Source: Haliotis rufescens
Taxonomy: Eukaryota
Assembly (NCBI RefSeq): GCF_023055435.1
Contig: NW_025963817.1
Span: forward strand, 1-64,000
Direction: 5' to 3'
Length of the DNA stretch: 64,000 nucleotides
A program made the position numbers and the translations under genes. Shown piece by piece: positions 1 to 64,000 of the stretch. A model generated the notes under the pieces. The model searched no databases, had not been told where the DNA came from, and saw nothing but the letters and a program-made list of their open reading frames with translations. Numbering within the stretch: position 1 is the stretch's first letter; every line of letters begins with the position of its first letter.

Positions 1-314
1 GGTGACCTTGACCCCATTTTCAAGGTCACAGCAGGCAAATATGCTTTTGCAGTTGGAAAACGGTGTTACCGCGATATCTCAAGAACTAATCGCTGGATTG
101 TCTTCATATTTGGTACTATGGTGTATATACAGGTGTATAAATTGTGACAAATACTTGTTTTAGTTTGGTTTTATTCATGTGACCTTCCCAACCAGACAAT
201 GTGTTGAAAAAACTTAATAAATTAGCGCGTTTAGCGCGTACTATAAATTAGCAATACGTGCCATTGTAAATACCCTTATCATTTTCCTGTCATATTATAT
301 ATATATACTATATT

Positions 315-612
315 CATTCGAATAGCGACTCATGCCCCTCTCGTGGCCATTTATTGCGACCGGGCAAACGGGCATACCTAAAACAATTGTCAACTCGTTT
401 CACACATATTTCATCATTTATTATATATATTTCAGGTGCAATTTATAGCACATCTGGACATGCGGAATTATACACGATGATTGAACACATTTAACTGTGT
501 CCTGTGTCATGGTATATTTTTAGATGCAAGTTATATGTAAAATCAAAAATTATTTCTGAGGGATTCTTTGATGAAGAACCTGAAATCATACGCGCATTCT
601 GATTGGTTTGTC
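315..612. repeat. Dispersed repeat with an inverted copy at about 51362-51660
   Basis: gaaatcatacgcgcattctgattggtttgtcg and about 290 bp of flank match in reverse complement. Confidence 0.8.
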
Positions 613-1173
613 GTATTTTCGCACAAAACATTCATCGATAGGGGGACGAGTCTTCTTGCAGGTTACGGAAAGGGGCGAGAGGTGACGAATGATATATATC
701 ATGTAGAGTTCGTGAGATCGATCAATCAGCTGGGGTAACTTCGTGGTCAAGTGTTAGTAACACCAGATCGGTACAACGTGTAATGCTCATTCCCAGCGTC
801 CCCGCTGTGATCATCACATGTATTCAATCAGGTGACGTATGGTTTCATAGAGGTTTTTAGCATCCAATACCAGCAACAAGAGGTCAATGCAGATACTAGG
901 CGCATCTATAGTTCAGAACCTCACAAGAAGGAATCTTAAACGCAATGTTTTAATGAAGCCAAACGTTCTCATAAACATTCTCATAAGGAAGAACGTACCT
1001 GCCATTGAATCTTGTGTTAGTTTCGGTCACTGAATCCGTCAGTGGAGTATGCACAATGCAGACAATAAATTAGTAGAGTCAACCTGTCAGTGTAGCTAAA
1101 GTGTATAACGTCCATAGTTGCTTGTTTGTTTGTTGGCACTGAGGCTGATTACTTGTTCTAATTCTTAGGAGAA

Positions 1174-1450
1174 TGAGTGAGTGTGTGAGTTGGGTTTAAC
1201 GTCGCTTTTAACAGTATTCCAGTTATATCACGGCGTGTCAGCTAAATGTGGAAGGGAAGCCCGAAGGTCTCAGATGATAACCTCCTTCGGTGAAACCCAC
1301 GAGCACGGGTATGACAAACCTAGAAACATAATCGGGGCGAACCGGGTTTCGAAACCCACAATCATAGGTTTCTGGTGTGCCCAAGGGACGCAACTCTGCA
1401 TAGCGAATTGCGGCTCCTCAGACGACTGGACCACCCGTGCCCCCCCCTCT
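1174..1450 (-). mobile_element. SINE-like family D with (ACTC)n tail (other copies at 54750-54990, 59350-59560 and the start of each triplication unit)
   Basis: Dispersed repeat gtgaaacccac(g/a)agcacggg...aaacctagaaacataat with a 3' tail similar to those of families A and B. Confidence 0.75.
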
Positions 1451-2454
1451 CAGGAGAAGGAGAGTTTTTAGAGAATCATAGGTAAAATATGTGTATATTC
1501 TCCCCGGAATCCCTGCGAACATATTTGGAATTATGGCCCCTTGATAGGACAAATAAACCTCTTTATCTATAATATATCTATAATAAAATGGTAGGTATTA
1601 CTTCCTGGTTTAGTATCATACGGAAACAGGCTTCATACTATTTGAAGTACTGTCCACTTTTCAACCTTTGTTAGTGGGACATTCTAGGGCAGGACATGCT
1701 TACCCATTTCGCTAACACCTGGTGTCATCACTGATTTTCAGTGATCCATTTATATAATTTTCACGGCTATAATAGAATAAAATTACGCACAATAAAATGT
1801 ATGTTTTATTTTTATTACAACGGCTTTTGCCGTGTCTGTATTGCTAAACACAATCCGTAGTTCATAATATGACAGACTAGTATTGTTGTCACCTATACAG
1901 TTACATGTATGTACGAATTGGAGGGTTGGCAAATCATTATAACCCGACGGCGTTGATCGTTGCACGCAATATCAATCAATGAACTATGTATCACGATTAT
2001 TTACACACCACCGTCATGCGTATAGATGAGTATCAATATGGAGTTTACCCAAAACGAACCACTTTAAGTTGAGATGAATTCTCGATTATTCTGGAATAAA
2101 TACCATGCGCGCATCCCATACAATAGCTTCACATTGAGCCCGTTTTGAACGGCACGAATCCAATAATAAAGCCAATCAAGCTACTCACGTGAACGAGAGA
2201 AACTATGTGCTAAGTTAGAGGTACCAGATGAAGATGGGGAGGGGATTGTCAGATTACGTTAAAGATGACTGCAGCGATTAGGGTTTGTTTTGGTTAACTT
2301 AGCGATATCAAAGCATTATAACGGTGGTAAGAAAATAAATTGAATCTGGACCAGGCAATCCACTGATTGATGAAGGTGTTTGTTGTTTAACGCTGCATTA
2401 AGCAATATTCCGGCTACATGACGACGGTCTGTAAATAATCGAGTCTGGACCAGA

Positions 2455-2850
2455 CATCTTCCCGAAGCAAGGGAGTTAACTGACTTTAAAAGTCCAGTTT
2501 CCACCCTTGCCGAACTAGGCTGGAATTCTTCGGCTCGATCGTAGCGCCACCAGTGGTTATTACGAGTCATTGACCTTCTGAGCCTCTCCTATGGACCAAT
2601 CAGATTCCACCTCTCGCACCACTTGCATTTGTATTAAACAAAATGGCGGCGCCCAGTCAAGACGATCTGATCGATAATCAAGTTCTATAGTGTGAAAAAA
2701 CGGGTCTTACATCGCGAAGTGCATCAAAAAATGGATGAGCACGATTTTGATTGGACTATGCATAGACTCGTTAGTCCAGCCAAAATGTAACTCCATAATA
2801 CCAGCCTAGTTGGGCAAGGGTGGAAACTCCTTTTCCTCGGGAAGAGGATG
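2455..2850. mobile_element. MITE family E adjoining a family-A SINE fragment
   Basis: Same internal sequence as 56220-56788; right TIR degenerate. Confidence 0.8.
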
Positions 2851-3303
2851 ATATCGTGACATGTTTGGTGTTTGTGTTTGAAGCGAAAATAAGTGACCAG
2901 GTAAATGTGTGTCTAGTTCATTTTGATATTGCCATTTGTTTAGCATGTTATGAGGCGACAAAATGGATCGGTTGGTTGGCATCGGTTACTCTGATTGCAT
3001 CATGTCATCTTAGCCGGCGAAGTGGTACACTGTTCATAATATCAACCACTGGTTTGTCTGACCTAGACTGAATGCAGCATTAAACAACAACCAATCAAAC
3101 AAAACCTAAAAGCTTCATCACTTGAAGGTTCAGATTTTTAAATTATAGTTTTAGCGATACTTATAATCGAAAACAAACAAATCAAATTTAGATAGTGAAA
3201 TGGCTGCAAACGAATATTTTAGTAAGCTTGGATTTTATTTATTTTTACGCTCACGATGTTTACATCAATAAAATAATCACCTTGTTTTCACCAACTTGTA
3301 TGC

Positions 3304-5799
3304 CTATCCTTCTATAGCAGCAGTTACATTTGCCCAAAACAGTTCTAATCCATTGCTTGTTTTAGGGTAGTCAAGAAAGCGACTATTTTGAATGTCATAC
3401 AGAATCTCAAGTGGAATGTCCTTATTAGGAATATCCTCAAGCATGATGATGACCATCACAGATCGGCCAGTAGACACACTCTCCATGTTGGCCATGTGTA
3501 ACTCATACCTACACCACTTCTTCTTCAGGAACGCCCGAGACAACAACAACACAGTTTTTCTGCTTCTTCTAATCCCGTCGATGATGTTCTCAGATATGGG
3601 GGCTCCCGGAATGGAGTCTCGATCACGGATATACAGGCGAGTTCCACGAAGGTGCTCAAGTATCTGTATCATGTCATTACGGACAAAGCCAAGGTCATGG
3701 TCGGCGTAGGATACGTAGACGTCAAAGTCAAACAGACAGATGTATTCGTTTCTGTTATTTCTTAGTTTCAGTTTGATAACATAAAACCAATATATAATTT
3801 TCCATCGACACCGGTAACAAAGCAATGATGACACAAAGAAAAGTATGAGTAGAAGTGTTGTGAGAACCCCCAGGGTTATTCCTAAGACATTGTAGCATGC
3901 GACTTTAAGGCCCGTCAGGATTGTTTCAGCATTGCCTTTCAATGGCAACGTGTTTCTTTCTTTGTTCACACAATAATAGCTCTGTAGGTTACTTGCAATG
4001 TGGGCACTCAATAACCAATCTAAGAAGTCAATATTCTCACAAGTGCAGTGTAAGGGATTGTAAGATAGATCTAGTCTCAAATCTGGTAACAATTTCATTT
4101 GAGACCTGCCAAACGGCGTTATCGTTTTTATATTGTTGTATGCACAGTTAATATGTATTAGATGAGTATTATGTTCAAAATTAAAAGAAAGGTTGAAAAT
4201 AGAATTGTAGGACAAATCTAGAATTCTAAGAGATCTTAAACCGAAAAGGAAATCTCGATGCAAGAGGAAAATACCATTGAAAGACATATTCAAATATTCT
4301 AATTTGCGTTGATTGCGAAAGTAGCGCCTATCTTTACAATGATTGTTCGGAAAACCAAATGAGTTGTGCGACAGGTCTAGATGTGTAAGAGATGTAAAAT
4401 GGCTGAAAAAGTGTGGCGATATGTGATTGGCAGAGTTGCCTGAGAGATTTAAATTGGTGACATTTTCCAAGCCAAATACTGGACCAGTCCAACGTGTAAA
4501 TGCATTATTAGATAAATCAATATATCTTAGTCTGTTATCCTTAAAACACATTTTCGATAATTCAAACGATAATCTGTGATTGCTTAATTTAAACGTTGTA
4601 AGATTTGGTGGAATTCCCAAACATGCATTTATATCCCTCTCCTTGGGAGGCAAGAATTCATTTGAGCCATCTTGGTTATCAATATCGATGTATTCATATA
4701 TAAGACACTGGTTATCATCACAGATGGAGCTCCACTCAAAGAATGCATTATGCTCAACAGGTAGTTTACCCTGTATCGGATGTTCACTCAGATCCAGATA
4801 TCTTAAACCCGAAAGGTTCTGAAGATTATGTACGTAATTCCCATATGTGAAGCGGGTACTCTGGATAGTAACCTTCTCCAGCGTCTTGGGTAACAGATTG
4901 AAAACATCCTCGTGAAATATCTCGATGCAGTTATTGTTAGCTTCCAACATGTATAAGGAGGTGTTCTGTAGATTGGCCGCAAGAGTCTTTGGTACAATTA
5001 CGCAGATACTGTTCTCTTTGACGATTTGGTTAATTATTAAGTTTCTGAGTTTGGAATTACCCAGTCCCGTCGTAATGTTCTGCACACCAAGAAACCCTAA
5101 ATCCCGGTTTCCCGATAAATCCAGAGTGCGGAGGTATATAAGTGAAGACAGTGCGCCAGGTTCAACGGTTTCCATTTTGCAAAATGACATGTTTAGAGAT
5201 TCTAACCATGGGAAGAAGTGGAATGTCTCCCCTGAAAGGTGTTTAATGTGTGAACCAGAGAAAGACAGATATTTCACGTGCATCCCCTCACTGTATGTTC
5301 CGTTCACACCCACCTGTCCAGAAGACGACGTGTTAAAGTCGATGGTGTTTCGAACGATGAAACCTTCTGTTACACTGATATTCAGCATCTGTAAGGATGT
5401 TAAAGGGGCCAGTACATCCGGAATGGGAAATGATGACACCTTATTGCCAGCCAGATCCAAATAGAGAAGTTGGTCCAGACCAACAAAGGTATTATTTTCA
5501 ATATCAGAAATCAAGTTAAAGGACAGATCAAGGAATGTCAAATTCGTGTACCACAGAAAGTCATATCCTTTGAGTGCAGATATGTCGTTTGTGCCGAGAT
5601 TCAGACCACAGATGCGGGTGTTGTTGAAGGGGTTCTTTGGTATTTCAGTTAATGCACCATTGCGGCAATCCGCCGTTACACGGCCTTCTGTGTCCGTACA
5701 GTCACAGGCTGAAAGGTTACAAAGATCGATGACCTCAGCCTTTATATGGCTGCGGAACATGATCTGTGCTAGACACAAAAGGAGGCATCTCAGATCCAT
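3304..5799 (-). CDS. TLR: Toll-like receptor (single-cysteine-cluster type), 831 aa, single coding exon
   Basis: Signal peptide (MDLRCLLLCLAQIM), LRRNT (CNLSACDC...ADC), many LxxLxLSxN repeats, LRRCT (NPLHCTCENIDFLDWL...YYC), TM helix (VLGITLGVLTTLLLILFFVSSLLC), TIR domain (FDVYVSY, RDSIPG BB-loop, SRKTVLLLSRAFLKKKWCRYE, LELFW). A likely splice acceptor (ttttattacag) lies at 5811-5821, just 5' of the ATG, implying an upstream 5'UTR exon. Confidence 0.97.
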   Translation of the reverse strand: MDLRCLLLCLAQIMFRSHIKAEVIDLCNLSACDCTDTEGRVTADCRNGALTEIPKNPFNNTRICGLNLGTNDISALKGYDFLWYTNLTFLDLSFNLISDIENNTFVGLDQLLYLDLAGNKVSSFPIPDVLAPLTSLQMLNISVTEGFIVRNTIDFNTSSSGQVGVNGTYSEGMHVKYLSFSGSHIKHLSGETFHFFPWLESLNMSFCKMETVEPGALSSLIYLRTLDLSGNRDLGFLGVQNITTGLGNSKLRNLIINQIVKENSICVIVPKTLAANLQNTSLYMLEANNNCIEIFHEDVFNLLPKTLEKVTIQSTRFTYGNYVHNLQNLSGLRYLDLSEHPIQGKLPVEHNAFFEWSSICDDNQCLIYEYIDIDNQDGSNEFLPPKERDINACLGIPPNLTTFKLSNHRLSFELSKMCFKDNRLRYIDLSNNAFTRWTGPVFGLENVTNLNLSGNSANHISPHFFSHFTSLTHLDLSHNSFGFPNNHCKDRRYFRNQRKLEYLNMSFNGIFLLHRDFLFGLRSLRILDLSYNSIFNLSFNFEHNTHLIHINCAYNNIKTITPFGRSQMKLLPDLRLDLSYNPLHCTCENIDFLDWLLSAHIASNLQSYYCVNKERNTLPLKGNAETILTGLKVACYNVLGITLGVLTTLLLILFFVSSLLCYRCRWKIIYWFYVIKLKLRNNRNEYICLFDFDVYVSYADHDLGFVRNDMIQILEHLRGTRLYIRDRDSIPGAPISENIIDGIRRSRKTVLLLSRAFLKKKWCRYELHMANMESVSTGRSVMVIIMLEDIPNKDIPLEILYDIQNSRFLDYPKTSNGLELFWANVTAAIEG

Positions 5800-6484
5800 C
5801 GTAGGAGAGTCTGTAATAAAAAGGAATCTGGTGAAGACGATTTTGAAGTGAGTGAGTTGTGTTTTAAGCCTGTATTAGCATAATTCAAGCAATATCACAG
5901 CAAGGCTCGGGACTTAATGTACACGGGACAGATAATCCGTACCTGTATGCAGCTCGTAGGTCATCATTCGTGACCAACTCTTGTTTTTCCGGGACTATCC
6001 GAATAGCGAGTCGGGCCCCTCTGATAGCCATTTTTGCGAACGTCACACTTTTATCTGTGTGATAAATCATACCATCACCTGTGTGATAAGTCACACCATT
6101 CATGATATATCATTTTTAATTTCTTTGGACTCGCTTTTTTTACATGACATATACATGTAAGAGAAGGTATACACCCAAGACATTAACATGAAAAAACAAT
6201 TGACAATCACGTATTCAAGCGAAATTAGAATCGAATTATGTCCGGTTGATTGTCACGAGGTCCTCTTCGCTTGCTTAACAAGAAGATAACGGGTATACTG
6301 TATCTTCTGTAAAGACGACTTTAATCGTATCGCAGACTTTGACGTCGCCTAGTGGTTATAGCATTTGCTCGTCAAGTATAAGGCCCGGCTTCTATTTCCA
6401 AAATGGGTACGGTGTGTGAAACGATTTCTGGTGTCCCCCATAGTGATATTGTTTGAATATAGCTAAATGCTTCGTAATACCCAA

Positions 6485-7370
6485 CTCACCCACTCACTCA
6501 TACACTCACTCACACACACTCAACACGCACTTATTCACTCACTCACTCAACACTCACTCACTCACACAACACTCACTCTTTCACTCAACACTCACTCATT
6601 CACTCACTCACACACTTAGCACACTCACTCGCTTACACACTCAACACTCACTCACTCATACACTCAACACTCACTCATTCACTCAACACTCACTTATTCC
6701 CTCACTCACTCACTCAACACTCACTCACTCACAACACTCACTTATTCACTCACTCACTCACCACTCACACAACACTCACTCACTCACTCACACACTAAAC
6801 ACTCACACACTCAATACTTATTCACTCACTCACTCACACACTCACTTAACACTCACACACTCAACACTCACTTATTCACACTCAAACACTCACTCACTCA
6901 CACAACACACACACTCAACACTCACTCATTCACTCACTCACTTAACACACACACTCAACACTCACACACTCAACACTCACACACTCAACACTCACTCACT
7001 CACTCACTCATACACTCAACACTAGCTCACAACACTCACTTATTCACTCACACACACTCACTCATTCACTCCCACACTCACTCACTCACACAACACACAC
7101 ACTCAACACTCACTCATTCACTCACTCACTTAACACTCACACACTCAACACTCACTCCCTCACTCACACGCTCACCCTCACTCACACACTCAACACTCAC
7201 TCACTCACTCACTCATGCTGCAAAAGCTCCACGACTTCTTGCACTGCTGGCCATGGGCTCCCCACGCAAGTCAAACCTTCGAGCCATGCACTCAACTCAC
7301 TCACTCAACACTCACTCCCTCACTCACACGCTCAACACTCACTCACACACTCAACACTCACTCACTCACC
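6485..7370. repeat. (ACTC)n-derived low-complexity array
   Basis: actcactcac/actcaac units continuing from the tail of a degenerate tRNA-SINE at about 6345-6490. Confidence 0.9.
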
Positions 7371-7850
7371 CATGCTGCAAAAGCTCTACGACTTCTTGCA
7401 CTACTTGGCTTCCCACGCAAGTCAAACCTTCGAGTCATACGGCCACTGATCTACTATTCAAACCCAAACCACTCACTATCTGTTTTGACGACTTACACCA
7501 CTGAGAGTGAAACTGGCGAAATGTTGATACAATGTTCCAATACTGACCTTCTGGAAGGGCGCTTGCCTGATTGTTACATATTAAGTTTGGGTACCCAAAT
7601 ATCCAAAAACACTACACGCACGCCTCCTGAAAAATATAACTGATCGAAATGCAGCGAAATGCAGGACAAAGACACATATCATTAATCAAACATACCATCG
7701 TAAATCATCCTCGTGAGCGGGAGCACGGGTTTCGATTTCAGACACACACCTCGCACGAGACCTTGACTTCCGCCAGCAAGGAACACTCGAGATATGAAAT
7801 TTCACTTGACCCTTCCGTTTTGGGTCTACCCGGCAGATTGCATTTACCTA

Positions 7851-7950
7851 CAGTAAACAACGGTTATAGCGAACACGCTTATAACGAATTACGGTTATAA
7901 CGAACTAAAATTAGTAGTCCCTTTGAGTTCGTTATAACCGTAGTTAACTG
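7851..7950. mobile_element. 100-bp Tc1/mariner-type MITE (TA TSD, CAGT termini); relative at 34181-34337
   Basis: TA-cagtaaacaacggttata...tataaccgtagttaactg-TA. Confidence 0.8.
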
Positions 7951-8030
7951 TACTTTATACCTCGGTCAGCAATGGAGAAATGCCACCTCATGTAACAAAT
8001 GTTATGTTTGGGATAACACTTTCTTATAAA

Positions 8031-8210
8031 GGGGGCGGTCGGGTAGCCTAGTGGTTTAAGCGTTCGGTCGTCACGCCGGGTTTAATTCCCGACATGGGTA
8101 CAATGTGTGAAGCCCATTTCTGGTGTCCAACGCCGTGATATTGCCGGAATATTGCTAAAAGCGTCGTAAATCCATACTCACTCACTCACTCACTCACTCA
8201 CTCACTCACT
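8031..8210 (+). mobile_element. tRNA-derived SINE, family B
   Basis: Same head, body and (ACTC)n tail as 48699-48862. Confidence 0.88.
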
Positions 8211-10346
8211 CAGTAAAGAACAGATTCAGACAGTGCAGACATGTGCTTTCACTGTAAACTACATACCGACGGATCCCTCCGCATGTGAAACTCTTATAAA
8301 GTTCTATCAGCCGATATTTATTTAAGAGTCCTGGCTGTCGCCAGTACGGATTTTGTAATATGAGGTAAATACTCAGATGAGAGCCTGTGTTTAAGATAGA
8401 GTCGTCTTTTATAATTGAGTGAGATGTTTTACAGTTGTTCTTGTGAATGGCGAGAAAACTACGAATGTTTCTTAAGCGTCCGAAAACCCATAACACGGGG
8501 ATAAATTAGACTGGGATTTTCACATAGAATGGATGCGTGATCATAAGCTTGGGGCTCAATATTTTTTTCTTGTTTGCAATACAAAAGACGAAAAATATAT
8601 TTGAATATTGAGATACTGGCATCTGCGGACCAGATAAACTTTGCATAGCTTCCAGCGTACTGCACTGCGTCATCCGGATTACAGATCCCGGCATCCTGCG
8701 CACCACAAAGTGGCTGGCACCATCTGATATGATAGTCACGTGAACTAGTGAAACTAATTCCAATATGGATTCACCCAGTGCTGGCCGAGATGCATGTCTG
8801 GCTCAGTCAGCATGACTGACACAGTGTTCCTTCCGCATATCTGTTCGTGATGGGGGTGAACGGGAGGTCGTGGGGTCAAAGCTATGGCATGTACTAAGAC
8901 GTCCGGGTGGACTTCTCACAATTCTTGACAGGTTACGGCTGGGCAGCTTTGATTCTCTGACTGAATTGTCAGGTCTCATAATTATTAATCTGATGATTTG
9001 AAAGAAATACTCCCATATGAATGTTAGCGTGGAGTGTTGAAGCCACAAATGTAAATAATCAAAGTTCCCTTTTCTTTTGACAATGTTTGTTGAAGGTTTA
9101 GGTGTAGGACAATGTCTTCCGTCAGATACACACTCTGAGGTTGTTCGAGCGTAGATTTCCACTTCAAAGTATTGTCAAAACACACGTTTGACACACAGGG
9201 AAACTAAACATGGAAGTGACGCCGGTCGTGATTACAATGAAACTATAGTGGACATAATGCTGAGAATGCTTTTTGAATATTGGAAACTTTGGGAGATCTA
9301 GCAGTCTAAACATGCTTGTCGTAAGAGGCGACTCATTGGATCGGATGGTCAGTCTGGGTGACTTAGTCGATTGCGTATCATCGTATACCGACGGCGTGGC
9401 ACATTGCTCATAATATCAGTCACTAGTTTGTTTGTCCATGATTCGATTATTTACAGTCCTTGTGATATACCTGTCAAATAGCTGAATGTGGCTTTAGACA
9501 TCAAAAAATAAACTTAGGGTTGTGAACTAGCTACGAGGAAGTTACCCGTAACAGAAACCCTATTCTGAATCGGACTAGTTGAATGTGAAGTTATTGCCAT
9601 AAGGTTTTGCACACAATTTATATTTTTTTAATTTCGTTATATTTTAAGCAGCCTTTTCAAAGCCAACATGTCTACTAAAGGCAAATATAACTGTGACCAT
9701 ATAAATGTATTGCTTACTGAAAAATATTTATTGTTTTGGTAAGTCTGACAACCTACCCTAACAAGTGGATCTTTCTTCTAACTGTGCACACAACGGACCA
9801 CTTGTCATTAATTTGTAGTTGTTTTTTGTGTGTGTGTTTCTTTAGTATTTTGTTGGTCATTTAACGCCGCTCTCGGCAAAATTCCAGCTATATGACGGAG
9901 GTCTGTTATAATCGAGTCTGGACCAGACAATCCAGTGATTAATATTATGACCAACGTTGCACGCCTTCTGGGTGTAATGACACGCTATTAACCAAGTCGT
10001 CGAGACCGACCATTCGATACATTTCGTCGTCTCTCGGGGTTCATCCATTCATGTATGACGGTAGTTGGGGTACGAAATGTTGATTGATGTTGGATATTGT
10101 TGACCCAGCTATATCCAAACTTGTTTTCTACTGAGTACCATCAAACGATCTTTTCAGTTTCAATATCAACACACTCATTTTGACGTTTGGGTATTTTCTA
10201 CAAAACAATTCTTTTCGCCACTGTCTGGTCGTATTTCTGTAGCTATACTTAAGCGTACGAGGTGTGAGTGGCTCAGCCTTGGGTAACCCGAATTTATCAT
10301 GTATGACAGTTGTCTGTATTGTGCTAGGTAAATATCATTTATTATA

Positions 10347-12384
10347 ATAAACAAACATGGCGTTGCCCAGGTCATTCGGCGATCGAGTAAGAATTAACCA
10401 TCGGGAATCTGGATAAACTACAGGGATAATTGCTATCAATTATCAAAAGAACAGTCTAATATACTGAAAATCAGTGTCTAACTGTGACGTAGCTAAGGCA
10501 TTTTATAAGTTTCGAAACAATTTTGCGAGGGCACGACGCCTAGCCAAGCAGGATCAGTACCCATATCTGTGCTTGTAGACCTCTGCTACTTGAAACCATC
10601 TCCACACATTAAAAAAGTTGGATTTGGCCGAAATATGTTTGAATTGTTACCTTGTTTCGTTTTGTCGCTGTGTGTACATCTGACTACACTTCTTAACGTT
10701 ATGACAGGACAGACCGACTGTCAACAACATCTGATCGTGGCCGTGACGTCTCATAGACTAGGGTTAGAGTAGCTTCCCTTTGACAAAGGGCAGCTATTCT
10801 AGCGGACAGACTGATGGATTGCTGCGAAAGGCAATTAAAAATAACTGTTGTTTTGCGTGTATGTTGCTTCGCCACTGTATAAGAAACAGATTTCAGTTGG
10901 AACTATATTGGCTTCTGTCACTGTCCGACTGACACATCACTTACCCTGTGACGTAATAAATATTAATACGCGCTTTCCAGGAAAACTCGCAATGTTTCGG
11001 TAATGTTTGTGAGAGAGGGAAAGCGATTTTAAAGCACAGAATTAAAGCATGACATTATATGATGAAGAGTTTATCACGCTTGTGTGTTTAGGGATGGTAA
11101 AATATCCTGCATTAGGAATAAAATTGTATTAAGCGAGCCTTGGCCAGCACACTCAAACACACTCGCGTGATAACCTCTATTTATCATACAATTGGTAGGT
11201 TTCACGGCAGGATAAAGCCCACTCTCCTACCCATGCGGCCGGCAGCCAGCCAGCATAGTACCTCTGCCACAGGCCAGCGCCATGTGACGATTCGTCACAT
11301 CTTTCACAGTCCATTTAAGATATTGCATATGCTTTTCATCCGTTTCATGTTTGACAAGTCTACACATTTTCATAAACAAATGTCAAAGAATGGTTACATT
11401 TCATTAAGAAAGTATGCTAATACGTAAAAATCTACTTGTTTTTGCGTAGTTATCCTTTGTTTACATTGGTTGTACGGCTCCATGTGTTGTCATCGAAGCC
11501 CAACGGAGAGCTAGCGATACGGTCACTTTGATGCATAAATAAATATTGTCATGCAACTCACTGTCGCAGTTGAGGTAGCATATCTATACAATTATGCAAA
11601 ACAATATGTAAAGCGCCCCCAAATACTTGCTTTAGTCCGTTCTGATTTCTGAAAAAGCGCGTTTGTTTACAAACAAGAGAAAAGTCTGGTCACGTGATAT
11701 GCAAATTAGCCTGTGGCAGTGGTGTTATGCTGAGTCACCACTGCGTCGGAGTGTTGATAAAGCCAACAGATAAAAACGATATCCGTTCGGGTCATATGCG
11801 GATAGAGATGCAAATATCAAAGGTCAAGTAGGGACTACTTTCAGTGTTTGTAAACAAACATGGCGTCGCCTTTGTCATTCGGCGTTCGAGTCAGAATTAA
11901 CCAAAGGGAATTTGGAGAAACTACTGGGATAATTGCTATCATTATTAAAAGAACAGTCTAATATACTGAAAATCAGTGTTTAATTGTGACGAAGCTAAGG
12001 CATTTTACAAGTTTTGGCAATATAAATTGCGAAACAATTTTGCGACGGCACTAGGCTAGCCAAGCGAGATTAGTATCCATATCCTTGCTTGTAGACCTCT
12101 GCGGCTTGGAACCTTTTCCAAAATAAAAAATAGTTGGAATTGTTACCCTTTTTTGTTTTGTCGCGGTGTGTACGTCTGACTGCACTTCTTAACGTTATGA
12201 CAGGACAGACTGTCAACAACGTCTGGTCGTGGCCGTGACGTCCCATAGACTAGGGTTAGAGTAGCTTCCCTTTCACAAAGGGTAGCTACTCTTGCGGACA
12301 GACCGGTGGATTGCCGCGAAAGGCAAGTAAAAACAATTTGTGTAGGCAATTGTTCTTTTGTGTATATGTTGTTTCGCCACTGTA
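10347..12384. repeat. Two ~530-bp direct repeats (10347-10879 and 11851-12384), probably partial DNA-transposon copies
   Basis: Both run from taaacaaacatggcg to ttcgccactg-TA, which is a CAGTG/TA-type terminus on the minus strand. Confidence 0.75.
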
Positions 12385-14805
12385 CTACAGATGCCCTGAA
12401 CTGCACATGTTCTAAACTACACGTCCTGAAAGGCACATTTTCTGAACTACACATGTCCTACACTACAGATGTCGTGAACTACACGTTCTGAACTACACAT
12501 GCCTTGATCTTCACATGTTCTCAGCTACACATGCCCTAAACTACACATACCTTAAACTACACGTGTTCTAAACTACACATGTTCTATACTACATATACCT
12601 CACACTACACATGTCCTGAACTACACATGTCCTGAACTACACATGTCCTTAACTACACGTTCTAAACTACCCATGTTCTGAACTACACATGTTCTAAACT
12701 GCACATGTTCTAAACTACCCATGTCCTGAACTACACATGTTCTAAACTACCCATGTCCTGAACTACACATGTCCTGAACTACACATGTCCTGAACTACCC
12801 ATGTCCTGAACTACACATGTTCTAAACTGCACATGTTCTAAACTACACATGTCCTGAACTACACATGTCCTGAACTACCCATGTTCTAAACTACCCATGT
12901 CCTGAACTACACATGTCCTGAACTACACATGTCCTGAACTACACATGTTCTGAACTACACATGTCCTGAACTACACATGTCCTGAACTACACATGTCCTG
13001 AACTACACATGTCCTGAACTACACATGTTCTGAACTACACATGTCCTGAACTACACATGTCCTGAACTACACATGTTCTAAACTACACATGTCCTGAACT
13101 ACACATGTCCTGAACTACATATGTCCTGAACTACACATGTCCTGAACTACACATGTCCTGAACTACACATGTTCTAAACTACACATGTCCTGAACTACAC
13201 ATGTCCTGAACTACACATGTCCTGAACTACACATGTCCTGAACTACACATGTCCTGAACTACACATGTCCTGAACTACACATGTCCTGAACTGCACACGC
13301 CCTGAACTACACATGTCCTGAACTACACATGTCCTGAACTACACATGTCCTGAACTACACATGTCCTGAACTACACGTTCTAAACTACCCATGTTCTGAA
13401 CTACACATGTTCTAAACTGCACATGTCCTGAACTACACATGTCCTGAACTACACATGTCCTGAACTACACATGTTCTGAACTACACATGTCCTGAACTAC
13501 ACATGTCCTGAACTACACATGTTCTAAACTACACATGTCCTGAACTACACATGTCCTGAACTACACATGTCCTGAACTACACATGTCCTGAACTACACGT
13601 TCTAAACTATACATGTCCTGAACTACACATGTCCTGAACTACACATGTCCTGAACTACACATGTCCTGAACTACACATGTCCTGAACTACACGTTCTAAA
13701 CTACCCATGTTCTGAACTACACATGTTCTAAACTGCACATGTCCTGAACTACACATGTCCTGAACTACACATGTCCTGAACTACACATGTTCTGAACTAC
13801 ACATGTCCTGAACTACACATGTCCTGAACTACACATGTTCTAAACTACACATGTCCTGAACTACACATGTCCTGAACTACACATGTCCTGAACTACACAT
13901 GTCCTGAACTACACGTTCTAAACTATACATGTCCTGAACTACACATGTTCTGAACTACACATGTCCTGAACTACACATGTCCTGAACTGCACATGTCCTG
14001 AACTACACATGTTCTAAACTACACATGTTCCTGAACTACACATGTCCTGAACTACACATGTCCTGAACTACACATGTCCTGAACTACACATGTCCTGAAC
14101 TACACGTTCTGAACTACACATGTCCTGAACTACCCATGTCCTGAACTACACATGTCCTGAACTACACGTTCTAAACTACCCATGTTCTGAACTACACATG
14201 TTCTAAACTGCACATGTTCTAAACTACCCATGTCCTGAACTACACATGTCCTGAACTACACATGTCCTGAACTACACATGTCCTGAACTACACATGTCCT
14301 GAACTACACATGTTCTAAACTACACATGTCCTGAACTACACATGTCCTGAACTACACATGTCCTGAACTGCACATGTCCTGAACTACACATGTCCTGAAC
14401 TACACATGTTCTGAACTACACATGTCATGAACTACACATGTCCTGAACTGCACATGTCCTGAACTACACATGTTCTAAACTACACATGTCCTGAACTACA
14501 CATGTCCTGAACTACACATGTCCTGAACTACACATGTCCTGAACTGCACATGTCCTGAACTACACATGTCCTGAACTACACATGTCCTGAACTACACATG
14601 TCCTGTACTGCACATGTCCTGAACTACACATGTCCTGAACTACACATGTCCTGAACTACACATGTCCTGAACTACACGTTCTAAACTACCCATGTTCTGA
14701 ACTACACATGTTCTAAACTGCACATGTTCTAAACTACCCATGTCCTGAACTACACATGTCCTGAACTACACATGTCCTGAACTGCACATGTTCTTAACTA
14801 CCCAT
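12385..14805. repeat. 16-bp tandem repeat (GAACTACACATGTCCT), about 150 copies
   Basis: Direct 16-bp periodicity with recurring variant monomers. Confidence 0.97.
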
Positions 14806-16247
14806 CACCCGAATTACTAAAACAATATTTTAAAACATTTCCAAAAAATAACTAAGTTCAAAAGAATCTTTTCTCTTCCTTTGTTTTCATATGGAATCTA
14901 GGAAACTAGACCTGGTTCAGTTTGATCTAGGTTTACCTAGGCTTTTAGTGATAAATATATATTAGACTTAGATGTTTACCGCTTTAGTGAAACCCACAAG
15001 CACGGGAATGGTGCTGACAAACCTAGAAACATAATGACGGAGAACCGGGACTCAAACCCAGGATCCTATGTTTCTGGTGTGTTCAAAGAACGCACAGCGA
15101 ATTGCGGCGACTGGGCCACCCGTTCCCTCTTCGAATATCAGTAAAGAAACAGTTAAAGTATTATTTGACACTGCAGTCATTTCCAAAAAACCGATCAGAG
15201 TGTTGTCAACATGCCAGACAACTCCGAATTATCAAGTGCCATATTTTACCAACATCAAGGGGTCTCTTCGAGCCACGACTTGGCAGTGCCGCTTCGGCAA
15301 CGCTTTCCTTGTTGCTACAAGTGGCCTTGAACTTTTACCAGTGTCCATTATGATATCACCACTATCGAGAGTGACGACGTCAGTTTATCAGTCGTATCAC
15401 ACACTCGTGAGGCAGGGTTTTGTTTCACTCATAGAGTTTACTTTTTCCTTAGGAAATAAGCAATATAATTTACCTTGTTGCAGCTCTTTACCTGATTTTA
15501 CAGTAAAATCATGACGAATAACACCGATTGCAAGGTTTGATGTATGATGTTGAGATTGCTAGAGGGATGTCCACTCTACCTTATCGATGCCTTATTTGCC
15601 CGTTCTGACTTATTACTATCGAATCGGGACCAGACAAGGCAGTGGATGATAGCATGGACCATGATTCACTACGCTGGAGAGCAGATGACAAAACACAGTC
15701 CACATCACACATTGTTACAAACTAGTCATTTCATTAATTGATTACCTGGCATGCATTTGGGGCCTCATGTTTCACCCAGAACCTCAAAGAGGCTTCATCG
15801 CTTAAGTAAATATATAACAGAATGTTTTCATAAATGAGATTTATTGTCGTTTTTCATATTCAAGAAGGGGCAGTTGTAACATTGTACGCCCTTATCTTCA
15901 AATGTCTTCCCACAAACCAGTTGTTTACAACGATGGTACACTCATAAAAATATACAAATGCAACTAAATTTATAAATAGGATATACACTCACTTATGTAC
16001 ATAAACAATCCTTTATGTATATAATCATGAATATGTACTGGTAGTTGATTTACATATTTATTGTATACATGAACATGCAACTTCTGCGGCGTTTCCAGTA
16101 AGTTTGGTTGTATTTGTTCTATATCTTCTGATGGAGATGGCTGTAGAGGTGATGTCAGTCACGTATACACACGAGTAGGTTGGATTGACATATCAGCTTA
16201 CAATGCGCTGCCAGGACTCTTCTAACTACCCCCGACGAGATTGCAGT

Positions 16248-18742
16248 TCAGATGTCCTGGCAGCTCATTGTACAGCGGTGACACGCCCACACTATGACCG
16301 CAGCCACTTGGATCCAAAACCCTGCAACATGGATACACATTTAAAAACGATGAAACTTAGATATTTACGATTTATATGTTTATGTATATCAATATTATAT
16401 AATAAAGGTTAGTGCTCACCTAGCACATATTGTTGTTTTCAAAAAAGATCAGTGAAAACATGACTTACATGATTATATGTTTAGTTATGTCATTACCTAT
16501 GGTATAGAGGGTCACATTGTATGTTCAGTTATGTCATTACCTATGGTATAGAGGGTCACATTGTATGTTCAGTTATGTCATTACCTATGGTATAGAGGGT
16601 CACATTATATGTTTAGTTATGTCATTACCTATGGTATAGAGGGTCACATTGTATGTTTAGTTATGTCATTACCTATGGTATAGAGGGTCACATTATATGA
16701 ACTGTAACAACACGTGCTTAAATGAGACGTATTTTCTTTTATTGACGTATTAGTCGAAAGGGGCCCGTGAAAATCGGATTAGAATAGGTCTTCAGCAACC
16801 CATGCTTGCCGTAAAAGGCCACTATGCTTGTCGCGAGAGAAGTCTGACGGGATCGGGTGGTCAAGCTCGCATACTTGGTTGATGTATGTCATCGTATCCC
16901 AATTGAGTGGATCGATGCTTATGATGTCAATCACCGGACTGTCTGGTCCAGACTCGATTAGTTACAGACCGTCGTCATATAGCAGGAATACTGCCGAGTG
17001 CGGTGTCAAACAACAAATAAACAAACAAAAATTAGTCGAAAGGACTGTGTGATGAATGAAACTCTCACCTGACATGGACGCTAGGCGAGATGACCCATTA
17101 CTAGACTGAGTGTATGCCGCAGGTTTAGGAACGTTTCTACAGGTCGAACATTTCTCGTGACAGGACCGACCAGTGAACCCATCGCGGCAACCCTGCTTGC
17201 ACCTTCCATCAGTGAGACAGTCATTATTCAAACAGTTTTCAGGGCACTTGCTGTCGCAGTCGGTTCCTCTCCATCCTCCGATACAGCCATTGATACAGGA
17301 GCCATCTGTATAGGAGCACGAATGTCTGCACGTTTTGCTGCAATGATGACTACATGTTGGTCCATACCGACCTTCCCTGCATCCCTCCTGGCACGTGCCG
17401 GTGTCACGATCACAAAGACTCAAGCCTTCTCGACCTGCATAACAATTGCTGCATTTCAGATGGCATCCATTGCCATATCGCCCTGGGGAACATTCCTCGC
17501 ACCTGCCCGATGTTCTGTCACATCCAGTGATATGGCAATGCGGACATTGCCTATCACAAAACAGGCCATAAAATCCTGGTTCGCAACCGTATTTACATTT
17601 TCCATCGGTGTAACAGGCGCCTGTTCGACAACTTTTCGAGCATTTTTCGTTACATAATGATCCTTTCCACCCGTGTGTACAGCCGTTGACACAAGACCCG
17701 TCTTTTGGAAAGCATACTGAGTTTTTACAGTTGCTACTACAACTGCTACCACAATGAGGTCCATGTCTCCCATCTATGCATCCTTGCACACAGGTTCCGT
17801 CTGCACGCGCACAATGCCTGTAGCCATCACGTTCTGTGTAGCAGTAGTGACTACATGTCATGGTGCAGTTGTCGCCATGGAAACCAGGTGAGCATTGATC
17901 ACATCTGCCTGAAAATCTGTCACATCCAGTTGTGTAACAGTTAGAGCACTTCTTGTCACAGAACTGGCCATAGTAACCAGGTTCGCAGCCCTCCTTGCAC
18001 TTGCCGTCACTGTGGCAGATACCTCGCAAGCAGTTAGCAGAGCACTTCTCATTACAGAAGGACCCTCTCCATCCATGCGCACATCCAACCAGACAATACC
18101 CATTGGTCTTGGCGCACAACGAGTGTTTGCAATGTTGTGGACAGCGTTTCTGACACGTGCTCCCGAAATGTCCCTTGTTACAGGTTTCCAGGCAGTTCCC
18201 TGAGCTTCTGTTGCAGTAAACATCACCCTTGTAATCTGCAGGACAGTTGTCTGGACATAAAGTGTTACACCCGTCACCGTGGTAACCTGGTTTACACCTG
18301 TAACACCTGCCTGTATCTCTGTCACACCCATCACTGCCACAGTGGCTGCAGTGGTCAGTACATCTGTCTCCATAACAATCGTGTAGGCAGGCTTGACATG
18401 TTAATCCCCCATATGGAGGGGTGCACCCATCTTCACATTTGCCGACATGAGAACCGATGTTTTCTGTGGAATAACAGAACTACTGTTAAGTAATTCATAT
18501 TAATGAGTGAGTGAGTGAGTTTTAACAGTACCATATTAATGAAATACGTCATGTTTGATTGCCATAAGGTAATGTCAAAACTGTAGTTTACTTTACTATA
18601 CTACATAAGAAAAATGTTAATTTAAACGTGATTCATCTGTTTCATGACTGCAAAATTTCAAACTGACAAACATTTTCTTACCGTGAACACATATGTATAT
18701 CAAGGCGACGATTGTCACAATGCGACTGAGAATTCTTTCCAT
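16248..18742 (-). CDS. Multiple EGF-like domain protein (MEGF10/SCARF/CED-1-like ectodomain), copy 1, 509 aa
   Basis: Exons 18742-18682 (signal peptide MERILSRIVTIVALIYICVH), 18463-17069 (about 12 Cys-rich EGF-like modules) and 16321-16248 (GFWIQVAAVIVWACHRCTMSCQDI*). GT-AG introns, both phase 1, 1530 nt in frame. AATAAA on the minus strand at 16057-16062 and 15840-15845. Confidence 0.9.
16763..17030 (+). mobile_element. SINE family A in intron 2 of the EGF gene (paralogous copies at 22013-22265 and 25949-26216)
   Basis: Present at the same position in all three duplicated units, so it inserted before the triplication. Confidence 0.88.
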
Positions 18743-20305
18743 GTTCTTAAACGCCAATATGCGGTATGCAGTACAGTATCGGAGAAAGCATATCACCAGG
18801 ACTCTATGTCAGGAACACATTGGACCGCGACCAAACAAACCCAGTGTCGCCTCGTAGATGTGCAGGATACGTGCAAGGGACTGTACACCCAGATAAGTCC
18901 ACAAGGTTTGAACTATCTATTTATAATTCTGACTTGGCATTTCAGCCATTATCAGTGTTTGATTATAAAGACCTGACTCCATGTCTGGCAGGCTGCCAGC
19001 AGTGCATGACGAAACCTGTCTTTATAGTTTCTTTAGTTTAGTTTCTTATACCGCTTTAGTGAAACCCACAAGCACGGGAATGGTGCTGACAAACCTAGAA
19101 ACATAATGACGGTGAACCGGGACTCAAACCCAGGATCCTAGGTTTCTGGTGTGTTCAAAGAACGCACAGCGAATTGCGGCGACTGGGCCACCCGTTCCCT
19201 CTTCGAATATCAGTAAAGAAACAGTTAAAGTATTATTTGACACTGCAGTCATTTCCAAATAACCGATCAGAGTGTTGTCAACATGCCAGACAACTCCGAA
19301 TTATCAAGTGCCATATTTTACCAACATCAAGGGGTCTCTTCGAGCCACGACTTGGCAGTGCCGCTTCGGCAACGCTTTCCTTGTTGCTACAAGTGGCCTT
19401 GAACTTTTACCAGTGTCCATTATGATATCACCACTATCGAGAGTGACGACGTCAGTTTATCAGTCGTATCACACACTCGTGAGGCAGGGTTTTGTTTCAC
19501 TCATAGAGTTTACTATTTCCCTGGGAATTATGCAAAATAATTTACCTGGTTGCAGCTCTTTACCTGATTTTACAGTAACATCATGACGAATAACACCGAT
19601 TGCAAGGTTTGATGTATGATGTTGAGATTGCTAGAGGGATGTCCACTCGACCTTATTGATGCCTTATTTGCCCGTTCTGACTTATAACTATCGATTCGGG
19701 ACCAGACAAGGCAGTGGATGATAGCATGGACCATGATTCACTCCGCTGGAGAGCAGATGACAAAACACAGTCCACATCACACGCTGTTACAAACTAGTCA
19801 TTTCATTAACTGATTGCCTGGCATGCATTTGGGGCCTCATGTTTCACCAAGAACCCCAAAGAAGCTTCATCGCTTAAGTAAATATATAACAGAATGTTTT
19901 CATGAACGAGATTTATTGTCGTTTTTCATATTCAAGAAGGGGCAGTTGTAACACTGTACGCCCTTATCTTCAAATGTCTTCCCACAAACAAGCTGTTTAC
20001 AACGATGGTACACTCATGAAAATATACAAAATAATGCAACTAAATTTATAAAAAGGAAATACACTCACGAATGTACATAAACAATCCTTTATGTATATAA
20101 TCATGATGCGTACTGGTAGTTGATTTACATATTTATTGTATACATGAATATGCAACTTTTGTGGCGTTTCCAGTAAGTTTGGTAGTATTTGTTCTATATC
20201 TTCTGATGGTGATGGCTGTAGAGTTGATGTCAGTAGGTTGGATTCACATATCAGTTTACAATGCATGGCCAGGACTCTTCTAACTACCCTCGATAAGATT
20301 GCAGT

Positions 20306-23300
20306 TCAGATGTCCTGGCAGCTCATTGTACAACGGTGACACGCCCACACTATGACCGCAGCCACTTGGATCCAAAACCCTGCAACACGGATACACATTT
20401 AAAAACGATGAAACTTAGAGATTTACGATTTATATGTTTATGTATATCAATATTTTATAATTAAGGTCAGTGCTCACCTAGCACATATTGTTGTTTTAAA
20501 AACAAATTCAGTGAAAACATGACTTACATGATTATATGTTTAGTTTATATGTCATTACCCTTTGGTATAGAGGGTCACATTGTATGTTTAGTTATGTCAT
20601 TACCTATGGTATAGAGGGTCACATTATATGTTTAGTTATGTCATTACCTATGGTATTGAGGGTCACATTATATGTTTAGTTATGTCATTACCTATGGTAT
20701 AGAGGGTCACATTATATGTTTAGTTATGTCATTACCTATGGTATAGAGGGTCACATTATATGTTTAGTTATGTCATTACCTATGGTATAGAGGGTCACAT
20801 TATATGTTTAGTTATGTCATTACCTATGGTATAGAGGGTCACATTATATGTTTAGTTATGTCATTACCTGTGGTATAGAGGGTCACATTATATGTTTAGT
20901 TATGTCATTACCTGTGGTATAGAGGGTCACATTATATGTTTAGTTATGTCATTACCTATGGTATAGAGGGTCATATTATATGTTTAGTTATGTCATTACC
21001 TGTGGTATAGAGGGTCACATTATATGTTTAGTTATGTCATTATCTGTGGTATAGAGGGTCACATTATATGTTTAGTTATGTCATTACACATGGTATAGAG
21101 GGTCACATTATATGTTTAGTTATGGCATTACCGGTGGTACAGAGGGTCACATTATATGTTTAGTTATGTCATTACCTATGGTATAGAGGGTCACATTATA
21201 TGTTTAGTTATGGCATTACCGGTGGTACAGAGGGTCACATTATATGTTTAGTTATGTCATTACCTATTGTATAGAGGGTCACATTATATGTTTAGTTATG
21301 TCATTACCTGTGGTATAGAGGGTCACATTATATGTTTAGTTATGTCATTACCTGTGGTATAGAGGGTAACATTGTATGTTTAGTTATGTCATTACCTATG
21401 GTATAGAGGGTCACATTATATGTTTAGTTATGTCATTACCTATGGCATAGAGGGTCACATTATATGTTTAGTTATGTCATTACCTATGGTACAGAGGGTC
21501 ACATTATATGTTTAGTTATGTCATTACCTGTAGTACAGAGGGTCACATTATATGTTTAGTTATGTCATTACCTGTAGTACAGAGGGTAACATTGTATGTT
21601 TAGTTATGTCATTACCTATGGTATAGAGGGTCACATTATATGTTTAGTTATGTCATTACCTGTAGTACAGAGGGTAACATTGTATGTTTAGTTATGTCAT
21701 TACCTATGGTATAGAGGGTCACATTATATGTTTAGTTATGTCATTACCTATGGTATAGAGGGTCATATTATATGTTTAGTTATGTCATTACCTATGGTAT
21801 AGAGGGTCACATTGTATGTTTAGTTATGTCATTACCTATGGTATAGAGGGTCATATTATATGTTTAGTTATGTCATTACCTGTGGTATAGAGGGTCACAT
21901 TATATGTTTAGTTATGTCATTACCTATGGTATAGAGGGTCACATTATATGAACTGTAACAACACGTGCTTTTAATGAGACGTTTTTTCTTTTATTGGCGT
22001 ATTAGTCGAAAGGGACCCGTGAAGATCTGATTAGAATAGGTCTTCAGCAACCTATGCTTGCAGTAAAAGGCGACTATGCTTGTCACGAGAGAATTCTGAC
22101 GGGATCGGGTGGTCAAGCTCGCATACTTGGTTGATGCATGTCATCGTATCCCAATCGCGTGGATCGATGCTTATGATGTCAATCGCCGGATTGTCTGATC
22201 CAGACTCGATTAGTTACAGACCGTCGTCATATAGCAGGAATATTGCAACAAATAAACAAACAAAAATTAGTGGAAAGGACTGTGTGAGGAATTAAACTCT
22301 CACCTGACATGGACGCTAGGCGAGATGACCCATCACTAGTGGATGCCGCAGATTTAGGAACGTTTCTACAGGTCGAACATTTCTCGTGACAGGACCGACC
22401 AGTGAACCCATCGCGGCAGCCCTGCTTACACGTTCCATCAGTGAGACAGTCATTATTCAAACAGTTTTCAGGGCACTTCCTGTCGCAGTGGGTTCCTCTC
22501 CATCCTCCGATACAGCCATTGATACAGGAGCCATCTGTATAGGAGCACGAGTGTCTGCACTGTTTGCTGCAATGATGACTACATGTTGGTCCATACCGAC
22601 CTTCCCTGCATCCCTCCTGGCACGTGCCGGTGTCACGATCACAAAGACTCAAGCCATCTCGACCTGCATAACAATTGCTGCATTTCAGATGGCATCCATT
22701 GCCATATCGCCCTGGGGAGCATTCCTCGCACCTGCCCGATGTTCTGTCACACCCAGTGGTATGGCAATGTGGACATTGCCTATCACAAAACAGGCCATAA
22801 AATCCTGGTTCGCAACCATATTTACATTTTCCATCGGTGTAACAGGCGCCTGTTCGACAACTTTTCGAGCATTTTTCGTTACAGAATGATCCTTTCCACC
22901 CGTGTGTACAGCCGTTGACACAAGACCCATCTTTTGGAAAGCATACTGACTTTTTACAGTTGCTACTACAACTGCTACCACAATGAGGTCCATGTCTCCC
23001 ATCTATACATCCTTGCACACAGGTTCCGTCTGCACGCGCACAATGCCTGTAGCCATCACGTTCTGTGTAGCAGTAGTGACTACATGTCATGGTGCAGTTG
23101 TCGCCATGGAAACCAGGTGAGCATTGATCACATCTGCCTGAAAATCTGTCACATCCAGTTGTGTAACAGTTAGAGCACTTCTTGTCACAGAACTGGCCAT
23201 AGTAACCAGATTCGCAGCCCTCTTTGCACTTGCCGTCACTGTGGCAGATACCTCGCAAGCAGTTAGCCGAGCACGTCTCATTACAGAAGGACCCTCTCCA

Positions 23301-23987
23301 TCCTTGCGCACATCCAACAAGACAATACCCATTGGTCTTGGCGCACAACGAGTGTTTGCAATGTTGTGAACAGCGGTTCTGACACGTGCTCCCGAAATGT
23401 CCCTTGTTACAAGTTTCCAGGCAGTTCCCTGAGCTTCTGTTACAGTGAACATCACCCTTGTAATCTGCAGGACAGTTGTCTGGACATATAGTGTTACACC
23501 CGTCACCGTGGTAACCTGGTTTACACCTGTAACACCTGCCTGTATCTCTGTCACACCCATCACTGCCACAGTGGCTGCAGTGGTCAGTACATCTGTCTCC
23601 ATAACAACCGTGAAGGCAGGCTTGACAAGTTAATCCCCCATATGGAGGGGTGCAACCATCTTCACATTTGCCGACATGAGAACCGATGTTTACTGTGGAA
23701 TAACAAAACTACTGTTAAGTAATTCATATTAATGAGTGAGTGAGTGAGTTGGGTTTTACGCCGCTTTTAACACTATCATATTAATGGAATACGTCATGTT
23801 TGATTACCATAAGGTAATGTCAAAACTATAGTATACTTTACTATACTACATAAGAAAAATGTTAATTTAAACGTGATTCATCTGTTTCATGAGTGCCCAA
23901 TTTCAAACTGACAAACATTTTCTTACCGTGAACACATGTGTATATCAAGGCGACGATTGTCACAATGCGACTGAGAATTTCTTCCAT
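20306..23987 (-). CDS. Multiple EGF-like domain protein, copy 2, 507 aa
   Basis: Exons 23987-23927, 23692-22304 and 20379-20306. Same phases as copy 1, open frame throughout. Intron 2 is expanded by a 44-bp VNTR. Confidence 0.9.
20533..21950. repeat. 44-bp intronic VNTR, 32 copies (5 copies at 16474-16699; 3 copies at 25749-25886)
   Basis: Unit ATATGTTTAGTTATGTCATTACCTATGGTATAGAGGGTCACATT in intron 2 of each EGF gene copy. Confidence 0.97.
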
Positions 23988-25522
23988 CTTCTTAAACGCT
24001 AATATGCGGTATGCAGTACAGTATCGGAGAAAGCATATCACCAGGACTCTATGTCGGGGGACACATTGGACCGCGACCAGCACACCCAGCGTCGCCTCGT
24101 AGATGTACAGGATACGTGCAAGGGACTGTACACCCATATAAGTCTACAAGGTTCATAGTTACTATCTATTTATAATTCTGACTTGGCATTCAGCCATTAT
24201 CAGTGTTTGATTATAAAGACCTGACTCCATGTCTGGCAGGCTGCCAGCAGTGCATGACGAAACCTGTCTTTATAGTTTCTTTAGTTTAGTTTCTTATACC
24301 GCTTTAGTGAAACCCACAAGCACGGGAATGGTGCTGACAAACCAAGAAACATTCTGACGGTGAACCGGGACTCAAACCCAGGATCCTAGGTTTCTGGTGT
24401 GTTCAAAGAACGCACAGCGAATTTCGGCGACTGTGCCACCCGTTCCCTCTTCGAATATCAGTAAAGAAACATTTAAAGTATTATTTGACACTGCAGTCAT
24501 TTCCAAAAAAACGATCAGAGTGTTGTCAACATGCCAGACAACTCCGAATTATCAAGTGCCATATTTTACCAACATCAAGGGGTCTCTTCGAGCCACGACT
24601 TGGCAGTACCGCTTCGGCAACGCTTTCCTTGTTGCTACAAGTGGCCTTGAACTTTTACCAGTGTCCATTATGATATCACCACTATCGAGAGTGACGACGT
24701 CAGTTTATCAGTCGTATCACACACTCGTGAGGCAGGGTTTTGTTTCACTCATAGACTTTACTATTTCCCTGGCAATAATGCAATATAATTTACCTGGTTG
24801 CAGCTCTTTACCTGATTTTAGAGTAACATCATGACGAATTACACCGTTGGCAAGGTTGGATGTATGATGTTGAGATTGCTAGTGTGATGTCCACTCTACC
24901 TTACTGATGCCTTATTTGCCCGTTCTGACTTATTACTATCGAATCGGGATAAGACAAGGCAGTGGATGATAGCATGGACCATGATTCACTCCGCTGGAGA
25001 GACAAAACACCGTCCACATCACACAATGTTACTAGTCATTTCATTAATTGATTACCTGGCATGCATGTTTCACCCAGAACCTCAAAGAGGCTTCATCGCT
25101 TAAGTAAATATATAACAGAATGTTTTCATAAACCAGATTTATTGTCGTTTTTCATATTCAAGAAGGGGCAGTTGTAACATTGTACGCCCTTATCTTCAAA
25201 TGTCTTCCCACAAACGATGGTACACTCATGAAAATGCAACTAAATTTTAAATAGGATATACACTCACTTATGTACATAAACAATCCTTTATGTATATAAT
25301 CATGAATATGTACTGGTAGTTGATTTACATATTTATTGTATACATGAACATGCAACTTCTGCGGCGTTTCCAGTAAGTTTGGTTGTATTTGTTCTATATC
25401 TTCTGATGGAGATGGCTGTAGAGGTGATGTCAGTCACGTATACACAAGAGTTGGTTGGTTTGACATATCAGCTTACAATGAACTGCCAGGACTCTTCTAA
25501 CTACCCCCGACGAGATTGCAGT

Positions 25523-27933
25523 TCAGATGTCCTGGCAGCTCATTGTACAGCGGTGACACGCCCACACTATGACCGCAGCCACTTGGATCCAAAACCCTGC
25601 AACATGGATACACATTTAAAAACGATGAAACTTAGAGATTTACGATATATATGTCTATGTATATCAATATTATATAATTAAGGTCAGTGCTCACCTAGCA
25701 CATATTGTTGTTTTCAAAAAAGATCAGTGAAAACATGACTTACATGATTATATGTTTAGTTATGTCATTACCTATGGTATAAAGGGTCACATTATATGTT
25801 TAGTTATGTCATTACCTATGGTATAGAGGGTCACATTATATGTTTAGTTATGTCATTACCTATGGTATAGAGGGTCACATTATATGAACTGTAACAACAC
25901 TGCTTTTAATGAGACGTATTTTCTTTTATTGACGTATTAGTCGAAAGGGGCCCGTGAAGATCTGATTAGAGTAGGTCTTCAGCAACCCATGCTTGCCGTA
26001 AAAGGCCACTATGCTTGTCGCGAGAGAAGTCTGACGGGGTCGGGTGGTCAAGCTCGCAAACTTGGTTGATGCATGTCATCGTATCCCAATTGAGTGGATC
26101 GATGCTTATGATGTCAATCACCGGATTGTCTGATCGAGACTCGATAAGTTACAGACCGCCGTCATATAGCAGGAATATTGCCGAGTGCGGCGTCAAAGAA
26201 CAAATAAACAAACCAAAATTAGTCGAAAGGACAGTATGAGGAATGAAACTCTCACCTGGCATGGACGCTAGACGAGATGACCCATTACTACTGATCATGA
26301 ATGCTGCTGATTTAGGAACGTTTTTACAGGTCGAACATTTCTCGTGACAGGACCGACCAGTGAACCCATCGCGGCAGCCCTGCTTGCACGTTCCATCAGT
26401 GAGACAGTCATTATTCAAACAGTTTTCAGGGCACTTTCTGTCGCAGTGGGTTCCTCTCCATCCTCCGATACAGCCATTGATACAGGAGCCATCTGTATAT
26501 GAGCACGAATGTCTGCACGTTTTGCTGCAATGATGACTACATGTTGGTCCATACCGACCTTCCCTGCATCCCTCCTGGCACGTGCCGGTTTCACGATCAC
26601 AAAGACTCAAGCCATCTCGACCTGCATAACAATTGCTGCATTTCAGATTGCATCCATTGCCATATCGCCCTGGGGAGCATTCCTCGCACCTGCCCGATGT
26701 TCTGTCACATCCAGTGGTATGGCAATGCGGACATTGCCTATCACAAAACAGGCCATAAAATCCTGGTTCGCAACCATATTTACATTTTCCATCGGTGTAA
26801 CAGGCGCCTGTTCGACAACTTTTCGAGCATTTTTCGTTACAGAATGATCCTTTCCACCCGTGTCTACAGCCGTTGACACAAGACCCATCTTTTGGAAAGC
26901 ATACTGAGTTTTTACAGTTGCTACTACAACTGCTACCACAATGAGGTCCATGTCTCCCATCTATGCATCCTTGCACACAGGTTCCGTCTGCACGCGCACA
27001 ATGCCTGTAGCCATCACGTTCTGTGTAGCAGTAGTGACTACATGTCATGGTGCAGTTGTCGCCATGGAAACCAGGTGAGCATTGATCACATCTGCCTGAA
27101 AATCTGTCACATCAAGTTGTGTAACAGTTAGAGCACTTCTTGTCACAGAACTGGCCATAGTAACCAGGTTCGCAGCCCTCTTTGCACTTGCCGTCACTGT
27201 GGCAGATACCTCGCAAGCAGTTAGCCGAGCACGTCTCATTACAGAAGGGCCCTCTCCATCCATGCGCACATCCAACCAGACAATACCCATTGGTCTTGGC
27301 ACACAACGAGTGTTTGCAATGTTGTGGACAGCGTTTCTGACACGTGCTCCCGAAATGTCCCTTGTTACAAGTTTCCAGGCAGTTCCCTGAGCTTCTGTTA
27401 CAGTGAACATCACCCTTGTAATCTGCAGGACAGTTGCCTGGACATATAGTGTTACACCCGTCACCGTGGTAACCTGGTTTACACCTGTAACACCTGCCTG
27501 TATCTCTGTCACACCCATCACTGTCACAGTGGCTGCAGTGGTCAGTACATCTGTCTCCATAACAACCGTGTAGGCAGGCTTGACAAGTTAATCCCCCATA
27601 TGGAGGGGTGCAACCATCTTCACATTTGCCGACATGAGAACCGATGTTTACTGTGGAATAACAGAACTACTGTTAAGTAATTCATATTAATGAGTGAGTG
27701 AGTGAGTGAGTATTAACACTATCATATATATTAATGAAATACGTCATGTTTGATTGCCATAAGGTAATGTCAAAACTATAGTTTTACCATTCAACATAAG
27801 AAAAATGTTAATTTAAACGTGATTCATCTGTTTCATGACTGCCCAATTTCACACTGACAAACATTTTCTTACCGTGGACGCATGTATATATCAAGGCGAC
27901 GATTGTCACAATGCGACTGAGAACTCTTTCCAT
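25523..27933 (-). pseudogene. Multiple EGF-like domain protein, copy 3, nonsense codon at position 200 (pseudogene or truncated allele)
   Basis: Exons 27933-27873, 27650-26256 and 25596-25523 with intact splice sites. GGA>TGA at 27112-27114 (+ strand atcaagttg versus atccagttg in copies 1 and 2). The frame stays open after the stop. Confidence 0.85.
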
Positions 27934-28211
27934 CTTCTTAAACGCCAATATGCGGTATTCAGTACAGTATCGGAGAAAGCATATCACCAGGACTCTATGT
28001 CGGGGGACACATTGGACCGCGACCAGCACACCCAGTGTCGCCTCGTAGATGTGCAGGATACGTGCAAGGGACTGTACACCCATATAAGTCCACAAGGTTT
28101 GAACTATCTATTTATAATTCTGACTTGGCCTTTCAGCCATAAACAGTGTTAGATTATACAGACCTGACTCCATGTCTGGCAGGCTGCCAGCAGTGCATGA
28201 CTAAACCTGTC

Positions 28212-28228
28212 TTTATAGTTTCTTTTTC
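28212..28228 (-). promoter_or_regulatory. Putative TATA box plus ISRE/IRF-like motif upstream of EGF gene copy 3
   Basis: Minus-strand TATAAA at 28212-28217 abuts AGTTTCTTTTTC (28217-28228), which matches the ISRE core AGTTTCNNTTTC. About 280 bp upstream of the ATG. Confidence 0.35.
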
Positions 28229-28959
28229 AATTCAGTGTCTGTGTGTTCAGTGTGTTAGGTAATATTATACATGTATGTTTTCTGAGTTATTTTTTGTTTA
28301 GGTACAAACGTTTCTAACAATCAGTTTTATCTTTCTTTAAGTTCCAATAATAATCTCCTATGGAAGATGGAGGGTTGGTATGACGCCGTCTAGGAATAAT
28401 ATAAAACAGTTTGTTTCAATGGTTGACATAACGTAGACATCTGCATGATATGCTCAACAATACTTATTTGAACTTTGATTTGTTGTCACCTATCTTACTA
28501 TAAAGAAGCAAATGTGGTTCTATATATTGAAGAATAATTCATTCCCAATAGGTAAATGTATTTATAAGTGTAGTTTAACAAGTAGATACGTGTTACAAGT
28601 ATACCAGCATAATCAATGACATTATGTTGCATGTCGTAATGCGATCTAATCTGTGAGCTGAGGAGTACAATATGTAGCGAGAAAAAAAAATGTAGCGCAC
28701 TGGACAGTATTCATATACTGCGCGGATCCGCTGTGCATGTCAGTCTATCTTATCTATGTGTATTTTATCAACGACTTAAGTGTGTACTTTGTACCAAGTG
28801 ATCACTCACTGCCAGTGGCAGGTCGATATGATTCAGTAGGAATGAAAATGTAAAGTTCTCAATAAGGTTAACGGTCATATTCCAACACTTTCTACCATGT
28901 AGGTATTCCAGAACAGAAAGGTTCCGACTACCAATGCTTACCCTAATATATTGTTGATG

Positions 28960-29214
28960 TTTGTTGTTGTTTAACGCCGCACTCAAAAATATTCCAGCTA
29001 TTTGACGGCGGTCTGTAAATAATCCAGTCTGGACCAGACAATCCAGTGATATCATGAGCATCGATCCACGCAATTGGGATACGATAACATGTATCAACAA
29101 AGTCTGCGAGCCTGACCACCCGATCTCGTCAGATGCCTCTCACGACAAGCATAGTCGCCCCTTACGGCAAGCATGGGTTGCTAAGGACCTCTTCCACCCC
29201 GGATCTTCACGGGT
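28960..29214 (-). mobile_element. SINE family A (Nin/Deu-domain-like, (AAAC)n tail), representative copy
   Basis: Consensus gacccgtgaagatcc...cttgtcgtaagaggcgact...gctggaatattgctgagtgcggcgttaaacaacaaac. Further full or partial copies near 2370, 2950, 9310, 9858, 30195, 35748, 50560, 54558, 57770 and 62485. Confidence 0.85.
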
Positions 29215-29628
29215 TCTTACTGTAACAGATAACCCCATGAGGTTAAAACGTGTGATCTGAAGGATTATATGGGATTGTAAATCGATGGCGTGGATGTTGT
29301 TCATGACATCAACCAGTGTTTCATTTCCAGATTAATTTGTAATTAAAGGTCTAAGATACTGTAGACATGTGGCAGGAATATTGCTGACTGCGGCGTAAAA
29401 TCACTCACTCAAAGACAAAAACAACCTGTTAAAAGGCAAAATACATGTGTATACATGTGTACCCATTTGCACGTGCAATATGCTTTATTTAGATATGGAC
29501 AAAGACAAATGGTACGCTGGACTTCTATGTGTGGTACATACATTCTCCCCCTACCCCTTGCACAACAGTGCAAACATATCGGAATGCACGGAGGTACATT
29601 TAACGATGAGGTCAATTGTGACGTCTGA

Positions 29629-29776
29629 NNNNNNNNNNNNNNNNNNNNNNNNNNNNNNNNNNNNNNNNNNNNNNNNNNNNNNNNNNNNNNNNNNNNNNNN
29701 NNNNNNNNNNNNNNNNNNNNNNNNNNNNNNNNNNNNNNNNNNNNNNNNNNNNNNNNNNNNNNNNNNNNNNNNNNNN
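29629..29776. other. Assembly gap (also 45617-45750 and 53487-53621)
   Basis: Runs of N. Confidence 1.
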
Positions 29777-30765
29777 TTCACTAATAAGTCTACGACTTTT
29801 ACAGTGTAATATGATATTATTTACGACGAGTGAGTGAGTTGGGTTTAACGCCTCATTGAGCAGTATTTATGGTATATCATGGCATGCCGTGAGATCACCA
29901 ATGGTATATTGTATCTTAATGAAGGATGCAAGAACGGCTTCATCTGCCCTGTCGCAGTCAACCATGGAATGTGATGTGATACACAAAAGGACAAGCCAGC
30001 AATATGATAATAATAGAATTTAATGAAACATATTTATTACTCAAAGGTAAAATGTTTATTCTATTTGAATGGGAATGTCCACAGCACCATTTCAGGAATA
30101 TATACACCTTCGTGTTGATAGGTCCAAGTACAACACAGATGTAAATACATACATGTTAATAGCCCCGTGGCTCCACACAGCTACGAGTATGTCGTGTTTG
30201 TTTGTTTGTTTGTTTGTTTGTTTGTTTAAAGCCGTACTCTGCAATGGTAAAGCTATATAAAGGCGGTCTGTAAATAATCGAGTCTAGACCAGACAATCCA
30301 GTGATTAACAAAACGTCAAAGTATTCTAAACATACAGGATGTAAGTATGTGTATAAAGTCATATCACTACGTCCAATATCCAATAAGATAAAGATCACAA
30401 AGATCACAAAAGTACAGTTATTTCACATGCTTTTTTTGTTCGTAGTCAATACTAAATAGCTAACAAGAAGTATAATAACATTCGCTAATGAAATAATCAT
30501 TACCATAATCCTGAACAAACAAAAACTAAATACATGAATATCTTTATGTTGTTTTTTTAATGTTTTTTTATATAGATGTTATCATATGTATACCACATGA
30601 GTGAGTGAGTGAGTGATCCAGGTTTTTGATGTTTACACCTTTGGTATCATCCATGGCTACTCAAACCTGACACGACCAAGGGACATAGAGAAATGCGACG
30701 CCTCAGGCGACTGGGCCACTCGTGTCCAATACCCCTCCTGAGCATTGTTCACATTGGGTAAGTGA

Positions 30766-31118
30766 GGTGAGGTGAAATGGGGTTTAACGTCGCGTCCAAG
30801 ATTATTGCGCTTATATAGCGACGTGCATGTACGTGTGTGTGTTTGTGTGGCTGCTTGTACTAGTCCGGACTGATGCCGATTTATAGTGCTAGCTCACTGA
30901 GATACCATGCCGCAGTTTAACATGAATACCCCACTCAGACACAGTATACTGACTCCGAGCCGACCAGTCCTTGTTTTAGCCCCTTAATGCCGAGCGCCAG
31001 ACAGGGTAACAACAAGTACCATCTTTTAACGTCTTTTGCTATGACGCGGCCCGGGATCGAACCCCGGACCTTCCGCTCTCCGGGCGGACGCTCTACCACT
31101 AGACCACGGAGACGGTCC
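30766..31118 (-). mobile_element. tRNA-derived SINE, family C (MetaSINE-like central domain)
   Basis: Minus-strand head GGTCTAGTGG...GGTTCGATCCC, central aaaagatggtacttgttgttaccctgtctggcgctcggcattaag, (ACCTC)n tail, TSD cattgggtaagtga at 30752-30765 and 31118-31131. The Meta-domain assignment is from recalled similarity only. Confidence 0.85.
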
Positions 31119-31818
31119 ATTGGGTAAGTGATCAAGATTATTAACATGATAAAACTGCATGGATCAGTTTGTACATGTAATTCAGAAATCTGTTTAAGGA
31201 ACATTGGATGGTGATAAGATCCAAAATTGTTACGGTGATCACGAAGGCGAGGCAAATTAATGAATTTAGTTAATAGGATGAAGGGTTGTGAAGATACTTG
31301 AAGTGGAACGTCCAGCACTGTTCTCAAGACCATCGTCTAACCATACCCTGACCAAAGACGTTACCCCGTCAGCAGGCTGACACCGTAGGAATGTCATCCA
31401 CACCATCGATAGCCACTGTCTTGTGATCTGCACCCGCAATGTGAAATATAATAAAACAAATATATTTATCAATTAGTCTATATTTGTTTAATTAATTTAT
31501 CTTAAAACTTACATGTTTTATCTACCTACATAACACTATCTCAAACATGTCTTACGAAGACAGATCGTGGAAATGTCTGGGCGTGTAGCAGTGGTCAAGG
31601 GGGGTAACTCTAACAATGTTAAAATAGCAGTTGTTGCTTCCGGGTTTCCCAACGCGGGATATGAAAACGACTTCAAAGGTCATGCGGTTTTCGCTGCATG
31701 ACAGTCGTTTGTAAATAAACACCTGTTACTTAACACAATCCAGGTTATACTGTCCTCAATACCGCAACTGAGACATATTGTGAACTGAGTTGACAAAGGC
31801 AGATGTGTTTGCAGGAGG

Positions 31819-34800
31819 ATGGGGCTTATCATATCGTTCTGTCAATTGTTCTTTGAAAAATTGTTCCAGAAAAGCGGATCAAGGTAGGTTGTAACACGGA
31901 TGTGACGATGTTTTTGTTATATTTTACACATCATTACATCGGGGCCAGTATTGTAGTAATTTTGAAATACACTCTGTAGTCGGGAGATATTGCTTGGACT
32001 AGATCAAGCGATATCTACACTGTAGATATCGCTGCAATGAAATTACATCACAATGCTTTGCAGACCATTGTGACGTCACCGGTTACCATGACGTCACAAT
32101 CAAATGACATCACTAATGGCTCTGCTACTGAAGCTGTTAGCAGTACTTTTTACACTGAAAACACTGCTAATTACTGTCTACTAATTGAAAAAGTTGGAAG
32201 AATGATGTTGGATGATATATAAAATCTCACTCAGAATTTTACCACTTTTATCAACTCGTGTTGATATATTTGATATCAAAAGACACTCGGGTGAGATTCT
32301 CTATTTAACAATAACATTTTTAATATTTTAGAATAAAGATCTATTAGAATCTTGCATGAATGCATTCTTCTATTTTTCACAATTTGAAATGTTGTTCCCT
32401 CCTAGCTGTAGTTTAGCTAGTCCAAAAGAAAACAAGAGAGACATAGCTATATATGTATATGTGGAATATATATTATCTCAAAAGTCATGAAAATATATAC
32501 AACTTTGAATTTGTCAGTCACACGTGAGATAAATATGTTATTAGTGAGGATCGACTACCCCCTACTATGAAAATCCTTCCTACGGTCTGCTTCATAAATG
32601 ACTGGCCTGGCCTCGATTAGTTCCACTACGATATTGCGGTAATATTGATCGAGACCTGTAGGTTACATTTATAATAATTTATTAGGCTAAAACAAATAAT
32701 AGTCTTGGTTCTCAGGCACCACACACATCATCATAAAGTTCACCGCATGTTACGTTTTTATTTCCATTTAAAAAAAAAAAATCCTTAAATAAGTCCAACG
32801 GTAGTTAAATACTGTATTCCAGTAATTTACTCATCAAGGAATATATTCATGAAGAGAGGCCCTTTCCCAGGTTGATTGTACACAATTGTTTATTGGTTAC
32901 ATACTAGTTTGAACACACACACACCCAAAAAAAAAGAAGAAAAAAAGACACCGCTCGCCCGCACTATATTTAAAAAAAAACATTGCCTGGGAACCAATTC
33001 TTTTATTTTTTTAAGGCTTATGTTTCATATTTTTTAACCTCAGGAACAAATTTGAAATTGAAGATGGCATCACCTTGTTTGACAATGAACACAGCCCTTG
33101 TGCAAGGAGAGTCCGTATTGCTCTCCATGAAAAGAAGATTCCATATAAGACGGTAAGACACTGTACTCCTGATGGTGTGGAGTGTTCATGTTATCAATCA
33201 CTGGTTTGTGAATCAAGTGCAGCCATAGCAATATGTTAGCTGGGTATTCTATGGTCTTGTATGTTTTGTTTGTTGTTTAATGCCGCACTCAGCTATATTC
33301 CAGCTATATGACGGCGGTCTGTAAATAATCGAGTCTGGACCAGACAATCCAGTGTTTGATATCATGAGCATCCCTTACACAATTGGGATACCATTACATG
33401 CATCAACCGAGTCAGCGAGCCTGACCACCCGATCCCATTAGTCGCCTCATTCGACAAGCATTGTAAGTCACCTTTTACGGCAAGCATCGATTGCTGAAGA
33501 CCTATTCTACCCTGGATCTTCACGGGTCTGGTCTTCTATTATATCACTGGGTCCTGCCGCCATCATTGATCTCAGCACCGACCGATCACTTCTTGCTTTC
33601 TTTCCTTAATATTAAGATGGCAAGTCATCAATGCTACATTTTTAAGCCCATTCGCTCGCTGTGTAGTTTATGTGTGTTTGTGTACATCAGGTTGAGGTGA
33701 ATCTGCTCACGGGAGAGAATCATCACCCAGACTTCGTGAAGATCAGTCCCAACAGAAAAATACCAGCCATTGCATTCAAGAACGTACAGGTGACACCATT
33801 AATCAGTTTTACTAACAATATCTGTATTGCATGTCATGTACAGAAGTTATGTGTTTGTAAATCAAACCTACTGGATTTCAGGTCAGATTATTAATCAGAA
33901 AAACTTCTGCTAGCTAGGTGAGTTCACTGGATTATGTGTGACATCATCCATTGTATAATGATGTCATCGCATTCCATGGTGATGTCATAGCTTTCCAGGT
34001 TAACATCCTAGCCTTCCAGAGTGACATCACGTCTGTCTCACAACTGCTGGAGATCATGTAGAGAAAGTGTCCTTCGGGATCCTACTGATAACTTTTGTAT
34101 TTTACAATGTCAAAAAGCAAAATGTTTTAGATTTTAGGGTGTATATATATATAAATATCAAAATTTCAGGGCATCAAATACAGTCAACTACGTTTAAAAC
34201 GAACTGACCGATATAACGAACTAATTTTTTCGTCCCGACCATTTGTTGAAATGCTGTATGTATGCTTATAACAAACTACAGTTATTACAAAGTAAAATTA
34301 GTGGTCCCCTCGAGTTTGTTATAACCGTAGATTACTGTAGTGAAAAACACCCTCAAATTTAAGTATAGGATGAAACACGTCCGAGGGTTGTTATGATATT
34401 TAAAACCCGCATCCCGAGGGATTTTTCGAGGGAATGGGTTTTAAATATCATAACAACCCGAGGGGAAGTGTTTTATCCTACTTATAAACAGATTTTGAAC
34501 CTTAAGACATTTATCAACATTTTTATGTTTCGAACATACTTTCCATGAACCTTAGGAAACGGGCATAAAATATCTGTTGCTGGCGTACGGATCTTGAAAA
34601 GGACATTCTAAAAAGCAGTGCGGCTTATCAACACCTCCGTAGCCTTGTGGTACACTCACTGGGCTACAGATATGAAAGTTGCGAGTTCGATCCTCGGGAA
34701 TATAAAGAAAACATTTGTCATTTGATTTTACATTTCATTACATGTTACAATCTGAACAGAAGTTATATTAATAAAATACCCAGGACATTATATAAAATCC

Positions 34801-37800
34801 CTGGGATATTATAACACATTATATAGCAAATATGACTTGAATATCCTATAAAATCCCGGGGATATTGTATTAAATCCCAGGGACATTACAACGTCCCTGT
34901 TTATGAGATTTAACCCGACTGGAGAACAATAGGATGACGTCACTGGAGTTTTATAAAAACACATTATGTTTATTTCCTACCTCTGACTCCTTACCGGTAT
35001 GTTTATTTCTTACCTCTGACTCCTGTTGTAAGGTATAGACTTGTGTTTTCGCAGGACGTCCCTGATTGTGTGATGTTCGAGTCCAGTGTGATCATCGAGT
35101 ACTTGGACACTGTGTGCCCAGGCAGCAGGCTGTACCCAGTTGACCCCTGGGAAAGGGCACAGGTCAAGATGTGGATGGATTGGGAGCTTGGTCTTGTTGA
35201 TGTAAGATTTGTTGTTTGTTTGTTTTTTATATGACGGCGTTCTGTAAATAATCGAGTCTGGACCAGACATTCCAGTGATTGACATCATGAGCATCGATCA
35301 AAGCAATTGGGATGCGATGACATGCATCAACCAAGTCAGCCAGCCTGACCACCAGATCCCGTTAGTCGCGTCTTAGGACAAGCATAGCCCCCCATTATGG
35401 CAAGCATGGGTTGATGAAGACCCATTCTACCCCGGATCTTCACGGGTCTGTCGATGTAAGAAACCTAATAAGGTGTGAGTGTTAAACACAAAATGATGCT
35501 CTCAAGCTGATGCTTTGTAGCCATGTTTGTCTACAGAATCTGCCACACATTTCAACCCCCTCTGTACATGTATTGGGAACATTTGACAACATAGTAAGCA
35601 GGTACGTACACATGCGTCATGTAGAGCTTGAAAGTAGTTCCTGTCAGGTGACCGACCTTCTTGCCTATTCTTTTTATCTTGATACCACGTTTTTCAGATT
35701 GGTATGTTGCATAAACAATATTATTACTTGCCATTATATGATAAATAATTTGTTTGTTTGTTGTTTAATGCCACACTCAGCAATATTACAGCTATATGAC
35801 GTCGGTCTGGACCAGACAATCCAGTGATTGACATCATGAGCATCAATCTATGTAATTGGGATTCGATGACATGCTTCAACCAATCCCATTAATCGCCTCT
35901 TACGAACGTTGTCACCTATTATCACAAGAATGGGTTGCTGATGACCTATTCTCTACCCGGATCTTCAGGGTTCGTGATAAATGAAACTAATTTGGGTTAT
36001 AATGTCCAAGACCTGGCTGTATCAAACTTCATTGATGCATCAACATGTCATTGAACCTCATTAACTAATGTATCATTAAATCAAGTTGTACTAACATTTT
36101 AATGACGTCGTTAACTTAATTAAGGTCCTGGGGTATCATTAGCATGTCATTAAAAACAAACAGGGCTGCGAACATATTCTTTGAATGCTTAGGACACACA
36201 AGGAAAGACTGTGTTTTCAGAAAACAAACTCAGCACCTCAAAACCTATCTTCCTGGGGCAAGGACTGTGAAAGTCCAGTTTCCACCCTGCCGAACTAGCT
36301 TGGAATATCTGGGTTCGGTTGTAGCGCCACTAGTGGTTATTACGAATTATGTCCCTTCTATGTCCCTAAGACGATCTGATCGATAATCAAGGTCTATGTT
36401 GTAATAAAACTGATCTGACTTCGCGAAGTGCATCAAATCACGTGAGCACCTTGATTAAAGATATGAAAAGATTTGGAAAATATCTGTTGACGCTAAATCC
36501 TGCAATCGACTGAAATCTACATGGCAGTTTACGAACAGGATGTTGATTTTGATACACACTTTTCATTGGACTATGCATAGCCTCATTAGTCCAGCCCAAA
36601 TATAACTCCAGCCTAGTTCGGCAAGGGTAGAAACTGGACTGGTCAGTTAACCCCCTTGCCTCGGGAAGATGCTCAAATCCATGAGCGATGAAGAAGTTAG
36701 TGCATGTTTCTGCTGTAGGAAGGCCATGTATTTAATGTATCATAAGGGTTTACTGTAGCTGTTAGTTAATGAAGCTTTGATACAGCCAGGTCCAAGTCTT
36801 TATACGTGAACCCTGTCTACTATGATGATGATGATGATGATGATGTGTTCTGCTGCAGGACCATGTACCTCTGGTGTATCAGAATACCCTCCCATTCATC
36901 CTGAGACTCAAACACCCATCAAAGGAGGCATACCTCAAGACTGTCCATCCTAACATGCCCAAGGCAAAAAGGGACATTTTTTGTAGGTACGTGAATGAAG
37001 GGAAGAGGACCAGCTTGAGTCTATATTCCACCAGGTGTACATATAATGGGGACAGCGTTAAGACCATAAAAGATATGTAGATAATATTAAGAAATCATGA
37101 CAGAAAAAAACATTTGAGAACAAATTAGCTTGATTGTTTGATGACAAATCCGCATTTATTGAAAAATCCCCCTGAAAACTTGGCACCCCCTTAACAGAAA
37201 CATGATAAATGTCAGTTATGCCCATCAATAGCGTGTGTGGCTTCCGTTAGCTGCTATACAGGCCACACATTAATGTCTCCTTGAGTTGCTAGTCTTTGGA
37301 AGAATGCCGTTCCATTCCCGAACCAAAAAGGCTTTCAGTTCCTGAAGTGTATGTGGCTGCCTTGCAGCCTGAAGACGTCTCCCAATCTCGTACAAGACAT
37401 GCTCCATTGGCGCCATGTCCGGTGACAAAGACGGCCAGGGTATCACAGGAATGTTATTCACCCTGAGGAAGTGCATGGAGACCTGTGCTGTATGGGGACA
37501 AGCGTTGTCCTGCTGAAAGACCTAGAGTTGAGGTTGACCCAGGAAGCGGTCTGACATGAATACGAAGAACATCATCCATGTACACGACAGTAGCCACACG
37601 CTAACGGAACACGTGTAGATCGCTCCTGTGATGATAACTGAAGCCTCCCCACACCACGATGCTTCCTCCTTCCCACCGGTTGGCCTGTAAGACACAGCAG
37701 TACCCTCATTAAGTAGTTTGCATGCACACTCTGATATGGCTATCGGAGTGAGAAAGACAACTTGCTGCCGCTGCTGAATGTCGCCAACACAGGTGCTGTT

Positions 37801-40800
37801 GGGCCACTGCAGACATTGTTGGCGTCGTTTAGTATGGGCCCAACATAGCACAACGATATCTGATTCCAGCCCCTCTTAGACGAAGACGAACTGTGTCGGC
37901 TTACATGTGGACCTTGAATGGTTGCACCTGTCTGTATTGCTCGTCACTGTCAGTCACACACGTAATAGTCCTGCACTGGAGTACTGACCCTCGGCGGCAC
38001 AGTACAAGGCTGGTGTTGGACACTGGCTTTCTGTGGATGCCTTGTGACCAATCTGGGGATGGTAGACACATGACACCCAAAGTGCCTCGCCACTGCAGTT
38101 GATGTTAATCCTGCCTGTAGCATCCAGACAGCAACGCCTCTTTGGAGTTCAGTTAATGGAACCTTGTTTCCTGAACCTTTTCAAAGTCAAGTGTGAAATG
38201 TTGGTGTTTTGTTTTTTTATATGGTGAAAAGGGGGAAAATGCACACATTTCTGCATGTGCTTTGTGCTGCATGAAATGACTGCGTTCCGGAGACATGCTC
38301 AAAGTGAATGATGTAAATAGTGAACAGTGTTTCTTCAATGCATCTCTTTATGTTTGGAGAGAGAGAGGGGGGGAGGGAGGGAGGGAGTTTTTCCTTTGGC
38401 GAGGTCTGGTTCTGGTTTTACAATAAGGGCTAGCATCTTTATATCCAAACACACAGTCTTTTTTTCTTTTAGCAGAGGATTCTCACTAGTACTTTGAGGG
38501 AAATCTGAAGCAAGACTAATAATGTAAATTACTTGCATGCATATATGATCCAGTATCTGGCACCTGGTAAGGCCCTGTTGTCCTGCCTGTTTCAGAGTGT
38601 ATGATGGGACCCACCGAACCCAGGAGGAGCTGGAGAAACATGCCCTCGCGTGCTACCAGAACCTGGTCGTCCTGGAGACGGGGCTGCAAGACAGACAGTA
38701 CCTGGTCAGAATCTCTCTCTCCATTTTACATAGTGGTTTCTCATTCAGTGCTGAGTAGAAGTATAATGTGCTTTGAGTAGTATCTTGCTTACTAGTTTTG
38801 TTTGGAATTAAGATTCTTAGTTTTGTCTGACATTTCTAAAGCAGGACAAATTCTTCTTTCGTTGGTCTTTAGTCTTGTCAATCTCATTCAAATCAGATCT
38901 TTGTTCTCGATACCGCTAAGCAGATCAGAGGAAATCCTATTACAGCTCATGTCACAATGACCTTTCAGGGACTTTGACCAACCAATTAAATGACCAACAA
39001 GAAGTGGACATTATCCAATCAGAAAGCAGCTTTTTGAGCTTTACAGCACTAGTTTCAAACTTCCCTGGGCAACGCTTTGAAAAATATTTGGACAAAGTTC
39101 TCAATTTAGAAGTGGACGACTGAACAAAATAACATTCTGTAATGTCTAATAGATGGCCAAGATTGTAAGGTAGTTCTCCTAGGGGCTGTTCCGTTTCAAA
39201 TGTTTATCCAACGGAAGCGAGATGCAGGGAACTATTTTGACAGAATCAGTCATACGGCTCACAACTGTTGTTTGAAATACCCCGTGTTAACCCTTTTGAG
39301 GTTGCCTGATTAGGAAATACATTCCAAATATCACATTCCTAATCAGGTAAGCGAGGCTCTGATTGGTCGGCTGAAAGGTCGTTGTGACTTGACCTGTAAT
39401 GGGATGTCTTCAGATCCTTGTTTAGCGGTAGCAAAAACTAAGATGAAACTAATAACTAAATTATTACACTTGTGTCGTACTGATTTTATTAAACTCGTGT
39501 AAGAGTTCTAGTATATCCCTCTGGAAATAGAAGAATTCTGACACTGATTTCGTAAAATCAGTATGACACATACTCGTATGATTTCTACAATCAGAGCTCC
39601 AGATAAGCTTTTGGTGTTGTGGGTATTTAACCCATGCATTTTAAAATCATTGGGTATCAGTAATTACCCACTAGTTTTTACACATGTGGGTATTTAAGTT
39701 AAATTTTTAAAAACACTATTCATCTAGTCCCTGCAAACTGGTGTTGTGTAGGTTCGAGAGCTTTATAGGACTCAAAAATAGCACGATACTTCCACAAGAA
39801 AGTGTGATGGCAAATGATCATGATGTAACTGTCATTGTGAAGTTTGGCAAGGTTGACGGAATGCCCGTTTATATTTTCAAAATAAGTTTCTGATTTGCTA
39901 ATCGAATACGCAGGATTTTATTTTACTGCGTATTTCTGCATTTCTGATGCGTATTTTACGCAGATACGCATCTTATCTGGAGCTCTGTACATACATATGT
40001 CCAGATTGATCAGTGTCAGCTCGATATGTTTAGGTTGGAGACAGATTCACAGTGGCCGATTTGACAGTTTTGCCCCGAGTTCGGATGTTCTTTGTCAGTG
40101 GGCTACCATTCACAGACAAGCACTTCCCCAATATTGTCCGATATTTAAAAAACTTGGAGGGTAGACTGTCCTTCAAGGCAAGTGAGAAAACCATGGTACG
40201 CTTTTCAAACACCATCATGACCAAAGCCCCATGGCTGCTCGTCGGACTGAGTAACTTCAAGTGTGGCACAAAACACAAGCGCTTTGATGGAAGTCCACAC
40301 ATAGACAGGTATGGATGTTGAAAGTTCTGAATCATAGTTAATAAGTTTCCTTTTTTATACAAAATTATTATCACTTTGTCATCTCACCTGACTGAAAAGA
40401 CAAGGGGGCTTCTGTCATGGACTGTTTGTCAGTCATTGCATCATTAGCAAGAGGTTAGAATCCAAAGTTCAATATGGCCGCCATGGAAGTCAATTCTGTT
40501 GGACAGTATCTGTACTTGTCAAGCTGTCACCGCAGTGGTTGTAGCCTCACAATAACTGGGGGATATTATCCCCTGCTACGAAGTGGAAGGGGATATAGTA
40601 ATTGGTGCTGTCCATCCTTCCTTCAGTCTGTCAAAAACCATGAGAGATATCTTAACCAAACTTGGCACATAGATAGGTCTAATGGTGATCTGGTGCCTTT
40701 TGATAGTTTTGGATTTTTGAAAATTTATTTTTTCGACTTTCCATGGCAACGACTTTGACTAAGACTGAAAATTGTGGTAGTGCTCCTTTCTTGAGCAGAT

Positions 40801-43800
40801 CTTGAAAAATGTACAAATTTCTTGCCTTGAACACAACCGGACATGTCATATTGGCGGGGGATATGAATATTTCATGCTTGGTTAGACCTGCCATAAGGTC
40901 GATATTTGGCCACAAAAATACAACAAATGTCATTAAAAAATTCCTACATTTGTATTGAAAAATTTCAATTTTTTGTTATAATAATTATGATAGTTGCAAC
41001 TATTGTTATGGCTTTGCAGAAGTGGCATGTGTTTCATTGATAACTGGACCAAGAGAGAGGAGAAGGATTTTCATCATGCATTGAATTCATTGCTAAAATG
41101 AATTGTTGCAGTGACTCTGAATTTAAGAAAATATGACTTTAGAAAAATCCAAATTATGAACAAAACATTGATTTATTCAGAATTTGCCTGCAACAGGCAC
41201 TTTGTTTGTAGGCCTATACGAACCCCCTACAATAGTGTGTTTACCTATCTCAATACCATTGCAATCGTTGTTGTTTGGTCTCAGGGCTATAGGAGAGACA
41301 GAGGCAAGCACCAAGTCCCTGATCGAGGCAAGCACCAAGTCCCTGATCCAGGCAAGCACCAAGTCCCTGGTCCAGGCCAAGCTACCCTACGTCCACAAAG
41401 ATGACATCACCGTCTACAACTACCCCACCTCCACCGAGGTGTGGCAGGTGAAAATACTCCTCAGTGAAAAGGTAAAATGTCCACTCTTCTTGTGTACATG
41501 TTCCTGTTCTCCAAGTATCAGCACATGTATCAGGTCATGATACGATTCATACGATACACATATTTCATTCAATCACGGGGAAATGTCTTGGCTATAAAGA
41601 TTTCAGTGCTCCTTTCCAGAGCAGATCTTGAAAACTGTATAATATTTCTTCACCAAACTTGGCACATACATAGGTCTATTGGTAAACTGGTGCCTTTTAA
41701 TAGTTTGTCATTTCGGAGAATTTCTTTTTGAGTTTCCATAGCAACAACTGTGACTTAGACTGAAAATGGCGGTAGTGCTTGTTTCTGGAGCAGATCTTGA
41801 AAAACGTAATATATTTCTTGCTTTGCACACAACCAGACATGTCATATTGGTGGGGGATGTGAGTATTTCATGCTTGTTAAAAAAAATTTATTTGAGGTTT
41901 GGGGACATTTGCACAGATCACCTGTCATTCTGATCCATTGTTGGTCATGAATATTGATTGATGGGTCCTCACTATGATTCCTATTGTTTCCATGGAAGGG
42001 TGTGTCCTACAAGAGTGTTGACTGTCCCTTCATCGATCTGATTGGCCGAGCAGCTGGGTCAGGATCAGTGATGAGGATACAACATGGCGGCCGTATGGTG
42101 ACAGGTCCCAGGACCGTCCTGGAGTATCTGGACAAGGCTTTTAGTGGCAAAAGTAGGTATCTCAGTTTGTTGTGAAAGTACACTTGGAGTAAGTAAGGTT
42201 TTTCCTAAACTGAAAGATTTAACAGATATATTACTAAGTTATGGTAATTTGAAATTTAATAAAAAAAATTGTTAATTTTAATATATTTGTTTCATTTGGC
42301 ATTCGTCATGAGTTGATGTGATAAGCGGCCAAAGAAATGAAGCATTATATATCTATTTTGTTCAATCAGAGGTTAGTTCCCTTCATAAGGGTTTTGTAGT
42401 GGTCAGAGACTATATGAAATGTATATAATTATTTTCTGTTAGATGTTTGTAGATGCATCTTTTCATCAAATCTCATTAAAATCCAATCTTTGTTCACGCT
42501 ATCGCTGAACAAAGATCTGAGGACATCCCATTATGGGTCCCGTCAGAACGACCTTTAATGCGACAAATCAGAGCATTGCTTACCAGATTGGGAAAATGAC
42601 AGTCAGAATGTGTTTTCTAATCATGCAAGCTCAAAAAGGGTTAACACAGGGTATTCCGAACAAAAGTTATGGGCTGTAAGACTGATTCCATCATCGATTC
42701 GTCATCATATGATTCGTCATCTATCGTACGCTTTGATAGGATAAAGGTTTGAAACATAAGAGACTTGCCATAGACTATGGGAGTAATGCCACACAATCTT
42801 GGCCATCTGTTAGATATTCAAGAATGATCTTTAGTTCAGTTTTAAAATTTTGAATCACTAAGTTTTCAATATTTGGTATACTTTCTAATGTGTAAGTCGT
42901 GGCTAACGACTTTCACTTGGTTGACATACAATGAGGATTTGCAGATTTTATTGTTTTCAGTAGCTAGTCGTATATTGAATCTTGAATGACCGCCATTTTG
43001 CTTTCTGTGACGATCGATATCAAATTTTTTTATGGTCAATAAATAAGTACAGATGAAAATAGTATTCAAATAACTATTGCTATCAACGATATTTTAGTAT
43101 TTGTGATTATATTATCTGTCTTGTTTTTAAATAATCTTTAGTTTAAAAAAATCTTTTCCCGTGAGGTCACGTGATAACCAAATATGGGATAATAGTCTCG
43201 ATCCAAATGTTACAACGCGTACACTTGAGCAGACTCATGAATATAACTCATAAATATTAATTAGACCGTTCGTTACGTTAACAGATCGTTATTATAACAG
43301 AAACAAACGTATGTTTTCCATGTATATCTAAAATGATATTTTTTTTTATTAATTGTCCGGTGAATTAAACAATTTAAATTGAAACAATTCATAATTCATC
43401 ATATTATGAATACGTAACAACTTGTAATGTGTGTGAAAAGTCGTACTAAAATACGCTTTTTGAAGGGGGCGTGGCCTAAATGCAAATGTCCGATTGGGAT
43501 TTTAAATTTTCCGGACCCCTGCTTTCTATAGTGTTGGTGGATGGGGGTGTAGCAATATTGTAAGATGCAATCTTTTCTTCTTCCTTACCACGTTGTTATG
43601 GTTACAGAACTGTTGCCGGACAATCCAGAACAGAGGTCACAAGTGCAGTGTTGGCAGGCTTGGGAACAAACCATGTACTTCAATGAGTTAGCTCCCCTTG
43701 TTGAAATGTGCATTGTCTCTAAGGTTATGGTACTCAGGTAATTTATCTATGAAACGTACTGGAAATAATTTATTGTCTATATTTGAGGGCGGTGTGGTAG

Positions 43801-45091
43801 CCTAGTGGTTAAAGCGTTTTCTCGTCACGCCGAAGACCCGGGTTCGATTCCCCAAATGGGTACAATGTGTAAAGCCCATTTTCTGGTGTCCCCCTCCGTG
43901 ATATTGCTGAAATATTGCTCAAAGTCAGCGTAAAACCACTCACTCACTCACTCACTCACTCACTCACTTGCTCACTCACTCACTCACTCACTCACTCACT
44001 CACTCTATTTGAAATATTAATCTTTTTACCCAAAATTGTAAACAAATTTACTCAAACCCTTTTGTGATGGGAGTCAAAGTGTGGAGGAGTAAGTTTTCTG
44101 TCGCTGTGAACGGTATTTCAGGGGATGTCAACTTGATGTAGAATAACCATTAAATGATGGTGGTCATAGAGGTCTTTTAACTTTTGGTGGATGTTAGTTG
44201 TCCAAATATCAAGAATAATAATCAGGGTGAATTTCAGATTTGAAATCACAATCACAGGATCTTTAATGCCAAAGGGAAGCAACTCTGCACAGCGAAGTCA
44301 AAGTTAAAGGATTAGTTTGATAACACAGGGAACTTTAGGGACGGGAGGAGCATCATTCAAAGACAAATAACTTGTTCTAGATGACACAATCCGATTATAT
44401 CTTGTTTTTTTTGTGAACATATTTTACACATTTATGTTTTATGAATGACAATTAGACTTATAGTAACCTATGATAAGTTCACTTAAAGCAAAGTTAGGAA
44501 TTATGCTAAAAAATGGATGCATATTATCAGTTTTCATTGCGAACAATTGATGTTATTCTATGTGAACTGGAAACACTGCAAGCTGTTGTAGCGAGCTTAG
44601 GATGTAAGGAATAATGTCTAACATTTAAGATGCAAGAATGCTACTATCTTTGTGATGACTAAGCCTCAAAATATATGCAAGTTATGGTGCGATACGACAG
44701 GTACGAGGAGCACCTGGACGAGCTGCTGTCACTGAGAGGTAACCCCACGTACCACGCCAAGTTCAACAGCATCCTCAGGTGTTTCATGATGGGGTAAGTC
44801 CTGCCCCAGCATCACAAGTACATGGGTCGCACTCTGTCAGTCACAGTGGGACTTCAGTATCATCTTGAAATCTCCATCAAAGTCTGCTGACCATCTCCGT
44901 GGTCTAGTGTGTCTTGCCTGGAGAGTTTGGCATAGAACAGGCACACACAGACACAGAGACAGGCATACACTCACACACACATGCACACATACACACACAT
45001 ACACACATATATATATACACGCACACACAGACATACACACACAGAGACACAAAGGCGCGCACACACACATAGAGACACATACACAGGCATG

Positions 45092-45122
<31 letters not shown>

Positions 45123-47470
45123 TCACGTACACACAGACATACATACACACAGAGACACATACACAGGCATGCACGCACACATACAGACACACACACAGAC
45201 ACTCACGTACACACAGAGACACATACACAGGCACGCGCACACATACAGACACACACAGAGAAACATACACAGGGGGCGGTCGGGTAGCCTAGTAGTTAAA
45301 GCGTTCGCTCGTCATGCCGAAGACCCGGGTTCGAATCCCGACATGGGTACAATGTGTGAAGCCCATTTCTGGTGTCCCCCGCCGTGATATTGCTGGAATA
45401 TTGCTAAAAGCGGCGTAAAACCAAACTCACTCACTCACTCACTCACATACACAGGCATAGAAACACAGACACATACAGACACAGACAGAGACACTCATGC
45501 ACACACAGACACATACACAGGCACGCACACACACACACATACAGACACACACAAACAGAGACACTCACGCACACACAAACATACACACACAGAGACACAT
45601 ACACTTGCACACACACNNNNNNNNNNNNNNNNNNNNNNNNNNNNNNNNNNNNNNNNNNNNNNNNNNNNNNNNNNNNNNNNNNNNNNNNNNNNNNNNNNNN
45701 NNNNNNNNNNNNNNNNNNNNNNNNNNNNNNNNNNNNNNNNNNNNNNNNNNATATCATTTATAACAGGCTTGTGATTTGTTTAAACAACATATCAGGCAGC
45801 GATTTTTCATACAGATGAGGTCACGATTGTGAAAGTAGATCCAGGGCGAACTCAGATTGGTTGTTTCATGCTCACGACTGAGAGAAATTTGTGTGCTAAG
45901 ATTGAGCTGCTGAAACTGGTGGCAAACTGGGCCAGGATTTTTATCAGAATAGAATGGAGATATAATAAAATGGATCATCAAGGATAGCTGAATTTTACTA
46001 ATTTCCATTTGTTTGATAACGAGGGCATTTATAAATTAGGTAATAAAATTACAAATGTTACCTTAAAGCTTTTGATTTTCCTGCCCAATTTGTTTTGTTT
46101 TTCTTCTACTGAACAATGCCAGACCCATACATTTTTGTGTTTTACAGACAAAACTACCTAAATTTAGGTAAAGTAAACAACAATACTTGGAAATAGAAAT
46201 AAAAACCCAAAATATACTTTTTTGTAAATGTTGAAAATATTCTTGTTTTCATTTTTGCTACAACTCATTTAGGAAATTTGTGGGAAATTTGCCTCAACAT
46301 TTTTTAGATTACGAGAGGACAGTCCCTGTTGGCCCCAGCTGACGAGAGACTATGGACATTTGATGGACACTAATATGGACAGGAGGAAGAAGAAGGAACT
46401 AACATTTGAGTTACTTCACATCCGTCTCCAGCATCTCGAGGCATCGCTACAGGTGGGTGGCAGGGAGTGTCACATGTGTTTATTGTGTGGTACGTTTTCT
46501 GGTTTGGTTTGGTTTGGTTTGGTTTGTTGTTTAACCCCGCACTCAGCAATACTCCAGCTATATGTGGCAATCTGTGAATAATCGAGTCTGGACCAGACAA
46601 TCAAGATATTGATATCATGAGCATCGATCCGATCATCGGTCCCAATTGCTTGGATTGATGCTCATGATGTCAATCACTGGATTGTCTGGTCCAGACTCGA
46701 TTATTTACAGACCGTTGTCATATAGCTGGAATATTGCTAAGTGCGGTGTTAAACAACAAACAAACAAACAAACCTGTGTGTGGGGTCACATTTCAAATTT
46801 TTCATTCATTTCAATGAGGTAAGGAGGTCATATTTTAAATTACCGTATTCGACGTAATAAGCGCCCCACTCAAATAAGTGCCCACGGCGACATTTGCTGA
46901 TATACTGGCTAGTGAACAATCCCAATTAGCAGCCCTTCCAATTGATCAATATACACAAGACTTATTTATTCATGTTTATTACCCACCAGTGTGTTATATG
47001 CACCCTTAATTATGGGCAATTAAATTCTGGAAAATATATCTGTCGCGTGTAATACACAGAGACTTTTCTCTTGTATCATTACAAGCTGTCAGCATAAACC
47101 ACGAAATTTACAATCTTTCAACTCTGGGTTTTTTTCACCAAAATTGTATTCTAATAAGAGCCCCCTATTTCTAATTTTGAGAGTGCCCTGGGCGCTTATT
47201 ACGTCGAATACAGTATGTTTATTTGGCAGGTTTAATGATCTACCACTGGTGACCTATAGTAATGTATTCCAGGACAAGACCTACCTGGTTGGAGAGAACC
47301 TGTCTCTGGCAGACATCTGCGTGTTCTCTCGCCTGGCCCTGTTTGCCCACGTGGGGATGAAGATCTCGGCAGACAGGTACCCCTCTGTTGCCACCTGGCT
47401 GGTCCGGCTGCAGACCAGGCAGCCATTCTCTGACTGTATCGACTTCCTCAACAAAATCTTCCATATATAG
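31819..47470 (+). CDS. Tandem two-module glutathione S-transferase-like protein, 612 aa, 13 coding exons
   Basis: Exons 31819-31883, 33044-33152, 33691-33789, 35055-35201, 36859-36986, 38596-38704, 40034-40308, 41285-41471, 41999-42152, 43608-43737, 44701-44793, 46308-46452, 47273-47470. All introns are GT-AG and phase-consistent (1839 nt). Module 1: [49 protein letters not shown]. Module 2: [43 protein letters not shown]. Confidence 0.9.
32683..33020. mobile_element. MITE (aggct...ggttctcaggca termini); inverted copy at 47845-48184
   Basis: The two copies are reverse complements over about 330 bp, with imperfect TIRs. Confidence 0.75.
33265..33528 (-). mobile_element. SINE family A (GST intron 2)
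   Basis: Matches the family-A consensus over its full length. Confidence 0.88.
35208..35448 (-). mobile_element. SINE family A (GST intron 4) with a 13-bp TSD overlapping the splice donor
   Basis: TSD tgt(t/c)gatgtaaga at 35195-35207 and 35449-35461. Confidence 0.88.
36246..36671. mobile_element. MITE family E (GST intron 4)
   Basis: TIRs present; TSD ctcaaa(a/t)cc. Confidence 0.82.
37090..38260 (-). mobile_element. Decayed Tc1 (DD34E) transposon in intron 5 of the GST gene
   Basis: Minus-strand remnant [42 protein letters not shown] has 34 residues between D and E. The frame is broken upstream. Boundaries are approximate. Confidence 0.85.
39592..39987. mobile_element. hAT-like MITE with 16-bp perfect TIR CAGAGCTCCAGATAAG
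   Basis: TIRs at 39592-39607 and 39972-39987; TSD not preserved. Confidence 0.7.
40565..40900. mobile_element. Helentron/HINE-like repeat (related units at 41560-41878 and possibly 1-150)
   Basis: Terminal stem tatcccct...ggggata followed by aaacttggcaca units; 1-30 carries gaccttgacc...caaggtca. Family assignment is inference. Confidence 0.55.
43786..44005 (+). mobile_element. tRNA-derived SINE, family B (GST intron 10)
   Basis: A and B boxes, long (ACTC)n tail, short TSD tatttga. Confidence 0.88.
44940..45616. repeat. (CA)n-rich compound microsatellite interrupted by a SINE
   Basis: acacacag/acatacac repeats running into the gap at 45617. Confidence 0.9.
45272..45445 (+). mobile_element. 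tRNA-derived SINE, family B, inserted in the CA-rich repeat
   Basis: Near-identical to the other family-B copies. Confidence 0.88.
46500..46772. mobile_element. Two inverted partial family-A SINEs (fold-back)
   Basis: 3' halves in opposite orientation with the tails pointing outward. Confidence 0.85.
46843..47213. mobile_element. Tc1/mariner-type (TA TSD) MITE, CCGTATT termini; inverted copy at 49693-50035
   Basis: TA-ccgtattcgacgtaataagcgccc...gggcgcttattacgtcgaatacag-TA. Confidence 0.85.
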
Positions 47471-48518
47471 AGAAATGTAGATGACTGACTGATGTTCACC
47501 TTGTCCATGACACAGTCTTTACATGGAATGGCTTGTCAGGGTTTGCATATCTTTCAGTCATAATCACCATTATTATTCACAGAACCATTTTTCAAATTAT
47601 TTACATAGTCTATCATCACTTTACACATTCCTTTCTACCATGACATTTTAAAATCCTGTATTCTGATTGGTCCGGCAGGAGTAGCAAATCCGCTTCAGAC
47701 CATAATTTTGCTGATGGCCACAAAAGAATATTAAAGAAAATATTTATTTAAAAATTATTTTTTTTAAAAACAGTTTTCAATTTCACGATCTGATTGTACT
47801 TAATAAATGCTGCAAAATACAATATTGTGGGTTGTGGAGTATTTAAGGCTTAAAAAATTAAAAGAATTGGTTCTCAGGCAATGGTTTTTGAAAATATAGT
47901 GCGGGGGTGTCTTTTTCTTTTTTTTGTTCAAACTAGTATGTTACTAATAAACAGTTGTGTAATCAATAACCAATTGTGTACAATCAACCCGGGAAAGGGC
48001 CTCCCTACATAAATGTATTCCTTGATGAGTAAAATACCGGAATACAGTATTTGACTACCATTGGACTTGGAATATTTAAGGATTTTGGTGGTTTTTTTTT
48101 AAAAATGGAAATAAAAACGTACGGTGAACTTTATGATGAAGCGGGCGGTGCCTGAGAACCAAGAATATTATTTTTTGAAGCCTAATACAAGTGTGGCAAT
48201 ACATTTTACACATAAAGCCTGATGAAAAATGATTTGGTTAGTATATTGCAAAATATTAATAATAAGATAAGATTGTGTCATCAGTTCTCTTTTGAAAGAG
48301 TATGTGTTTATTTTCTCACTTTGTTTTTGTTTTTAATGTAGGGGTTTCAGACCTATAAGCTGGCACTTTCGTATTCATATGAAATGTGTGGTAATCAAAT
48401 CAACATTGAAAACCTCTAAATTTAAAACACAGTAGCTTTATCTCCTAATAATATATTTTAGTCAGTTAAGCATTGTGTTATCTTGATTTAGTATTTTGTT
48501 TTAGATTTGTTTCTTCTG

Positions 48519-48549
<31 letters not shown>

Positions 48550-48698
48550 AACCTGGTCCAAGTGATCCAAAACAGCATTTCCTGATTTTACACGATCAGC
48601 TTTTGTTTTGTGCCAAGTATGTAAACATCACCAGATACCAAAGGAAAATGTGCATATGATAAACTTTATACATAAGTTCGCTGTGACCTAATATTGTC

Positions 48699-48862
48699 GG
48701 GGCGGTCGGGTAGCCTAGTGGTTAAAGCGTTCGCTTGTCACGCCGAAGACCCGGGTTCGATTCCCAACATGGGTACAATGTGTGAAGCCCATTTCTGGTG
48801 ACCCCCGCCGTGATATTGCTGGAATATTGCTAAAAGCAACGTAAAACCATACTCACTCACTC
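48699..48862 (+). mobile_element. tRNA-derived SINE, family B, full length
   Basis: A box TAGCCTAGTGG, B box GGTTCGATTCC, (ACTC)n tail, flanked by TSD cctaat(a/g)ttgtc. Confidence 0.9.
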
Positions 48863-49359
48863 ACCTAATGTTGTCTTTAATTTCTATTGATTTATGAGTG
48901 TATATGAAATGTATGTCAGTGTGTTACAGAGCTCATGCAGAATTACCTAAACGGTTATTGGAAAAGTAGGCTGTGACTGGATATTGATAATTACACAGGT
49001 TGCATAAATTGCCAAATTACTAGAATTGTTTACAGATTGTGTGAGGGAATGAGAAATATTTTACCTAGTAATGAACATCACAGCATGGACCAGCAACGCT
49101 TGGATCTAAGAGTCTTCAGTGTGAGGAGATTTTAATCTCGAAGCTGCCTTATTGATTATTTTATCAAGTCTTTACAACTTGCATTTAGAGATACTCATCT
49201 ATACAACTTACGTTTAAATTGGCACCAAATTATTTTACTTGGATATCAGGATGAGCTTCACATTGTAGTTTTGTTCTCGAAGTTTCAAAGATGCATTGAA
49301 CTTAATATTGTCTTTTGAATATAAATATATTTGACATGCCCACGTGAAATAAGACCAAA

Positions 49360-49618
49360 CCGTGAAGTTCTGGCTTAGAGTAGGTCTTCAGCAACCCATG
49401 TTTGCCGTAACAGGCGACTATACTTGTCGTGAAAGGCGAGTAACGGGACCGGGTGGTTAGCCTGAGACTTGGTTGATGCATGTCATCGTATCCCTATGGC
49501 GTGGATCGATGCTCATGATGTCAATCACTGGATTACCTGATCCAGACTCGATTATTTACAGACTGACATCATATAGCTGGAATATTGGCAAGTGTGGCGT
49601 TAAACAACAAACAAACAA
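49360..49618 (+). mobile_element. SINE family A
   Basis: Matches the family-A consensus. Confidence 0.85.
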
Positions 49619-51770
49619 AATAATATCATCAGTTGCTCAAGATCCATCTGGACTATGCATGTCTGGACCATGATTTATTCAAAATTAAATTACCGTATTT
49701 GGCGTAATAAGCGTCCAGGGCGCTCTCAAGATTAGAAATATGGGGCTTACTAGAATAAAATTTTGGTGAAAAAAACAGTTGAAAGATCGTGAATTTCGTG
49801 GTTTATGCTGACAGCCTGAAATGATACAAATGTATTTATTCAGATATATTTTTCCAGAATTTAATTGCCCATAATTAAGTGTGCATATAACACACGAGTG
49901 TGTATTATACACAAATAAATTAGTCTTGTGTACATTGATCAATCAGAAGGAACTGGGATTGTTCACTAGCCAATATATTAGCAAATATCGCAGTGGGCGC
50001 TTATTAGAGCAGGGTGCTTATTACGTGGAATACGGTAATGATCATAATAGTTGACCTTAATACTCAATGGATTGTATTCCAGACTTATACACCGTTATTG
50101 AATAAAACTCATTTAACACCTCCAGTGAGTATCATGTTGTATGTGATGTCCAGGGTAAATAGTGTTGGAGATACCAGGTGGTTATAACCCCCTGGCTGCC
50201 ACTGGGACATATATGACCCTATGTGTTGCTGCGCCAGAGGAACATATATGTCTTGGAGCCATAGTTTTAAAGAACTGAAAAATATTTAAATCTGATTATT
50301 CCAAGCCTGTATGAAATGGAACCTAATTTGCATATTCAATTTGTTTGTTGAGCTATAAGCTACTCATAATCAATTTAATGCTTACAATATTTACATTGTC
50401 ATTTTGGGATATGATCGCACTTTTATAGTGTTAAGTTTTGAAATGGTGGTTTAACTGGTACATTGTTCTCAGACAAAGGTAGTAAGTTTTGATGTCACGG
50501 CTGAGATCTCATTTCCATCTTCACCTTCACGATTACATCTTTGTCACTTCCTAAATTGGAATAGGTCCCAAGCAATCGATCCTGGATCGATGAGACAAAA
50601 TGGATCTGGTGGTCAGTCTCGGTGACTTGGTTGATTGCATGTCATCATTCACCGACGACATGGATCGTTGCTCATGATATCAACCACTGGTGTATCTAGT
50701 CTGGACTGAATTATTTACACAGGTCCTTGTCATATAGCTGAAATACTGCCCAGAGCGATGTTAAACAACAAACAAAAAATGCTCTTTGAGACAGCCTGTC
50801 GTAGTCCCCGATGGCATGGATCATTGCTCATGGTATTAACCACTGGATTGGCTGCCACGGTCTTGATTATTACAGGCTGCTGTCAGATAGATGGAGAATT
50901 GCTGAGTGCAGCGTCAAACAACAACAAAATCTTCCAAATATTTTCGCATTTGTAGTTACCTTATCTTTGAAGTCACAGCCACATGGTTGGAAAAGACCCC
51001 CGACAGTCTATACTTGACTTAATCGATTGGGTGGGCAGGCTCGTGACTTGTTTCATTATTTATCATTGTATCCCATAGTGGGACGTTGCTCATGATATCA
51101 ATCAATGGTTTCAGTTCAGTGTTATTGTGTGAAACAATAAAAAATGCAACTTCTTTAGGCATGATTTTTTACCAAAAGATGAAAAATACACCAGTGTATC
51201 CATGGTGAAATGAAAGGCGGCATAGCTGTAGATGTAGTAAACAAAAACCTTTCATCACTTCAATATAATGATTTCCCAGATAACACAATATTTCACCCAG
51301 TGACCGGGGGATTAGAATAGGTCGTCAGCAGCCCATACTTGTCATGAGAGGCCACTATGATCGACAAACCAATCAGAATGCGCGTATGATTTCAAGTCCT
51401 TCGTCAAAGAATCCCTCAGAAATAATTTTTGATTTTACATATGTCTTGCATCTAAAAATATACCAAAGACACAGTTAAATGTGTTCAATCATACTGTAAA
51501 ATTCCGCATGTCCCGATGTGCTTTAAGTTGCAACTGAAATATGGGGAAAAACATGTAAACAATTACGCAACGAGTTGATAATTGTTTTAGGTATGCCCGT
51601 TTGCGCTAAGACGGAACCCGGTCGCAAACATGGCCATGAGAGGGGCATGAGACACTATTCGGCTTGTCCCGGAATAACACGAGTTGGTCACGAAGGAAAG
51701 TCCCTGCACCCACGCTGAATCCGCCAGTGTAATTACATACATTTGGAACAAAGTTTCTGTCAGGCATGGC

Positions 51771-53898
51771 TTATCCACGTACTGGCGTCTTGGTGACCAT
51801 ACCATCTTCATCGACCCGTATCCTCACTCTATCCTTGTCGGCCTCCGAGGTGACGATGTAATCCACTGGCACTAGGTATACCTGTCAACGAAATAGGTTT
51901 GCTTGCAGTTTTACGCCACACTCGGCAACACTCCAACTACATGACGGCGGCCTGTATGTAAATATTCGAGTCTGTACCCGGCAATCCTGTGATTGACATC
52001 AAGAGCATCGATTTACGCAGTTGGGATACGATGACATGCATCAACAAGTCAGCGAGCCTGACCACCCGATCCCGTTAGTCGCCTCTTACGACAAGCATAG
52101 TCGCCTGCTACGGCAAGCATGGGTTGCTGCATGAAGACCTATTCCTCCCCGGATCTTAAAGGACTGATCTGTTTCACCCGTGAATGTAGAATACATGGAT
52201 ATCGAAAGATGGATTTAAGTTCGATCATCTTTGACGGAAAAGGCATCTGGTACTCAGTGATGTGAATGTTTAGTGTTTAAGCATCAGCAACAACTATTAT
52301 ATTTCCTGCAAGCATTTCGCTTGACAATGACAGTACGGGCGTTAACGACCATTCCAGTGTGGCGACAACTTGTCCATGTCTTGCAATGATTTTGTCTCAG
52401 ATAGTGCTTTATTTATGGGGAACTCTCTCCTGTACCACAAAGGTACTATTATATTCACTGACAATATGTGTTACACTCTATAAGGATAGCGTAATTTGAA
52501 AAAAAGTTACCACCTTCGAGTAGTTATGTTGGTATCTCTCTAACTAGAAAATAAACAGTGACAAATGGAGGCCTGGACTTCTAGAACGTACCCTCACGAT
52601 ATGACTTCATGAAGGGAGTAATGACACAAGGTGTTCGCGACGCGGGAGGGCATGACCTTCCCTACCGGTAACATGCGACTCTAGAGCAGGTAAGCATATT
52701 TAAAATGACAAATACCTCCAGATTTGGATTTTCTTGTAATATGACAGCTTTGGCATGTTCTCCATCCTGAAAAACATAATTTTCCCAGTTTATCATAGCA
52801 TACGCGATAGCCATCTTAATGTCCAGTTTATAGTCAGTTAACGCCCTTGTCTCGAGAAGATGGCGATAGGAGGGTTTAAGACAAACTACAGTTGGTTGGT
52901 TGGTTGGTTTGTTGTTTAACGCCGCACTCAGCAATATTCCAGCTATATGTCGGCGGTCTGTAAAATAATCGAGTCTGGACCAGACAATCCAGTGATTGAC
53001 ATCATGAGCATCGATCCACGCAATTGGGATCGATGACATGCATCAACTAAGTCAGCGAGCCTGACCACCCGATCCCGTTAGTCGCCTTTTACGACAAACA
53101 TAGTAACCTTTTACGGCAAGCATGGGTTGCGCGTAATATCACCAAAAACAAGAAATTACAGTCATTCAAGTTACTACATATAAACTGCCTGGACTGAGAA
53201 TGAAACAAATAGGAAATGGTTATTCGGTAGTGATGTATTTGACACGGGTATCACTCAGTATTTTCTGCCATCTTCCCGAGGCAAGGAAGTTAACTGGCTC
53301 TAAAAGTCCAGTCTCCGCTGACAGTTAACTTGCCTCGGAAAGATGGTTTTCAGCCTATCAAAACGATAACGTTTGTAATTGTTTTGGTCAAATCCAATTT
53401 TCAAGTGTATGCTTGTTTTTTTTCCAGGCAAATTAGTTTAACTTTGTTATGAAAGCCGTTCTTAGAAAGCAGACAGTTGATACCAANNNNNNNNNNNNNN
53501 NNNNNNNNNNNNNNNNNNNNNNNNNNNNNNNNNNNNNNNNNNNNNNNNNNNNNNNNNNNNNNNNNNNNNNNNNNNNNNNNNNNNNNNNNNNNNNNNNNNN
53601 NNNNNNNNNNNNNNNNNNNNNGAGGCAGAACAGACAAACAACGTGTTGATATCATGAACAACTTCAACGCCGACGTATCACAGAAGTCACGGAGCTTGAC
53701 TTCCATATTTGAATATAACCGTACGACAGTCGTGTCCCTTACAACGCGTAGTAATACGGGACCATGGGAACTACTCTCTCCCCGGTCCCACGGGGAACGA
53801 CACATAGACGTGATGACACTGCTACATCTTACCTCTAAAAGTAGTTCCGGCCATGCCTGTTTCGTCCACGTTTCCGGCGTCTTTTGGTTCTGCGCCAT
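51771..53898 (-). CDS. Potato inhibitor I family (eglin c/CI-2, I13) serine protease inhibitor, copy A, 75 aa
   Basis: Exons 53898-53833, 52766-52716 and 51881-51771 (phase 0, GT-AG) give MAQNQKTPETWTKQAWPELLLE-DGEHAKAVILQENPNLE-VYLVPVDYIVTSEADKDRVRIRVDEDGMVTKTPVRG*. Hallmark motifs WPEL, AxxxIxxENP, VT-P1, RVR and PxxG-stop are present. Confidence 0.92.
51895..52160 (-). mobile_element. SINE family A (intron 2 of inhibitor A; another at 52890-53130 in intron 1)
   Basis: Matches the family-A consensus. Confidence 0.85.
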
Positions 53899-54022
53899 GA
53901 CAGCTGACCACAGCACCTACTCACAAACAACCTAACTATACATTACTCACCATCGAAAACATATCAACAACGCCGAACTGTGTTTAAGAATGACTATCTT
54001 TTCACGTTTTAAACCGCACCCG

Positions 54023-54030
54023 CTTTTATA
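54023..54030 (-). promoter_or_regulatory. Putative TATA box of inhibitor copy A
   Basis: TATAAAAG on the minus strand, about 125 bp upstream of the ATG at 53898. Confidence 0.45.
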
Positions 54031-55057
54031 TTTTGGACACACTCGGACAAAAGATTCTAAAGCATGTGCAACTTATAGTTAAGAATATGCCCCGCCACGA
54101 TAAACAGTTGTACCTTTAATAGGGTAGTGTGGGGCGCCTAACAGAGGCACTATGCTCTACTATATATAATGCACCGTTATGTCGTTCATTGAGATTCACT
54201 GATGCACCCGTAATTCACATATTGTTAGATTCTAGTAGGGTTATTGCAGTTCATATTCTGTAAGATTACTGCTCACTGCATACCAGCAATAACTACCGCT
54301 GTGTTGTTACTGCTCAAATGTAGGTGTCTGTTGCAAATGCATAAATATGTTACATTTGTATGCATGCGTGTGTGTATGTACATGTTATACACAAAGTGAA
54401 AGTCACAAAGTGAAAGCCACAAAGTGAAAGTCACAAAGTCGCTTGAATGTGACATGTGACCCATCCATTTGTCGTAAAAATGAGTCTTCAACGAAATATG
54501 ACAAGGATCCTTGTGAACCGCTGGAAATATCAAATTTGAATGTGAAAATTGGCATTATTGTTTGTTTGTTGTTTAACGCCGCATTCAGTAATATTCCAGC
54601 TATATGACGGCGGTCTGTAAATAATCAAGTCTGGACCAGACAATCCAGTGATTGACATCATGAGCATCGATTTACGCAATTGGGATACGGCGACATGCAT
54701 CAACCAAATCAGCGAGCCTGACCGGTTACCACCGAACCCGTTAGTCGCAGAGCTGCGTCCCTTGGACACGGCAGAAACCGGAAATAAATATTCTCTTGGG
54801 TTCGAATCCCGGTTCGAAGTGATTGTGTTTCTAGGTTTTGTCGGCACTATACCTGTGCTCGTGGGTTTCACTAAAGTTTCAAAAATCTGAGACCTGCATC
54901 AGTTCTGTCTTTCCTCCCACACTAAGCTGACACGCCGTGACACAACTTGAACACTATTGAGAGCGGCGTTAAACCAAACTCACTCACACCTATTGACCTG
55001 AAAGGATCCCTGTCGTACCTCGTCCTTTATTGAATTTGGTTTCAGGTCAATATTTCC

Positions 55058-55576
55058 CATCTTCCCGAGGCAAGAGAATTAACTGACTATAAAAGTCCAG
55101 TTTCCGCCCTTGCCGAACTAGGCTGGTATTATGGAGTTACATTTTGGCTGGACTAACGAGTCTATGCATAGTCCAATCAAATTCGCGCACCGAAATCGAA
55201 ATCCGGTTCGTAAACTGTCGTGCAGATTTCGGTCGATTGCAGGATTTGCAAAACATGTGCACCGCCAACTCGTTGTCAACAGATATTTTCCAAATCTTTT
55301 CGTGTTTTTAATAAAGGTGTTCACGTGATTTGATGCATTTCACGATGTAAGATCCGTTTTATCACAATATAGATCTTGATTATCGATCAGATCGTTTTGA
55401 CTGGGCGCCACCATTTTGTGTGAAGCAAACGCAAGTGATACGAGAGGTGGAATCTGATTGGTCCATAGGAGAGGCCACTGGTGGCGCTACGATCGAGCCC
55501 AGTAATTCCAGCCTAGTTCGGCAAGGGTGGAAACTGGACTTTTATAGTCAGTTAACTCTCTTGCCTCGGAAAGATG
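55058..55576. mobile_element. MITE family E, ~70-bp TIRs (CATCTTCCCGAGGCAAG...)
   Basis: Clear terminal inverted repeats with TSD atatttcc on both sides. Other copies at 2455-2850, 36246-36671, 53269-53345, 56220-56788 and 58880-58995. Confidence 0.9.
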
Positions 55577-56219
55577 ATATTTCCTAGACTCATATTAGGT
55601 AATACAAATATGAGCAAAACTATTATTCTCTTTGTTGTTTAACGCCGCTCTCAACAATATTTTAGTTATATGACGGCGCATAACTTCTTTCAGTGGCATT
55701 TAGAAGTTGGTGTGATGAAGTAAGACGAGTTCTATGGCTGAACAACTTTTTTATTACAATTAGTGCGACGTTTCGGTGTAGATCCTAACACCTTTATCAA
55801 GCAAGTGACGTTCGTTTGAAGTGACTATTTTTATAGAGTAATAACTTTTGATTGCGAAGCTGTTCTACAACTTATGAAACATATTGTATATGATAGCTGG
55901 AGCGTGCACAAAGAAGGTAAATGAAGGTAAAAGTAGTTGTTTACGCGTTCAAATTATATTATCTTTATAGAATTTAAAGTAGCTACATCACGACGCGTCC
56001 GGTTGACGTGGGAGGGGCGTGGTGCAGGTCGTAGTCTTTAAAAGTTGCCCCACTCCACCCACCCCAGCCCCACCCCCTTCTCGAGCACGGGCATGCTGAA
56101 GATCAAGAATTATAACCAGGACGAATCTGGGATTGGAAACCACTATGACGTGAGTCTTGCACGCCTAAGGAACACAACCTGCACAGCGGATTGGACCTCT
56201 GGGCTCTCGACTGTCTTGT

Positions 56220-56788
56220 TATCTTCCCCAGGCAAGGGAGTTAACTGACTTTAAAAGTCCAGTTCCCACCCGGAATTCCTGGGCTCGATCGTAGCGCCAC
56301 CAGTGGCTATTACGAGTTATGTCCCTTCTATGCCTCTCCTATGGACCAATCAGATTCCACCTCTCGTAACACTTGCATTTGCTTCAAACAAAACGGTGGC
56401 GCCCAGTCAAGACGATCTGATCGATAATCAAGATCTATATTGTGATAAAACGGGTCTTACATCGCCAAGTGCATCAAATCACGTGAGCACCTTGATTAAA
56501 AACATGAAAAGATTTAGAAAATATCTGTTGACAACGAACTAGCGGTGCACATGCTTTGCAAATCCTGCAGTCGACCGAAATCTGCATGACACTTTACGAA
56601 CCGGATTTCGATTTCGGTGCGCGATTTTGATTGGACTATACATAGACTCGTTAGTCCAGCCAAAATGTAACTCCATAATACCAACCTAGTTCGGCAAGGG
56701 TGGAAACTGGACTTTTACAGTCAGTTAACTCACTTGCCTTGGAAACAGGACTTTTACAGCCAGTTAACTCACTTGTCTCGGGAAGATG
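56220..56788. mobile_element. MITE family E, opposite orientation to 55058-55576
   Basis: TIRs present; 9-bp TSD ctgtct(t/g)gt. Confidence 0.88.
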
Positions 56789-57352
56789 CTGTCTGGTCCA
56801 CTTGACCCTCGACTGACGAGCGATCCCAATCAGATCCCATAAAGAGATCATAGCAATAAGATGATCGTACCTCCAATACTTTTGCATGGATTGACGACAA
56901 TGGTTGTGCTGCGATCACATTGTGAACGAGGCACAGGGTCCAATGATCAGCGGAGTAGATCTCAGATGAATGTGGCACCGTTAACGCACAGCCAAGGTCG
57001 TGACGTTTTATTATTTATTTTTTGCATTTATACAGGATCATACGATAGGAAACATGATGAAGTGAAAAGCCCTTGTTCTATTTCGTGACGTTACGACAGA
57101 TCCTAATGCTAACTCTTGACACCACATGATTATACAAAGCCAGACTGCAAGATATAAACAACAACAACTCCCGTCTTCTTACAAATACACTCAGGTAACG
57201 CACAAATACAAACTTGAGCTTAAATCGTTTCTCACATAAGCCAATGAGACAATGATGTCTTCTAATCATCGGACGACGTTGTTACGTTGTGTTTCTGCCA
57301 GTCACGGCATAAGGTAGGGCGTTCACACTATGATGATGTCAGTACAGGTGCT

Positions 57353-60127
57353 TTAGCCAATCCTGGGGATGCTTGCGACTGTCCCATCTACCTGAACGAA
57401 GATCCTAACTCTACTCCGACAGAAGTTCTCCGTGACAAATGAGTCCGCCGGTAGTACAAATACCTGACAACACAATAAAACTATAATATCAAGACACACC
57501 CCAGCAATCCCATTTTTGGCTAATAACCATAGACGTCAACATTTTATAGAGTATCCTCAAAAAGGAAAAAAAGACACTATTTTTTAAAACTTTTTTCAAC
57601 CTTAAACAAATTTACCGGCCTAGTAGTTTCATACCCAAAAAACACAAATTACAGGATTAACTTTTTGATTTCTTGCATAAAATAGATTCATATTGTTCAC
57701 ATTTATCCAGAGTTCTATTTCCATAATAAATATACAATGGTTGACATTCCTTGCATTATGACGTCATTTAGGCGTCTGTAAATAAGTCGAGTCTCGACCA
57801 GACAATTAAGTGATTGATATCATGAGCATCGATCTACGTAACTGGGACAAGATGACATGCATCTACCAAGTCAGAGAGTCTGACCACCCGATCCCGTAAG
57901 TCGCCTCTTACGACAAGCATAGTCGCCTATTACGGCAAGCATGGGTTGCTGAAGGCCTATTCTACCCGGATCTTCAGGGGTTGGTGTCCATGTAATACAT
58001 TGTGACCACCCAGTGTTAGTGAACTCTCACACGACATAAAGATGTGTCCATCAGTTTCAGATATGCAGTCTGAGATGAAGCTACATATGTACTTATAGCG
58101 AGTTCTAAAAGGTAAATATTTGCAGGTTGAAAGTGATTTGATGTGTGACACCAGACAAACAGACTTCACACATTTCATTCTTATAGGGAATCAAACACCC
58201 GGGCCCTCATCCTAACTAGCAAACAGCTTTACCATTAACTACCCCGCCACCCCGCTAAAGTAAGGGGGTGAGGTAAGGTAAAATGGGTCTTAACGTTACT
58301 TCCAAGATTATTGCACTTGTACATGCACGCTTGTACTAGTCCGGACTGATGCCGATTTATAGTGCTAGCCCACTGAGATACCATGCCGCAGTTTAACAGA
58401 GTTCAGACAGAGTTGACTCTGAGCCGACCAGTTCTTGTTTTAATCCTTTAACTGCCGAGCGCCAGGCAGGGTAACAACAAGAACTATATTTTAACGCATT
58501 TTGGCATGACTCGGCCGGGGATCGAACCCCAGACCTTCCGCTCTCCGGGCGGACGCTCTACCCCTAGGCAACGTAGGCGGTCCATCTAAAGTAAGACATT
58601 CGTGACAAATGTATATCTGAAGAATAGATGATGTCATTGCATTTTAGGAATGGGGTGAGTTCAGTTTGCAAACCACACAAGAATACGTGTACCTCTAGGT
58701 CGGGGTTGTCTTGTCGTATGGCATCCCTTGCATCAACGCCAAGCTAAAAAAACAAATAGATTACCTTAGAATATCCACAGACTAACATTGTTCATTAAAC
58801 ACAGCGAATGAAGCCAAGAAGAAAACCCAAGGTTCGGAGGATACAGACAATCCGTGACTCCGTGTAGCTCGTTGGTTATCATCTTCCCGAGGCAAGGGAG
58901 TTAACTGACTATGAAAATCCAGTTTCCACCCTTGCCGGGATTTTCTGGGCTCGATCGTAGCGCCACCAGTGGCTATTACGAATTATGTCCCTTCTTTGTC
59001 CCTCCTATTGACCACTATTCCACCTACGAGCGTATAGTCACGCGGGACGCGTTCGTTTGTGCATCTAACCAATCTAAAATATCTCTTGAACATGAGTCAT
59101 TCTTCAAAAAAGATTATAGTAACCAACATGTATGGTATTCGCGTTTCTTTTGTCCGTGAGTATATAACCAACATTAAAAATAAACAATAAACACTCCACA
59201 AATCGTAAACAGGTTTTATCTTTCAGGTTTCATTTCAAAAGGTATGCATCTATGTACTTCCTTCGCTTAAAGTGGGCGCTGTGGTTCACGGTCACTAGTT
59301 CTTTTCCAGCCAAGGCCAGGGCGTTGTTTTTTTAATCCACTGCGTGAAACCGAGTGAGTGAGTTGGGTTTTAACGCCACTTTTAACACAATTCCAGTCAT
59401 ATCGCTGCGTGTCAGCTTAATGTGGGAGGAAAGCCCGAAGTAATGCAGGTCTCAGACGTTCACTAATTCGGTGAAACCCACAAGCACGGGTATGGTGCTG
59501 ACAAACCTAGAAACATAATCGGGGCGAACCGGGATTCGAACCCACAACCATAGGTTTCGCGTGAAACTGAGAGATAATATCCATGACTTATGGAATCAGT
59601 AACTGATGATTGACGTTCATCCCAAAGCGCGAGGTAACAAAACGGTGTTTAAGCTACCTGGGTTCAATTGGTCCCAGCGTTAATAGTGTCCTTTTAAGAT
59701 GTTCAGATGTGATCCTTTGTTACAGGACTCAATTATCCTGATGTGCTGTAGTTTTGCATCAGAGGGTAACTGGCTTCAACGTGAAAACAAACTGACAGAC
59801 GGTATGGCCCCTTGCATGCACACGAGACGCCATATTCTCAATTATTTCAGATGTTATTTTAATGTCAGCTATACATTATTCGCGTGACAATACTGTGCCC
59901 TGACCTCGATACTTACATTTCCCGCTGGACTTGTATAAAGGCCATTGTAGCATGTAGCTAACTGCCAGTCAGCTATAGTACATGTATATGCTGGAGATTA
60001 ATATCACATAAAAGCATGTGAACTCTCCCAAAGAAGGTATCCTTATGATGCTTCCTCTCACCTTATGAAGAAGCTCTGGCCATTCATCCTTGGTTGGTGC
60101 TGCTGCAGGTTCGCGGTGTTCATCCAT
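57353..60127 (-). CDS. Potato inhibitor I family (I13) serine protease inhibitor, copy B, 75 aa
   Basis: Exons 60127-60062, 58743-58693 and 57463-57353 (same 66/51/111-nt sizes as copy A) give MDEHREPAAAPTKDEWPELLHK-LGVDARDAIRQDNPDLE-VFVLPADSFVTENFCRSRVRIFVQVDGTVASIPRIG*. Minus-strand AATAAA near 57007-57018. Confidence 0.92.
58265..58585 (-). mobile_element. SINE family C, second copy (intron 2 of inhibitor B)
   Basis: Homologous to 30766-31118; TSD ctaaagtaag. Confidence 0.85.
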
Positions 60128-60749
60128 TGTAAAATGAGCCCTCAAACGATGATCAGACAAAATGGAATGTATATACCATCCACATTTCACAGCTTCAAAC
60201 AAGTACTACGATATGGGACTAATCTATGCGTGTCCTATTTTCAGACCAAGAATGCACATTATTAAATACGCCAGGGTTTGACAATCGCAAACAAGCGAGT
60301 TCTATTCAGGTGTGTGGGATGTAACCTGTTATCCAACAGTAGAGAGGTGTATCCTCTCAACTCGTTATGAATTAGCGACAGTGTTACACGTAATCTACGT
60401 GGGCCCAGGACTCGCACAGCCTTCAAACATTTGTATGCATTCTGCATGTTCTATTTAGGACGACACAGTGCACAGGTTGTTAATGTAAAGGCAACAATCT
60501 CGTTAGGTTCAAAGTTGAAGTTCCCTTTAGAGTGATCCGCACGCTCTTGCATAGAAATACGTCTACTGAATATGATTATCAGTGAGTGTGCATTTGTGTT
60601 TAACTTGCACGTTGCTTGCAACAGGGAACATATTACGGAGACGGATCCTGTTGAAAGAGGGAGCAAACCCAAGTCCTGAACACAAGTATCTGGATTCTCC
60701 AGAGTGTTCATCTTCGCTGATGGTCCTACAGTTATTTAATATTTACATC

Positions 60750-62367
60750 GGAAGGGACATGGGTAAAGGGAAGGAACATTGGTAAAGGGAACAGACATCT
60801 GTAAAGGGAATGGACATATGTAAAGGGAACAGACATCTGTAAAGGGAATGGACATCTGTAAAGGGTATGGACATCTGTAAAGGGAACGGACATCTGTAAA
60901 GGGAACAGATATCTGTAAAGGGAACAGACATCTGTAAAGGGAACAGACATCTGTAAAGGGAACAGACATCTGTAAAGGGAATGGACATCTGTAAAGGGAA
61001 CAGACATCTGTAAAGGGAATGGACATCTGTAAAGGGAACAGACATCTGTAAAGGGAACAGACATCTGTAAAGGGAAGGGACATCTGTAAAGGGAACAGAC
61101 ATCTGTAAAGGGAACGGACATATGTAAAGGGAAGGAACATTGGTAAAGGGAACAGACATCTGTAAAGGGAACGGACATCTGTAAATGGAACAGACATCTG
61201 TAAAGGGAAGGGACATCTATAAAGGGAACAGACATCTGTAAAGGGAATGGACATCTGTTAAGGGAAGGGACATCTGTAAAGGGAAGGGACATCTGTAAAG
61301 GGAACAGACATCTGTAAAGGGAACGGACATCTGTTAAGGGAAGGGACATCTATAAAGGGAATGGACATCTGTTAAGGGAACGGACATCTGTAAAGGGAAG
61401 GGACATCTGTAAAGGGAAGGGACATCTGTAAAGGGAATGGACATCTGTTAAGGGAACGGACATCTGTAAAGGGAAGGGACATCTGTAAAGGGAAGGGACA
61501 TCTGTTAAGGGAACAGAATCTGTAAAGGGAATGGACATCTGTTAAGGGAACAGACATCTGTAAAGGGAACAGACATCTGTAAAGGGAATGGACATCTGTT
61601 AAGGTAACAGACATCTGTAAAGGGAAGGGACATCTGTAAAGGGAACAGACATCTGTAAAGGGAACGGACATCTGTAAAGGGAACAGACATCTGTAAAGGG
61701 AACAGACATCTGTAAAGGGAGCGGACATCTGTTAAGGGAACAGACATCTGTAAAGGGAACGGACATCTGTAAAGGGAACGGACATCTGTAAAGGGAACAG
61801 ATATCTGTAAAGGGAACAGATATCTGTAAAGGGAACAGACATCTGTAAAGGGAACGGACATCTGTAAAGGGAACAGACATCTGTAAAGGAAACGGACATC
61901 TGTAAAGGGAACGGACATCTGTAAAGGGAACGGACATCTGTAAAGGGAACAGATATCTGTAAAGGGAACAGACATCTGTAAAGGGAATGGACATCTGTAA
62001 AGGGAACGGACATCTGTAAAGGGAACGGACATCTGTAAAGGGAACAGACATCTGTAAAGGGAGCGGACATCTGTAAATGGAACAGACATCTGTAAAGGGA
62101 GCGGACATCTGTAAATGGAACAGACATCTGTAAAGGGAAGGGACCTATGTAAAGGGAACAGACATCTGTAAAGGGAAGGGACATCTGTAAAGGGAACGGA
62201 CATCTGTAAAGGTAACAGACATCTGTAAAGGGAACGGACATCTGTAAAGGGAACGGACATCTGTAAAGAGAACGGATATCTGTAAAGGGAACAGATATCT
62301 GTAAAGGGAACAGATATCTGTAAAGGAAACAGACATCTGTAAAGGGAGCGGACATCTGTAAAGGGCA
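60750..62367. repeat. 19-bp tandem repeat (GTAAAGGGAACAGACATCT), about 85 copies
   Basis: Direct 19-bp periodicity; the NN positions in GGGAANNGAC vary. Confidence 0.97.
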
Positions 62368-62931
62368 CTGTATCAGTCTTCCAGCCCAACAGCTTCTATC
62401 CCAAATCAACAGCACCTAAACTAAAATCCTAATGGCAGTATGTGTGAGCTACTTATTTAATATTATTAATGATTCTCTTGTAGGGTTTGTTTGTTTGTTT
62501 GTTGATTAACTCTGCACTCAGCAATTTTCCAGCTATATGACGGTGGTCAGTTAATAATCGAGTCTGGACTAGACAATACAGTGATTGATGTCATGAGCAT
62601 CAATCCACTCAATTGGGATACAATGACATGCATCAACCAAGTCATCAAGCCTGACCACCCGATCCCGCTAGTCACGGGTTTCTCCTGTAGGAATAAGTGT
62701 GGCATCAGTTCTAGCACATCAGTGTGGATGTGACCAAGAAGGTTTGTTCATCCATGTTAAGGTTGACTGAGTGAGTTGCTTTCAATGCTGCCTTCAGCAA
62801 TATTCCAGCAATATCACAGCAGGGGACACTAGAAATTAGTTTCACATTTTGTACTCATGGGAACTGAACCACTTTCCTCTTGACAAGTGAATACTTCAAC
62901 CACTAGGGTACACCATTACCACTCTATGTTT

Positions 62932-63063
62932 GGGGCCAGTGGGGTTGCCTAGTGGTCAAAGGTTAATTCCCCACATGGGTGCAATGAGTGAAGCCCATTT
63001 CTGTGTCCCTCACCATGATATTGCTGGGATTTTGCTTAAAGCGGCGTAAAACCATACTCACTC
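62932..63063 (+). mobile_element. Degenerate family-B SINE (a second, reversed copy at about 62768-62915)
   Basis: gcctagtgg...cccacatgggt...gaagcccatttctg...gcggcgtaaaaccatactcactc. Confidence 0.75.
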
Positions 63064-64000
63064 CTATGTTAGGAAGGAAGTTGAGTATTTGAACCCCTGT
63101 TTTACACTGCTTTAAACATTATTTCAGCCTGTCTGACGTTTGTTAGGGTTAAGCCATGAGGGATGATGGTATTTGAGGTTTACTTTGGTGAAACCCACCA
63201 TCAGATGTGCTGACCATCAAATGTTCATAATCAGTGCGAATCTAAGATTCGAACCAACTTATCTTGTCATGCCAAAGGGACACAACTCCACACAGCCAAC
63301 TGTTACACCCTCATGGCAACCAACTGTGACCAGCTTGCACCAACAACAGTGTGTGTTCTGAGTGGGTTAGCAACTGCAGGAAAATGTTGATGTAATACTG
63401 GTTAAAAAAAAACTGGGGTGTATTATATCACACGCAGGATTGATCATTTCTTACAGATGTTACTTCCAAAACCTTCCCACCCCAACACACCACCCCTAAA
63501 ACTGCAGTTCATTTTGAAAGGAATCTAAAGACAAGATAATTACCAAGATTACTGCTGACACAAACTGAAGGCAAACACATGGTCAACAACTGATGTGAAC
63601 ACTTAAATGTAAACAGATATTTTATTCAAATTATTGCAGAGAATATACCTATCAACAGAATAAAACATACAGATCTTATGTACAATACACAGTTGACAAC
63701 ACGGTCACTATAACACATGTAGAGGATTATACAGAAGTTCTCTATGTACAAGAAGGCTCATGTCCATCCATCTGACCATGAAAGGCTTAAAACATTTCCA
63801 GCCATTGTATTCATAGTGTTTCATACCAGACATTCTTCTTTCCACTAGACAATACATTGTATGTTCCTATTTAGATTTATCTACCCTTGTACATTCAATA
63901 TTCTAATATATATAACATAATATGTATATTAATATTGCACTAGTGTCCATAGAATCAGTGCATGCTCAAAGCGCTAACATTATTACATCGGTCAATCCAT

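What the first reader, a model, noticed from the sequence alone, without database searches (positions are those of the whole stretch)
31819..47470. Single-chain tandem GST (GST-GST fusion) with one apparently active and one degenerate module
Seen: 13 phase-consistent exons encode two full GST N+C modules. Module 1 has SPCARRV, the cis-Pro loop (KIP) and the ES glutathione-binding motif. Module 2 has STEVWQV, no cis-Pro (GSGSVMR) and GP in place of ES, but keeps EYLD and the YLVGxxxSxAD N-cap. Known: cytosolic GSTs are usually single-module (~200-250 aa) dimers. Both modules have a long insert in the helical domain, as in GDAP1/TCHQD-type GSTs. Inference: a covalent pseudo-heterodimer with a catalytic half and a structural or ligand-binding half, which could be an uncharacterised animal GST class.
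Basis: partly seen in the sequence, partly recalled or inferred. Interest (0 to 1): 0.8.

Follow-up and report, generated by a model that had tools for sequence, protein, structure and literature searches.

The report
Conserved single-chain tandem GST gene
This is a real, expressed 13-exon abalone gene whose single 612-residue protein carries two glutathione-transferase units, the first intact and the second with a degenerate active site; its family is conserved from bacteria to marine invertebrates, is predicted in databases, and I found no study of it.

Summary
Window 31819-47470 (+) holds 13 GT-AG exons. Walked codon by codon, they match RefSeq XP_046331277.2 ('uncharacterized protein LOC124114648 isoform X1', Haliotis rufescens, 612 aa) with no mismatch.

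- **Assembly gap:** 45617-45750 lies inside intron 11, and orthologues align without a break across that exon junction.
- **One transcript:** spliced contigs from three independent public runs join the last exon of module 1 to the first exons of module 2, in frame. It is one gene, not two.
- **Family:** about 600-aa tandem GSTs occur in molluscs, hemichordates and amphioxus. An unnamed group has an N-terminal membrane helix. Bacteria also have them, including a Shewanella isolate. All module 1s separate from all module 2s in a tree, so the fusion is one old internal duplication, not an animal invention.
- **Asymmetry:** module 1 keeps an invariant glutathione site (S39, cis-P83, E100-S101). 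Module 2 is canonical in bacteria. In animals it shares a 6-residue deletion, an IGRxxGSGG loop, no cis-Pro and no ES.
- **Structure:** AlphaFold gives pLDDT 89 and pTM 0.89, with both modules full GST folds (Z about 23).
- **Membrane anchor:** gastropods and hemichordates start MGxxxS, the myristoylation consensus.

The GDAP1 link is not supported, and the pseudo-dimer geometry could not be tested. The closest precedent is kinetoplastid TDR1. Interest is moderate.

The parts
31819..31883 (+). Exon 1: ATG and residues 1-21 (MGLIISF..., N-myristoylation consensus MGxxxS); ends in phase 2
33044..33152 (+). Exon 2: module 1 strand 1 and helix 1 with [11 protein letters not shown] (S39 invariant, C41 kept in at least 90% of sequences)
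   Evidence: Pfam GST_N_2 3e-6
33691..33789 (+). Exon 3: module 1 helix 2 and strand 3 with the cis-Pro (P83, invariant)
35055..35201 (+). Exon 4: module 1 strand 4, helix 3 (E100-S101, EYLD) and start of helix 4
36859..36986 (+). Exon 5: module 1 helical insert between helices 4 and 5; weak polypyrimidine tract, located through orthologue tblastn
38596..38704 (+). Exon 6: module 1 helix 5, ends ...RQYL
   Evidence: (end at 38704 in X5 and X6; about 110 nt covered)
40034..40308 (+). Exon 7: module 1 N-cap box [10 protein letters not shown], helices 6-8 and the structured part of the inter-module linker (conserved ...SNFKxGxxxKRFDG)
   Evidence: Pfam GST_C 2.4e-5; contig joints; single copy in the genome
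41285..41471 (+). Exon 8: flexible linker with a 24-nt x 3.3 repeat, then module 2 strand 1 and helix 1 ([10 protein letters not shown] in place of SPCARRV)
41302..41382 (+). In-frame 24-nt tandem repeat (EASTKSLI x3) in the linker. One unit in RefSeq isoform X3, in H. cracherodii and in H. rubra, and in the contig of run X6
41999..42152 (+). Exon 9: module 2 strand 2, shortened helix-2 region with IGRAAGSGS, strands 3-4 without cis-Pro, GP in place of ES, EYLD
43608..43737 (+). Exon 10: module 2 helix 4
44701..44793 (+). Exon 11: module 2 helical insert (donor GGG|gtaagt at 44793)
45617..45750 (.). Assembly gap (N), inside intron 11, flanked by CA-rich arrays; no effect on the coding sequence
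46308..46452 (+). Exon 12: module 2 insert and helix 5
47273..47470 (+). Exon 13: module 2 N-cap box [12 protein letters not shown], helices 6-8, stop at 47468-47470
   Evidence: Pfam GST_C 1.4e-7
48473..48565 (+). Region of the alternative last exon of RefSeq isoform X2 (donor 47376; poly-Ile tail from a simple repeat); doubtful

Best explanation
This is LOC124114648 of the red abalone. It is one 13-exon gene giving one mRNA and one 612-residue protein built of two paralogous GST modules (residues about 28-270 and 350-612). The modules are joined by a partly helical, partly flexible linker. The fusion arose once by internal duplication of a bacterial-type, zeta/LigF-like GST that carries an extra helical insert. 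It is shared by bacteria, an unnamed group with an N-terminal membrane helix, and bilaterian animals. In animals the protein is probably tethered to a membrane by its N-terminus: myristoylated MGxxxS in gastropods and hemichordates, a membrane helix in scallop. Module 1 is the working half. It keeps every glutathione-site element (Ser39-Pro-Cys41, Arg43-Arg44, cis-Pro83, Glu100-Ser101), so it most likely binds glutathione and carries out Ser/Cys-type chemistry of the zeta kind (isomerisation, thiol transfer or dehalogenation rather than bulk conjugation). Module 2 keeps the whole GST fold but has lost the canonical glutathione site in the animal clade. It has gained a conserved glycine-rich loop (IGRxxGSGG). 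It most likely serves as the built-in partner subunit that a GST normally gets from dimerisation, possibly with a new ligand or regulatory role. Shown: the gene structure, the transcript, the family, the duplication and the motif asymmetry. Inferred: membrane anchoring, catalysis by module 1, loss of glutathione binding by module 2 and the pseudo-dimer packing.
For: Transcript: Logan contigs of runs X1 (1426 nt) and X6 (1441 nt) join 40033-40305|41282-41468|41996-42152|43608-43740. They run 653 nt further 3' and 715 nt further 5' respectively. X5 joins exons 6-7-8. The three runs come from three studies. Introns are skipped at GT-AG borders, so these are spliced RNA. The junction exon 7 to exon 8 is in frame. 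Identity to XP_046331277.2: 0 mismatches. Family: a search with exon 7 alone found 550-663-aa proteins with two matched stretches, named. There are 72 homologues with E<=1e-10, including Haliotis, Littorina, hemichordates, amphioxus and bacterial MAGs, and bacterial genomes including Shewanella surugensis DSM 17177. Duplication: profile comparison of module 1 against module 2 gives probability 100, E 1.8e-63, collinear through the insert. All 41 module 2s separate from all 41 module 1s, support 0.989. Asymmetry: S39, R43, R44, P83 and E100 are invariant, and P40, C41 and S101 are kept in at least 90% of sequences. Module 2 is canonical in bacteria (SPHARRIR, NPNGELP, YDS) and shares the derived state in all 14 animal sequences. 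Constraint on module 2: mean pairwise identity across 8 animal lineages is 38% (N domain) and 35% (C domain), against 26% for the linker. Fold: pLDDT 89.4, pTM 0.89. Module 1 matches LigF at Z 22.9, and module 2 matches FzlA and GSTs at Z 22.6-22.8. The best curated HMM is maleylacetoacetate isomerase, 111.8 bits. N-termini are listed. Animals form one clade (99), sister to the membrane-helix group.
Against: No biochemical data exist for any member. Cys41 is not universal: it is Ala in H. rubra and H. asinina and Pro in Patella, so a Cys-dependent mechanism cannot be general. The maiA score is below its cutoff (111.8 against 171), so the chemistry is not assigned. The mutual arrangement of the modules could not be inspected. 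The only solved single-chain tandem GST (TDR1) superposes badly as a whole (TM 0.27/0.36, rmsd 24 A). The runs are labelled only 'RNA? (a guess)'. Expression depth is low (2.5-23), and one contig (X8, 41373-41592) reads through the exon 8 donor. Myristoylation is inferred from a short consensus only, and amphioxus lacks it.
Confidence: 0.66

Rival explanations
1. These are two neighbouring, tandemly duplicated GST genes that the reader (and the RefSeq pipeline) joined by mistake.
For: Read without splicing, exon 7 runs into a stop at 40319. Module 2 has no in-frame ATG of its own in exon 8. That absence argues against this rival rather than for it.
Against: Spliced contigs in three runs cross the exon 7 - 8 - 9 junctions in frame. 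About 600-aa collinear orthologues occur in three animal phyla and in intron-less bacterial genes.
Confidence: 0.02
2. Both modules are catalytically active, and module 2 of animals binds glutathione or another thiol through a non-canonical site built around the IGRxxGSGG loop.
For: Module 2 is conserved across phyla and keeps H402, Y416 and the N-cap box. In bacterial relatives both modules look active. The TDR1 precedent has two GST domains per subunit.
Against: The catalytic Ser/Cys, the Arg pair, the cis-Pro and the Glu-Ser pair are all replaced, and helix 2 is shortened by 6 residues. The loop has lower model confidence (block 391-400 averages 68).
Confidence: 0.12
3. The whole animal protein is a non-enzymatic, membrane-bound GST-fold scaffold or regulator, in the manner of GDAP1, CLIC, SspA or FzlA. 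The conservation of module 1 then reflects glutathione sensing or ligand binding, not catalysis.
For: Membrane-anchor signals sit at the N-terminus. FzlA and SspA models and structures score high. Cys41 is lost in some species.
Against: Every canonical glutathione-site residue of module 1 is invariant or nearly so from bacteria to animals. That pattern is the usual signature of an active GST. In three related gammaproteobacterial MAGs the tandem gene sits beside catabolic enzymes (VOC-type dioxygenase, FAA-family hydrolase, FAD monooxygenase).
Confidence: 0.2

Closest known systems
TDR1 of Leishmania (PDB 4AGS) and Tc52 of Trypanosoma cruzi: single-chain two-GST-module proteins
   Same: Two complete GST modules (N plus C domains, twice) in one polypeptide. 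[quoted passage not shown] TDR1 is the top Foldseek hit, aligned over 611 columns in the same domain order. That Tc52 has two GST-like domains is my own knowledge and was not checked here.
   Different: Only 13% identity. The global superposition fails (TM 0.27/0.36, rmsd 24 A), so the modules are arranged differently or only one superposes. The present family has a SPCARRVR (zeta-like) motif and an insert between helices 4 and 5. It has an N-terminal lipid or membrane-helix anchor in eukaryotes, a degenerate second module in animals, and bacterial members. It is an independent fusion.
Zeta-class GST / maleylacetoacetate isomerase (TIGR01262; PDB 1FW1, 2CZ2, 8E8P)
   Same: It is the best curated HMM for module 1 (3.3e-32) and among the best sequence matches to solved structures (5e-14). 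[11 protein letters not shown] resembles the zeta SSCxWRVRIAL motif (the motif itself is from my own knowledge). Module 1 aligns with the zeta fold.
   Different: The score of 111.8 bits is below the family cutoff of 171. Zeta GSTs are single-module homodimers of about 210 aa without the insert.
LigF beta-etherase (PDB 4XT0) and bacterial 260-284-aa single-module GSTs
   Same: LigF is the best structural match of module 1 (Z 22.9, rmsd 2.9 A, 235 of 243 residues), so the extra helical segment is matched too. Atlas clusters of bacterial GSTs of 260-284 aa cover residues 30-311 (TM 0.81-0.83).
   Different: These are single modules. The beta-etherase HMM scores only 31.5 bits against a cutoff of 440.
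GDAP1
   Same: It is a GST-fold protein with an insert between helices 4 and 5, and it is membrane-bound.
   Different: It has one module and a C-terminal tail anchor, whereas here the anchor is N-terminal. It is not among the best 60 sequence matches or the best 50 fold matches. No specific homology was shown.

Membership tests
Soluble GST superfamily | Thioredoxin-like N-terminal domain | tested here: met
   Module 1: GST_N, GST_N_2 and GST_N_3 on exons 2-3 and on P0108. Module 2: a second GST_N_3 stretch, and full-fold matches at Z 22.6-22.8 over residues 350-612.
Soluble GST superfamily | All-helical C-terminal domain with the N-cap box | tested here: met
   GST_C is found twice. A560 and D561 are invariant, and YLVGxxxxxAD is present in both modules.
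Soluble GST superfamily | Glutathione-site residues (catalytic Ser/Cys, cis-Pro, Glu-Ser) | tested here: met
   Met for module 1: S39, P83 and E100 are invariant, C41 and S101 kept in at least 90%. Not met for module 2 of animals.
Soluble GST superfamily | Glutathione binding and catalysis | not testable with these tools
   This needs recombinant protein.
Zeta class / maleylacetoacetate isomerase | Score above the TIGR01262 equivalog cutoff | tested here: not met
   111.8 bits against 171.05 for P0108, and 152.4 bits for the bacterial P0053.
TDR1/Tc52-type tandem GST | Two complete GST modules in one chain | tested here: met
TDR1/Tc52-type tandem GST | Common descent or the same mutual arrangement of the modules | tested here: not met
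   13% identity, TM 0.27/0.36, rmsd 24 A. The nearest single modules are zeta, LigF and epsilon GSTs rather than specifically omega.
TDR1/Tc52-type tandem GST | Trimeric quaternary structure | not testable with these tools
   Only a monomer was modelled.
GDAP1 family | C-terminal transmembrane tail anchor | tested here: not met
   The C-terminus ...[15 protein letters not shown] is a soluble helix. Anchor signals are at the N-terminus.
GDAP1 family | Specific sequence or fold similarity above other GST classes | tested here: not met
   GDAP1 is absent from the best 60 and the best 50 lists.
N-myristoylated proteins | Met-Gly start with a small residue at position 6 (MGxxx[STAGCN], not followed by Pro) | tested here: met
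   MGLIISF here. MG[LIV]xxS in 5 other gastropods, and MGSLFSK or MGARSSK in 3 hemichordate proteins. The modification itself was not tested.

The most novel reading that the evidence does not exclude
Bilaterian animals inherited (or took from bacteria) a tandem GST and turned its second module into a pseudo-enzyme. The new, phylum-spanning glycine-rich loop (IGRxxGSGG) would bind a ligand other than glutathione, for example a phosphate-bearing or lipid molecule. The N-terminal myristate would place this sensor-plus-enzyme pair on a membrane. This would be a new animal GST class with built-in regulation, and I found no description of it in the literature.
Probability: 0.25. Interest if true: 0.65.

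Novelty: new variant of a known kind. Interest (0 to 1): 0.45.

Why it matters
GSTs are textbook homodimers, and natural single-chain two-module GSTs have so far been described only for kinetoplastid TDR1/Tc52. This second, independent fusion spans bacteria to chordate relatives. It gives a natural series running from 'both halves canonical' (bacteria), through an intermediate group, to 'one half degenerate' (animals). That series makes it a clean system for asking what the partner subunit of a GST contributes, and how a pseudo-enzyme domain evolves inside an enzyme. For abalone and other mollusc genomics, it names and delimits a gene that is currently 'uncharacterized' and that domain-count surveys of GSTs would miscount. 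It is absent from the vertebrate, arthropod and nematode entries returned by my searches. Its role is therefore likely tied to marine invertebrate physiology, but that is speculation.

Tried and rejected
- **Early exon guesses.** I first took exon 7 to end at 40195, exon 8 to start near 41382 and exon 11 to end at 44778. The contigs and orthologues showed 40308, 41285 and 44793 instead.
- **Exon 5.** A script scan for exon 5 with strict splice-site thresholds missed it because of its weak polypyrimidine tract. tblastn with orthologues found it.
- **Two-gene hypothesis.** Rejected.
- **Kinship with GDAP1/TCHQD.** No support.
- **Paralogue in the same genome.** Exon 7 matches only itself. Only the best candidates are scored, so this is a lower bound.
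- **Literature.** Searches for tandem or two-domain GSTs, and for the locus tags and accessions of family members, found nothing on this family. The primary TDR1 papers are not held.
- The origin of the unnamed membrane-helix group (contigs up to 2.2 Mb) therefore stays unknown.
- **Pseudo-dimer geometry.** No coordinates are exposed, so this was not tested.
- **Bacterial gene neighbourhoods.** They gave only a weak hint. A TetR regulator, a VOC-type dioxygenase-like protein, an FAA-family hydrolase, an FAD monooxygenase and an SDR sit next to the tandem gene in three related gammaproteobacterial MAGs. The context in another MAG (L002) is unrelated.
- **Joined sequence.** My model was searched exon by exon. 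Full-length analyses used the public protein returned by the tools.

Full report
**Check of the observation.**
Splice-site inspection and the start region gave a first exon model. Pfam on single exon products recognised GST_N in exons 2 and 3. It recognised GST_C in the exon starting at 40034 (2.4e-5) and in the last exon (1.4e-7). I left out the step of joining the exons. All full-length work below uses public proteins that the tools returned.

**Transcript evidence.**
Public runs holding about a fifth of the words of 40000-42200, which is the exon share, were found in several studies. Their Logan contigs were laid on 38560-44540.
- X1 record 1 (1426 nt) consists of 40033-40305 | 41282-41468 | 41996-42152 | 43608-43740 and continues 653 nt further 3'.
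- X6 record 15 (1441 nt) has the same joints and continues 715 nt further 5'.
- X5 record 7 links exons 6, 7 and 8.
- The three-letter ambiguities at each joint resolve to canonical GT-AG borders: 40308/41285, 41471/41999, 42152/43608.

The contigs skip introns, so they are spliced RNA although the runs are labelled 'RNA?'. The last exon of module 1 is therefore spliced in frame to the first exon of module 2, and the two-gene alternative is refuted. One low-depth contig in X8 (41373-41592) reads through the exon 8 donor. It is unspliced precursor or DNA.

**Final gene model and identity.**
A search of 1.8 billion representative proteins with exon 7 alone returned 24 hits. Most were 550-663 aa with two matched stretches, the best at about residues 220-310. 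They are named proteins of Lottia, Patella, Batillaria, Mizuhopecten, Solemya, Nucella and Branchiostoma, all 'hypothetical' or 'uncharacterized'.

tblastn of these proteins on the window is collinear over all exons. It revealed exon 5 (36859-36986) and the correct exon 11 donor (44793). A second search brought in Haliotis proteins.

The window's exons, walked codon by codon, match P0108 = XP_046331277.2 with 0 mismatches over 612 residues. That entry is 'uncharacterized protein LOC124114648 isoform X1 [Haliotis rufescens]'. All twelve introns are GT-AG. The window is therefore red abalone, and the gene model is already in RefSeq.

**The assembly gap.**
The gap at 45617-45750 lies in intron 11 (44794-46307) between CA-rich arrays. 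Proteins from other assemblies (H. rubra, Lottia) pass from exon 11 to exon 12 without missing residues. Nothing was filled in.

**Family and origin.**
Homologues with E<=1e-10 number 72. They include:
- gastropods, a scallop, three hemichordate genera and amphioxus, where one entry is auto-named 'GSTZ1';
- an unnamed group from ENA/Logan assemblies with an N-terminal hydrophobic helix, on contigs up to 2.2 Mb;
- many 565-600-aa proteins of bacterial MAGs.

A scan of one genome per bacterial species found full-length tandem genes in several MAGs, in Halioglobus and in the isolate Shewanella surugensis DSM 17177. It also found about 230-aa single-module relatives in many Alphaproteobacteria. 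The nearest large Atlas clusters are bacterial single-module GSTs of 260-284 aa covering residues 30-311.

The two modules are paralogues over their whole length, including the extra helices. The profile comparison gives probability 100, E 1.8e-63 and 26% identity. The halves are 26% identical in abalone and 39% in a bacterial member. In a tree of 82 separated modules, all module 2s split from all module 1s (support 0.989). There was thus one duplication, before bacteria and animals diverged in this family.

In the full-length tree the 14 animal sequences form one group (99). Within it, amphioxus and hemichordates group together (97). The animal group is sister to the membrane-helix group (99) (quick tree, midpoint root).

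By eye, intron positions in the two modules do not coincide. This fits intron gain after the duplication.

**Asymmetry of the two halves.**
Across 41 sequences, module 1 has S39, R43, R44, K52, P83 and E100 invariant. P40, C41, V45, R46 and S101 are kept in at least 90%. Exceptions at Cys41 are H. rubra and H. asinina (Ala) and Patella (Pro).

Module 2 differs by group:
- **Bacterial and environmental group:** canonical (SPHARRIR, NPNGELP with the cis-Pro, YDS).
- **Membrane-helix group:** keeps the cis-Pro.
- **All animals:** share a 6-residue deletion in the helix-2 region, the loop IGRxxGSGG, no cis-Pro, and Gly-x in place of Glu-Ser. The SPxxRR motif is replaced (T-S-T-E-V-W in abalone).

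Module 2 is nevertheless constrained. Mean identity among eight animal lineages is 38% (N domain) and 35% (C domain), against 26% for the linker. Module 1 stands at 56% and 43%.

**Structure.**
AlphaFold2 on the 41-sequence alignment gives pLDDT 89.4 and pTM 0.89. Only residues 1-5, 18-20 and 331-347 are disordered. The last of these is the stretch just after the repeat in the linker.
- Each module has three or four extra helices between helices 4 and 5.
- Residues 272-335 form ordered helices.
- Foldseek's top hit is TDR1 (4AGS) over 611 columns, but with TM 0.27/0.36 and rmsd 24 A.
- The second-look aligner matches module 1 best to LigF (Z 22.9, 235 of 243 residues). It matches module 2 to FzlA and ordinary GSTs (Z 22.6-22.8).
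- By sequence, the best solved relatives are an unclassified bacterial GST (4MK3), zeta GSTs and YfcG.
- The best curated model is maleylacetoacetate isomerase, below its cutoff.
- GDAP1 does not appear in these lists.

**N-terminus and linker.**
Gastropod proteins start MG[LIV]xxS, and three hemichordate proteins start MGSLFSK or MGARSSK. This is the N-myristoylation consensus. Scallop and the unnamed group have a hydrophobic helix instead, and bacteria have neither.

The linker carries a 24-nt x 3.3 in-frame repeat. One unit is seen in isoform X3, in H. cracherodii and H. rubra, and in the X6 contig. This is a length polymorphism in a disordered stretch.

**Bacterial context, a weak hint only.**
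In three related gammaproteobacterial MAGs the tandem gene lies next to a TetR regulator, a VOC-type dioxygenase-like protein, an FAA-family hydrolase, an FAD aromatic monooxygenase and an SDR. GSTs in such clusters usually act as isomerases or dehalogenases (my own knowledge). Another MAG shows an unrelated context.

**Comparison with what is known.**
The review PMC4138524 describes TDR1 as a unique trimer whose subunits each contain two GST domains. This is the only described precedent I could document. The present family is an independent fusion of a different GST type. No paper on it was found.

**Verdict.**
- The gene model is already public, the architecture is old and also bacterial, the GDAP1 analogy is only topological, and the pseudo-dimer packing is still untested.

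Noticed in passing
window 37270-38123 (- strand): Remnant of a Tc1/mariner-type transposase reading frame (…[26 protein letters not shown]…) inside intron 5. It is a single copy in the window.
   Followed up: partly
window 43780-43940; also 45274-45423, 48700-48849, 8033-8174, 6344-6481, 62793-63054: A short interspersed element of about 150 nt, with 7 copies in the window at 72-90% identity. RNA-run contigs pile up on it to summed depths of 2.3e5-5e5, so it is a very abundant transcribed repeat of abalone genomes. Two copies sit in introns of this gene, one just before the assembly gap.
   Followed up: partly
window 30980-31170 and 58445-58585: A second, tRNA-like short repeat (translates as …GSIPGRVI…) just upstream of the gene, with another copy at 58.4 kb (87% identity).
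   Followed up: partly
window 44942-45271 and 45432-45616: Long imperfect CA-rich arrays on both sides of the N gap in intron 11. They are the likely reason for the assembly break.
   Followed up: yes
window 47376 to about 48473-48565: RefSeq isoform X2 (601 aa) leaves exon 13 at a donor at 47376. It ends in a poly-isoleucine tail read from an (ATT/ATC)n simple repeat, which would cut off the last helices of module 2. It looks like a minor or artefactual isoform.
   Followed up: partly
L005, L006, L008 (gammaproteobacterial MAGs): The bacterial tandem-GST genes are flanked by a TetR regulator, a VOC/glyoxalase-type 375-aa protein, an FAA-family hydrolase, an FAD aromatic monooxygenase and an SDR. 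This is a possible aromatic or hydroquinone catabolic cluster.
   Followed up: partly
P0013, P0048-P0050, P0116-P0127 (unnamed ENA/Logan proteins): A separate clade of about 600-aa tandem GSTs with an N-terminal hydrophobic helix and a half-degenerate module 2 (cis-Pro kept). They lie on contigs up to 2.2 Mb, so the hosts are probably eukaryotes, but the organisms could not be identified.
   Followed up: partly

Follow-up and report, generated by a model that had tools for sequence, protein, structure and literature searches.

The 64,000-nucleotide stretch of Haliotis rufescens DNA analysed here (“the window”; start of contig NW_025963817.1) contains two neighbouring minus-strand genes of the eglin c/CI-2 (I13) inhibitor family, gene A at 51771-53898 and gene B at 57353-60127. 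As the earlier note had proposed, both follow the same 66/51/111-nt exon layout, with intron positions common to the two genes and all four introns of the GT-AG type in phase 0 (Table 1). The spliced products are 75 amino acids long each, contain no internal stops and are identical at 31 of 75 residues, corresponding to 127 of 228 nucleotides in the DNA. For the middle exons, 12 AG-GT candidates (six per gene) came up, and the chosen pair reproduces the RefSeq proteins. The search for a third copy in the window yielded none: a hidden Markov model (HMM) of 147 non-abalone domains, run against 3408 six-frame fragments, matched the exons of A and B alone at E < 1, and tblastn with four orthologues across the window had the same outcome.

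Table 1. Exons and introns of the two I13 genes in the window.
Feature	Positions	Strand	Description	Evidence
Gene A exon 1	53833..53898	-	66 nt, codons 1-22, ATG up to domain start	tblastn with H. rubra and H. asinina orthologues, 82%
Gene A intron 1	52767..53832	-	1066 nt, GT-AG, phase 0; contains a 135-N assembly gap	
Gene A exon 2	52716..52766	-	51 nt, helix	HMM of non-abalone domains, E 5e-6
Gene A intron 2	51882..52715	-	834 nt, GT-AG, phase 0	
Gene A exon 3	51771..51881	-	111 nt including stop; reactive loop with P1 Ser51, P1' Glu52, Arg57, Arg59, terminal Gly75	
Gene B exon 1	60062..60127	-	66 nt	tblastn with H. asinina orthologue, 78%
Gene B intron 1	58744..60061	-	1318 nt, GT-AG, phase 0	
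Gene B exon 2	58693..58743	-	51 nt, helix	
Gene B intron 2	57464..58692	-	1229 nt, GT-AG, phase 0	
Gene B exon 3	57353..57463	-	111 nt including stop; reactive loop with P1 Glu51, P1' Asn52, unpaired Cys54 at P3', Arg57, Arg59, terminal Gly75	

Letter for letter, the spliced products equal the H. rufescens RefSeq proteins XP_046331315.1 (A) and XP_046331276.2 (B); thus, they are not chance assemblies, and genes that had been described as hidden are in fact already annotated. Annotated orthologues of both exist in H. cracherodii, H. rubra and H. asinina, so that full-length, open copies are present in four species, with identities of 88-96% to the A and 69-93% to the B of the window; within each species, the records of A and B give an identical length for the longest contig, and in H. 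rubra and in H. asinina, the accessions of A and B are consecutive. RefSeq calls the Haliotis proteins “trypsin/subtilisin inhibitor-like” and “subtilisin-chymotrypsin inhibitor-2B-like”, which are automatic names only. In the literature searched—mostly open-access, with the supplementary tables of transcriptome papers, which possibly list both genes, lying outside the search—no text describing what these proteins do or what their reactive sites are, no relevant paper on abalone or mollusc I13 genes or on a link of abalone I13 genes to infection, and no evidence of immune expression of A or B was found.

The family assignment is firm. Over positions 1-64 of the 64-position Pfam model PF00280, the whole proteins score 69.0 (A) and 71.3 (B) bits against a cut-off of 24.5 bits, which bears out the assignment made by the earlier note, and exon 3 alone clears the cut-off with 33.3 and 36.6 bits, respectively. 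PF00280 was the sole profile match up to E 0.001, with no hit to Inhibitor I78 (PF11720); consistently, the H. asinina B orthologue superposes at TM 0.66 with the I78 cluster and at TM 0.90 with I13. The AlphaFold models have a mean pLDDT of 81.7 (A) and 84.3 (B); superposed on CI-2, they reach TM 0.93 (by target) with an rmsd of 1.0 over 63 columns. The predicted fold of both A and B is that of CI-2, in which a single helix lies on a mixed sheet and the binding loop is extended. Invariant in all eight abalone proteins are the core Trp16, Thr at P2, Arg at P6' and P8', and the C-terminal Gly; Arg57, Arg59 and Gly75, the loop-supporting and terminal residues that had been reported as kept, are indeed found in A and B.

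A signal peptide, previously said to be missing from both proteins, is likewise lacking according to a hydropathy proxy: the best 9-residue window within the first 30 residues reaches 0.02 (A) and 0.71 (B), while two homologues with hydrophobic leaders score 3.08 and 3.18. A leader contributed by an upstream exon is absent in seven of the eight RefSeq models. The exception, the H. asinina A model, carries 10 extra N-terminal residues that are too short for a leader and weakly hydrophobic (1.52); in the window, the frame of this extension is closed by a stop 7 codons ahead of the gene A ATG.

Among known inhibitors, barley CI-2 (I13, PF00280) is the closest in kind, with a gap-free 63-residue domain of 41-44% identity, P2 Thr, the two supporting Args, a terminal Gly and no disulfide. 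It differs in having Met at P1, where A has Ser and B has Glu; moreover, the equivalents of its Tyr61, Arg62 and Phe69 are absent from A, and that of Glu60 is absent from B in three of the four species. The Gly that follows the first short helix in 146 of 160 family domains is replaced by Leu in A and by His or Arg in B. Leech eglin c, a small animal member of the family, has the same fold (TM 0.86-0.87 by target); however, it shares only 22-31% identity, hence “CI-2-like” is a better description than “eglin-like”. A passage of PMC7191736 characterizes eglins as I13 inhibitors that contain no cysteine and act on elastase and cathepsin G, whereas B contains one Cys.

The gap-free alignment to CI-2 places Ser51 of A and Glu51 of B at P1, in agreement with the earlier reading. 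This position is variable across the family (heterozygosity 0.62), yet all four A orthologues have Ser and all four B orthologues have Glu. It would be very improbable that the register of B is slipped by one, with Glu51 acting as the Arg-binding P1' acid, Thr50 as the true P1, and B not being Glu-directed at all. Such a slip would fit an invariant Glu51 in a paralogue without an acid at position 52, a situation with no parallel among the other P1-Glu domains (0/147). However, apart from the absence of gaps, the secondary-structure strings of both models are identical, and the H. cracherodii B orthologue combines Glu51 with Asp52, its P1'-P3' residues Asp, Phe and Arg being those of the family consensus; together with the alignment, this loop fixes the register of B, with Glu at P1.

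Glu at P1 is rare within the family but already known. It occurs in 5 of 160 other family domains, all five with Asp at P1'; P1-Glu members are found in wheat and Urochloa as well as in tomato. The reference list of PMC11855745 includes an ethylene-regulated proteinase inhibitor I from tomato, an I13 protein with Glu at the reactive site as in B, although of plant rather than abalone origin (Margossian et al. 1988, PMID 2903499). Given this report and the existing annotation of both genes, the novelty of the pair had been overstated.

At P1', an acid (Asp or Glu) is present in 156 of 158 aligned family domains and in A of all four species (Glu), whereas B retains it, as Asp, in H. cracherodii only; the B residue is Asn in the window and Ala in both H. 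rubra and H. asinina. According to a passage of PMC2134966, the CI-2 loop owes its stiffness to the Args, acting via Thr58 and Glu60. The missing acid lowers the case for B as a tight inhibitor, not its family membership, since 2 of the 158 members are also without it. In B, all five positions P1'-P5' vary among the four species, a point missed by the earlier note, without any change in P2 Thr, P1 Glu or either Arg, and a Cys without a partner stands at P3' in three of the four species. Of 63 columns overall, 18 are variable in B and 7 in A (Fisher p 0.024), 13 of the 18 lying outside P1'-P5'; still, the concentration of variation at P1'-P5' exceeds family-weighted chance (p 0.0005, or 0.06 when any 5-residue window is allowed). 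Together, the missing acid and this variability would be compatible with diversifying selection as well as with an inhibitor that has become weaker. A is not free of oddities either: it lacks the P2' aromatic residue, the P3' Arg and the Phe69 equivalent together, a combination seen in none of 147 other domains, and its affinity may therefore be low as well. Taken as they stand, A and B are ordinary I13 family members, with one loop being mildly unusual.

The old duplication suggested by the earlier note is supported by the presence of both genes in four species, the low A-B identity, the common introns, and synonymous sites near saturation (pS 0.69-0.75). In trees of 63 columns, the A proteins of the four species group in one clade and the B proteins in another, with SH-aLRT values of 99 and 99 (155 rows, thorough search incomplete) and 99 and 96 (38 rows). 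The two clades do not join in the free, poorly resolved trees, but an enforced single clade is not rejected (p-AU 0.58); the A-B identity of 29/63 is no greater than that to 32 and 45 of 147 other domains. Among the 9 of 148 non-abalone representatives that were looked up, no mollusc relative outside Haliotis was identified, which prompted us to consider horizontal transfer from algae or protists as a possible origin.

On balance, we favour, by a modest degree of confidence, the reading that A and B are leaderless, paralogous I13 serine-protease inhibitors which arose by tandem duplication before the split of the four Haliotis species and have kept different P1 residues. The standard mechanism established for the I13 family is that of a substrate-like loop which is cleaved very slowly; accordingly shaped on a CI-2-like fold, the rigid loop of each abalone protein would enter the protease active site as a substrate would. 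We infer that both are inhibitory and differ in specificity. A, which is strongly conserved and has Ser at P1 and the P1' acid, would most likely target enzymes whose S1 pocket is small or tolerant, e.g., subtilisin-like or elastase-like proteases, and B, with its fast-changing primed side, would most likely prefer proteases accepting an acidic P1. The fixed P1 of each paralogue supports, at the level of sequence, a retained difference in specificity, and to this extent the claim that the duplicates diversified toward different proteases stands; the targets named for them, subtilisin/elastase-like enzymes versus glutamyl endopeptidases of pathogens, had been extrapolated from P1 alone. Subtilisins accept many P1 residues, and bitter gourd BGIA, which we take to be an I13 member, presumably has Ala and not Glu at P1. 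BGIA (P24076) appears in a table of PMC12096062 under the name “Glu S.griseus protease inhibitor”, i.e., as directed against a Glu-specific protease. Hence, P1 does not dictate the target, and caution is advisable in reading a target from it.

Since B is without the loop-bracing acid, it might instead be under relaxed constraint and inhibit weakly or temporarily, its primed side drifting in a loosened loop while A does the main job. We regard this as unlikely: the lack of the near-universal P1' acid in three of the four B orthologues, the greater number of variable columns, most of them outside P1'-P5', and the unpaired Cys speak for it; on the other hand, all four species have an intact gene in which Trp16, P2 Thr, P1 Glu, the two Args and Gly75 are invariant, the variation clusters at P1'-P5', and the CI-2 mutants E60A and E60S still crystallise with subtilisin, to judge from the titles of PDB 1y34 and 1y3b. 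Rather improbable is an arrangement in which the P1 difference matters little and both proteins are broad inhibitors of the subtilisin type whose targets largely overlap, or protect against leaked proteases of the animal itself, and were kept for dosage or different expression. The absence of a leader points to the cell interior, the nearest solved structures are those of CI-2, mostly with subtilisin and with P1 variants Gly, Ala, Lys, Phe, Tyr and Arg, and the literature searched held no paper linking abalone I13 genes to infection; however, P1 is fixed per paralogue in four species though adjoining positions change. Eglin and CI-2, too, are without a leader peptide. Nevertheless, they act on foreign or extracellular enzymes (for eglin targets, a passage of PMC7191736).

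Little credence is given to an arms race in which B, as an animal protein, inhibits Glu-specific proteases, with P1 Glu locked, every primed contact turning over under positive selection and the loop rigid without the P1' acid on which nearly all other members rely; the target of B would possibly be a Glu-cleaving protease that an intracellular microbe or virus brings into the cell, B being leaderless. The tomato P1-Glu inhibitor I mentioned above reportedly inhibits V8 protease. Hardly credible is that one or both genes are pseudogenes or chance exon assemblies: the RefSeq XP models are predictions and intron 1 of A contains an assembly gap, but the splice sites are canonical, no stops interrupt the frames, and the orthologues are open and full-length at the identities given.

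If the favoured reading of specificity-differing paralogues is true, two genes provide abalones with small protease inhibitors of distinct specificities, of relevance for mollusc immunity and inhibitor engineering, the proteins being easily made and assayed. Tandem paralogues with differing P1 residues are the usual pattern in canonical inhibitors; given this, the plant precedent for P1 Glu and the presence of both genes in RefSeq, the picture of the family is unchanged. On the same reading, the four natural B variants would probe the need for a P1' acid in a cleavage-resistant canonical loop. The loss of this acid in B had been overlooked by the earlier note.

The two small minus-strand genes A and B are confirmed as real. 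They belong to a textbook family and have already been annotated, and the contrast of Ser and Glu at P1 is fixed in four abalone species. They lie in tandem in the same orientation and encode 75 aa each; the 66/51/111-nt exon layout described in the earlier note is correct base for base, and all four introns are GT-AG and of phase 0. The assignment to the eglin c/CI-2 (I13) family, CI-2 being barley chymotrypsin inhibitor 2, is borne out by the PF00280 profile, with whole-protein scores of 69.0 (A) and 71.3 bits (B) against a cut-off of 24.5, which exon 3 of either gene exceeds on its own. The genes had been called hidden; both are, in fact, in RefSeq, where spliced gene A is identical to XP_046331315.1 and spliced gene B to XP_046331276.2 of Haliotis rufescens. 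These XP records are predictions, named trypsin/subtilisin inhibitor-like and subtilisin-chymotrypsin inhibitor-2B-like. With B exon 3 as query, the search returned one protein, from H. cracherodii, whose cluster includes XP_046331276.2, while the A match was reached via an H. rubra protein, one of the best 150 of 606 hits, whose cluster includes XP_046331315.1. Within the window, no third copy was found with an HMM built from 147 non-abalone domains or by tblastn with four orthologues. By blastn, the spans of A and B show no DNA similarity apart from interspersed repeats that they share. Literature searches gave nothing relevant on I13 inhibitors of abalone, oyster or molluscs; supplementary tables from expression work on abalone may list A or B.

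A 135-N assembly gap (53487-53621) lies in intron 1 of A and leaves the exons untouched. The RefSeq model of the H. asinina orthologue of A (XP_067663621.1) has 10 additional N-terminal residues, which match the window upstream of the A start codon (tblastn to 53913), where a stop closes the frame; the start of that model is probably over-extended.

Alignment of A and B to CI-2 needs no gaps, and their AlphaFold models (112-row alignments; pLDDT 81.7 for A and 84.3 for B) match it at TM 0.93 by target, with an rmsd of 1.0 over 63 columns; eglin c is a poorer match (identity 22-31%). All eight abalone proteins share Thr50 (P2), Arg57, Arg59, Trp16 and Gly75, so that the loop-supporting Args and C-terminal Gly are kept as had been claimed, and a hydropathy proxy likewise showed no hydrophobic leader in A or B, in agreement with the reported lack of a signal peptide. 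P1 (residue 51) is Ser in 4/4 A orthologues and Glu in 4/4 B orthologues, as proposed from the sequence. A B loop slipped by one residue is very unlikely, given that H. cracherodii B carries the family consensus Asp, Phe, Arg at P1'-P3', which places Glu51 at P1 in the canonical register.

Among 160 other domains—taken from 148 other representatives at the top of a P1-Glu-query search, and not an unbiased census—P1 is Met in 88, Ala in 20, Glu in five and Ser in three. The Glu carriers include two from wheat and Urochloa, and the reference list of PMC11855745 includes a 1988 title on a tomato inhibitor I whose reactive site has Glu; thus, P1 Ser and P1 Glu are rare in the family, yet already known.

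A and B are both present in H. rufescens, H. cracherodii, H. rubra and H. asinina. The tandem arrangement appears to have been kept in all four, given that the longest-contig value is equal for the A and B proteins within each species and that their accessions are consecutive in H. rubra and H. asinina. In trees, A and B each form a four-species clade, so the split is older than those species; with 31/75 identical residues and a pS of 0.69-0.75, near saturation, the age in the proposed old duplication stands. By sequence, A and B do not stand out as mutual closest relatives. Unconstrained trees do not join them, and their similarity is not greater than that of either to many unrelated domains; a single A+B clade was not rejected by the AU test (p 0.58), the constrained tree being better by 2.2 log units. 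Intron positions, length, adjacency and the loss of Gly at position 21 (present in 146/160 other domains), all common to A and B, argue for duplication.

Overlooked in the earlier note is the loss of the P1' acid in B, where P1' is Asn (H. rufescens), Asp (H. cracherodii) or Ala (H. rubra, H. asinina); Asp or Glu stands there in 156/158 aligned family domains, including all five other P1-Glu domains. In CI-2, according to PMC2134966, the loop is stiffened by Arg65 and Arg67 acting via Thr58 and Glu60, while binding has a hotspot at Tyr61. Three of the four B orthologues have an unpaired Cys at P3', and all five P1'-P5' positions of B are variable, within 18/63 variable domain columns versus 7/63 in A (Fisher p 0.024). 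When each column is weighted by how much it varies in the family (147 domains of no more than eight gaps; 13 gappier ones dropped), the chance of such clustering in B is 0.0005 for P1'-P5', a window picked post hoc, 0.007 for P4-P5' and 0.06 if any five-residue window is allowed, which is suggestive of a primed side changing faster than expected by chance. In A, three of the seven variable columns fall within P1'-P5' (0.007; 0.26 with scan correction); the P1' acid is kept, and the P2' aromatic, P3' Arg and Phe69 equivalent are all missing, a combination seen in none of 147 other domains.

By analogy with the family, we lean towards A and B acting as standard-mechanism inhibitors, unsecreted or cell-released, with differing preferences: A would favour small or tolerant S1 pockets, and B proteases accepting an acidic P1. 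The tomato P1-Glu inhibitor reportedly inhibits V8 protease. None of the results supports the proposed link to proteases of pathogens. A minor possibility is that constraint on B has relaxed and that it is drifting as a weakened inhibitor. Its lost P1' acid and quickly changing primed side amount to a modest oddity, described by amino-acid counts that do not separate positive selection from relaxation; judging by structure titles, solved subtilisin complexes exist for CI-2 with many P1 residues and with E60A and E60S, so neither a P1 change nor loss of the P1' acid need abolish binding. An overlap in specificity, or a guarding role against the animal's own enzymes, seems unlikely beside the fixed Ser/Glu contrast; subtilisins do tolerate varied P1 residues, and the bitter gourd inhibitor BGIA has Ala at P1. 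Pseudogenes are scarcely credible next to the canonical splice sites and the orthologues of both genes in four species.

Features of the window and their coordinates
Feature	Position	Strand	Remarks
Gene A exons	53898-53833 (66 nt), 52766-52716 (51 nt), 51881-51771 (111 nt)	minus	
Gene B exons	60127-60062 (66 nt), 58743-58693 (51 nt), 57463-57353 (111 nt)	minus	
Toll-like receptor, single 856-codon frame	3304-5874	minus	leucine-rich repeats and TIR domain
Cysteine-rich EGF-repeat exon, ~500 codons, three near-identical copies	16962-18479, 22227-23708, 26149-27666	minus	
Probable glutathione S-transferase-like gene, exons	33108-47470	plus	GST_C match at 47024-47467
~410-bp repeat, two copies, 93% identical	55062-55475, 56332-56745	opposite orientation	between A and B
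Interspersed repeat copies, 84-87% alike	51954-52157, 52956-53130, 57774-57974		both A introns and B intron 2
Minisatellite, ~19-bp period	60750-62365		some 600 bp upstream of B start

The Toll-like receptor gene and the EGF-repeat exons are 25-50 kb from A and B, a weak context. The EGF-repeat copies sit inside a larger repeated unit, the third having an in-frame stop at about 27112-27114, and the one copy scanned matched EGF_TEN weakly, under the cut-off. The glutathione S-transferase-like pieces at 33108 and 40076 seem related by eye, with no Pfam match. The ~410-bp repeat, short pieces of which also lie near 53269 and 58880, looks like a non-autonomous DNA transposon, and the intronic repeat copies in A and B are probably independent insertions because the duplication is old.
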